A DNA stretch of 31,016 nucleotides from an uncultured Rhodospirillaceae bacterium (GTDB lineage: Bacteria; Pseudomonadota; Alphaproteobacteria; RF32; CAG-239). Below, one piece after another: positions 1 to 31,016 of this stretch. The stretch is taken from assembly GCA_900320035.1 (NCBI GenBank), contig ONQU01000121.1, positions 1 to 31,016 on the forward strand, written 5' to 3'. The translations under genes were made by a program, and so were the position numbers. Position 1 is the first letter of the stretch, and every line of letters begins with the position of its first letter. Below the pieces are notes generated by a model. The model was not told the DNA's origin and ran no database searches. It worked only from the letters and a program-made list of their open reading frames with translations.

Positions 1-3000
1 ACCTCTGGCGAGAATGCCATAGCTATCATCGGCCGAATAAACATTGATTGTGCCGCTGTTGGCCAGTGTTCCGGTGGCATCAGCAGTTGAGACCATGGCA
101 TAACTGTTGTTAACATCAATTTCTACTGCTGTTTCACTTGCTTCCTGTCCGACATTAATTGTGCCGCTGTTGGTTACATTGGCACTACCGGATGCTTCCA
201 GACCATAGCTGTTGTCATTGCGAATGTTTAATGTCGCATTATTGTTAACCGAACCGCCGCCGGCATAAATTGCGGCACTGTTCGCATTATGCAAATTGAT
301 GGTTCCGTTATTTTCAATTGTTGCCTCACCGGTAGAATAAATGGCATAGCCGCGTTCGCTTGCCGTTGCATCGTTATAAAGATTTATGATGCCGTTGGTT
401 GCGTTCGTAATGGTTGCAGTTCCGTCGGTATAAATGGCATAGCTGTTTTTCACCGGCGTTGTTGCTTGTCCAACATTGATTGTGCCGCTGTTAGTCAATT
501 TAGCCGTCACAGGTGTGTCAACACCGGCATACATACCATAAGCATTGTTGTTATAAAGGTTAATGATGCCTTGATTATCAGCCTTGGCGTTACCTTCAAG
601 CCAGATTGCACCGCCTTGATTTGAAGCAGCATCGTTTTGGGTATAAACATCAATTGTTCCTTTATTGGTTATAACAGATGTTGAATTGGTATTGGAAAAA
701 ATACCATAACCGGTGCTGATTTGTTTGTCATTAGAGCCGATTTGAATATTTGCACCGCTGTCATTCAAAACTTCTTGAGAATTACCGCCCAAATAAATAG
801 CAGCACTTTCATCCCCGTTCATTTGAATTACACCGCGGTTATGTACCTTTGATGCGCTGGAAGCATACATACCAAGTGAATGTTTATAATCTACCGTGAT
901 TTCCGCACCACTTGCATTGATAACACTTGAGCCTTTTTCCGAAGCACTGGCCATTGCTGCCGCATATTCGGAATTGGTTACAATGGTGCCATAATTGACA
1001 ATTTGCGCTTTTTCATCAGTTGTAGAACTTAAGAACATACCGATAGCATTGGTCATATTTGTACTGCCGGTTTTGTTTTTGAGTGTAATTGTGCCGTAAT
1101 TCAAGCCCTGTCCTTCAGCGGTGTTAACCTGCATGGCCGCTACAAATGAAGCATTTTCAATGTTAATGGCGGCGGTGCTTCCCATTTCGTCACCGTTATA
1201 AATCTGTTCGGTGGTTGAACTGGTACTGTTGGCTGCTGTATCTAACACGCCAATACCAATTGTCGGCACATAATTTGTAAACGGTTCTGAACCGTCGGTA
1301 GGGGCCGTTGTTGCCGTATAATCTGTTGTGCTTTCCGGATTATTGTCATAATAAGGTCGCGCATTATAGTTGATTGTGCCTTTATTGATGGCGTTAGAAT
1401 AAGCACCGGCAAAAATTTTGGTGCTACGCGCATTGTCATAGACATTGATTGTGCCGTCGTTTACCATTTCCGTTCCGCCACCAAAGTCATTTTGCATGGC
1501 TACCGATGAATATGAATAAATATTTATGGTGTTGGTGTTAACTAACTTGGCATACGGTGTTACCGTGCCGGCGGCATACATGGCTATATTATTTTTATAT
1601 TTTGTGTTGGTTGGAATACCTAGAGTAATATTGCCTGAATTTGCCAACGTTCCGCTGTTGAAAGTTGCCATACCGTAGCTGTTACTGGCGGTAATATTGA
1701 TATTGCTGCCATTGGTCAAACTTGGTTGTGGCCGCGTATATAAACTGGAAACTTGTCCGCTTCCTTCTACCGAAAGCATACCATAGTTAATACGATTATT
1801 AGTTTCCGGTGTGGTAATTGCGATACTGCCGCTGTTGGTAATTGTGCCGCCGTGTACGGCTTGCATACCGGCTGAAACATTAACTCCTTCACTGGTGCCG
1901 TTATCATCTAAATTTATGGTAATTGTGCCGTTATTGTTTGCACTACCATTAGCATCGGCACGCATACCGACAATGCCACCCAAACCGTCGCGTAAGTCAG
2001 TTTCTGCCGAGGTTGTGTATGATCCTGCATAACGCAACAGAATATCACCATTATTAACCAAATTCACTTTTTCGGCGCGATTGATATTTTTTGAGCCGTT
2101 TAAAAATCCATAGTCCAAATAACTACCCATGCCGACCAGTTCTACAGCCACATTTGAAGCGCTACCGGTTCCGGCATTTAGAGAAATTGATCCCGCATTT
2201 GTAATGTTTATGGTGTCTTGATTCAGATTCTGTCCGGTATTGATAATCATCGCTTCCATACCAATTAATGAACCGATGATTGCGGTGGTCGAATCGGCTA
2301 AAGTGGCCGTTCCTAAAATATCACCATTGTTAATAATGGTTGACTTGGTATCAGCATACATACCAATTACTGTTTCTTTGCTATTTTTACCGGCAAAGAA
2401 AATATCGATACCGTTACCGACAGCAGACTTTCCATAATTTACTGCCGTTGAGCCTTCACTGGCAACCATAGCGATTGATGCGTTCTGTACTTGTTTTAAA
2501 TTGATATATCCGTAGTTTTCAACCAAACTGTTTTTTAGAGCATCCATGCCAATTGTGCCATTGCCGATTTCCATAACCGTGCCGGCCGTGTTGACATAGC
2601 TGCCATTGTTGTAGGCTTTTAAAACCACATCCAAGTAGTCGGAATTTTGTAAAACATTATTGTTAAAAAATACGGAATAAATGTTTTGTTTGCCGTTGGA
2701 ATGTTCTTGATAAGTTGTATTCTGCATGGCTGCTGCTGTGGCATTTTTATCAACCGTACCATTTTGAGCGGCTGTTGCACCCAAGCTGTTGTAATCTTCT
2801 TGAGGATCTGGTGTCTTTGACGAACTGCTACCGCCGCCGCCACCGCCGCCACCGAGGGCAATAGCCGCGACGATACCGCCGACCAATAATGCTCCGCCAG
2901 TCCACCAAACCCATGGCGAAACTTTGTATTCTTCTTTACCTAAGGCACTATATGCTTCACGCGAATTAGCTGTCATCGGTACCGCATTTGAGTTACGCAC

Positions 3001-3330
3001 AAATTCATTATAATTATCAATATATTGTGTACATGGATGGTGCGGATTGGCTCCGGCGGCTCGAAATGCATTATATGCTCTGATATCGCGGCGTTCGGCA
3101 GCGACACACAAGCCGGTGTAGCCATTACTGTTTGTCGCATCAATATTTAACCCACGATACATGGAAGCACGTAGGCCTTCAACTTCACCGTTGTGCGCCA
3201 TAGCATACATGCGATTAAACGACTCTGGCGGTAAACCCCAAGCTTTAGCATTTTGCGGTATTGAAGCCAATATAAACGAATATATTGTTACACCGCATAC
3301 AGTTTTAATAAATAGCGAATTTTTAAGCAT
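1..3330 (-). CDS. Large surface adhesin / autotransporter-like passenger protein, 3'-partial (runs off the left edge, >=1110 aa)
   Basis: Hand translation from ATG 3328-3330 (AAGGT RBS just upstream) is stop-free to base 1. It begins MLKNSLFIKTVCGVTIYSFILASIPQNAKA|W (signal peptide), then an ankyrin-like segment, a hydrophobic stretch plus Gly8, then many N[SN]GTIN[VL]-type beta-helix repeats as in BigA/Fusobacterium-type passengers. The beta-barrel is not visible in the window. Missing from the ORF track because no stop falls in the window. Confidence 0.8.
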   Translation of the reverse strand, partial: MLKNSLFIKTVCGVTIYSFILASIPQNAKAWGLPPESFNRMYAMAHNGEVEGLRASMYRGLNIDATNSNGYTGLCVAAERRDIRAYNAFRAAGANPHHPCTQYIDNYNEFVRNSNAVPMTANSREAYSALGKEEYKVSPWVWWTGGALLVGGIVAAIALGGGGGGGGSSSSKTPDPQEDYNSLGATAAQNGTVDKNATAAAMQNTTYQEHSNGKQNIYSVFFNNNVLQNSDYLDVVLKAYNNGSYVNTAGTVMEIGNGTIGMDALKNSLVENYGYINLKQVQNASIAMVASEGSTAVNYGKSAVGNGIDIFFAGKNSKETVIGMYADTKSTIINNGDILGTATLADSTTAIIGSLIGMEAMIINTGQNLNQDTINITNAGSISLNAGTGSASNVAVELVGMGSYLDYGFLNGSKNINRAEKVNLVNNGDILLRYAGSYTTSAETDLRDGLGGIVGMRADANGSANNNGTITINLDDNGTSEGVNVSAGMQAVHGGTITNSGSIAITTPETNNRINYGMLSVEGSGQVSSLYTRPQPSLTNGSNINITASNSYGMATFNSGTLANSGNITLGIPTNTKYKNNIAMYAAGTVTPYAKLVNTNTINIYSYSSVAMQNDFGGGTEMVNDGTINVYDNARSTKIFAGAYSNAINKGTINYNARPYYDNNPESTTDYTATTAPTDGSEPFTNYVPTIGIGVLDTAANSTSSTTEQIYNGDEMGSTAAINIENASFVAAMQVNTAEGQGLNYGTITLKNKTGSTNMTNAIGMFLSSTTDEKAQIVNYGTIVTNSEYAAAMASASEKGSSVINASGAEITVDYKHSLGMYASSASKVHNRGVIQMNGDESAAIYLGGNSQEVLNDSGANIQIGSNDKQISTGYGIFSNTNSTSVITNKGTIDVYTQNDAASNQGGAIWLEGNAKADNQGIINLYNNNAYGMYAGVDTPVTAKLTNSGTINVGQATTPVKNSYAIYTDGTATITNATNGIINLYNDATASERGYAIYSTGEATIENNGTINLHNANSAAIYAGGGSVNNNATLNIRNDNSYGLEASGSANVTNSGTINVGQEASETAVEIDVNNSYAMVSTADATGTLANSGTINVYSADDSYGILARG

Positions 3331-3399
3331 AGTAAACCTTTCAGACACATTCACTCGGCTGTATCCTATAAGGAAAGGTTTAAATTTTGGTAAAAAACT

Positions 3400-3424
3400 A
3401 AAAAGAAACGGCGCCGCAGCGCCG
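3400..3424 (-). terminator. Intrinsic terminator after trxA
   Basis: Minus strand reads CGGCGC-TGCG-GCGCCG followed by TTTCTTTTT, 25 nt past the trxA stop. Confidence 0.75.
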
Positions 3425-3449
3425 CTATACTCGCCATATTGATAAAAAA

Positions 3450-3764
3450 CTATTTATGCGCTTCAATCCAAGATAACAGAGTTGATTCGGTATTTAAACC
3501 AACCTTGGTATCTACTTGTTTGCCATCTTTAAACAAAAATAATGTCGGAATACTGCGAATGCCAAATTGGCTTGCTACTTGCGGTGAGTCATCGACATTC
3601 ATTTTATAAACTTTGACATCGCTGAGCTGGCTATCAATTGATTCTAAAATAGGACCAAGTTGACGGCAAGGACCGCACCATTCGGCCCAAAAATCTACTA
3701 AAACAAGACCCTTAGAATTTAAAACATTTTCTGAAAATTGGCTGTCTGTTAACGGCTGCGTCAT
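3450..3764 (-). CDS. trxA: Thioredoxin
   Basis: VLVDFWAEWCGPC active site and FGIRSIPTL cis-Pro loop; 104 aa. Confidence 0.97.
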   Translation of the reverse strand: MTQPLTDSQFSENVLNSKGLVLVDFWAEWCGPCRQLGPILESIDSQLSDVKVYKMNVDDSPQVASQFGIRSIPTLFLFKDGKQVDTKVGLNTESTLLSWIEAHK

Positions 3765-3873
3765 TTTTTTCTCCTTTTAAAATATGTTAAGCCTGTAGGC
3801 AATATATGTTATTTTTTTGTAATATTAAAGGTTCTGAAGCAAAATACAATACTTTTTTATAGATATATTATTA

Positions 3874-5613
3874 TTAAAATTTGGTAAGATTTTGCATTTG
3901 GTAAAATTGAGCGTATGCACCTTGCGTTTGCAGCAATTTATCGTGCGTTCCTTCTTCTATAATTTTACCATTATCCATAACCACCAGACGGTCCATTTCT
4001 TTTAAGGTAGACAGCCGGTGGGCAATGGCAATAACGGTTTTGCCCTGCATCAGTTTTTTGAGCGATTTTTGAATGTATTGCTCACTTTCGCTATCAAGCG
4101 CCGATGTGGCTTCATCTAAGATTAGAATTGGTGCATTTTTCAAAATAGCGCGGGCAATGGCAATGCGCTGGCGTTCACCGCCGGAAAGCATAACACCGCG
4201 CTCGCCGACTTTACTTTGATATCCGTGCGGAAGTTTGAGGATAAACTCGTCGGCATATGCCATTTTTGCAGCCTTTATCACTTCTTCGTCAGTGGCTTTG
4301 ACATTGCCGTAGCGTATGTTTTCCATAATGGTGCGGTTAAACAAAGCTGTATCTTGCGGAATAACGGCAATATGCGCGCGCAAACTTTCTTGTCGGACTT
4401 GTGCGATATCTTGGCCGCCCACGGTAATTTTGCCGCTTTGCAAGTCATAATAGCGCACCAAAAGTTTTATTAAGGTAGATTTTCCGCTGCCGGAATGGCC
4501 GACCAAACCGACTTTTTCGCCTGATTTTATTTTAAGCGTGAATTTATTGAACAAATTTTCTTTATGATTATAGTGATAAGTAATATTATCAAACACAATG
4601 GTTTTGCCGCGCATTTTCAGCGGTTTGGCATTTTCACAATCTATAACGGTGCACGGCGTATATATCATCTCCAAGCCGTCTTTAACTTGGCCGTAAGCGC
4701 GTGAAAATTCGCCGGCCAGCCAGCCGAAGCCATACATATCGTGCACCATACGGCTGATGAGTGTGAAGCAGAGCAATACGCCCTCTAAAGGCAAATTAAA
4801 TTTGAACCAAAAATAAAAAATTAAGCCAATATAGATTATGCGCATAAAATCAAAACAACTGTTACCAATCCAGTTATAAACCGAATCTTGGCGATTTTCT
4901 ACCTGTTCGGCGCGCACGGCTTGGCTAAGACTTCGATAAAAAAGATGCTTTTCATAAAAATAGTTCGCAAAACTTTTCAATAAATCACTATTTGTAACCG
5001 TATCAATAAAAATTCCTTCGGTTTCGGTCATCAGGCGCGCACGATTATAAGCATATTTGCCGACTCGGTAACGAATAAAACACGCCAATACAATAAAAAT
5101 GATATTCATCACGGCGAAAATTAAACCGAGCAAAATATTAACATACATAATAAACACAATGCTTACCGCAACACCAATAAGCGGATTAACCAGTGCAAAG
5201 GCTGTCATACGGCAAATTTGCGCCGTGCCGCTGACCACATTTTTAACTTTAGCGGCAATTTTACCGGACATTTCTTCTTGAAAAAAAGAAATGGAATGAT
5301 GGTGAACTGTTTTGAATAAATCCTTAAAAATAAGGCTGTTAAAATAAGGCAAAAATTTTGCTTGGGCAACGCGCACAACTAAATCAAGCAGGCTGTCAAC
5401 AGCAATTAGCGCCATATAAATTGCTAAAGCTATAATGATGTGCCGCAAAATACCGGAATCTTTAAGATAGTCCGGCAGCAAGCCTAAGGCACGCGCCATA
5501 TAAAACGATTCAAAGCGCAAAATGACCGCGTGGCCGATAACCGAAAGCATAATAATGGTTGCCAGCATTTTGGTTTTGCGCAAATATTTGAAAATAAAGG
5601 CAAAGACGTTCAC
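3874..5613 (-). CDS. ABC exporter, fused TMD + ATPase (MsbA/ABCB-like)
   Basis: N-terminal multi-TM domain; Walker A GHSGSGKST, signature LSGGERQR, Walker B ILILDEATSALD, H-loop IAHRLST. Confidence 0.93.
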   Translation of the reverse strand: MNVFAFIFKYLRKTKMLATIIMLSVIGHAVILRFESFYMARALGLLPDYLKDSGILRHIIIALAIYMALIAVDSLLDLVVRVAQAKFLPYFNSLIFKDLFKTVHHHSISFFQEEMSGKIAAKVKNVVSGTAQICRMTAFALVNPLIGVAVSIVFIMYVNILLGLIFAVMNIIFIVLACFIRYRVGKYAYNRARLMTETEGIFIDTVTNSDLLKSFANYFYEKHLFYRSLSQAVRAEQVENRQDSVYNWIGNSCFDFMRIIYIGLIFYFWFKFNLPLEGVLLCFTLISRMVHDMYGFGWLAGEFSRAYGQVKDGLEMIYTPCTVIDCENAKPLKMRGKTIVFDNITYHYNHKENLFNKFTLKIKSGEKVGLVGHSGSGKSTLIKLLVRYYDLQSGKITVGGQDIAQVRQESLRAHIAVIPQDTALFNRTIMENIRYGNVKATDEEVIKAAKMAYADEFILKLPHGYQSKVGERGVMLSGGERQRIAIARAILKNAPILILDEATSALDSESEQYIQKSLKKLMQGKTVIAIAHRLSTLKEMDRLVVMDNGKIIEEGTHDKLLQTQGAYAQFYQMQNLTKF

Positions 5614-5615
5614 TT

Positions 5616-6611
5616 TTATAAAATCTCCCGATGGCGTTTTTTCAGATGTGTCAGTTTATCGCTGACAACACCCGTATCATGTCCGGCGTATGCCAGACGG
5701 CTATACATCTTTTCAATTTCCCGCTCTAAAAAAGCTGTTTCAACACTTGCAACCAATGCTTGTTTTTGTTCGTTGGTGCCATTTTTTTCTATGTGTTTAA
5801 CTTCAGCAAAACAATCTTCAACATCTTTTCCATAAACATTTTTTTGCTTAATATAATAAGGTAGTTTATAAATTAGTAATCGAGCATTGGTATAATGTTC
5901 TTTACTATTTGAACACTTATAGCAGGTCATTTTTAAGAGCCGAAAGGCAATTTCAAGTTCTTCAGCATCATCAACCACAATAAAAGGCACCGGATCGGCA
6001 AATCCTTCGTGTACCATCAATTTTAAAAATTCTAACAAATGGTGAAAATAACCGTTGATGTTGTAAAGAATAAAAGGCTTCATCGGTAAAAGACCATCTT
6101 GCATGGCTACACAATCATAAGCTAATTCATCCAAGGTGCCGACACCGCCGGGAGCAAAAACCACGTAATCGGCATTTAAGAGTTTCTGTTTGCGTTCTTC
6201 TAATGTACGCGCCACAACAACTTCCATTTTAGCAATTAATGTGTCATCACTCGGATACAGTTTGTAATATTCGGCAGTAGTAATTCCCTGAATAGGTAAG
6301 TTCCCTCTTTTTTCTTTGGCGTTCCAACTATCAAGCACACCGCGTGCCACGGCGCCCATAATACCGCTGTTAGAAAGACCAAAATCGAGACGGAAATCCA
6401 TTTTAACGATTTTTTGCCCTAAACGGTACGCTTCAGCAACATATTGTTCGTCATTACCGGCACGTGAACCGCCGGCTACAAAGACACGAATACCGGCCTT
6501 GCTGTTTTCGGCTTTAAACAGTTCTATGGCTTGATCTTCATCCTTTGTTGTCTTTGCACTTGTTTTTACTAAATGCCGAGGCATCATTTCGTCCGAGCGA
6601 TCATGTTTCAT
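5616..6611 (-). CDS. LOG-family nucleotide phosphoribohydrolase with C-terminal helical extension
   Basis: Rossmann start RVFVAGGSR...AYRLG...GIMGAVARG; EERK and PGGVGTLDE LOG motifs; roughly 90-100 extra C-terminal residues. Confidence 0.8.
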   Translation of the reverse strand: MKHDRSDEMMPRHLVKTSAKTTKDEDQAIELFKAENSKAGIRVFVAGGSRAGNDEQYVAEAYRLGQKIVKMDFRLDFGLSNSGIMGAVARGVLDSWNAKEKRGNLPIQGITTAEYYKLYPSDDTLIAKMEVVVARTLEERKQKLLNADYVVFAPGGVGTLDELAYDCVAMQDGLLPMKPFILYNINGYFHHLLEFLKLMVHEGFADPVPFIVVDDAEELEIAFRLLKMTCYKCSNSKEHYTNARLLIYKLPYYIKQKNVYGKDVEDCFAEVKHIEKNGTNEQKQALVASVETAFLEREIEKMYSRLAYAGHDTGVVSDKLTHLKKRHREIL

Positions 6612-6613
6612 GG

Positions 6614-7756
<1,143 letters not shown>

Positions 7757-8902
7757 TTATTCGTCTTTATAAACTTTACTGCCGGGTGGTACCGGTTTAC
7801 CAATACCTTTTTGGAGCAATTTAGAGGATATAAAACCCATTTCACCTTTATCTAACACAACTTTATACCATTTTTTATCCGGTGTGTAGCCGAATAAGCG
7901 CACGGTTTGATTGGCTTGACCATAGGCCATAGGCTGATAACGTTCATCGGGACCATGGTAAATCAGACAATCTTCCGTAATATGATATAAATATTCACGG
8001 CTGTGTATGTCACTGCTTACTTTCATCACATGCGAATCGACCATATCGTAAGCCATTACTTGTCCATTATCCATTTCTATAACAGAGAAATAGCCCTGTG
8101 GCAGGTAATCTTTAGTAATTTTAGAGCCAATCGCAAAGAGAATAATTAAAAGCAGAATAAAAGGCAATAATGCTTGACGCCATTTCAGTTCACGTGCTTG
8201 CCAACGCGGTAATTTAACGGTATGAGAGGGACTAAAGTTAAGCTCTCGGATATAAAGTGTGAGAAGGGTTTGAGCACGCGTGTAGTGTAATTTTTCCGCT
8301 AAAAGATAGGCTTGATTAGCATAAATCCATGCCATTTCAATATTATTTTCCTGTTCGTAAGCAAGGGTATTATGGAGTAAAAGCTGCAAATTATCAAGGT
8401 CTTCGGCTTTAGCAGCGCGAAGGTTATATTGAATGGCGGCAATATTTTTTAAAAATGCGTCAGGTGCCCACCATCCGCCTAACCAATTAGCGCGTGCTGT
8501 GCTTCCTACCAAGGACATGGCTTCACGGAAAGTGCAAATATCTTTTGTTTCAATAATTTGCGATTTTTTGAAGTTTGGTTTAACGCGCCTTTGTTTTAAA
8601 ACGCGCAAAGCTTTATCTTCCTTACCGGCTTGATTTTTATATATTTTTAAAGAACCGAGAGAGGGAAAATTTTGCTTGTTATAAACCAAGGAAAGTAAAT
8701 CATACTGCCGACGCAATTTTTCATCTTTTAAAATGTCGTAAGCAACGGAAACCTTTTGAAACATTTCCAATGCTTTTGTATCTTCATTATGGTCAGGGTG
8801 CCAAAATTTAGCGCGCGTATAATATTGGCGCTTAATTGTTGCCGCATCGGCGTCATAAGCTGTTTCAAGGACCTTATAATATTCTAAAGGATCAAAGTCC
8901 AT
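7757..8902 (-). CDS. J-domain (DnaJ-like) membrane protein with C-terminal SH3-like domain
   Basis: YYKVLE...AKFWHPD...AYDILKDEKLRRQYD J-domain; NWLGGWW middle domain; TM segment ALLPFILLLIILFAIG; C-terminal KKWYKVVLDKGEMGFISSKLL resembles SH3b. Confidence 0.8.
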   Translation of the reverse strand: MDFDPLEYYKVLETAYDADAATIKRQYYTRAKFWHPDHNEDTKALEMFQKVSVAYDILKDEKLRRQYDLLSLVYNKQNFPSLGSLKIYKNQAGKEDKALRVLKQRRVKPNFKKSQIIETKDICTFREAMSLVGSTARANWLGGWWAPDAFLKNIAAIQYNLRAAKAEDLDNLQLLLHNTLAYEQENNIEMAWIYANQAYLLAEKLHYTRAQTLLTLYIRELNFSPSHTVKLPRWQARELKWRQALLPFILLLIILFAIGSKITKDYLPQGYFSVIEMDNGQVMAYDMVDSHVMKVSSDIHSREYLYHITEDCLIYHGPDERYQPMAYGQANQTVRLFGYTPDKKWYKVVLDKGEMGFISSKLLQKGIGKPVPPGSKVYKDE

Positions 8903-9683
8903 GGTGTTTCTCCTGTTCTAAAATTTTGCCGGCAATATTAACAACATCTTCTGAAGCTTCAGCATTAGGATAGCGGTTAAGTAATAAAGCGCCATTGCGG
9001 ATGGCATCACGTATTCGTGTGTCACGACGAATGACTCCCATAAGCGGCGGTGTTTTTTTCACATATTGTTCGCAAGCTCGCCGTAGGGAATTATAGGTAC
9101 GTAAACCGGCTTCGTATGAATTAGCATAGTTAACAATAATTTGGAGCTCAGCGTAATTATCACGAATATCATTGCTTTGTAAAAAATTATAAGTGGATAC
9201 TAAATTAGAAAGATCATCTGTACAAATTAACAGCAAATTTATCTCGTGAGGCATAAGATGCTTAATGATTTTTTCGGTTGCCGGCAAATCGATGATAACG
9301 TATTGATAATTTTGTGCTAATGCCATTAAATCTTCACGTAAAAGGTGTAGTTGTCCGATGGGGACATCTTCCAGCAGGTTACTGCCGGAAGGGGCACTTA
9401 ATATGTGAAATTTATGTTTGTTAAGAGGGGTTAATGCCTGATTGATTGTCAGGTGACCATCTAATACTTCGCCGAGTGTGTTATGATCATCAAGGCCGAG
9501 TTGAAAATTTAAATTTAATAAGCCCCCCGCTGCGTCAAAAAGTAAGACGCTGCGATGTTGTTGGTTAAGAGCATGGGCTAATGTTGTTGCCAACCAAGTC
9601 TTTCCAACACTGCCGGCTCCGGAAGTTATGGCAATGAAGTTATGTTTGCGTTGTAAAAATAAGTTTTTATCTATATTTATCAT
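8892..9683 (-). CDS. MinD/FlhG(FleN)-family ParA-like ATPase with degenerate motifs
   Basis: IAITSGAGSVGKT P-loop, VLLFDA..GL.NL, YVIIDL, IIVNYA, GVIRRD..IRDAI follow the FlhG/MinD layout. Confidence 0.8.
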   Translation of the reverse strand: MINIDKNLFLQRKHNFIAITSGAGSVGKTWLATTLAHALNQQHRSVLLFDAAGGLLNLNFQLGLDDHNTLGEVLDGHLTINQALTPLNKHKFHILSAPSGSNLLEDVPIGQLHLLREDLMALAQNYQYVIIDLPATEKIIKHLMPHEINLLLICTDDLSNLVSTYNFLQSNDIRDNYAELQIIVNYANSYEAGLRTYNSLRRACEQYVKKTPPLMGVIRRDTRIRDAIRNGALLLNRYPNAEASEDVVNIAGKILEQEKHHGL

Positions 9684-9797
9684 CTTGAGCTTTTGAAATT
9701 TATTTTATAATATGATACAAGACTATCGTTTTTATGCAAAGAATTAAAATCTTTTTAACACAATTTATTTACAATGCGGTGTAGAGGTGTGTGGAAA

Positions 9798-10781
9798 ATG
9801 AGTAAAAAGGGCTTATTTTGGGTATTTTTGGTGGCATTACTGGTTAATGTCGCGACGATTGCGCTTGCCCAACATAATTCTATGGTGCAACGCATTGACT
9901 ACCTAAGTGATACTCTTCTGATCGTTGGGCGCAATAATTTTCCGCCGTTTTCAGATTACAAAGTAAGCCACGGTAAAGTTTTTTTGCAAAGCGTCTTTTT
10001 GAAACCGTTGCAAAAGGCTATGAAGAATCATCCGGCAAAATTAAAATCTCCGGTCTTTAATTATAATCAACATCCTGATTTGGATAGTTTAGCTTTTCAA
10101 GCGCAATTTGGAGAATATAACTTATTTATCGGTGCTTATGCCGATACGAAAGAATATAAAGGTTTAGATTTAATTTATCCGGCGGTTGTTTCTAATCCGA
10201 TACATATTATTACATTGCCGGAAAATGCCGCTAGAATTAGTGATAAAGCGGCGCTTACCAAGTTTCGCGGTTTGGTGGTTGATACGGAAATATATAATAA
10301 TTTCAGCAAACGTAAAATTAAAGAGTTAAATGCAGAACATGTGGCAACGCCACTTGAAGCTTATGAAAAGTTATTTACCAAGCAAGTGGATTATATTATC
10401 GGCGGTTTATATTATCATCGTATTATGTCCAGCCAATATGGTTTAGATCCTTTTTTGAGTTATTCTAAAAAGCCGCTGTTTAAAATTCCGGTATTTGTTG
10501 CTATGTCTAAAACGACACCGAAATTTTCGCTTTATCAAAAGGCTTTTCAGGAAGCTTTTGCTGATCCGGCATTCGGTAATGAAGTAAAAAAGGAAATTTT
10601 GCAGATGGTTGAAGATGTATTGGCGCAAAATCGGGGAATTGTTCCGCCGGCATTTGCTCAAGCGGCTGAGCCGGCCGAAAATAAAACAATAGATGAAGAA
10701 GTTGAAAAGCAACCGCTTGGCCATATTATTGAGCAGAAGGTTGAAGAAAAAACATTTGATGAAGTATTAGAGGGAATATAG
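9798..10781 (+). CDS. Periplasmic substrate-binding protein, family 3-like
   Basis: Signal peptide (MSKKGLFWVFLVALLVNVATIALA); NFPPFS motif, a LTKFRGLVV segment, LFTKQVDYII; acidic C-terminal tail. Start chosen at ATG 9798. Confidence 0.65.
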   Translation: MSKKGLFWVFLVALLVNVATIALAQHNSMVQRIDYLSDTLLIVGRNNFPPFSDYKVSHGKVFLQSVFLKPLQKAMKNHPAKLKSPVFNYNQHPDLDSLAFQAQFGEYNLFIGAYADTKEYKGLDLIYPAVVSNPIHIITLPENAARISDKAALTKFRGLVVDTEIYNNFSKRKIKELNAEHVATPLEAYEKLFTKQVDYIIGGLYYHRIMSSQYGLDPFLSYSKKPLFKIPVFVAMSKTTPKFSLYQKAFQEAFADPAFGNEVKKEILQMVEDVLAQNRGIVPPAFAQAAEPAENKTIDEEVEKQPLGHIIEQKVEEKTFDEVLEGI

Positions 10782-10789
10782 GAGGAAAT

Positions 10790-11455
10790 ATGGTTCTTTT
10801 GGTGCATAACAGTGTTTTACCGCAATGTCGTAAAATCCGGATTTTAATGTCGGAAAAAAAGATGCTGTTCGTTTTAAAAGAAGAAAATCCATGGCATCTT
10901 TCTGCCGATATTATGAAAATAAATCCGGCCGGTGAACTGCCGATTTTTATCTATGATGGTAATATTATTGCCGGAAATTATGCAATTACCGAGTTTTTGG
11001 AAGAAACATATACACAGAATCGGCTTATTCAAGGAAACAATAAAGAACGGGCGGAAATTCGTCGTTTGGTAGATTGGTTTGATAATAAATTTTACCGCGA
11101 TGTTTATCAATACATCGGTGGAGAAAAAATATATAAACGCTTTGCTTTAAAACAATCACCGGACAATAGGCGTATTAAAGTTGGTATCAATAATTTGCGT
11201 TTTCATTTGGAGTATATTGATTGGTTGGTTGAGCGCAATAATTATTTGGCGAGCAGTGAGCTTACAATGGCGGATATTAGCGCGGCAGCGCAGCTTTCCG
11301 TTATAGATTATTTAGGTGATGTGCCGTGGGAAGATTATAATAATGCCAAGTTGTGGTATTCAAAAATAAAATCACGGCCGAGTTTTAAGGAGATTCTTAA
11401 TGATCGTATCAAGGGTATTTATCCGTCGAAACACTATGCTGACTTGGATTTTTAA
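10790..11455 (+). CDS. fzlA: GST-family protein, FtsZ-binding FzlA-like
   Basis: INPAGELP GST motif; C-terminus WYSKIKSRPSF..IL.DRI.GI.P..HYADLDF matches the conserved alphaproteobacterial FzlA tail. Confidence 0.8.
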   Translation: MVLLVHNSVLPQCRKIRILMSEKKMLFVLKEENPWHLSADIMKINPAGELPIFIYDGNIIAGNYAITEFLEETYTQNRLIQGNNKERAEIRRLVDWFDNKFYRDVYQYIGGEKIYKRFALKQSPDNRRIKVGINNLRFHLEYIDWLVERNNYLASSELTMADISAAAQLSVIDYLGDVPWEDYNNAKLWYSKIKSRPSFKEILNDRIKGIYPSKHYADLDF

Positions 11456-11456
11456 A

Positions 11457-11918
11457 ATGAAAAAGGTGTTTTATATACTTGCTGTTTTTGCTGTTGTGGC
11501 CTTAGGCGCATGCTCAAAAGGTAAGGGGCAGGTGATTTATAATTGGGAAAAAGAAAATACCGGTGTTGCCAAGTTTTCCCGTGATCATTCGGAATGTTTG
11601 CGCGAAGCAGAAGGTTGGTTTTATATTCCGGATTTTTCCAATTGGTTTTATAGCGAAGAATATCGCTATGATATTCATGTGGATTGGCATAAAGAAAAAG
11701 GTATTTGGGCCAGCTATGTGCCGTATCGGGGAGCCTCACCGCTATTGGTTAACTCTATCCGCGATTCAGAGCGTTCCGATCCGAAAACTTATCGTTTATG
11801 TATGGAAAAGAAAGGATATTGGCATCGTAAATATGATATTCCGAGTGTGACCAATATCTTTGTTTACAAACCGCAAAAGCCGAGTGATACAATTCCGTTT
11901 GCTGATTATAATTACTAA
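11457..11918 (+). CDS. Hypothetical lipoprotein
   Basis: MKKVFYILAVFAVVALGAC lipobox; ATG sits 1 nt after the fzlA stop; D..EC...A and C M..KGY pattern. Confidence 0.75.
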   Translation: MKKVFYILAVFAVVALGACSKGKGQVIYNWEKENTGVAKFSRDHSECLREAEGWFYIPDFSNWFYSEEYRYDIHVDWHKEKGIWASYVPYRGASPLLVNSIRDSERSDPKTYRLCMEKKGYWHRKYDIPSVTNIFVYKPQKPSDTIPFADYNY

Positions 11919-11937
11919 TAAAATAAGGACGTGTACA

Positions 11938-12549
11938 ATGATTGATTGGTTGAAGGGTATATGGGTAAGAATTTGTTGGCGGCCTAATTTTTTGACTTTT
12001 ATTGAACTTCTGCTTTTATTGTCGGTATATCCGTTGTTGATATATGGAAATCCGCAATGGTTTGTGGAAGATGGGGTGGTTGAAAATTTGCAGCTTCTGA
12101 TTTGTTTAGGTTGTTTTCTGGTCGCTTGGTGTTCACCGCACGATAAGGATATGTTTCGTTTTATTGCTTTGATTGTTATTTTGCTTATTTGTCGCGAAGT
12201 AAACACCGGTAGGCATTGGTTATGCACTTATTATGATTTATCTTATGACAGCCGCTGGGAGGAGATTCCCTATGGTTATGTTTTAAAATGGGGACATAAT
12301 TTGTTTGCGGTAGCAATTGTCCTCTATTTTTTGGTGCGTAAAATATATCGTCCTTTGTGGCATTATGTGCAAAAAGCCCCACTTTATTTTTGGGAATTTT
12401 TGTTTTTGGTTGTCGGCGCAATTTTGGCATTATTGGCCGAAAAGCCGATAGATAATGAAACGCTTGAAGAAATTGCCGAAACACTATTTTATGTAGCATT
12501 ATTGAATTTAATTTGGCGCTATGTCCGACATAGGAAGGTATTGAACTGA
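11938..12549 (+). CDS. Multi-pass membrane protein, unknown function
   Basis: AAGGAC RBS before ATG 11938; about 6 hydrophobic segments with EDG.VEN, REVN.G and EEIAE motifs. Confidence 0.7.
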   Translation: MIDWLKGIWVRICWRPNFLTFIELLLLLSVYPLLIYGNPQWFVEDGVVENLQLLICLGCFLVAWCSPHDKDMFRFIALIVILLICREVNTGRHWLCTYYDLSYDSRWEEIPYGYVLKWGHNLFAVAIVLYFLVRKIYRPLWHYVQKAPLYFWEFLFLVVGAILALLAEKPIDNETLEEIAETLFYVALLNLIWRYVRHRKVLN

Positions 12550-12590
12550 AAGCCTTTAATTGTTATTTATAGGTGGAAAGGAAAATATTA

Positions 12591-13232
12591 ATGGCAAAAA
12601 ATATCGGTTTAGTCGGAGACAGTATCGGGCATGGCTATTATGACCACGAGGATTTAGGGTGGTTTGCGCGTTTGGGTAAGTTGATTTTGCGCGATTATTC
12701 TGAGGCTTATTTCTTCAATAATTTATCACAATCCGGTGATAATATAGCCGATGCTGCTTTTCGCGCAGTGGGCGAAACAATGTCGCGCAAGTTTGATTTA
12801 TTATTTGTTTCGGTCGGTATCAATGATTTACGGCGCCGTAAAGCATGTGCTTATGCGCTTGATTTTTCCTTTGGGGCGCGCGAGATGTATTGGCATCGTT
12901 TGCTTGATACGTTAGAGCAAACCGGTGCGCAAATTGTGGTGACCGATTTATTGCCGGTGATTGAAAAACGTTATACACCGCAGGCAAGTTTAGTCCGGCG
13001 TAATACTGATGTTGAAGACTATAATGAGCAAATTTGTAAGATATGCGAAAAAAGACAGATAAAGTTTTTTGTAAGATATCCGTGGTGGCAACGGCGACCT
13101 CTGGAAAATTTATATTTTGATGCAACACACCCGAATACGGTTGGGCATAAAATGATTGCTGAAGAAATGTATGAATTTTTGCAAAAAGAACAAATTTTAA
13201 CACCGGAAAAGTTTGCCTATGATTGCGAATAA
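12591..13232 (+). CDS. SGNH/GDSL hydrolase
   Basis: Blocks GDSIGHG (I), SGDNI (II), GIND (III) and DATHPN (V). Confidence 0.9.
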   Translation: MAKNIGLVGDSIGHGYYDHEDLGWFARLGKLILRDYSEAYFFNNLSQSGDNIADAAFRAVGETMSRKFDLLFVSVGINDLRRRKACAYALDFSFGAREMYWHRLLDTLEQTGAQIVVTDLLPVIEKRYTPQASLVRRNTDVEDYNEQICKICEKRQIKFFVRYPWWQRRPLENLYFDATHPNTVGHKMIAEEMYEFLQKEQILTPEKFAYDCE

Positions 13233-13773
13233 AGTCCGTTTATGGCAAATTTATTTTACCTTTTTCAAAATGGGGGCAATAACATTTGGCGGCGGTTATG
13301 CCATGTTGCCGATTTTACAAAATGAAGTGGTTGCTAAAAAAAGGTGGGTAACAGAAGTCGATTTACTCAATTATTATTCTATCGGTCAATGTACGCCGGG
13401 AATTATTGCCGTGAATGCGGCTTCTTTTATCGGTTATAAATTGCGTGGGTTAAGCGGTTTAGTGAGCGCAACGCTGGGCTTAATGACGCCTTCGATTGGC
13501 TTGGTTTTATTGGTGGCGATGGTGCTGCGACAATATATGGACAGTCCATATTTACAATGGGCGTTTGGCGGTATTCGTATTGGGGTTTTAGCGCTGATTG
13601 TTAATACGGTTATCAATATGTGGCGCGGGAGTGTGCGGTATTGGCGTGATTATGCTGTGTTTATCGGGGCGGCCTTATTGTTGTTTGTTGGTAGATTGCC
13701 GGCGGTAGGTGTGGTGATTGTGGCGGCGATTGTTGCCTTTATTCCTAATTTTTCGCGGAGAAAGAGGTTATGA
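13219..13773 (+). CDS. chrA: Short-chain chromate transporter (CHR family), subunit 1
   Basis: FFKMGAITFGGGYAMLP and IGQCTPGIIAVN CHR motifs. Confidence 0.9.
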   Translation: MIANKVRLWQIYFTFFKMGAITFGGGYAMLPILQNEVVAKKRWVTEVDLLNYYSIGQCTPGIIAVNAASFIGYKLRGLSGLVSATLGLMTPSIGLVLLVAMVLRQYMDSPYLQWAFGGIRIGVLALIVNTVINMWRGSVRYWRDYAVFIGAALLLFVGRLPAVGVVIVAAIVAFIPNFSRRKRL

Positions 13774-14288
13774 TTTATGCCTTGATTTTCTGGGAATTTC
13801 TGCAGATTGGCTTGTTTGCTGTCGGTGGTGGTTTGGTAACCGTACCGTTTTTGTTTGATTTAGCCAGTAAATATGCTTGGTTCAGCAATCAGGAATTAAC
13901 CGATATGATTGCCGTGGCGCAGGCATTACCCGGTCCGGTGGGAATCAATATAGCGGCGTATGCCGGTTTTTATACCGCCGGTTGGGGCGGGGGAATTTTA
14001 GCGCCGCTTTCTGAAGTTTTGCCAGCCATGGCAGTGGTTTATCTGATTGCTCGAATAATGAATAAGTGGCAAGAAAATCGATGTGTTCAAAGAGTGTTAC
14101 GAGGCATACGGCCGGCGGTTTTAGCCTTGGTTTTATATGCGGCATGGATGATTGGGCAAGAAGTAAATCTTAACCCTAAAACAGCGGCATTATTTGTTTT
14201 TATTTTAGCGGCGATGCATTTTTATCAACGGAATGTGGTGCTATATATTGTGTTAAGCGCCATTGTCGGTGTGGCGCTGCAAATATAA
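13770..14288 (+). CDS. chrA: Short-chain chromate transporter (CHR family), subunit 2
   Basis: FLQIGLFAVGGGL and AQALPGPVGIN motifs; ATGA overlap with subunit 1. Confidence 0.88.
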   Translation: MIYALIFWEFLQIGLFAVGGGLVTVPFLFDLASKYAWFSNQELTDMIAVAQALPGPVGINIAAYAGFYTAGWGGGILAPLSEVLPAMAVVYLIARIMNKWQENRCVQRVLRGIRPAVLALVLYAAWMIGQEVNLNPKTAALFVFILAAMHFYQRNVVLYIVLSAIVGVALQI

Positions 14289-14315
14289 AAAAGTCCGCGA
14301 CAAACGAGCGGACTT
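14287..14315 (-). terminator. Intrinsic terminator between convergent genes
   Basis: AAGTCCGC/GCGGACTT 8-bp stem with a T6 tail on the minus strand. Confidence 0.75.
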
Positions 14316-14337
14316 GTACTAAAATTCTAAATCTGTA

Positions 14338-14778
14338 TTATTCAAAATCTTCGTCTTCAACTGTTGGCATGATCGGCATTGCTTGCGGTGAAGCAGTTGG
14401 TACCATCGCCGTCGGTTGAGATTTTTGCTTTGGCTTATACGGCTTATGGTGCATCATCGGTTTGCTACCGTCAGTGTTAATAATGATGACATTGCCGGCA
14501 CCGTCGGTATAGTTTGGTGTCATCATGGCATGTTTTTTCATCATGGCGCAATGGTGCGGATAATCCATAGACGAATGTTTCATGCAACGGCACATCATAG
14601 CGGTGCCGAATCCGGCTAAAAAGATGATTAAGGCGGCGACGAGTTTTGCACCTTTATGTCGGCATTTGCATTTGTCACAGCAGTGGCAAGGTTTATCGTT
14701 GCGTAAATCTTCCGGATGCGGTTCACGTGGTTCATGTGGCGGCATTGGCGGATTTTGCATTGGTTTTTCTTGAGGCAT
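14338..14778 (-). CDS. Small single-TM Cys/His/Met/Pro-rich hypothetical protein
   Basis: CHCCDKCKCRH before the TM segment LVAALIIFLAGFGTAMM; HHCAMMKKHAMM after it; RBS GAAAGG upstream; has its own terminator. Confidence 0.75.
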   Translation of the reverse strand: MPQEKPMQNPPMPPHEPREPHPEDLRNDKPCHCCDKCKCRHKGAKLVAALIIFLAGFGTAMMCRCMKHSSMDYPHHCAMMKKHAMMTPNYTDGAGNVIIINTDGSKPMMHHKPYKPKQKSQPTAMVPTASPQAMPIMPTVEDEDFE

Positions 14779-15017
14779 AATTTTTTCCTTTCAATTGAGT
14801 TGAATTAACGCGCATAAGATAATCGCCAATATTATAAATTAAAGAGGGGCTGATATTAAGGACAGGAAAATGTTTTACTTTATATCGTTGATATTTTAAC
14901 CGGATTTAAAACAATAAAAAGGTTAAAAAAAGTAAATTAACTATTTATTTCTTAATATTTATGTGTTACATTGCAGAAAATGTTATGTTTTTATGTAATT
15001 TTTGAGAGAGGTTTAAT

Positions 15018-15341
15018 ATGGCTATAAGTAATGAAATTGGCAAAAAAGGACGTTACAGTATTTTACAAAATGCCAATGGTGAAATTATGTTAATGATGAA
15101 CAGCCGTATGGGGGGACCGGAAAATCCGCGCTTTATTTATGATGGCGGAGAGGTTGCTTTGCTTTATCGCTCCCAAGAAAGTTCTGTCGCTTTTAAGGAA
15201 ATTGATCCGGAGGCTAGACAGCCATTAAAATCTGTTTCGGAAATTTTAGTGGTTGAAATTGAAGATGATGATGTAGAGAGAGAATATATTGTACCGGTTC
15301 GGCTGGTAAGAGATGTCAGTGCTCTGATTACCATAAAATAA
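15018..15341 (+). CDS. Hypothetical soluble protein (paralog of 25339..25632)
   Basis: GAGAGG RBS; 107 aa; ends 10 nt before the nuoL-like start; shares GE.x.L...R.G..E.P...LYRS.E..V and LV.E...Y.V with the 97-aa ORF. Confidence 0.8.
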   Translation: MAISNEIGKKGRYSILQNANGEIMLMMNSRMGGPENPRFIYDGGEVALLYRSQESSVAFKEIDPEARQPLKSVSEILVVEIEDDDVEREYIVPVRLVRDVSALITIK

Positions 15342-15351
15342 GCAGGAAAAT

Positions 15352-17031
15352 ATGATTGCATACACAACTTTGGCGCTTTTGGTGATTGCGCTTTTAGGCA
15401 GTGTTAATATAGGCATCAAAAGGGATCATCTTTTTTCCTTTTTGGTATTGGTTTTGTTTGGGTGTGTGTTTACACGTTTTTATTGGGATTTTACCCTGGG
15501 GCAGGAAAATGTTTTGGAATTTTTATGGACGAGTTCGCCGGGGGGAGATATTAAAATTGATATTATATCAAATGCCTATAATTATAATTTAATTTTACCG
15601 TTTTTTACCATAACGTTTATTGCCTTGGTGCAGAATTTATTGTTTCGTTTTGAGGAAAAAAGGACAGCGTATGCCGCGGTTCTGATTTTTAATTTGGTAA
15701 CTCTTATTACCATGATTACCGGCAATAATTTTGTGCAGCTGCTTTGTGCTCTGTTTGTTGCGGATATTTTAACACTGTTTCTGATTAAGGATATGGAGGC
15801 GTATAGGCGTTATATTTTACTTAATATTTCAGCCGATATGATTATCTTTACCATGATGGCAATTATTAATTGCAAGGCTGATTCGCTGGATATTCGTGAA
15901 ATTTTACATTATAAGCAAATAGGTGAACATCTTGATTTCATCGCTTTAGCAGGTCTGACTGCCAGTTTTATGAAAATGGGGTTGTTTATTTTTCATATTG
16001 GTATTATCGGTTTGCGAAATATTCGCTTACACCGTTTGCAAAATGTTTTGTTTTTATCATCACCGATTTTCGGCTTGGTACTGTTAATGAAATTTCATGT
16101 TTTATGGAATGCTTCGCCATATTTTACACCTTATCTGCACGTTATGTGTATTTTGAGCATACTAAGCGGGTTTTGGGGAAGCTTAATAACCCAGCACTTT
16201 AAGGCTAAAATAATTTATTGGCAAATGATGTTTTGGGCGATTTTGGTAGAATTGCTTTGTTTTAAGGGGTTTGAGTGGTCAGTCGAATATTCTCGTCTTT
16301 TGTTGCAAATGTATGTGTTGTCGGTTGCTTTATACCTCATCTATTATTATTTGGGACGTAAAAACAGTCTTTCAGCTTTAGTGTCGCAAACGCTGACTAA
16401 TTGGTTGCCTTTAAATTTGGCAGTGAGTTTTGTTTTTTTGATGTTTGTTGGTTTGTCTGGAACGTTAACTGCCGTGTACAATCGAGGAAATCGTTATTAT
16501 ATTTGGGCTTTTGCGGTTTTATATACGGCATCGCTTGCAACGGTTTTGCGGCAAATTTTCTATACACCAAAGACACTTTTAGCGGTTAAAACAGCAAAAC
16601 TCAGAACGCACACTCCAATTTTCTTTTTACTTGGCTTATTAAGTGTTCTGATTTTGCAATATCAGCAATTATTGGAACTTCCGGTTATAGGTTTTGCTCT
16701 AGTCTTTATGCTGTTGTGTCGGTTTATGCCTCTGAGTTATGTTGATTGTGTATTGGAAAAGTTTAAACAATGTCACAATAAAGACTTTGTTGGGCTTTTT
16801 TATAAATATATGGTGATTAAACCACTGCGCTTAAGTGGTCGCTTTTTGTGGTTGTTGATTGACTATCTTCTGGTTGAAAAGATGATTGTTGGCATTGCGC
16901 AAAGCTCTGTTTATAAAAGTTTGTATTGGCTCAGAAATCTTCATCGCAGTACTTCTTTAGGTGGTTCGGTCATTGTGTTAATTGGGGCCGCTCTGATTTG
17001 TGTGTCATTTATTTATGGAGGGTATAAATAA
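15352..17031 (+). CDS. nuoL: NuoL-like antiporter-type subunit, divergent
   Basis: ITMITGNNFVQL (TM4-5) and the C-terminal lateral-helix region HNKDFVGLFYKYMVIKPLRLSGRFLW match NuoL; position upstream of the nuoM/nuoN-like genes. Confidence 0.7.
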   Translation: MIAYTTLALLVIALLGSVNIGIKRDHLFSFLVLVLFGCVFTRFYWDFTLGQENVLEFLWTSSPGGDIKIDIISNAYNYNLILPFFTITFIALVQNLLFRFEEKRTAYAAVLIFNLVTLITMITGNNFVQLLCALFVADILTLFLIKDMEAYRRYILLNISADMIIFTMMAIINCKADSLDIREILHYKQIGEHLDFIALAGLTASFMKMGLFIFHIGIIGLRNIRLHRLQNVLFLSSPIFGLVLLMKFHVLWNASPYFTPYLHVMCILSILSGFWGSLITQHFKAKIIYWQMMFWAILVELLCFKGFEWSVEYSRLLLQMYVLSVALYLIYYYLGRKNSLSALVSQTLTNWLPLNLAVSFVFLMFVGLSGTLTAVYNRGNRYYIWAFAVLYTASLATVLRQIFYTPKTLLAVKTAKLRTHTPIFFLLGLLSVLILQYQQLLELPVIGFALVFMLLCRFMPLSYVDCVLEKFKQCHNKDFVGLFYKYMVIKPLRLSGRFLWLLIDYLLVEKMIVGIAQSSVYKSLYWLRNLHRSTSLGGSVIVLIGAALICVSFIYGGYK

Positions 17032-18455
17032 TGTTTAATTTGCCGACGTTATTGATACTTTTACCATTACTCGGTTGCCTTTTTGTTATGTTTTCGCGTC
17101 GCGATGCCGATAATGCATACCATATTTCTCTTTTAACAATTGGTTCCGGATTGGCGCTGATTTTACGTCTGTTTATGCAACTCGACGTCACTGAAAAAAA
17201 ACTACAATTTGTGCATAATTTTGAATGGTTGCAAAACGCCAATATAATTTTTTCATTTGGCGTTGATACGTTTTCTTTATTGCTGCTTATGGGGATATAT
17301 TTATCCTTGCTGACAGCTTTAATAGGTCTTTCTCCGCAGGCACGAGAGCATAAATCGTTGTTGGCTTGGAATATGTATTTTTTGGCTGATATTACAGGGT
17401 TTTTGTTTGCCAATGATATGTTTTCTTTTTATGTTTTCTTTGCCGCCATACTTTTGCCTTTATTTATGTTAATCGGCCAATTTGGCGGTTTAAAAAAGAA
17501 GATGAGTTTATATTTGTTTTTTATTTTTAATTTTGCCGGCATTTTGGTTTTATTATGCGCATTGGTTTTGGTTTATAAATATTACCACGGTAACATTATG
17601 TTGCAAGAAATTGCTTTAATGAACATGCCACCGGTGGTGGCCTCTGTTGTGTGGGGTGGTGTTTGTCTGTCATTTTTGGCACGTATTCCGATTTGGCCTT
17701 TTCATTACTGGATTTCAACGGTTATTGCTAATATTAAAAATCCGCTGGTTTATGTGATTGTTACTCTTATTCCCTTAACCGGGTTATATGGTTTTATGCG
17801 CTTTTGGCATTTTACTATTGCGGAAAGTATCCGACCGTATATTGATATTATTATTGTATGTTGCCTCATAACCATGATTTTTATTGTGTTAATTGGAATT
17901 GCCCATAAAGAATTTTTATATAAGTTGTTTTCTTATATTACTTTCTATTATCTTCTGTTTTTGCTGGCAGAAATTTTACTGTCATCAATTTTTCAAGCAG
18001 ATTCATTACAGATGAATATTGCCTATACCATATTTACATTTTTACCGGTCACTTCAACTTTGATTGTGCTTGATTTACGTATGGAAAGAGAGTGCGAAGA
18101 TAAAAAATGTGATTATCGAGGTATTTTAGCGTATATGCCTAAACGCGCCAAGCTCTTTGTTTTCTTTGTACTTATTGCTCTGGGACTGCCGGTTTCGGCC
18201 ATGTTTTGGAATAATTTTATTATCGTTTCCGCATTGTTTAAATTCAGTTTTAATATTGGTATTTGTGTTATGTTTGCCTTATCATTGATTACGGTGGCAA
18301 TGCTTTACGAACTTTATGTTATGCGCGATTTGAAAAAGCACATTGAAAATAATGATGATATTCAAGATATTTCAAATATTCACCTTGCATATTTTGTTAC
18401 TATCATCGGCATTTTGTTCTTATCTTTTTTCAATCCTCTGTGGTTTAAATTCTGA
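17031..18455 (+). CDS. nuoM: NuoM-like antiporter-type subunit, divergent
   Basis: LILLPLLGCLF, FSFGVDTFSLLL, LFMLIGQFGG, IPIWPFHYW, GLYGFMRF and LGLP motifs. Confidence 0.8.
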   Translation: MFNLPTLLILLPLLGCLFVMFSRRDADNAYHISLLTIGSGLALILRLFMQLDVTEKKLQFVHNFEWLQNANIIFSFGVDTFSLLLLMGIYLSLLTALIGLSPQAREHKSLLAWNMYFLADITGFLFANDMFSFYVFFAAILLPLFMLIGQFGGLKKKMSLYLFFIFNFAGILVLLCALVLVYKYYHGNIMLQEIALMNMPPVVASVVWGGVCLSFLARIPIWPFHYWISTVIANIKNPLVYVIVTLIPLTGLYGFMRFWHFTIAESIRPYIDIIIVCCLITMIFIVLIGIAHKEFLYKLFSYITFYYLLFLLAEILLSSIFQADSLQMNIAYTIFTFLPVTSTLIVLDLRMERECEDKKCDYRGILAYMPKRAKLFVFFVLIALGLPVSAMFWNNFIIVSALFKFSFNIGICVMFALSLITVAMLYELYVMRDLKKHIENNDDIQDISNIHLAYFVTIIGILFLSFFNPLWFKF

Positions 18456-18466
18456 GGAGATGTATT

Positions 18467-19879
18467 ATGTTAGAACAATTTTTATATATCTTACCATTGT
18501 TGATTTTGCTGGGAGGTGTTTTCGCCTTAACGGTAAAGAAATTTGAAGCAAATGCGACACCGCAATGTTTTAAATTAAGCCGCCTAATTCTAATTATAAG
18601 TCTTGTTTTAAGCATTATTTTTTATAATCGGCCAATGGTGGCAAACTTAAGTTTGGCAAATTATTCAACGTTACTTTTTATCTGTTGGCTCTTTACTTCA
18701 GCGCTTGTTATTCTTCATTTGGCGCAAAAGTGGTTCAACACTATGCAACAGAGTGGTGCCAGTTTTTGCCGTCCGCTTGTTATGGCCGTTTTATCCGGTT
18801 GCTTGCTGATAATTTCCAAGAACCTGTTTTTAACCACAATTGCCCTAATTCTACTGATTTTTGCCAATATGCAGATACTATGGCAAAGTCATGAAAACAA
18901 GCATTCTCATTGGCTGAAAGGAACACCATTAAAATTGAGCCTGTTTTTTGGTTTGCTTATCATTATAATTATGGGAAAGTTATATTATACCTGTGGAACG
19001 ACTGACTATAATGTTCTACAAATTGCCTTAGCGCAAAATCAACATTTGCTTGTTTTTGCGGCAGTTTGTTGTTTGCTTTTGGCTTTTGTATTCCTTTTGG
19101 CGGCCGCGCCATTGCATTATTGGCTGTTAGAAATTGCCACAAAAGCAAGTTTACCGGTTTTAATCTATTTTATGCTTGTTCCGACAACTTTGAGCTTAAT
19201 CGGTTTGACACGGCTTAATATGATGATGCTCCTGCCGCTGAGCAATTCCCTGCAAATTTTTTATGTTGGTATAGGCATAATGTCAATTTTTGTGGGGGCA
19301 ATCAGCGCTTGTAGCAGTTCCAATATTCGGCAGATTTTGATTTGCAGTATTATCTATAATATGGGTGTAATTTTCTTTATTTTGCAACATTTCTCATTGT
19401 TAAATGTTCAGACGGCGATTGTTTATTGGTTTATTTGTTGGTTGGCCTATGTAGGGATTGGGACAAGTCTATTTTGTTTTAAAAGTAAAGGAGAATATCT
19501 TTTTGCCGTGGAACAGTTTGCTAATGCGGCTTATCAAAAACCCTATGCTACTTTGATGGTGACACTATTTCTTTTTTCATTGTTGGGGGTGCCGCCTTTA
19601 AGCGGTTCTTTAGGTTTGTTTGTCGTCTTAAATGAATTAGCCGGGCATAACCATTTTTACAGCATTGTTTATATATTGTCGATGCTGATTATTATGAGTT
19701 ATGCTTATTTAAGTTTTATTCAAAAGCTCTATTTTGCTAACAGTCGCAATAATTTTGATCGTTCCGGTATGGATTTGCACATTTTGCTATTTTTCGTGGC
19801 GGTGATAATGGTCTTAATTACTATTGAACCGCGTTATTTGATGGAATATCCGTGGATAGCGGAGATTTTTCATGGCTAA
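18467..19879 (+). CDS. nuoN: NuoN-like antiporter-type subunit, divergent
   Basis: AAPLHYW, SIFVGAISA...NIRQIL..SIIYNMG, LFSLLGVPPLSG, SYAYLSFIQKLYF; directly upstream of birA as in alphaproteobacterial nuo operons. Confidence 0.78.
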   Translation: MLEQFLYILPLLILLGGVFALTVKKFEANATPQCFKLSRLILIISLVLSIIFYNRPMVANLSLANYSTLLFICWLFTSALVILHLAQKWFNTMQQSGASFCRPLVMAVLSGCLLIISKNLFLTTIALILLIFANMQILWQSHENKHSHWLKGTPLKLSLFFGLLIIIIMGKLYYTCGTTDYNVLQIALAQNQHLLVFAAVCCLLLAFVFLLAAAPLHYWLLEIATKASLPVLIYFMLVPTTLSLIGLTRLNMMMLLPLSNSLQIFYVGIGIMSIFVGAISACSSSNIRQILICSIIYNMGVIFFILQHFSLLNVQTAIVYWFICWLAYVGIGTSLFCFKSKGEYLFAVEQFANAAYQKPYATLMVTLFLFSLLGVPPLSGSLGLFVVLNELAGHNHFYSIVYILSMLIIMSYAYLSFIQKLYFANSRNNFDRSGMDLHILLFFVAVIMVLITIEPRYLMEYPWIAEIFHG

Positions 19880-20603
19880 AAAATATGATAGATGGCAAAT
19901 TTATTATTATGATGAAGTTACCAGTACCAATGACATCATCAAAAATTTGTGTGTAAAAGCCAATGACAAAATAGTTGTTTGTGCTCAAAAACAAACCGCT
20001 GGTCGTGGTCGTATGGGACGCCAATGGCAAAGTTTGGCCGGAAATTTATTTTTTTCATTAGCTCTAAATGTGGATTTGCGTTCGCTTGGTACATTTATCT
20101 TGATGTGTGGTTTAACCCTATGCCAAACGATTCATACTTTGCAACCGATGGTGAATGTACAAATAAAGTGGCCGAATGATGTGTTGTTAAATAATGCCAA
20201 AGTTAGTGGTATGCTGTTGGAAAAAGGACCTGCCGATTACCTGATTATAGGCATCGGCGTTAATCTGGTACAGCATCCGATATCATCGGACATTATATAT
20301 CCGACAACATCGTTGAGCAATGCCGGAATAAATGTTACTATTCAGCAATTCCTTAAGTTGTTTTTAAAACAATTTACAAAAAATTTAGCACTTTTAGAGA
20401 CCAAAACCGGTTGTGCCACTCTACGCAACCAATGGCTCGGCTATGTTAAAGGTCTGGGTGAAAGGTTAACTGTTCGCCAAGAAAACCAAGAAATGAGCGG
20501 TGTGTTTAGAGGAATTGATGAAAATGGCTATTTAATGCTGGAAAATGACACCGGAATATGCCAAATTAGAGTCGGTGATGTGTTTTATATTAAGGAAAGT
20601 TGA
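19872..20603 (+). CDS. birA: Biotin-protein ligase (class I, no HTH)
   Basis: STND, QTAGRGRMGRQW, KWPNDVL and KVSGMLLE motifs. Confidence 0.95.
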   Translation: MAKKYDRWQIYYYDEVTSTNDIIKNLCVKANDKIVVCAQKQTAGRGRMGRQWQSLAGNLFFSLALNVDLRSLGTFILMCGLTLCQTIHTLQPMVNVQIKWPNDVLLNNAKVSGMLLEKGPADYLIIGIGVNLVQHPISSDIIYPTTSLSNAGINVTIQQFLKLFLKQFTKNLALLETKTGCATLRNQWLGYVKGLGERLTVRQENQEMSGVFRGIDENGYLMLENDTGICQIRVGDVFYIKES

Positions 20604-22261
20604 TGAGTGATTTTAAGAAAGAAGGAATATATTTTATGCCACTCGGCGGTGCCGATGATATCGGCATGAATATGTATATGTATGCTGTTGACGGGAAAAT
20701 CATGGTGGTTGATGCCGGTTACGGTTTTTTAATGGATAATTTTCCCGGTATGGAGTTGGCTTATGCCTCACCGGAATTTTTAGAAAATTACAAAGAGGAT
20801 ATTGTCGGCTTGTTTATTACCCACGGTCACGAAGATCACTTGGGTGCAATTGCGCAAATTTGGCCGTCATTACAATGTCCGGTATATGCCATGGACTTTT
20901 CGCTCGGTTTAATTAAAGAACGTCTAGCCGAATTTAAAATGGAAGATCAAGTGCCGCTCATTTCAGTTAATCAAAAGCGCCTGATTGAGTTTGAAAATTT
21001 TAGCGTGGAATTTATTGATATTGCGCACACCGTGCCGCAAACCTGTGTTTTAGCCATTCGCACCAAATACGGTAATATTTTGCATGCCACTGATTGGCGT
21101 TTCGATGATGAAGCGTTGGCTATGATACCGACCAATTTTAAGGCCTTGAGAAAACTGGCCAAAGAAGGCGTTTCTATGTTGGTATGCGATTCTACCAATG
21201 TGATGATTGATAAAAAATCACCTTCGGAAGCAGAAGTGCGGCAGCATTTAATTGAACTCATTCCACAAATTGAGGGTGGTGTTATCGTCACCTGTTTTGC
21301 TTCCAATTTAATGCGTCTGGAAAGCTTAATTTTGGCCGCACAAGCTGCTAATCGAACCCCGATAGTTTTTGGACGAACTTTGGTTACCAACCTTAAAATT
21401 GCCAAAGAATGCGGCTATTTAGCTGATTTGCCACAAGTATTTACCATTGAAGAAGCTAAAGATATTGCTGCGGAAAATGCACTTTACATTTGCACCGGTT
21501 CACAGGCTAACCATCATAGCGCAATGAGCTTTATTGCTAATGGTGAAAGCAAGTATATCAAGCTCGATAAATCGGATACCATTATATTTTCTTCCAAAGT
21601 TATCCCCGGTAATGAGGATAAAATTGAGCGCATGCAAGAAAAAATGGCCAACCAAGGCGCCACAATTATTACAGATGAAACCGAATTGGTGCACACTTCC
21701 GGCCATGCTTGCCGTGGTGATTTGAAAAAAATGTACCAGCTTCTAAAACCGGCCATTGTCTTGCCGGTACATGGTGAAAAAAGTTTTATTCGTGAGCATA
21801 AACGTTTTGCTCTGGCGTGCGGAATTGGCGAAGTGTTTTCAGCGCGCAACGGTGACATGTGCCTCTTAAAAGATAATCATATTGAATGTATTGAGCAAGT
21901 GGCAACCGATATCTTAGGTTGGGATCGTAGCCGACCGGTTTCTCTTGGCTCTGATGTTATCCGCAATCGCCGCCGCATCGCTTATAATTGCTCAATGTAT
22001 ATCAGTGCCGTTATCAAAGGCGAAAAACTGCTCGATTTGCAAATAACTTCGATTGATATTTTAGAGGCCGACGAGTGGCAAAAACTGGCGGCTGAAATTC
22101 TGACCGAAGTAAGACCGCTGATTGAAAAGCGCTTAACGCAAGAACCACAGCAGAATCAGCTAGAAGATTATATTCGTGGCCAAATTCGTCGTCGTGTTTT
22201 TCAGGCTACCGATATTAAACCGGTTACCATGTTGTACGTGACATATTTGACTAAGGATTGA
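20603..22261 (+). CDS. rnj: Ribonuclease J
   Basis: PLGGADDIGMN, THGHEDHLGA, CDSTN, CFASN, HTSGHA and PVHGE motifs; TGATG overlap with birA. Confidence 0.95.
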   Translation: MSDFKKEGIYFMPLGGADDIGMNMYMYAVDGKIMVVDAGYGFLMDNFPGMELAYASPEFLENYKEDIVGLFITHGHEDHLGAIAQIWPSLQCPVYAMDFSLGLIKERLAEFKMEDQVPLISVNQKRLIEFENFSVEFIDIAHTVPQTCVLAIRTKYGNILHATDWRFDDEALAMIPTNFKALRKLAKEGVSMLVCDSTNVMIDKKSPSEAEVRQHLIELIPQIEGGVIVTCFASNLMRLESLILAAQAANRTPIVFGRTLVTNLKIAKECGYLADLPQVFTIEEAKDIAAENALYICTGSQANHHSAMSFIANGESKYIKLDKSDTIIFSSKVIPGNEDKIERMQEKMANQGATIITDETELVHTSGHACRGDLKKMYQLLKPAIVLPVHGEKSFIREHKRFALACGIGEVFSARNGDMCLLKDNHIECIEQVATDILGWDRSRPVSLGSDVIRNRRRIAYNCSMYISAVIKGEKLLDLQITSIDILEADEWQKLAAEILTEVRPLIEKRLTQEPQQNQLEDYIRGQIRRRVFQATDIKPVTMLYVTYLTKD

Positions 22262-23240
22262 GTAAATCGGATATATGAACTAAGATAAAGCCACGGCTTT
22301 CAACATCTTTGAGCCAATCATTTAAAGCTTGAACGGTTTGGTTGTGCGGGTGGCCAATAACTACAGCATGACCATATTTGGTAGCAATCTTTTCAGCTTG
22401 GCGCAATTGTTCCATGATATATTCGTAACTGTTCTGATTATCTAAAAACACATCACGAGCGATGTAGGGTACTTCATATTGCTCAGCCATTTGTTTTCCT
22501 GCTGACTTTCCGGTGGTTTTAGAATCTAAAAAGAACATATTGTTTTCTTTTAGAACTTCCATAATATAAGCCATGCTTTGGGCATTTTCGGTAAATTCGC
22601 TTCCCATGTGATTATTGGCACCACGCATCTCTGCACCATCGTAATAAGCCAGAAAATCACGCATGTGTTTTTGCACTTCTTCTTTATTCATTTCCGTCGC
22701 TAATGTTACAGGAGCCAAAGAAGCGCGATGATGTGGCATCATCGGCACATGTAACATCACTTCAAAACCGGCTTCTTTAGCTTGTTCGACTTGCTTCATA
22801 TTAGCCGGTTTATATGGTAAGAAAGAAGCCGTTAGTGGCTTTTTAAGGTTAATAATTTCCTTAGTTAATTGTGGGCTGACCCCCATATCATCAATGACGA
22901 CTGCTATGTATTTTTTACCATCGTTTGTTATTGCTTTTTCTGATGTTTGGACTTTTCTTTCCGGTAAGTATTCATCTGCAAGGATGTCGATTAAAGACTT
23001 ATTTTGTTTTCGGGCGGCTATAAATTCATCAAGTTCATCGGCAATTTTTTGCGCTGAATGCTCTTCAAACAACTGCGGCGGAATTTTAACCTCTCGTGCC
23101 GGCACATCAACTTCTGCCGTTGCCAGCACAAAATCGGTTTTTACCGGACGTAACCAATCATAAATCACAATACCGCATTCCACCACCACAATGGCAGCCA
23201 AAATGTAGGTTAAGATAAGCCATTTACTTACCGTCTTCAT
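22251..23240 (-). CDS. Divergent polysaccharide deacetylase family protein (YibQ-like)
   Basis: N-terminal TM anchor; AVVIDDMG, MLHVPM, NNHMGS, FLDSKT, RDVFLDN and IGHP motifs. Confidence 0.9.
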   Translation of the reverse strand: MKTVSKWLILTYILAAIVVVECGIVIYDWLRPVKTDFVLATAEVDVPAREVKIPPQLFEEHSAQKIADELDEFIAARKQNKSLIDILADEYLPERKVQTSEKAITNDGKKYIAVVIDDMGVSPQLTKEIINLKKPLTASFLPYKPANMKQVEQAKEAGFEVMLHVPMMPHHRASLAPVTLATEMNKEEVQKHMRDFLAYYDGAEMRGANNHMGSEFTENAQSMAYIMEVLKENNMFFLDSKTTGKSAGKQMAEQYEVPYIARDVFLDNQNSYEYIMEQLRQAEKIATKYGHAVVIGHPHNQTVQALNDWLKDVESRGFILVHISDLLNP

Positions 23241-23244
23241 GTCT

Positions 23245-24717
23245 TTAATCTTTCTTTTTTAAGGTTGGAAAAGCAATGACGTCACGAATGGTTTCGGCAC
23301 CGGTTAACAGCATGCTGAGACGGTCAATTCCCATACCCATGCCGCCGGTTGGCGCAAAACCATTTTCTAAGGCATTTACAAAATCCTCGTCAAGCATTTG
23401 TGCTTCATCGTCACCATTTTCGCGTGCTGCCACTTCAGCCTCGAAACGTTCGCGTTGTTCCAGCGGATTAGATAATTCGGAATAAGCGCAACCGATTTCC
23501 ATTGTGCCTAAATAAGCATCAAAATGTTCCACCAAACGCGGGTTGTTGCGATGCGTTTTAGCCAACGGCGAAATATCGCGCGGCATATCCATCACAAAAG
23601 TCGGCTCAATCAAAGTGCTTTCCACTTTTTCATCAAAAATTTCCTGCACCACCTTACCCCAACAAGAACAATCATCGGCATTTACACCGACTGATTTTGC
23701 CATTGCTTTTGCTTCATCAAGCGTTTGAGCTTGCAATAAATCAGCACCGGTTTGTTCTTTAATCAAATCAATAATGGAAGCACGACGGAACGGTTTGGTT
23801 AAATCAATTTCACGTTCACCGAACGTAATTTTCGGCGCACCTAAAACTTCAGTTGCCACAAAACGTACCAAGTTTTCAATTAAATCCGCCATATCATTAT
23901 AATCAGCATAAGCCTGATATGCTTCCAAGCCGGTAAATTCCGGATTATGGTTTTTATCAATGCCTTCGTTGCGGAAATTGCGCCCAATTTCAAACACGCG
24001 ATCAAACCCGCCAACGATCAATTTTTTCAAATATAGCTCCGGTGCAATCCGTAAGAACAAATCCATATCGAGGGCATTATGATGGGTAATAAACGGTTTA
24101 GCATTGGCGCCGCCCATAATCGGGTGCAACATCGGGGTTTCCACTTCCAAAAATTCACGCTGTTCAAAAAAGCGGCGAATGGCTGAAGTAATCTGACAAC
24201 GTTTTTTGAAAATTTCTTTGCTTTCTTCATTCATGATATAGTCAACATAACGTTGGCGATAACGCGCATCAACATCGGTTAAACCATGGAATTTTTCCGG
24301 CAAAGGTTGTAGTGATTTAGCGATAATATCAAATTTTTCGGCGGCAATTGTCAACTCGCCGCGCGGGGTACGGCGCACAAAACCACTGACACCGACCATA
24401 TCGCCGACATCGACGCATTTTAAAATTTCCATATCGGCTTCAGGCAGAATTTTTTTGTAGCAAAAAGCCTGAATTTTGCCGGTTTTATCTTTAATATCCA
24501 CAAACATTCCGCTGTTGCGCACGGCCATTGCGCGTCCGGCAATAATCACACGATCTTCGGTATCTACACCGGCTTCCAAATCTTTATATTTTTCTTGTAA
24601 ATCAGCGGCGTATGCCGTTGGCACAAAGCGATACGGATACGGATTATAATTCATTTCCTGCAAAGTTTTCAGCTTATTTAAGCGTGATTCACGATGGATA
24701 TTTGTTTCATTTGCCAT
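23245..24717 (-). CDS. lysS: Lysine--tRNA ligase, class II
   Basis: OB-fold N-terminus; [17 protein letters not shown] (motif 1), FRNEGID..HNPEF (motif 2), GMGIDRL (motif 3). Confidence 0.97.
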
Positions 24718-24792
24718 GATTTTTTCCTAACTTTTATTTTTACAGATTATCAATTTAGACCGACTATAAACCGCGTTGATAAATTTTGCAAT

Positions 24793-24819
24793 AAAAAATC
24801 GTCCGTTGTGCGGACGATT
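24793..24819 (-). terminator. Intrinsic terminator after the His-tailed protein gene
   Basis: AATCGTCCG/CGGACGATT 9-bp stem with a T-tract on the minus strand. Confidence 0.75.
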
Positions 24820-24861
24820 CTTCAGGACTAATAAACAAAGTAAAAAAGAATAATTAAGCCA

Positions 24862-25227
24862 CTAGCGGCGGTGATGATGGTGTCTACCGTGATGATGGTG
24901 ATGATGACCGTGGAAAATGGCGCCGCCGATAACCGCTCCCGTCAAACCGGCAAAAAACGATGTTGCCGCCGAATCATAGTAATAACTACGTGGTTGCGGG
25001 GTCTGACGTACAACAACCACTTCCTGCGGCTGATACGGCCGCACCGCCACAACTTGTTGCGGCTGAACCGCCACCGGTTGCGATGTTACCACTGTTTGAC
25101 TAGATGCCGGATAAGCATAAATTTGCTGTTGCATCTGCCCGTTGCTATCCATAATCATAATTGTTTGTGCATTGGCACTTGTAAACCACATTGATGCCAT
25201 AACAACCATACAAAGAAACTTTTTCAT
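24862..25227 (-). CDS. Small secreted protein with Gly-zipper-like segment and His-rich tail
   Basis: Signal peptide MKKFLCMVVMASMWFTSANA; Q/V/P-rich middle; FFAGLTGAVIGGAIF then HGHHHHHHGRHHHHRR; AAAGGAG RBS. Confidence 0.8.
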   Translation of the reverse strand: MKKFLCMVVMASMWFTSANAQTIMIMDSNGQMQQQIYAYPASSQTVVTSQPVAVQPQQVVAVRPYQPQEVVVVRQTPQPRSYYYDSAATSFFAGLTGAVIGGAIFHGHHHHHHGRHHHHRR

Positions 25228-25338
25228 TTCAGATCTCCTTTAGCAAAAATTTGTTTCTGAAATTAACATAGCCTCTTTTGCAAAAGTTTGCAATAAAATA
25301 TATATACATTCTGGTATGTATATTTAATTTTTTTGAAT

Positions 25339-25632
25339 TTATTCTGCAATATCAACAAGATACGTTTGTAAAATTTCTACTTCACCTTCGTTTTCAGCGG
25401 GTAAAACTTCACAGACCAGCAACTTATTTTTGTTTTTTACTTGTGTAAACAGTGCTTCATCGGCAACCGCCAACGTCACCATATCTTCGCCACTACGATA
25501 AAGCTCCATTTTATGCGCATCAGACATCAGTCGCAGCACCGGTCGTTCAATTTTACCTTCGCGCGCGTATATAAAAAGGGCTAACTCTCCGCCTTCGCAA
25601 GGCACAAACTGAAATAAATTTTGCATTGCCAT
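25339..25632 (-). CDS. Hypothetical soluble protein (paralog of 15018..15341)
   Basis: 97 aa; AAGGA RBS; motif sharing as described for the 107-aa ORF. Confidence 0.75.
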   Translation of the reverse strand: MAMQNLFQFVPCEGGELALFIYAREGKIERPVLRLMSDAHKMELYRSGEDMVTLAVADEALFTQVKNKNKLLVCEVLPAENEGEVEILQTYLVDIAE

Positions 25633-25704
25633 TTTTTTTAATCCTTGTTATATTTTTTGCATGGATAAAATTTTAGGGTATTTGTGGTTAAAAATTATCT
25701 AACG

Positions 25705-26379
25705 ATGATGAATAAAATAATTGATACATTGATAAATTTATGCCGTTGGCCGATAGCGCTCATTATATTATGGAGTCTGCCGGCACTGGTGAAGTCGTAT
25801 CAATATTTTAATTTTGCTGCGTCAAAGTTTTTATTTTTGGGTACAGGGATTGTTTTTTTCTGGGTTGTTGCCTTTATGGCCGGCCGCGAAATACGCGCTC
25901 AAATCCAAACCATTGCTCATGAACTGACGCATACGCTGTTTGCCTTTTTAACGCTACATTTTATTCGCCGAATCCGTCTTAATCCGGATGGTAGCGGCGG
26001 TTCAATGGCTTTTTCCGGACACGGCAATTGGCTCATTACTCTGGCACCATACTTTTTTCCGTTGTTTGCCGCTCTATATATGCTGATTATGCCGTGGCTT
26101 TTGGCCGTAACCGATAATTATTGGCTGATTTATGCTATTTTCGGCTATTTTGTGGCTTATTATTGGGAAACGGTTTTATCACAAGTTCATCTTGAACAAA
26201 CCGATATTATCAAAGAAGGGTATGTATTTTCGGCAATCATCATTATTGGCTTAAATTTATTTATCAATGGTGCTATTTTTGCTTTCACCAGCCGCTTATG
26301 GCTTGGGGTGCAACAATATTGCTATTTAATTTGGCGGCTTAATACCGAACATTGGCAATGGCTGCAAAATTTGTTTTAA
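25705..26379 (+). CDS. Membrane zinc metallopeptidase, M50-like
   Basis: HELTH (HExxH) within a TM region, LITLAPYFFP and a downstream QTD; multi-TM. Start ambiguous (25684/25705/25708). Confidence 0.6.
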   Translation: MMNKIIDTLINLCRWPIALIILWSLPALVKSYQYFNFAASKFLFLGTGIVFFWVVAFMAGREIRAQIQTIAHELTHTLFAFLTLHFIRRIRLNPDGSGGSMAFSGHGNWLITLAPYFFPLFAALYMLIMPWLLAVTDNYWLIYAIFGYFVAYYWETVLSQVHLEQTDIIKEGYVFSAIIIIGLNLFINGAIFAFTSRLWLGVQQYCYLIWRLNTEHWQWLQNLF

Positions 26380-26418
26380 GCGCACATTTTCAACCATATC
26401 ACTAATTTAAAAAAACGC

Positions 26419-26446
26419 TTGCATTTTGTTTTGTTTTATGTATATT
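26419..26446 (+). promoter_or_regulatory. Sigma70-type promoter for rpsF-rpsR-rplI
   Basis: TTGCAT-N16-TATATT. Confidence 0.55.
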
Positions 26447-26452
26447 GACGCT

Positions 26453-26561
26453 TGTCCCTTGCCGGATTCTTGTAAAGATTCGGCTATACATTGAGCGGTC
26501 GGTGCTATATTTAATATATTGCCGACTATTTGTTGAGTAATCCATAAGGAGATATTTTAAT
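26453..26561 (+). promoter_or_regulatory. Putative S6:S18-binding rpsF leader
   Basis: GTCCCTT (26454-60) can pair with AAGG-A-GAT over the SD (26546-53); hairpins 26461-26484 and 26498-26526; CCA just 5' of the SD, as in the known S6:S18 CCR leader. Confidence 0.45.
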
Positions 26562-26900
26562 ATGGCAAATTATGAAAGCGTGATTATCGCGCGTCAAGAT
26601 CTCGGCTCCTCACAGGTTAACACTTTGGTTGAAGAATTGACCGGTGTTATTAAGGCTGAAGGCGGCGAGGTTGTAAAAGTAGATAACTGGGGTTTGAAAA
26701 ATCTCGCTTATCGCGTTAAGAAAAACCGTAAAGGTTATTATGTTTTATTAGACATTGTTGCTCCGGCAAGCGCTATCAGTGAATATGAACGCCGCATTCG
26801 TTTGAATGAAGACGTTATTCGCTATATGACAGTGCGCGTTGAAGAATTTAACAACGAAGTTGCTTCTGACGAACAACTAGATGAAGCAGTTGAAGCATAA
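26562..26900 (+). CDS. rpsF: 30S ribosomal protein S6
   Basis: [40 protein letters not shown]. Confidence 0.98.
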
Positions 26901-26913
26901 GGGAGAAAGAACA

Positions 26914-27141
26914 ATGGCTACAAAACAAACAGTTTTCAAAAGAAAAAGTTGTCCGTTTTCGGGTGAAAATGCGCCGAAGATTGACTATAAAGATGTGAAG
27001 TTGCTTTCTCGTTACATTTCTGAGAAAGGTAAAATTATTCCATCACGTATTACATCTGTTTCGGCTAAAAAACAAAGAGAATTAGCTCGCGCCATCAAAC
27101 GTGCTCGCTATATTGCCTTGTTGCCGTATGTTGCTATGTAG
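26914..27141 (+). CDS. rpsR: 30S ribosomal protein S18
   Basis: [38 protein letters not shown] (alphaproteobacterial type); start at ATG 26914 after GGGAG. Confidence 0.98.
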
Positions 27142-27150
27142 GAGGCTGAT

Positions 27151-27636
27151 ATGGAAGTAATTTTATTGGAACACATTGAAAAGTTAGGCAAAATGGGCGA
27201 TAAAGTAAACGTTAAAAACGGTTATGCTCGTAACTATTTATTGCCACAACAAAAGGCTTTACGTGCTACCGAAAGCAATATGGCTTATTTTGAAGCGCAA
27301 AAGGCTGCTTTAGAAGCACACAATAAAGAATTGCTGGAAACAGCCGGTAAATTAGCCGAATCTTTGAACGGCTTTAACGCCGTATTGATTCGTCAAGCCG
27401 CTGAAACCGGTCAACTTTATGGTTCGGTTACGATTCGTGACATTGCCGGCGCTATTAAAGAAGCCGGTTTTGACGTAGCTCGTCGCTATATTTATTTGGA
27501 AAAGCCGATTAAAGATTTAGGCATTTACCAAATTAAGCTGAATTTGCATCCGGAAGTAACACAAACCATTTTGGTTAACGTTGCTCGTAGTGCAGAAGAC
27601 GCTAAAAAGCAGGCCAAAGCCTATAGTCAAGAATAA
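27151..27636 (+). CDS. rplI: 50S ribosomal protein L9
   Basis: MEVILLE..EKLGKMGDKVNVKNGYARNYLLPQ, GQLYGSVT, LHPEV. Confidence 0.98.
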   Translation: MEVILLEHIEKLGKMGDKVNVKNGYARNYLLPQQKALRATESNMAYFEAQKAALEAHNKELLETAGKLAESLNGFNAVLIRQAAETGQLYGSVTIRDIAGAIKEAGFDVARRYIYLEKPIKDLGIYQIKLNLHPEVTQTILVNVARSAEDAKKQAKAYSQE

Positions 27637-27654
27637 TTTTTTATTCTCAGATTG

Positions 27655-27694
27655 AAAAAAATACCCATTGGTTGATGCTGATGGGTATTTTTTT
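27655..27694 (+). terminator. Bidirectional intrinsic terminator after rplI (repeat copy 1)
   Basis: A7-TACCCATTGGT-TGAT-GCTGATGGGTA-T7. Confidence 0.85.
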
Positions 27695-27695
27695 A

Positions 27696-27724
27696 TTGAC
27701 AAAAAGAAAAAGTTTGATTATATT
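27696..27724 (+). promoter_or_regulatory. Near-consensus sigma70 promoter for the downstream ORF
   Basis: TTGACA-N17-TATATT, starting 1 nt after the terminator T-tract. Confidence 0.75.
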
Positions 27725-27746
27725 AGCTTTATAACACAAATTATTT

Positions 27747-28316
27747 ATGCGTATGAAATTATTAGTATTAAACCCAATAGTATTCCCTCTATTGGCGTTG
27801 ATGCTACCTCGGAAAATTTCCGAGCTTATGGGAAACAAGAGAGTATGGTGGGCTTTGGTCGGATGGCAAATATGTATCCTACCATGGCGAGCCAAGTGGT
27901 GGTTTGTCCATCAAAATCCGCAATATTTCAGCCAGGATGATTGGGTGAAATATTATCGTAAAGCGGCAGACGGTGCCGGTGCATTGCGCCATTTGCGTCA
28001 TTGTGATACCGATATTTGCGAAAAGTTGTGGAACACCTGTGGCTACCACGATGCGAAAAATATTCTCAAATCTCTGCGTCTGTACGAGACCGAACACCTT
28101 AAATTCATGTTGGTTAACAAGGAATTCAACGGTTGGCTGTGGGAGTATACCCAAAGGATGGTGCTTCCGACGGATTTTGTTAAGTCCTTGATATCAGAAA
28201 TTTCCGGAAAGAATGATAAGGATGATATACGTTGGAAAATCATTAAACTGCAGATTGATCGTAATGACGAATTGCGTAAAACACTGAGTAAGGAAGAATT
28301 GAAAAAATTCGCATAA
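27747..28316 (+). CDS. Hypothetical protein with hydrophobic Trp-rich N-terminus
   Basis: 189-aa ORF with its own promoter and terminator; no family recognised; start could be 27753. Confidence 0.7.
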   Translation: MRMKLLVLNPIVFPLLALMLPRKISELMGNKRVWWALVGWQICILPWRAKWWFVHQNPQYFSQDDWVKYYRKAADGAGALRHLRHCDTDICEKLWNTCGYHDAKNILKSLRLYETEHLKFMLVNKEFNGWLWEYTQRMVLPTDFVKSLISEISGKNDKDDIRWKIIKLQIDRNDELRKTLSKEELKKFA

Positions 28317-28320
28317 CAAG

Positions 28321-28356
28321 AAATACCCGCTGGTTGAAACCGGCGGGTGTTTTTTT
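28321..28356 (+). terminator. Intrinsic terminator (repeat copy 2, homologous to 27659..27694)
   Basis: AAATACCCGCTGGT-TGAA-ACCGGCGGGTGT-T6; 28/36 identical to copy 1. Confidence 0.85.
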
Positions 28357-28404
28357 GTGCCTGAAAAATTTGTCAAAAAAATCTAAAAAATCGGTAAATT
28401 TTGC

Positions 28405-28433
28405 TTGATTTCATAAAAAAACTGTGCTAGATT
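28405..28433 (+). promoter_or_regulatory. Sigma70-type promoter with extended -10
   Basis: TTGATT-N17-TAGATT with TG at the extended -10 position; predicted +1 near 28440. Confidence 0.6.
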
Positions 28434-28531
28434 ATAGACAATTACCAAATTATCTTTGTGGATTTTTCCGTACGTATTATAAATAATAATTATGGAAAGA
28501 GATAAGTCATAATAGATAAGCCGAATATAAC

Positions 28532-28559
28532 TGTCATTCCGAACGTATGTGAGGAATCT
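28532..28559 (+). repeat. CGTC-class (dRS3/RPE-like) REP palindrome, copy 1
   Basis: TGTCATTCCGAACGTATGTGAGGAATCT fits the YGTCATTCY-N-RGAATCT pattern. Confidence 0.75.
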
Positions 28560-28856
28560 TCGTACTTTAGTGCGATTTTGACAGACATGTTTTCGCGCTT
28601 AAGATATTGAGACAAAATCAAATTCCGCAGGTTTGGTAATATTCATTAAAATTTTTTTCATTCGCTGATAATAATGTTATACCCAAAAGCATTTATCGAT
28701 TAATTTGAAGATCCCTTGACGCATTTGCCTAATGGCAAAGCGAGGGAAGACAATTAAATTCGAAGATGCCCTGAATTTTGCGTTTCGTAAAATAGGTATG
28801 ACAATTTATTTTCAGCGTCAATATAAATTAAACAGCTCCCCCGCACTAAAGTGCAG

Positions 28857-28895
28857 AGATTCTCACGTCGCAACAAGTTGCTCCTCAGAATGACA
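28857..28895 (-). repeat. CGTC-class REP palindrome, copy 2 (inverted)
   Basis: Minus strand reads TGTCATTCTGAGGAGCAACTTGTTGCGACGTGAGAATCT. Confidence 0.75.
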
Positions 28896-28901
28896 CAGAA
28901 T

Positions 28902-28935
28902 CGTCATTCCGAGTAAGCGTAGTGACGAGGAATCT
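28902..28935 (+). repeat. CGTC-class REP palindrome, copy 3 (inverted doublet with copy 2)
   Basis: CGTCATTCCGAGTAAGCGTAGTGACGAGGAATCT, 6 nt from copy 2. Confidence 0.75.
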
Positions 28936-28995
28936 CCGAACGCAGTTCGGCAACGGAGCAAATAAAAAGAATATTAACAATAAAATTTCAAAGAT

Positions 28996-31016
28996 ATGGC
29001 AAACGTAAAGAGTTTAGCAGCCCGCATCATCATGATGGTGCTCTGCACAGTTATGGGTTTCACCACTCTGACCTCTTGTAACGAGGGTGGCAAATACGAT
29101 ATGGCTCCAGCGAGTGAACCTGTTGTTCGTGATGGATACTCTTTTAAGAGCTATCAGACCACTGACGGTGCTCAAGTAGATGGTACATGGTCTCAGACCA
29201 CTGACGGCATTGTCACCGACAGTGCTAAGGCTTCGGCCACCATCCAGGCAGCCGTTAAGCTGCAGGAGGCTGAGATTGAGATCAATAGCACGTTGAAAAA
29301 TAACAATGTGTGGTCATTTGATTCAATTTCACAACCTACAGCCACGGTAGACGGCTATCGCTGGACAGGCTATATGAGCAAGAACGACGGCCAGAAGGCT
29401 ATCTTCTCGTTCAACAGCCGCACGGCAGGTCTGCGTAACTTGGTTATAGGCCTTGAGCCTGTGGCAGTGCGTTCCACTGGAACGACCAACACCGCCACTC
29501 AAGTTCACAGTGGTGAGCGTGAGCGCATGCTGACTATAGAGGATTTCATGGCAACTGTCCGCGAGACAGGTACCGGCCGTAGCAATACGGTTGAAATTCC
29601 CTTGCAGGCCAGCTATCTCAGGTACATTCCGGAGAATGCTCCTGTCGTTGTGGACAGCATCATCGTATGGAAGGATGGCGAAGAAATTCGCTCATTCTAT
29701 AAGGTATTAGCCACCACCGAGCAGGCTAAGGTTCAGATTGTTTACATTCTGAGCGATAACAGTCGCGTCGACGGACCGGCTTACTCTATCGAAGTACCCC
29801 GTCAGCTTTGGGGTTCCGAAGACAAGATGTACGTTTCTACTTTTGAGCAGAACATTGGCACTTCTTTCAGCGGCCAGTCGGTCGTTGAAGAGGCAAAGAG
29901 CGATGAGTATTCCAATGAAAACTTCACAGTTTCTTACGAGACCACGAAGCGCTCTTGGGAGCACACTCAGCTTGATGTCAACGGCAACAAGGCTGTAACA
30001 GCCCTGTTTGGTAAGCTGCCACACATCATCTTCAATCATGGCGCATTAAGCCATGACTTCGGTAAGCTTCCTCTTGACGTAGTGAATACGTCAGTTGAAG
30101 TTGTTGATGAAAACTCCGTCGTTGAGGATGGCAATAGCTATGAGGTTAAGCAGCTGCGCAATACCATCAGCACCAACTACGGTGTTGATTCAACAGGTAT
30201 TGTTGCTCAGCAGGTCATTTCAACAGTTGACCTTCTGAAGCTGCAAGAGGTTGTAAAGCTGGACACCATCACAGTGGTGATGTCACAGAACTGGCTTCCC
30301 AGCCAGGGCACCTTTACTTGGAAGTTGACGGAGCATTACTCCAACAACACCACCAAGGACACCACCATCGTTTGGTCAAGCGCTCGTTCAATCGAGGCCA
30401 ACCATTTCGAGAAGGAAGATGTCAAGAAGGCCCTGAGTGAGGGTTCGGTGAAGACCGAGGTTGCTCATAGCGACGTCAAGAGCGTTGTTAATCCTTCATA
30501 TACCATCCGCTACAAGGTGGCAACCGCCACTTACAGCTGGGTGAACACCTTCGTTAAGGAAAACGCTACTTCTGTCGTTACCTCTTCTCTTCCCGAGAAT
30601 GTTACGCTGAAGTACAAGGGCTACACTTTTGTTCAGCCCGCTGTTGAGGTTAGCTACACTCGCGAGAGCGGTTCGCTGACCGAATCCTATAACGACGGCT
30701 CAACCGTGGTTTACGACTACAAGTCGAATTTCACGGAGAGTGTTAAGGGTTATAGCAACTCAGCTGCCAAAGCGATTGCAACTGGTACGCTCACTGTAAA
30801 TGCCGCTGTTCCCACAGGTTGGGAGCTTCTCTCAAAGACTAATGAGTACTTTATGTTCAATCACACTGTTGGTGCCAAGTACAGAGTTAATTACTCTGAT
30901 GGATCCTATCAGGAGTTTGCATTTAGTGAAGTTATTAAGGGCGAGAGCGCTTCTACTTCTGTCGAGACGACAGAGGACGAGGTGAGCGAGCGCGTTGGTG
31001 CTCCTGCTGACTATAT
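28996..31016 (+). CDS. Large Bacteroidetes-type lipoprotein, 3'-partial (>=673 aa)
   Basis: Hand translation from ATG 28996 is stop-free to the right edge: MANVKSLAARIIMMVLCTVMGFTTLTS|CNEGG (lipobox LTSC), then a Ser/Thr/Val-rich beta-type body. There is no SD, and Lys codons are about 34 AAG to 3 AAA. Missing from the ORF track. Confidence 0.85.
   Translation, partial: MANVKSLAARIIMMVLCTVMGFTTLTSCNEGGKYDMAPASEPVVRDGYSFKSYQTTDGAQVDGTWSQTTDGIVTDSAKASATIQAAVKLQEAEIEINSTLKNNNVWSFDSISQPTATVDGYRWTGYMSKNDGQKAIFSFNSRTAGLRNLVIGLEPVAVRSTGTTNTATQVHSGERERMLTIEDFMATVRETGTGRSNTVEIPLQASYLRYIPENAPVVVDSIIVWKDGEEIRSFYKVLATTEQAKVQIVYILSDNSRVDGPAYSIEVPRQLWGSEDKMYVSTFEQNIGTSFSGQSVVEEAKSDEYSNENFTVSYETTKRSWEHTQLDVNGNKAVTALFGKLPHIIFNHGALSHDFGKLPLDVVNTSVEVVDENSVVEDGNSYEVKQLRNTISTNYGVDSTGIVAQQVISTVDLLKLQEVVKLDTITVVMSQNWLPSQGTFTWKLTEHYSNNTTKDTTIVWSSARSIEANHFEKEDVKKALSEGSVKTEVAHSDVKSVVNPSYTIRYKVATATYSWVNTFVKENATSVVTSSLPENVTLKYKGYTFVQPAVEVSYTRESGSLTESYNDGSTVVYDYKSNFTESVKGYSNSAAKAIATGTLTVNAAVPTGWELLSKTNEYFMFNHTVGAKYRVNYSDGSYQEFAFSEVIKGESASTSVETTEDEVSERVGAPADY

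Follow-up and report, generated by a model that had tools for sequence, protein, structure and literature searches.

The window analyzed here, the whole stretch of DNA under study, is 31,016 nucleotides long and contains three consecutive genes resembling those for the complex I subunits NuoL, NuoM and NuoN. The trio and its neighbors are arranged as follows:

14779..15017, + strand: AT-rich intergenic region between a divergent 146-aa ORF and the 107-aa gene
15018..15341, + strand: gene for a 107-aa soluble protein (p107) whose domain family has no name; the operon probably starts with this gene
15352..17031, + strand: NuoL-like gene, 559 aa, ORF stop-free
17031..18455, + strand: NuoM-like gene, 474 aa, ORF stop-free, PF00361
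18467..19879, + strand: NuoN-like gene, 470 aa, ORF stop-free, PF00361
19872..20603, + strand: birA (biotin-protein ligase), synteny anchor, TIGR00121 at 172 bits
20600..22261, + strand: rnj (RNase J), synteny anchor, Pfam RNase_J domains

The NuoL-like and NuoM-like genes share a TAATG overlap at 17031, with GGAGG ahead of it, the NuoN-like start is preceded by GAGGAG, and the NuoN-like gene overlaps birA by 8 nt. Re-reading these junctions confirmed both the terminal nuoL-M-N-birA-rnj synteny and the translational coupling described in the initial annotation. The GC content of the trio is below that of its flanks. Upstream are p107, the divergent 146-aa ORF and unrelated genes (a chromate-transporter pair, a GDSL lipase and a GST), and nuoA-K were not found 5' of the trio within the window, as had been claimed. 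Region 14779..15017, where promoter-like sites are consensus matches only, is the probable promoter region of a p107-L-M-N-birA-rnj operon. That gene order was found in 37 family loci from ~13 genera, and the operon content in family loci is limited to these six genes. Genuine alphaproteobacterial relatives have the order nuoJ-K-L-M-N-birA-rnj, with nuoN-birA-rnj seen in 8 loci, and a sister family carries nuoA-K immediately 5' of M-N-birA-rnj.

Three lines of evidence (conserved gene order with birA-rnj, matches to HMMs and profiles, and the AF2 fold of the NuoL-like protein) demonstrate orthology of the trio, by vertical descent, to the subunits that form the distal membrane module of complex I, namely NuoL, NuoM and NuoN. 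The best HMMs for the M-like and N-like proteins are NuoM (PF00361 E 8e-18; TIGR01972 165 bits, below the cut-off of 263.8) and NuoN (PF00361 E 1e-14; TIGR01770 105 bits, below the cut-off of 332.6), respectively. The NuoL-like protein had no matches in Pfam, NCBIfam or PDB sequence searches, and none of the three proteins reaches the curated NCBIfam/TIGRFAM membership cut-off for NuoL, NuoM or NuoN. Identity to genuine subunits is 20-22%, versus 43-56% among the genuine ones. Comparison by hhalign with genuine subunits gave probabilities of 99.9% for the NuoM-like and 100% for the NuoN-like protein, and the profile matches are subunit-specific (M-M 281 versus M-N 79; N-N 340 versus N-M 101). 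Against genuine NuoL, the NuoL-like protein is collinear (E 5.7e-5), and the alignment matches a motif where helix HL begins. Its AF2 model (pLDDT 84.4) has ~16 TM helices, a lateral helix HL (~479-532) and a C-terminal TM16, and so displays an antiporter-like fold with the NuoL-specific TM15, HL and TM16. All of the top 50 Foldseek matches to this model were NuoL, ND5 or NdhF. It superposes on E. coli NuoL 3-562 with a VIA Z of 33 and an rmsd of ~3.7 A over ~485 residues; the superposition spans model residues 1-505, and past residue 440 only L-type chains align.

Complex I is assumed to have its antiporter-like subunits for ion translocation, and a conserved Lys/Glu axis underlies every pumping model. 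Relay residues were scored in MAFFT alignments that combined 19-21 orthologues from the genus with E. coli and 10-12 genuine sequences from Alphaproteobacteria; for the by-eye motifs, a second check used phmmer to align them to NuoM and NuoN of Paracoccus. The positions scored are invariant among 11-13 genuine sequences, and in M and N all 21 genus orthologues have other residues at every listed Lys/Glu position. In the NuoM-like protein the changes are E144 to A/T, K234 to R, K265 to L, H322 to Y, H348 to F and E407 to N. In the NuoN-like protein E133, K158, K217, K247 and K395 have given way to varied, mostly hydrophobic residues, the linking His (H305) is kept in 10/21 genus orthologues, and the only conserved titratable residues are H217 and D431. 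The NuoL-like protein has E144 changed to F and no equivalents of E144, H254, H334, H338, K342, K399 or D400; in its C-terminal half the mapping draws on a model and on a profile alignment that is weak (probability 66%). The motifs aligned by eye were each reproduced in these two ways, and proper alignment did not recover the Glu/Lys residues at shifted positions. The claim that the TM7 Lys alone is left in L needs amendment: this residue (K208, FMKMG) is indeed kept, in 36/36 family sequences, but so is the TM6 Asp D162 (E. coli D178), and these two are the only remnants of the L relay.

Genuine L, M and N conserve 32, 25 and 17 columns that are charged or His; of these, only 6, 7 and 5 are still present in the genus. 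In sister genera the TM5 Glu of M persists, and the TM12 Lys of N often does too. The earlier description of a trio stripped of its charged axis thus holds for the window's genus and not for its sisters; because the latter retain some charges, the loss was stepwise across the family and complete in this genus only. The former relay positions of M are occupied by polar, invariant replacements (R, N, N-N, Y) in 38 sequences from ~13 genera, forming a new family-invariant polar core of R218, N167, N237, N329, N394, N395 and Y307. In TM7 and TM12 of M, the discontinuous-helix motifs (P220, P223, H225, G385, P387) are fully conserved. In L, K208 is located at the predicted TM7 break and TM12 is continuous in the AF2 model. 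Four of the 14 near-invariant L residues fall within helix HL (Y484, G496, D504, E509) and match conserved residues of genuine NuoL.

Searches for complex I partners covered genomes that are mostly 95-100% complete, and positive controls were detected. NuoD (PF00346) was found in 0/149 high-quality family genomes, NuoH (PF00146) in 0/41 genus genomes and NuoK/MrpC (PF00420) in 0/5 complete family genomes; the window's own genome, 78% complete, yielded no NuoD, NuoH or NuoK. Neither a quinone prenyltransferase (UbiA family) nor the terminal oxidases cytochrome bd and COX1 were found in the family genomes searched. These negative searches for nuoA-K and quinone synthesis bear out the proposed loss of respiratory complex I. 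An [FeFe]-hydrogenase is present in 20/21 genus genomes, indicating that these organisms are fermenters. Family genomes are small (1.2-2.0 Mb) and come from rumen, bovine and human-gut metagenomes, which fits the anaerobic, host-associated lineage suggested earlier. A conventional Na+/H+ exchanger gene is also present in family genomes.

The trio has the L, M, N gene order of complex I (Nqo12/13/14; ND5/ND4/ND2; Paracoccus denitrificans 8qby, E. coli 3rko/7p61) and shares with those subunits 14 to 16 TM helices and a discontinuous TM7, the NuoL-like protein also retaining HL and TM16. Unlike complex I it comes without NuoA-K, quinone or a redox module; its TM5 Glu, TM8 Lys/His, linking His and TM12 Lys/Glu are replaced, and the NuoL-like protein is ~80 residues shorter than genuine NuoL. 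MrpA and MrpD of the Mrp (CPA3) antiporters likewise have the PF00361 fold, and they too sit in a stand-alone module of the membrane that lacks a redox arm. Mrp depends on a charged relay, however, which is missing from the trio; the small subunits MrpB/C/E/F/G were not found (PF00420 is missing in 5 complete genomes and in the window's genome), and MrpD models match more poorly, at 35-48 bits versus 165 for NuoM and 105 for NuoN. An Mrp/CPA3 antiporter was rejected on the missing MrpC and the lower MrpD scores. The DabB-DabA CO2-uptake, NdhD3/F3-CupA and Mbh/Ech/FHL systems resemble the trio in using antiporter-like subunits outside NADH:quinone oxidoreduction; as far as is known, they retain the Lys/Glu relay. 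A DAB system was rejected on DabA (PF10070; 0/5 complete genomes), and a group-4 [NiFe]-hydrogenase-type complex (Ech/Mbh/FHL) on PF00346 (0/149) and PF00146 (0/41), with no NuoB homologue found either.

The trio is present with intact ORFs in 145/149 family genomes. At dS ~0.35, dN/dS in one lineage is 0.12 for L, 0.06 for M and 0.07 for N; in a second species the values are 0.12, 0.04 and 0.08. Over these two independent lineages the trio range of 0.04-0.13 is similar to that of birA and rnj, so that the genes are not pseudogenes, and the lack of stops and frameshifts reflects selection, as the initial annotation had supposed. L, M and N were all present in the 37 loci examined, with 2 contigs ending inside or before the L gene. 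Genomes without the trio have lost all three genes together, and such loss occurred at least 3 times within the family, which makes the trio dispensable in some backgrounds. The joint presence, the joint loss and the conserved HL residues of L speak for the three acting as a unit. Between genera, L and N evolve fast, sharing 22-30% identity versus 48-65% for rnj, pointing to loose constraint on their detailed sequence.

These data bear on three rival accounts. That the genes are a neutral relic, decaying while awaiting deletion, would fit the 20-22% identity to genuine Nuo proteins, the GC content below that of the flanks, the loss in some lineages and the truncated L remnant in one genome (G077), but this account is refuted by the selection data and is highly improbable: dN/dS is low in two lineages, ~4.5 kb of AT-rich ORF is stop-free in 145/149 genomes despite divergence to 22-40% identity, and the whole family has invariant residue sets in common. 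It is very unlikely that the frames are kept solely for cis effects on the essential birA and rnj (translational coupling, avoidance of polarity) with the proteins irrelevant. The genes do overlap or abut behind one probable promoter 5' of the 107-aa gene; cis-only selection, however, would oppose stops and frameshifts and not missense changes, predicting omega near 1 where low values are observed, and genomes lacking the trio show that p107-birA-rnj functions without it. Ordinary complex I or Mrp-type subunits, with partners encoded elsewhere or missed through incompleteness, have next to no probability. The 78% completeness of the window's genome leaves some room for them, but the partners were undetected in mostly 95-100% complete genomes whose positive controls were found, scores lie far below the NCBIfam cut-offs, and the relay residues are absent.

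The 107-aa protein is 58-93% identical across the family, is retained beside birA-rnj in genomes lacking the trio, and is also encoded 5' of nuoA in the sister family. Its domain is found in 589 representative clusters, and fusions to TIR, STAND/TPR, Sel1 or Ank domains are frequent. Being always kept and found 5' of nuoA in the sister family, p107 is probably an ancestral neighbor of nuoA and not a functional partner of L-M-N.

We conclude that, on balance, the trio, as retained LMN orthologues, probably have a non-pumping, non-energetic role. Under this explanation, nuoA-K would have been deleted in the ancestor of the family, which consists of uncultured, quinone-less, hydrogen-producing gut and rumen Alphaproteobacteria, and L-M-N would have survived. 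Judged from sequence, the trio is no longer capable of canonical proton pumping, since the Q-module, NuoH and quinone are gone as drive and the mid-plane Lys/Glu/His relay is broken in all three subunits. The proteins are presumably made and needed, as they are under purifying selection that matches in strength the selection on birA and rnj; this supports the proposal that the membrane arm was repurposed, the candidate roles named there being a scaffold, a passive channel or a new transporter. It is likely that L-M-N still assemble into a complex that the lateral helix of L would clamp together, and the role of such a complex would be non-energetic. That role may plausibly be to serve as a scaffold or structural unit of the membrane, the former water-filled axis of M having been re-packed by an invariant polar zipper of Arg, Asn and Tyr. 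A facilitated carrier, channel or ligand site newly built on the M core and the Lys-Asp pair of L is nearly as plausible, and there is a smaller chance that the role is something else. The invariant polar residues of M fit packing and transport equally well. Scaffolding in the membrane by an antiporter-like subunit away from complex I has a precedent in ND2, which reportedly moonlights as a Src adaptor at NMDA receptors, although that case is eukaryotic and concerns a single subunit that still works in complex I.

A neofunctionalised transporter or channel is possible but less likely than not. Here the trio, chiefly M, would act on a small polar or ionic solute, either binding it or moving it by secondary transport or facilitated diffusion. 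Such a transporter would use the invariant R218 and Asn ladder of M and the Lys-Asp pair that L retains where its TM7 is broken, and the idea draws on the polar, invariant relay replacements of M (the N equivalents being variable and mostly hydrophobic), on the conserved discontinuous-helix motifs and on K208 at the TM7 break. Isolated NuoL is reported to conduct cations. Yet the titratable pathway is gone on the TM8 and TM12 sides of every subunit, L TM12 is continuous in the model, and the replacements (Gly to Asn, Thr to Asn, His to Tyr/Phe, Lys to Leu) fill cavities as simple re-packing would also predict. Moreover, no substrate-related gene is linked to the trio, and these genomes already have their conventional exchanger.

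In our literature search, no paper describing an orphan L-M-N module was found. The driving module and the axis are both gone, and the proteins remain under housekeeping-grade selection across the whole family, which implies that the fold has a second function, whether in structure or in transport, that is independent of the axis. More speculatively, the trio might be a new membrane machine derived from the complex I pump module, with the relay of M rebuilt as an invariant Arg and Asn-ladder site that binds or translocates a solute or senses a membrane property; such a machine would need no redox partner, and would matter enough to have been retained in well over 100 species of fermenting gut Alphaproteobacteria. 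The sister family with a degenerate nuoABCDHJK-MN, the sister genera with partial charges, the window's genus with none and the clean-deletion lineages make up a graded series in which features of the fold can be tested apart from pumping. For annotation, trio proteins in gut MAGs should not count as evidence of respiration. Databases today label them 'hypothetical protein' or 'proton-conducting transporter membrane subunit'.

The window, contig C86 of a metagenome-assembled genome (MAG; 1.23 Mb, 78% complete), carries a co-oriented, closely packed row of genes comprising p107, three NuoL-, NuoM- and NuoN-like genes (L, M and N; together the LMN trio), birA and rnj. NCBI labels the trio proteins either "hypothetical" or "proton-conducting transporter membrane subunit".

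Gene row of the window and its upstream neighbour
14338-14778, minus strand: 146-aa single-pass membrane protein, Pro/His/Met/Cys-rich, including CHCCDKCKC
15018-15341, plus strand: 107-aa soluble protein (p107)
15352-17031, plus strand: 559-aa NuoL-like protein (L)
17031-18455, plus strand: 474-aa NuoM-like protein (M)
18467-19879, plus strand: 470-aa NuoN-like protein (N)
19872-20603, plus strand: birA
20600-22261, plus strand: rnj

The translational coupling described in the initial annotation was confirmed: a TAATG stop/start overlap at 17031 is preceded by GGAGG, GAGGAG lies ahead of the third gene, where that annotation placed a Shine-Dalgarno sequence, and the N gene overlaps birA by 8 nt. 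Upstream of the row are the divergent 146-aa ORF, a split chromate transporter, a GDSL lipase and a GST, and no nuo genes were found in this upstream part of the window. The 146-aa protein had no family match, adjoins the split chromate-transporter pair (13213-14288) and is possibly metal-related.

M and N match Pfam PF00361 weakly (E values of 8e-18 and 1e-14, respectively). Among NCBIfam models, M scores best with NuoM (165 bits) and N with NuoN (105 bits), far below the curated cut-offs of 264 and 333 but well above every Mrp or hydrogenase model. Profiles of the genus orthologues (19-21 sequences; 21 each for M and N) were compared with those of subunits from true alphaproteobacterial complex I operons, hereafter genuine subunits, and the matches were subunit-specific: M scored 281 (99.9%) against NuoM versus 79 against NuoN, and N scored 340 (100%) against NuoN versus 101 against NuoM. 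L had no match by sequence in Pfam, NCBIfam or the PDB (phmmer), and its identity therefore had to be established by profile alignment and a structure model. The L profile is collinear with NuoL (3-520 versus 5-580, E value 5.7e-5), and the alignment covers the motif with which the lateral helix begins. When an AF2 model of L (34 family sequences as input; pLDDT 84.4, pTM 0.83) was searched with Foldseek, its top 50 matches were all NuoL/ND5/NdhF chains; the model superposed on E. coli NuoL with a Z score of 33 and an rmsd of ~3.7 Å over ~485 residues; past residue 440, only L-type chains align. In the model, TM7 is broken with K208 at the break, TM12 is continuous, and an amphipathic helix of ~54 residues precedes the final TM helix.

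Gene order places the trio at the end of a former nuo operon. The order nuoJ-K-L-M-N-birA-(x)-rnj occurs in eight genuine alphaproteobacterial relatives. The window's genus shows L-M-N-birA-rnj at 20 loci, and 12 further genera of its family show it at 17, with p107 heading most of these loci; the terminal synteny noted earlier is thus intact. The sister family, represented by one genome (G025, 79% complete), has at G025:C81 2250-12197 a shrunken, strongly diverged row with uniformly weak scores: p107, nuoA, B, C, D, H, J, K, a truncated M, N, birA and rnj, the last split into two ORFs. The products of nuoA, B, C, D, H, J, K, M and N are 87, 139, 208, 365, 278, 210, 99, 348 and 484 aa long. 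No nuoE, F, G or I was found in this row, nor an L-like gene in this incomplete genome. The row may be a complex I-like operon, decaying or minimal, or may reflect frameshift errors in the assembly. G025 shows a state intermediate between a nuo operon and the orphan trio and, together with the family synteny, leads us to conclude that the trio descends vertically from a nuo operon and that p107 is an old upstream neighbour of nuoA. In M and N of G025, the TM8 Lys and linking His are lost while the TM5 Glu and TM7 Lys are kept; N still has the TM12 Lys, and M is truncated before TM12. This one genome suggests that the central break in the axis is older than the deletion of nuoA-K.

The proposed loss of the rest of complex I was supported by genome searches in which positive controls gave a signal for each family. 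NuoD, NuoH and NuoK were not found in the window's own genome (78% complete); NuoH (PF00146) and NuoD (PF00346) were found in none of 41 genus genomes (26 of high quality), NuoD in none of 149 high-quality family genomes from 19 genera, and NuoK/MrpC (PF00420) in none of five complete genomes. Those five also gave no hit for cytochrome bd, haem-copper oxidase, DabA or, bearing on quinone synthesis, UbiA-family prenyltransferase, and all five have ATP synthase genes. Two separate ATP-synthase alpha/beta pairs were seen in genus genomes (G011, G004). An [FeFe]-hydrogenase is encoded in 20 of 21 genus genomes, and Rnf in two of four genera tested (genomes considered: G011 and G004 of the window's genus, G066, G179 and G111 of other genera), the window's genus not being one of the two. 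The sequences come from metagenomes of rumen, bovine and human-gut origin, and the lineage is, as proposed, anaerobic and host-associated: these bacteria are fermenters without a quinone-based chain.

Purifying selection on the trio was evaluated by the Nei-Gojobori method using strains from two congeneric species, with dS of 0.31-0.39 for L, M and N in the first and 1.0-1.3 in the second.

dN/dS in the first and second species
L: 0.12 and 0.12
M: 0.06 and 0.04
N: 0.07 and 0.08
birA: 0.11 and 0.15
rnj: 0.09 and 0.01

Values for L, M and N (0.04-0.12) are not near 1, in agreement with the selection suggested by the initial annotation. Comparison of the window with its nearest relative (L049) gave 0.05-0.10 with saturated dS (~2), and dN/dS was therefore taken from less diverged pairs only. 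The trio ORFs are open in the window, and paired adjacent PF00361 genes of ~475 aa are stop-free in 145 of 149 high-quality family genomes, across between-genus identities of 22-28% (L), 35-41% (M) and 25-30% (N). Pseudogenes would not stay open over such divergence; we therefore reject both decay and a reading in which the frame is kept only for coupling. That the trio is orthologous to NuoL/M/N, orphaned and under selection is, taken jointly, close to certain.

The charged axis, the Lys/Glu/His relay along the membrane mid-plane, was scored by aligning 19-21 orthologues from the genus and 17 from other genera with the E. coli sequences and 10-12 genuine ones, after the reference residues had been confirmed in the K-12 sequence.

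State of E. coli reference residues in the genus and in other genera
M E144 (TM5 Glu): Ala or Thr in genus; Glu retained in 15/17 other-genus sequences
M K234: Arg in both (38/38 overall)
M K265: Leu in genus; Leu or Ile in other genera
M H322: Tyr in genus; Tyr in 16/17 from other genera
M H348: Phe in genus; Phe or Tyr in other genera
M E407: Asn in both (38/38 overall)
N E133, K158, K217, K247, K395: varied, mostly hydrophobic in genus; in other genera, K395 kept in 9/17 (Arg in 4), E133 in 4/17, K217 in 2/17, K247 in 0/17
L E144, H254, H334, H338, K342, K399, D400: gone in both
L K229 (TM7 Lys, K208): kept, 36/36 overall
L D178 (TM6 Asp, D162): kept in genus; Asp or Glu in 35/36 overall

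The listed Glu and Lys residues of M and N were not recovered by proper alignment in the genus, where the claim of a stripped pumping axis stands; in other genera some charges are retained. L keeps the TM7 Lys, as had been seen by eye, but also the TM6 Asp, so that the Lys is not its only remnant. In family alignments made without genuine proteins, conserved charged residues are missing from L between positions 248 and 483 and, apart from H217 and D431, from the whole of N. Genuine L, M and N have 32, 25 and 17 conserved columns of charged or His residues, respectively; the genus retains only 6, 7 and 5 of these. Canonical pumping by the trio is very improbable.

Replacements in N differ from species to species, as would be expected if its relay positions now needed only to pack or face lipid. 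Those in M are polar and family-fixed (R218; L249 after a new P248; Y307; N394-N395); N167, N237 and N329 are likewise fixed family-wide where genuine NuoM has a conserved Thr or Gly, and both discontinuous helices keep their Pro, Gly and His motifs. This fixed polar set may form a new functional site, or the once-hydrated axis of M may be filled and zipped by hydrogen-bonding side chains.

Four of the 149 family genomes lack PF00361 (loci L098-L101). G095 has p107-birA-rnj, a clean deletion; in G077, p107 is followed by a 165-aa remnant, matching L over its first 113 residues, and by birA-rnj; G110 and G122 have p107, an unrelated secreted protein and birA-rnj. The protein that takes the place of the trio in one genus (the g31 ORF) is no trio remnant: it is secreted, soluble, 262-284 aa long and of no known family. 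These gene orders indicate that all three genes disappeared together on at least three independent occasions, and that p107 does not depend on the trio. This all-or-none loss fits a persisting L-M-N assembly, as does the conservation in L of four lateral-helix residues equal to conserved residues of genuine NuoL, and the trio is probably an assembled trimer. Complex prediction using the lateral helix and TM16 of L (470-559) with M and N(1-431) scored 0.01 and gave no verdict, counting neither for nor against assembly. Mirror-tree partial correlations controlled for rnj (M-N, 0.70; L-M and L-N, 0.38-0.39; with birA, 0.14-0.40) come from non-independent pairs and are suggestive but weak evidence of co-evolution, on which the reading of an assembled trio does not rest.

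An obligate partnership of p107 with the trio was also rejected, since genomes that have lost LMN still carry p107 beside birA-rnj, G025 has it ahead of nuoA, and its domain family is widespread. p107 defines an unnamed all-beta domain (motif GGPENPRF.YDGG...ALLYRS...REY.VPVR; 589 representative clusters), often C-terminal in TIR-domain proteins or found with STAND/TPR, Sel1 or ankyrin repeats, and its AF2 model (pLDDT 82) had no significant PDB fold. Several weak paralogues occur in the window's genome, including an ORF at window positions 25342-25647 (minus strand) and further related sites on contigs C77 (9671-10150) and C65 (458-886). Within the row, conservation is strongest in p107 (dN/dS ~0.02-0.06).

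Among known systems, complex I is excluded on three counts (partners, relay and curated scores), Mrp by the lack of both small subunits and relay, and modules of the DAB, CUP or hydrogenase type by the failure to find their partners. The trio appears to resemble no described system in its mode of working, and is best classed within the NuoL/M/N lineage as a new, degenerate variant. Full-text literature searches and a paper on related gut "CAG" Alphaproteobacteria (PMC4967309) yielded no description of an orphan NuoLMN. The orphan trio is a real observation, and the proposal that a membrane arm was repurposed is supported. A role as scaffold is quite possible, if short of an even chance; one as a new carrier or site is only slightly less likely.

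The GC content of LMN in the window is 4-8 points below that of its flanks. Two strains of one species (L052 and L055) diverge by 7-12% at the nucleotide level over L-M-N (locus positions 4321-8820) versus ~1% over birA-rnj (8821-10820), and therefore the trio lies in or beside a recombination tract. Upstream of p107 their DNA is non-homologous, with a MatE gene in one and a giant BigA-like adhesin in the other. Numerous genus MAG contigs (L018, L020, L021, L023, L029 and others) start or end within a few hundred bases upstream of p107, which fits a variable or repeat-rich region that breaks assemblies. L103 and L104, loci of a single species, have a gene for a conventional Na+/H+ exchanger a short way upstream of p107.

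Follow-up and report, generated by a model that had tools for sequence, protein, structure and literature searches.

Two similar hairpins behind rplI and an orphan gene: probably sister copies of an ordinary intrinsic terminator

Covarying hairpins that lie on either side of an accessory gene resemble recombination sites, several kinds of which have been described. The dif core recognized by XerC and XerD has the form ATAA-N6-TTAT with a TTATGTTAAAT-type XerD arm, CALIN do not require an integron integrase to be encoded in the genome that carries them, and minimal mobile elements are variable loci between conserved genes that are exchanged by homologous recombination in the flanking DNA. The term "minimal mobile elements", applied to Neisseria, occurs in PMC3787668. 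In integrons and CALIN, attC sites of 57-141 nt form imperfectly conserved hairpins that sit in direct orientation around single small genes, frequently of unknown function, and that are conserved more in structure than in sequence (PMC4889954, PMC5027507).

Except for the length of the sites, the locus analyzed here shares these latter traits. It lies in a stretch of DNA of 31,016 nucleotides (hereafter the window) that corresponds to contig C86 of a 1.23-Mb assembly of 40% G+C and 78% completeness, and near-identical DNA is present in bovine and sheep gut metagenomes. Two hairpins, T1 and T2, follow the ribosomal protein gene rplI and a 189-codon open reading frame, ORF189, respectively, the core of each being only 26 nt long as compared to the 57-141 nt of attC sites [Table 1]. 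The twofold succession of hairpin, promoter and gene that the first-pass annotation had described is real: the promoter-like sequences P1 and P2 match the consensus at 11/12 and 8/12 positions. By consensus match only, P1 came out at the top of an 11-kb promoter scan; P2 ranked below the matches listed in that scan, is conserved in one congener, and opens a unit made of the promoter, a leader of ~560 nt and a lipoprotein gene. The annotation had proposed that self-contained expression cassettes insert at such hairpins, and had offered as the simpler alternative an old terminator duplication kept under selection for termination. The evidence presented below favors the latter, and our reading is that both hairpins are terminators and most likely copies of one ancestral hairpin, a combination that we hold to be probable.

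Table 1. Annotated features surrounding hairpins T1 and T2 (numbering of the window)
Feature	Position	Strand	Description
rpsF	26562-26900	+	ORF; S6 called on identical contigs
rpsR	about 26914-27141	+	ORF; S18 called on identical contigs
rplI	27151-27636	+	ORF; Pfam Ribosomal_L9_N/C on 27151-27633; L9 called on identical contigs
T1 (hairpin 1)	27655-27694	+	A-tract; stem 27662-27672/27677-27687; loop 27673-27676; T7 27688-27694
P1 (promoter-like)	27696-27724	+	TTGACA-17-TATATT; 22 nt upstream of the ORF189 start
ORF189	27747-28316	+	189-codon ORF; orphan gene
T2 (hairpin 2)	28321-28356	+	Stem 28324-28334/28339-28349; loop 28335-28338; T7 28350-28356
P2 (promoter-like)	28405-28433	+	TTGATT 28405-28410, 17 nt, TGC-TAGATT 28425-28433; read from the sequence
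Leader with REP-like hairpin repeats	28500-28950		
Lipoprotein gene	28996-31014, open at window end	+	ORF with lipobox-like LTSC

Structure and predicted function of the hairpins

The two hairpins had first been recognized as direct repeats at 27659-27694 and 28321-28356, 662 bp apart and identical at 28 of 36 positions, and these coordinates and letters are correct. A position check further confirmed that seven of the eight differences preserve pairing while the eighth, at repeat position 18, falls in the loop. The pairs at repeat positions 9/24 and 10/23 are changed on both sides, and positions 19, 21 and 29 are swaps between wobble and Watson-Crick pairs. As plus-strand RNA, T1 and T2 each form an uninterrupted stem consisting of an 11-bp core with an A/U extension, closed by a 4-nt loop, with folding energies of -21.3 kcal/mol (z -8.5) and -26.3 kcal/mol (z -6.6), respectively; none of 200 shuffles folded as well. 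Minus-strand RNA folds 7-11 kcal/mol worse (T1, -14.0 kcal/mol; T2, -15.7 kcal/mol) owing to the G-U pairs of the stems, of which T1 has three and T2 has two, and the DNA folds are weak on both strands (-9 to -12). This strand asymmetry argues that the constraint acts on plus-strand RNA rather than on DNA, be it a cruciform or an attC-type hairpin of the bottom strand.

Other assemblies of the same species yielded seven distinct strain variants of T1 and T2, in which 98 of 98 cells pair and five pairs are changed on both sides; when the 3′ partners are shifted by one to three columns, pairing falls to 44-61%. Single changes likewise keep the pairing, as in the T1 of strain contig L040 (G-U to A-U) and the T2 of L033 (G-C to G-U). 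Together with their strain variants, the two hairpins neatly illustrate, on a small scale, how a stem evolves by way of wobble pairs.

From this anatomy, T1 and T2 are predicted to be the Rho-independent (intrinsic) terminators of rpsF-rpsR-rplI and of ORF189. A run of seven T residues abuts each stem with no spacer, T1 starts 18 nt past the rplI stop codon and the T2 repeat 4 nt past that of ORF189, and the genes are co-oriented. Acting as plus-strand RNA, T1 would end the rpsF-rpsR-rplI transcript, and T2 would end the ORF189 transcript started from that gene's own promoter. The sequencing runs found are represented by contigs, which show neither transcript ends nor absence; one metatranscriptome contig spans 27760-28035 and no RNA contig crosses T1, observations to which we give no weight. 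The Rfam family psRNA14 matches both hairpins below threshold (31 and 25.5 bits as compared to a gathering score of 60), which we read as a generic likeness between hairpins followed by a U-tract.

A hairpin with a T-run occupies the position of T1 in all 20 congeners examined. The stem behind rplI differs from one species-level lineage to the next among them, a common stem being seen in very close pairs only. A terminator thus belongs after rplI in this genus, with a sequence that turns over fast. The first-pass idea of one conserved hairpin behind a ribosomal operon did not survive this comparison, since the rplI terminators of other species reach at most 25 bits on a covariance model for which only T2 variants were used.

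Descent of T1 and T2

Several lines of evidence make common descent of T1 and T2 likely. Each is the nearest non-self match of the other in the 1.23-Mb genome, with 8 mismatches, the next site having 11. When 214 terminator-like sites of this genome were compared in register (22,791 pairs), T1/T2 and five near-identical pairs were the only ones with 8 mismatches or fewer, setting aside sites that match their own reverse complement. These five (on C142, C88, C74/C119, C53/C92 and C140/C144) differ by 0-3 mismatches, and no pair as diverged as T1/T2 was found besides it at this threshold. The stem length, the loop length and the register of T1 and T2 are equal, and their 28 identities are reached without a gap. 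Two of the near-identical pairs were examined: that of C142 belongs to tandem paralogous genes and that of C88 lies beside an apparent tRNA gene. The C142 genes (6386-7220) encode proteins of 93 and 92 residues that have diverged from each other, and their last codons and terminators are identical over ~39 nt, suggesting gene conversion or strong constraint at their 3′ ends.

The covariance model from T2 variants alone served as a leave-one-out test and was run on 50 genomes of the genus. With 42.0 bits, the T1 of the window led the other terminators of its own genome, T2 aside, by 9.5 bits, but was only level with the three best generic terminators of the 50 genomes (42.2, 41.7 and 41.4 bits). 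The T1 of the diverged strain L075 reached 50.7 bits, as compared to that overall maximum of 42.2. A model from both copies gave 69-75 bits for T1 and T2 over a continuum of generic terminators ending at 48 bits, a separation that arises by construction. The closest pair across lineages, L075 T1 and L033 T2, is identical at 30 of 36 positions, including the entire 3′ arm, and wobble steps connect the AU/UG and GU/CG pairs of the 5′ side; earlier forms of T1 and T2 were thus probably more alike than the present ones. Concerted evolution of the two hairpins was considered as well and rejected, the copies of L075 being less alike (24/36) than those of the window.

The main competing view is that T1 and T2 are independent terminators that resemble each other fortuitously or because both converged on a common design, with no duplication having taken place. 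Terminators of the genus do share a style (an A-tract, an ACCC...GGGT stem base, a short loop and a T-tract), and unrelated ones in three other genomes (G002, G048 and G020) obtain the same 41-42 bits on the T2 model as the T1 of the window. The hupB/era terminator of another species (G015) is about 78% like T2, flanks included, which puts such likeness by chance at roughly one in ~10,000 comparisons, a rough estimate from the 50 genomes, and the flanks of T1 and T2 are unrelated. Moreover, the pair came out of a first-stage survey of very many windows, in which some chance pairs of this quality are expected, and the other near-identical terminator pairs examined accompany duplicated genes whereas rplI and ORF189 are unrelated. 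Set against this, the look-alikes are the best of an estimated more than ten thousand terminator-like sites in the 50 genomes while T1 and T2 are a single comparison between neighbors; T1 leads its own genome and the L075 T1 leads overall; and the two agree in stem length, loop length and register with no gap. We regard an independent origin as rather doubtful.

The likeness is restricted to the hairpins. The 86-124 nt after and the 68 nt before each of them align no better than dinucleotide shuffles, the observed local alignment score being reached by 388 of 500 shuffles for the sequence after and by 155 of 500 for the sequence before. Thus, no ordinary segmental duplication is visible, and with flank alignments at the level of shuffles a joint duplication of terminator, promoter and leader was dropped from consideration. 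A copy of the hairpin only could result from a tandem duplication with gene loss, from import of a block of a tandem array, or from template switching at the palindrome, a replication process reported in PMC8794818 to create and maintain RNA hairpins. In the reading that we prefer, the copying would have occurred within this species' lineage, no earlier than the arrival of ORF189 behind rplI, and each copy would then have drifted independently through G-U intermediates while selection kept the stem; the copy may have been made by tandem duplication of the segment from T1 to the ORF, with the second gene copy being lost later. If these neighboring terminators behind unrelated genes indeed share descent in nothing but the hairpin, one may ask by what means a new transcription unit comes by its terminator.

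Two more specific histories bear on this question. T1 and T2 may have arrived together with ORF189 as a block from a donor in which the gene was part of a tandem array with one and the same terminator after every member, displacing the resident rplI terminator. C142 offers a model of such an array, in which two diverged paralogs of 92/93 residues are each followed by an identical terminator; in addition, T1 has no relative among the rplI terminators of other species, and DNA homology to congeners ends at the end of rplI. The A-rich stretch from the rplI stop codon to T1, however, fits a pattern found in many congeners (TAATTT...GAT...AAAA), so that the left edge looks resident. The homologs of ORF189 in the genome G011 are single and have unrelated terminators, and neither a second family member nor a gene remnant lies upstream of T1. 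On balance we find a block import unlikely. In the other scenario, the terminator hairpin served as a landing pad for an acquired gene, through a Campbell-type single crossover, in which a small circular DNA enters by hairpin-sized microhomology, or through a template switch at the palindrome; with either route, one hairpin copy would be left on each side. We give this very little weight; if true, it would be a general route by which terminators at operon ends capture new genes and at once insulate them.

The gene between the hairpins and the DNA behind rplI

The ORF189 protein is all-alpha with one N-terminal hydrophobic helix, and belongs, in shortened form, to a genus-restricted family whose members have 355-379 residues. 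It covers just the middle of these longer relatives, lacking their first membrane helix and ~140 residues at their end. The family seems to be confined to the genus and forms four clusters among 1.84 billion representatives. No Pfam family was found for ORF189, and the Atlas assigned it with fairly high confidence to a "hypothetical protein" cluster. The structural model (pLDDT 88.5) has an all-alpha, repeat-like fold, for which a Foldseek search of the PDB and of AFDB clusters returned a best E-value of 0.26 and generic alpha-solenoid entries only. The nearest homolog is a 359-residue protein of G011 (41% identity) whose gene lies beside rplS between unrelated terminators. Insertion of a hairpin into a full-length gene was rejected as an explanation for the short form, the missing N- and C-terminal parts having left no remnant in 27000-29500 (noise at E > 0.5).

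Among strains, ORF189 is under purifying selection (dN/dS 0.15-0.37) and is far more diverged within the species than rplI: in L075, rplI is identical at 331 of 336 positions and ORF189 is 85% identical with a dS of 0.54. It occurs as old alleles of mosaic make-up, in which exchange of the C-terminal part also takes in the 5′ edge of T2.

Behind rplI, everything differs between species, and ORF189 is lineage-specific at this place. The sister lineage L041 has an identical L9 protein and 92% identity in rplI DNA, with 38 synonymous differences. Behind its rplI, at positions 966-1540 of L041, another terminator, a TTGACA promoter and a gene for a 136-residue signal-peptide protein with R/Q/Y/V-rich repeats are found. 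The P1 tail, together with the leader and start region of ORF189, resembles the leader behind rplI in L041 to an extent reached by 2 of 500 shuffles, which we take as no more than a weak hint. From ~28370 to the start of the lipoprotein gene, the window is homologous to a segment of G011 (contig C10, L045) that lies there after tuf and not after rplI, and P2 is, as judged from this arrangement, part of another unit than P1 and ORF189. A homolog of the lipoprotein gene with the same promoter and leader follows tuf in that contig. Between tuf and the lipoprotein promoter of L045, at about 2700-3130 on the minus strand, at least three tandem units of ~90 nt are present, of the type ...GTACA...CTTCGTATTTAC...TTTTTTTGATTTTTT; the window has no such array.

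The leader of the lipoprotein gene carries several REP-like hairpin repeats of 45-65 nt that are dispersed through the genus, with many matches of 45-60 nt in 37 of 49 congeners. One type, GATCCCTTGACG...CGAGGGA, lies at 28700-28756 and occurs in tens of copies across 37 of 49 congeners; another, GTCATTCCGA...GAGGAATC, lies at 28533-28560 and 28903-28935. Contigs of other strains skip 28530-28607 and 28833-28972, indicating that the REP-like elements come and go within the species. These repeats are separate from the hairpin pair and are the truly variable DNA of this region.

The presence of ORF189 itself does not vary within the species. The L9 protein of the window was found on 12 contigs, and among the 10 of these that were listed, nine have rplI DNA that is identical or differs by one base; all nine carry ORF189 at equal spacing. 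Four further contigs, found through ORF189 variants, have the same arrangement, so that 13 contigs, each from a different sample, have ORF189 at this place. A joint of 27658 to 28321, as would be left by removal of the unit, was absent from the contigs of four runs over 26500-29300, and DNA contigs bridge T1 (27515-27953 and 27299-28302). The first-pass annotation had held that cassette insertion would be refuted if relatives had the ORF fixed in place with no presence or absence variation bounded by the repeats, and had asked for rplI-downstream loci to be compared across strains; with ORF189 in 13 of 13 same-species contigs and no variation from repeat to repeat, this is what we find. Cassette insertion at the hairpin is thus left without support, there being two copies only and ORF189 being fixed in place.

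What does vary between strains is the allele. The contigs compared are identical to the window over the upstream 2.3-2.4 kb and differ from it at 27800-28324 (L036), at 27800-28250 (L072) or at 28038-28080 and one T2 base (L033). The lipoprotein gene is hypervariable within the species and nearly saturated with changes, showing 40-100 differences per 100 nt as compared to L036 and L072, and L033 is nearly identical to the window throughout this gene. Only one of six mosaic ends touches a hairpin. The mosaics are, as far as their sequence tells, ordinary patches of homologous recombination, and nothing suggests that T1 and T2 move genes.

The hairpins could also be imagined as recombination sites at the two ends of a mobile cassette of promoter and gene, resembling attC, resembling Xer/pdif sites or belonging to a new kind, and this may seem attractive at first sight: direct repeats bracket a self-contained and lineage-specific gene, the 11-bp arms and 4-6-nt center give each hairpin the size of an Xer site, and the locus behind rplI varies between species. 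We nonetheless judge it very improbable. The hairpins are few, the search of the genome and its relatives that the annotation had called for having returned the two copies here, none in 49 congeners and no family; the T1/T2 pattern had no match in the 49 congeners with up to 3 mismatches, and its exact degenerate form had none among the genomes of 185,579 species, each represented once. Relaxing the pattern gave only 10 matches in a metagenome collection, all of them unrelated hairpins from organisms of 36-60% G+C. As the annotation had noted, the attC cores RYYYAAC and GTTRRRY are missing, neither strand having one at a distance of up to 30-40 nt from T1 or T2. T1 and T2 contain no extrahelical or unpaired bases over the 26-nt core, all cells being paired in the seven variants, and their DNA and minus-strand folds are weak. 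The ATAA-N6-TTAT core of dif is absent from the hairpins, the arms of which are fully palindromic; the strict dif pattern, which has no match anywhere in the assembly, is uninformative here. Of the four tyrosine recombinases that the genome encodes, two score best as XerD and XerC, one as a phage-type integrase, and the fourth is a fragment; none in this 78%-complete genome reaches the level of an integron integrase (at most 141 bits on TIGR02249, for which the cut-off is 265). Finally, the presumed cassette has its own promoter, homologs of ORF189 occur elsewhere with no such hairpin, the gene is fixed, and the mosaics are not bounded by both hairpins.

The locus may serve as a calibration case, in that covarying hairpins around an accessory gene look like recombination sites and the tests point to plain terminators, on the grounds of copy number, occurrence in relatives, G-U strand asymmetry, fixed presence and mosaic boundaries.

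Likeness to described systems

The resemblance to attC sites of integrons and CALIN that was outlined above does not extend to the details of the sites. T1 and T2 are devoid of R''/R' cores, of extrahelical bases, of an unpaired central spacer and of a variable terminal structure, and they are strong as top-strand RNA and not as bottom-strand DNA. Furthermore, ORF189 has its own promoter, and the two sites are the only ones and show no sign of exchange. With dif and pdif sites, the hairpins have in common two 11-bp arms around a short center, in a genome that encodes XerC and XerD. They are unlike the conserved dif core, however, and their arms are full palindromes in which a XerC side and a XerD side are indistinguishable; in contrast to pdif modules, they form direct rather than alternating repeats, and no module is gained or lost among strains.

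REP/BIME-like or MITE-like repeats are, as T1 and T2 are, short palindromic intergenic elements able to double as terminators. Such repeats are multi-copy, however, and the T1/T2 hairpin exists twice, in a single species; real REP-like examples, genus-wide and present or absent among strains, lie 200-600 bp downstream of T2. The locus is also reminiscent of minimal mobile elements in that the content behind rplI differs by species and in that ORF189 and the lipoprotein gene have mosaic alleles between identical flanks within the species. It differs from them in that alternative gene sets were not seen within the species and that the hairpins play no visible part.

The closest match is provided by intrinsic terminators, with which T1 and T2 share a G+C-rich perfect stem, a short loop, a tract of seven T/U residues, an upstream A-tract, a position just past a co-oriented stop codon, and compensatory and wobble changes that keep the pairing. 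In anatomy the two hairpins are no different from these. What is odd about them is that two neighbors are 78% alike when their flanks are not and the genes they follow are unrelated. T1 and T2 are thus, in all likelihood, ordinary intrinsic terminators of a known kind that stand behind unrelated genes, and probably sister copies of each other.

Follow-up and report, generated by a model that had tools for sequence, protein, structure and literature searches.

The segment that begins near position 28440 of the window, the 31,016-nt stretch of DNA analysed here as a whole, is probably the ~555-nt 5' untranslated leader of a highly transcribed operon for hypervariable surface lipoproteins in an alphaproteobacterium of the ruminant gut, where it would stabilise the mRNA and keep the start region open. 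Downstream of a conserved promoter come a backbone of ~300–370 nt, consisting of three self-closed domains (D1, D2 and D3), and an A/U-rich start region without a Shine-Dalgarno sequence. The leader constitutes a new but rare family without an Rfam entry, and not a new kind of system; the initial annotation, which regarded the segment as its best candidate for an undescribed system, thus went too far. Among the identities proposed there, that of a leader fits, be it regulatory or structural: the segment is non-coding, lies downstream of a conserved promoter, is covered by RNA contigs from 28454 and has homologs with three domains. By contrast, nothing indicates a free-standing large ncRNA or the RNA/DNA end of a mobile element, and much of the fold derives from five dispersed palindromes of the REP type, which are repeats at the DNA level, and not from one large RNA.

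Layout and transcription of the probable leader

The region is organized as follows (coordinates in the window, strand, feature).

28321–28358, plus strand: upstream terminator, a hairpin with a T-run, which ends the ORF189 unit and is the left limit of the intergenic region
28366–28404, plus strand: conserved A-rich upstream promoter region TTGTCAAAAAAATCTAAAAAATCGGTAAA, where the shared module begins
28405–28433, plus strand: sigma-70-type promoter, predicted +1 near 28440
28441–28530, plus strand: 5' half of the D1 backbone, with the 5' strands of P1 (28441–51) and P2 (28457–62)
28531–28587, plus strand: REP insert 1 in the apical loop of hairpin P5, matching the strict REP pattern
28588–28640, plus strand: 3' half of the D1 backbone, with the 3' strand of P5, the invariant block TTGAGACAAAATCAAATTCCG and the 3' strands of P2 (28624–29) and P1 (28630–40)
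28641–28662, plus strand: conserved A/U-rich D1–D2 linker ATTCATTAAAATTTTTTTCATT, read through by RNA contig 28454–28698
28663–28817, plus strand: D2, with the closing helix CGCTGA (28663–68)/TCAGCG (28812–17) around a REP cluster
28700–28756, minus strand: REP insert 2, initially described as a long stacked hairpin, AGATCCCTTGACG-[variable stem-loop]-CGAGGGAAGAC
28757–28803, minus strand: REP insert 3, a slightly decayed unit, AGATGCCCTGAATTTTGCG-TTT-CGTAAAATAGGTATGAC
28804–28840, plus strand: backbone linker TTTATTTTCAGCGTCAATATAAATTAAAC and 5' strand GCTCC (28835–39) of the D3 closing helix
28841–28936, no single strand: REP cluster within D3, matching the strict REP pattern
28937–28959, plus strand: backbone hairpin CCGAAC-GCA-GTTCGG and 3' strand GGAGC (28955–59) of the D3 closing helix
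28960–28995, plus strand: A/U-rich start region without Shine-Dalgarno sequence, containing the conserved GAATATTAAC
28996–31016, plus strand: 5' part of the lipoprotein gene, signal peptide ending LTS|C

The promoter comprises a -35 element TTGATT (28405–10), a 17-nt spacer and an extended -10 element TGcTAGATT (28425–33). Predicted already in the initial annotation, it is conserved in all eight relatives reaching that far (L046, L044, L056, L055, G011, L075, L048/L050 and G067). A scan for consensus promoters did not list it because only 8 of 12 positions match. The promoter motif TGCTTGATTT also precedes a tRNA gene on contig C11. Homology with other genomic contexts begins only 3' of the upstream terminator, the left edge falling at 28364–28370, and follows rplI in L046, a tRNA fragment in G011 and L056, and REPs in L044 and L075.

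Contigs assembled from two metatranscriptome runs cover 28454–28698, 28669–28832 and 28845–28980 (run X10) as well as 28485–28677 and 29031–30100 (run X4); being Logan contigs, they do not resolve 5' ends, strand or a single continuous transcript. No contig of these runs was found over 28096–28453 or over rpsF-rplI (27100–27636), regions that are covered colinearly in DNA run X1. This coverage, from 28454 onwards, fits a transcription start near 28440, in line with the start that had been predicted. Contigs of the leader and of the coding sequence were obtained from RNA runs in which the ribosomal protein genes of the same organism were not assembled, at most a hint of a longer mRNA half-life.

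The downstream gene encodes an orphan, hypervariable lipoprotein of ~941 aa in full and has a GC content of 50% compared with 40% for the genome. Within 30 nt of its ATG there is no GGAG-type motif, which most other genes of the window possess. The leader drives abundant, hypervariable surface lipoproteins of uncultured ruminant-gut Alphaproteobacteria and lacks a Shine-Dalgarno sequence, although such sequences are the norm in the genome.

The initial statement that the segment contains no ORF holds in substance, because the two ORFs that do exist (53 aa, 28732–28893, plus strand; 43 aa, 28490–28621, minus strand) run through lineage-specific REPs that relatives lack; neither has a Pfam match. 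Two further candidates were discarded. The ATG of a short upstream ORF, ATGGAAAGAGATAAGTCATAA (MERDKS*), is replaced by CTG in G011, L053 and G067, and the length of this ORF varies. A Bacteroidota-type -7 box, TATCTTTG at 28452–59, has no TTTG -33 partner, and an RNA contig begins at 28454, upstream of the would-be initiation site of such a promoter.

Folding and REP-like inserts

All stems quoted in the initial annotation are present in the sequence at the coordinates given there, and the three closed domains reappear in the RNAfold minimum-energy structure of 28440–28959. P1 pairs ATTACCAAATT (28441–51) with GGTTTGGTAAT (28630–40) and P2 pairs TGTGGA (28457–62) with TCCGCA (28624–29). The 5' half of D1 further contains a hairpin TTTCC/GGAAA, the invariant ATGGAAAGAGATAAG and the 5' strand of P5, AGATAAGCCGAAT. 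CTGTCA (28531–36)/TGACAG (28579–84) forms an inner pairing of D1. The inner stem of D2 consists of TGTTATACC (28675–83) and GGTATGACA (28795–803), and the closing helix of D3, GCTCC (28835–39)/GGAGC (28955–59), stops 36 nt before the ATG at 28996.

The segment folds with -162.8 kcal/mol compared with -107.5 ± 6.8 kcal/mol for 100 dinucleotide shuffles (z -8.18), and the antisense strand of 28440–28959 reaches z -5.49. A clear signal persists in the 300-nt backbone from which the REP units have been removed (z -5.27 sense, -2.81 antisense) and in D1 without its REP (z -5.85 sense, -2.59 antisense). The five REP palindromes supply roughly half of the folding signal. Very strong folding z-scores of intergenic regions can be half repeat-driven, and repeats should be masked before an ncRNA is called. 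In relatives, REP-free D1 homologs reach z -3.1 to -5.0 and the 365-nt leader of L056 z -7.97; sense and antisense z-scores of the L056 D1 are equal.

When folded whole, all seven of seven full-length leaders are predicted to pair their 5' end over a long range, with P1 probabilities of 0.57–0.92. The mean pairing probability of the start region is 0.27–0.49 as opposed to 0.62–0.67 in the rest of the leader. One 3' strand can pair with either of two near-identical, competing 5' strands, ACCAAAUU and AUCAAAUU. Since the alternative local hairpin AUCAAAUU-CCGCA-GGUUUGGU is likewise invariant and the only variation of this block falls in its loop, P1 may alternate with the local hairpin.

Three strict and two decayed units make up the five REP-type palindromes of the leader. 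The strict pattern, GTCATNCN..NGNATC with complementary N positions, finds 33 units in the 1.23-Mb assembly and none in a reversed-sequence control. Five of ~35 recognisable REPs in the assembly lie within the 0.5 kb of the leader, in the orientations +, -, -, -, + across 28533–28934. The intercistronic spacer downstream is also full of REPs, and REP arrays with a period of ~86 nt occupy the ends of contigs C7, C70 and C132.

Comparison with relatives identifies the REPs as lineage-specific inserts in loops of the three domains. REP insert 1, composed of unit GTCATTCCGAACGTATGTGAGGAATC (28533–58) and a small hairpin CGTAC-TTTA-GTGCG and flanked by CTGTCA/TGACAG, occurs only in the window, L050 and L048. 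In ten related loci (G011, L044, L047, L053, L054, L055, L056, L075, L046 and L052) it is absent and hairpin P5 is kept, simply with a short loop, which bears out the proposal that REPs sit inside the domains without breaking the closing stems. The REP content of D2 varies between loci. Of the 28700–28756 unit, more than 15 copies, partial or full, were found in the same genome, the arrays at the contig ends among them, and many elsewhere in the genus; REP 3 has separate matches in G034, G022, G006, G011 and G030, and its architecture is that of GTCATGCC...GGCATCT in L044, L056 and other loci. Likewise, the D3 cluster, comprising hairpin GCAC-TAAA-GTGC (28841–56), REP 4 (28858–94, minus strand) and REP 5 (28903–34, plus strand), is absent from L056, L055, G011, L053, L047 and L075; L044, L054, L046 and L052 carry different REPs in its place. 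Its REPs have separate matches in G036, G013, G039, G008, G035, G011 and G024.

A REP-RAYT system was considered and rejected for this genome, G000 (78% complete), from which PF01797 is absent. Y1 transposases with this domain occur in 18 of 50 genomes of the genus and look like ordinary IS200/IS605 copies; three loci that were inspected have IS200/IS605-type hairpins of their own and lack GTCAT..ATC units. As no RAYT was found with these repeats, the units are therefore called REP-like here and not a proven REP-RAYT system.

Homologs and covariation

The backbone recurs, together with the promoter and the A/U-rich start without Shine-Dalgarno sequence, before 13 alleles of one orphan lipoprotein family. 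The segment withstands the objections foreseen in the initial annotation: it folds better than shuffled controls, has homologs that share its three-domain layout and show some covariation, matches neither Rfam nor an IS, and is covered by RNA contigs. Twelve upstream regions were aligned and share a conserved backbone with variable REP inserts; L075 is the thirteenth. Three of 50 genomes of the genus contain the leader family; each has a single copy, located in every case immediately before a lipoprotein ORF. Overall, the module has at least four genomic contexts, and the two cargos that follow it are unrelated. Parts of the locus occur in the data of 13 studies, and the strain is present in gut samples of cattle and sheep.

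Other searches returned little. An exact 20-mer scan yielded one true locus, L044; the second match, L045, is a chance match in unrelated GC-rich DNA. A protein-pattern scan of JGI metagenomes found no relatives. Covariance-model matches with E-values of 0.06–0.85 (G063, G007, G001, G018, G027, G014, G033 and G000 C97) were judged non-homologous, as they fall in coding or unrelated DNA, and a weak match at G000 C47:13313-13422 looks like a decayed partial copy of the leader. Neither an Rfam nor an IS match was obtained. With gathering thresholds, no Rfam family, including 6S, tmRNA, RNase P, SRP, T-box, riboswitches and alphaproteobacterial sRNAs, matches anywhere in the window, and a search of 28440–28995 up to E = 10 gave only two weak antisense matches of 18.8–18.9 bits at 28611–28688 (ceN30, E 0.37; STnc230, E 6), whose gathering scores are 65 and 50. 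Other weak matches centre on the upstream terminator, as terminator-like noise, and on the promoter region; an Rfam scan of the REP-poor homolog L056 found none.

Conservation of the backbone is high. Leader blocks of G000 and G011, the latter without the D1 REP, are 79–91% identical as opposed to 71% in the neighbouring protein-coding region, and the 3' half of D1 shows 91% identity to G011 with an identical run of 45 nt. Columns of D1 are invariant in 11–13 loci, in runs of 30–45 nt, while the proteins are only 54–87% identical. The unpaired part of this strongly conserved sequence points to a specific binding partner, which the stabiliser explanation does not name. The 28804–28840 linker is near-invariant in loci of the main family, except for the divergent pair L046/L052. 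In D3, GTTCGGC.ACGG(G)AG is conserved, and REP-free relatives fold it as CUCCC..CGAAC-loop-GUUCG..GGGAG.

A covariance-model search uncovered a diverged copy in a third species, G067, which scores 34.5 bits compared with 131–170 bits for full-length leaders of the main family. It has the same three-domain layout (z -7.67 sense, -4.86 antisense) and retains P1, the inner hairpin P5 and the D2 closing stem with different sequences. Its lipoprotein has no detectable similarity to the main family (BLASTP E 0.8), and no relatives of that protein were found in the genus.

Some covariation was found, as the initial annotation had proposed to look for, but D1 is near-invariant within the main family, where RNAalifold detects no compensatory pair, and the evidence mostly comes from G067 and L052. 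P1 cells are 98.9% paired, with three compensatory and three wobble-compatible pairs. Pairs changed on both sides number 8–9 compared with 2.5–2.7 ± 1.2 in shuffles and 1–6 in slid controls, most of them stemming from a single sequence (G067), and the alignment was one that had been fitted to the model. The D2 closing helix is kept in all loci, as TACTG/CAGTA in L052 (two compensatory pairs), with U.G in L046 and G.U in L053, and as AGGAUUU/AAAUCCU at the same position in G067. Inside D1, several pairs are broken in G011 and L046, and neither G011 nor G067 conserves the inner helices.

Proposed function, alternatives and known systems

Based on the predicted structures, we infer mRNA stabilisation and insulation of the start region as the mechanism. 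From about +2 onwards, P1 would tie up the 5' end and, together with the closed domains, could protect the mRNA from 5'-end-dependent decay of the RppH/RNase E/RNase J type. By folding the repeats on themselves, the closed domains would leave the A/U-rich start region single-stranded for initiation independent of a Shine-Dalgarno sequence. REPs may persist only where they land in loops, and closing stems would therefore survive. A leader that stabilises or regulates its mRNA would offer a handle on the expression of the main variable surface antigens.

A more far-reaching model, possible though rather unlikely, regards promoter and three-domain leader as a portable expression module under selection for RNA structure. 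Recombination would have placed it, along with the initial codons of the signal peptide, before unrelated genes for hypervariable lipoproteins; the invariant unpaired part of D1 would bind a factor controlling translation without a Shine-Dalgarno sequence, and the closed domains would be safe landing sites for REPs. If true, the leader would represent cis-regulatory RNAs of a new class, linked to the variation of surface antigens in gut Alphaproteobacteria.

We consider it unlikely that the invariant, partly unpaired D1 (ATGGAAAGAGATAAG, GAGACAAAAUCAAAUUCCG) binds a ligand, protein or small RNA and that a switch between P1 and AUCAAAUU/GGUUUGGU controls the lipoprotein gene. Such a responsive leader would account for the invariant 30–45-nt runs in 11–13 loci whose proteins are 54–87% identical and for the rivalry of ACCAAAUU and AUCAAAUU, with the only variation of the block in the local loop, and it would be new, given that Rfam has no match. 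However, no expression platform is visible, since there is neither an intrinsic terminator nor a Shine-Dalgarno sequence to sequester, and RNA contigs read through D1 into D2. No terminator-like site was predicted in 28200–29100, and an attenuator was rejected for lack of predicted terminators. Titration of CsrA by four GGA motifs was rejected likewise, as neither G000 nor G011 has a CsrA gene. As for D1 as a sensor domain, it is conserved and its P1 covaries through G067; its inner helices are conserved neither in G011 nor in G067.

It is quite improbable that the segment has no function beyond its promoter and is a dumping ground for REPs, conserved through recent kinship or recombination and folding as a by-product of A/T-rich palindromic DNA. 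The share of the assembly's REPs that it holds, the REP-rich downstream spacer and the better-than-shuffled folding of the antisense strand are compatible with this notion, and the L048 leader, which is 95.7% identical while its protein is only 58% identical, demonstrates recombination. Yet the REP-free backbone retains a z-score of about -5 with a bias for the sense strand, the leader blocks of G000 and G011 are better conserved than the neighbouring coding region (79–91% vs 71%), and in G067, which scores 34.5 bits instead of 131–170, P1, P5 and the D2 helix nevertheless persist with different sequences.

A free-standing, trans-acting ncRNA (D1 alone or D1–D3) that is merely located upstream of the lipoprotein gene is very unlikely. 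D1 is compact, closed, conserved and ~145 nt long and starts at the predicted +1, and contig depth in run X10 is higher for D1–D2 (13 and 12.6) than for D3 (3.4), but contig depth is not a measure of expression. Moreover, no terminator follows D1, D2 or D3, the element occurs once per genome and always directly before a lipoprotein ORF, and RNA contigs tile the segment up to the ATG, with one running on into it.

Most improbable is a DNA-level element, be it a promoter that inverts between 9-bp inverted repeats (ATTACCAAA/TTTGGTAAT) or one end of a mobile lipoprotein cassette. In favour of it, the repeat flanks ~190 bp that precede a gene for a variable surface protein, the module has at least four contexts and two unrelated cargos, and several short contigs break inside D1. 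Against it, the orientation is the same in ten of ten loci spanning D1; the promoter (28405–28433) is not part of the segment between the repeats, the left one of which starts only at 28441, further downstream; an A to G change in L055 keeps a G.U pair in the RNA and breaks the DNA repeat; and inspection of short leader flanks, insufficient in length to exclude a recombinase gene, showed none. An inverton was rejected on account of this uniform orientation and of a DNA-run contig that spans 28251–28853 colinearly without strand-switch joints; as contigs drop rare variants, this leaves room for inversion at low frequency.

A stabilising leader, the reading we prefer, has counterparts in the E. 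coli ompA 5' UTR and the B. subtilis aprE leader, 5'-terminal stem-loop stabilisers of mRNA of 58–133 nt. Common to all are a long leader, a gene for an abundant envelope protein and a helix within a few nucleotides of +1, P1 starting by prediction at +2 of the inferred start and being kept via compensatory changes in G067. Transcripts of the leader described here are also apparently abundant in metatranscriptomes. It differs in its length of 370–555 nt, compared with 58–133 nt, in its three domains and in the lack of a Shine-Dalgarno sequence, and the resemblance would be one of function only.

The repeats themselves resemble REP/BIME elements (REPINs): they are short, imperfect palindromes whose ends are conserved (GTCATnCC...GGnATCT) and whose variable stems are compensated, they are dispersed in the extragenic DNA of this genome and of 22 of 36 sampled genomes of the genus, they form alternating clusters and tandem arrays, and they are located in transcribed untranslated regions of an operon. 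Whereas classical REPs reside mostly in 3' UTRs or between cistrons, five are found here in a 5' leader, within RNA domains. Miniature elements of the Correia (CREE) and ERIC type are located in untranslated regions of Neisseria and enterobacterial genes. They, too, are small, hairpin-forming palindromes that are transcribed as part of the UTRs of surface-protein genes and can influence how the transcripts are processed; unlike them, the units described here show no terminal inverted repeats with target duplications.

Rickettsia palindromic elements and similar repeats are known as nested insertions in structured RNAs and genes. As in those cases, the repeats insert into loops of a pre-existing structure and leave the closing helices intact, which REP-free relatives show directly for D1 and D3. 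The host, however, is an mRNA leader instead of tmRNA, RNase P RNA or a protein, and the repeat sequences are unrelated. At the same loop positions, some relatives lack inserts and others have one or several, so that the locus represents a natural before-and-after series of palindromic repeats colonising a structured RNA without destroying it.

A transcribed leader with a common backbone

The segment 28440–28959 is the transcribed 5′ UTR of an orphan lipoprotein gene (ATG at 28996). The product, about 941 aa in full, has no Pfam family; a collection of 5.8 billion proteins holds 16 relatives at 54–99% identity, and the gene is present in two of 50 genomes of the genus, as a single copy in G000, the assembly of the window. 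Parts of the locus occur in 20 public runs, drawn from 13 cattle and sheep gut studies; three metatranscriptome runs and one DNA run were examined through their contigs along 27100–30100. RNA run X10 gave contigs at 28454–28698, 28669–28832 and 28845–28980, the last continuing into the ATG of an allele of the type found at locus L048, and RNA run X4 gave 28485–28677 and 29031–30100; neither has a contig over 28096–28453 or over the upstream genes rpsF-rplI. DNA run X1 covers the region, with a colinear contig at 28251–28853 and no strand-switch joint in its contigs within 27100–30100. The pattern, in contigs that show neither ends nor strand, is as expected of a start near 28440 and an abundant transcript comprising leader and coding sequence, and it argues against DNA carry-over.

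Thirteen loci bearing alleles of the gene were compared, among them that of G011, a roe-deer jejunum MAG with the label Alphaproteobacteria bacterium. An alignment of the sequences upstream of these alleles shows one common backbone, in which the three closed domains (D1–D3) follow the promoter.

Backbone of the leader in the 13-locus alignment, with closing stems of the window returned by RNAfold
From about 28366: A-rich upstream region
Next: promoter TTGATT-17-TGcTAnnTT, then D1
28441–51/28630–40 and 28457–62/28624–29: D1 closing stems (P1 and P2)
After D1: A/U-rich linker, then D2 closing helix
28663–68/28812–17: D2 closing stem
After D2: conserved linker, then D3 closing helix with hairpin CGAAC/GTTCG
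28835–39/28955–59: D3 closing stem
End: about 36 nt, A/U-rich, before the ATG

Leader blocks of G000 and G011 are 79–91% identical, including a 45-nt identical run; between the same genomes the r-protein genes are 92% and a neighbouring protein-coding region 71% identical. The lipoprotein start region (28960–28995) has no Shine-Dalgarno motif, and the nearest GGAG lies 36–40 nt upstream of the ATG within the D3 closing helix; most other genes of the window have GGAG, AGGA or GAGG 6–10 nt before the start.

The promoter–leader module is found in several genomic contexts.

Sequence preceding the module
Window, L048 and L050: rplI plus ORF189
L046: rplI directly
L056: tRNA fragment, in an upstream flank homologous to that of G011
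L044 and L075: REPs
G067 (a related genome): NUDIX hydrolase gene

ORF189 (27747–28316; unit 27659–28356), for which no Pfam family was found, is an indel between rplI and the leader; it is absent after rplI in G011, and in L046 the module takes its place there. Allele replacement is seen at 28996–29810 of the window (L050:3001–3813 compared with L048): the two loci are 97.3% identical in the leader and for the opening ~98 nt of coding sequence (signal peptide), the next 715 nt are unalignable, and identity is 76% thereafter. This pattern indicates that alleles are exchanged behind a constant module of promoter, leader and signal peptide. Between strains of one species, the mature lipoprotein is hypervariable in its N-terminal part. 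The spacer that follows the lipoprotein gene, beyond the window end (L046:3828–4089, L048:5806–6086, L056:3053–3374 and homologs), is conserved and REP-rich. Its features are a GTGTTGGTG/CACCAACAC hairpin, one to three REPs and, at its end, a GGGAG-loop-CTCCC hairpin immediately ahead of a second gene, whose product is a secreted protein or lipoprotein.

REP-like repeats nested in the leader

The long stacked hairpin of the initial annotation (28700–28756) is a dispersed repeat: G000 has more than 15 full or partial copies of it, many of them at the ends of contigs and arrayed with a ~86-nt period. Such tandem arrays lie at C7:8333–8544, C70:1–270 and C132:22400–22622 and run off the contig ends. 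Among 60 related genomes, pieces of the segment (28532–74, 28700–56, 28753–813, 28841–900 and 28898–946) match separately at many sites, with a common architecture of GTCATnCC, a variable compensated stem-loop and GGnATCT. The strict pattern yielded 33 units in G000 and none in the reversed-sequence control; REPs evidently fragment this assembly (1.23 Mb, 155 contigs, 40% GC, 78% complete), so that REP counts are minimum values. The stretch 28533–28935 contains three strict and two decayed units. We call the units REP-like because no Y1/RAYT transposase was found in the 78% complete G000 and because the Y1 transposases that occur elsewhere in the genus (18 of 50 genomes) resemble ordinary IS200/IS605 copies and lack these repeats.

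Within the leader, the REPs are secondary inserts that loops tolerate. That of D1 (28531–87) is confined to the window and its two closest relatives, and in ten other loci the D1 hairpin AAGCCGAA/TTCGGGCTT bears a short loop instead, which bears out the proposal that the units are nested without breaking the closing stems. Those of D3 are missing in six loci and of other kinds in four, and D2 carries REPs in every locus, differing in type and number.

Fold, covariation and a diverged copy

All stems of the three-domain architecture listed in the initial annotation were found in place by sequence inspection. RNAfold reproduces this architecture for the segment at −162.8 kcal/mol versus −107.5 ± 6.8 for dinucleotide shuffles (z −8.18). 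Its reverse complement gives z −5.49, which suggests a contribution of DNA palindromy to the signal, and roughly half of the fold consists of repeats. With every REP excised, the 300-nt backbone of the window still folds better than shuffles (z −5.27 sense, −2.81 antisense), as do D1 minus its REP (−5.85 and −2.59), D1 homologs lacking one (−3.1 to −5.0) and the entire 365-nt leader of L056 (−7.97 and −5.33). In seven leaders, each folded whole, the first 14 nt are paired long-range in P1 with probability 0.57–0.92, and around the ATG (−30 to +20) pairing falls to 0.27–0.49, versus 0.62–0.67 elsewhere in the leader.

The segment matches no Rfam family at gathering thresholds; at E up to 10 no match within it comes near a family's gathering score, and most of the weak matches centre on the region of the promoter and the terminator before it. 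Rfam has no entry for the leader family.

D1 hardly varies within the main family, where RNAalifold detects no compensatory pair; in G011 and L046 some inner D1 pairs are disrupted. A covariance model made from seven D1 sequences was run on 50 genomes of the genus, where it detected a single additional copy, diverged, in G067; ~128 genomes of 19 other genera of the order yielded none. The family is small and genus-restricted, and its three-domain plan is an inherited feature.

Diverged copy in G067 (contig C86, locus L061)
1156–795, minus strand: whole promoter–leader module
3–794, minus strand: downstream ORF, lipoprotein

This copy has a homologous promoter and the motifs CTGGAAAGAGA and ATCAAATTCCGCAGG; its fold again consists of the three closed domains, after which comes an open A/U-rich start region (z −7.67 sense, −4.86 antisense). 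Helices are retained with changed sequences: in P1, AAAAAAUUAUC.CUAGCCUG pairs with CAGGUUAG.GAUAAUUUUUU; P5, the inner D1 hairpin, is AUAUUAAGU-UUCG-ACUUGAUGU; and the D2 closing helix, AGGAUUU/AAAUCCU, encloses one REP. In model-fitted alignments 98.9% of P1 cells are paired, with three compensatory and three wobble-compatible pairs, and double-sided changes number 8–9 overall versus 2.5–2.7 ± 1.2 in shuffles and 1–6 in slid controls. The D2 helix has TACTG/CAGTA in place of CGCTG/CAGCG in L052 and wobble pairs in L046 and L053. Covariation support for the helices is real but thin, coming mainly from one diverged sequence and from an alignment biased towards the model.

BLASTP detects no similarity between the G067 lipoprotein and the family (E 0.8, confined to the signal-peptide start), and the genus yielded no relatives of it. 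Just upstream of its module lies the NUDIX (RppH-like) hydrolase gene, preceded by an S41 peptidase gene. In G000, part of the D1 interior recurs in degenerate form at C47:13313–13422 (L070:1501–1610), as GAGATTAAGTCG..TAAGCAGAAT..GCGGCTTAATTACTTGAGATTAAATCAAAT. This copy has REPs beside it, borders on the 3′ end of a GC-rich gene in convergent orientation, and may be what is left of another leader.

Proposed role and alternatives

We propose that P1 and the closed domains would shield the 5′ end and stabilise the mRNA, and that the domains would hold the A/U-rich start region open. Selection may have removed REP insertions that broke closing stems.

The strongest rival is a responsive regulatory leader, which would make use of the invariant unpaired D1 sequences and of a choice between P1 and a local hairpin, AUCAAAUU-CCGCA-GGUUUGGU. 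That hairpin is as invariant as the rest of D1, the sole variation in its block lying within the loop. No terminator, Shine-Dalgarno sequestration or CsrA supports such regulation.

GGUAAUAUUC (28633–28643, at the D1 3′ end) and the nearly invariant GAAUAUUAAC (28969–28978, ~20 nt before the ATG) are complementary and may form a long-range contact around D2 and D3; two variants there (G to A; L056, L047 and L075) lack compensation.

A free-standing ncRNA is less likely: transcript contigs and the conserved backbone before lipoprotein alleles uphold a leader. An inverton or mobile end is also less likely, as the RNA and DNA contig pattern argues against inversion. The fold that persists after REP removal likewise makes a purely non-functional repeat dump less likely. 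From the initial interpretation, the leader with nested REPs stands, and the "large ncRNA" and "undescribed system" do not. Among known systems, the nearest are REP/BIME clusters, nested insertions of RPE type into structured RNAs, and 5′-terminal stem-loop stabilisers of the kind found in the ompA and aprE leaders.
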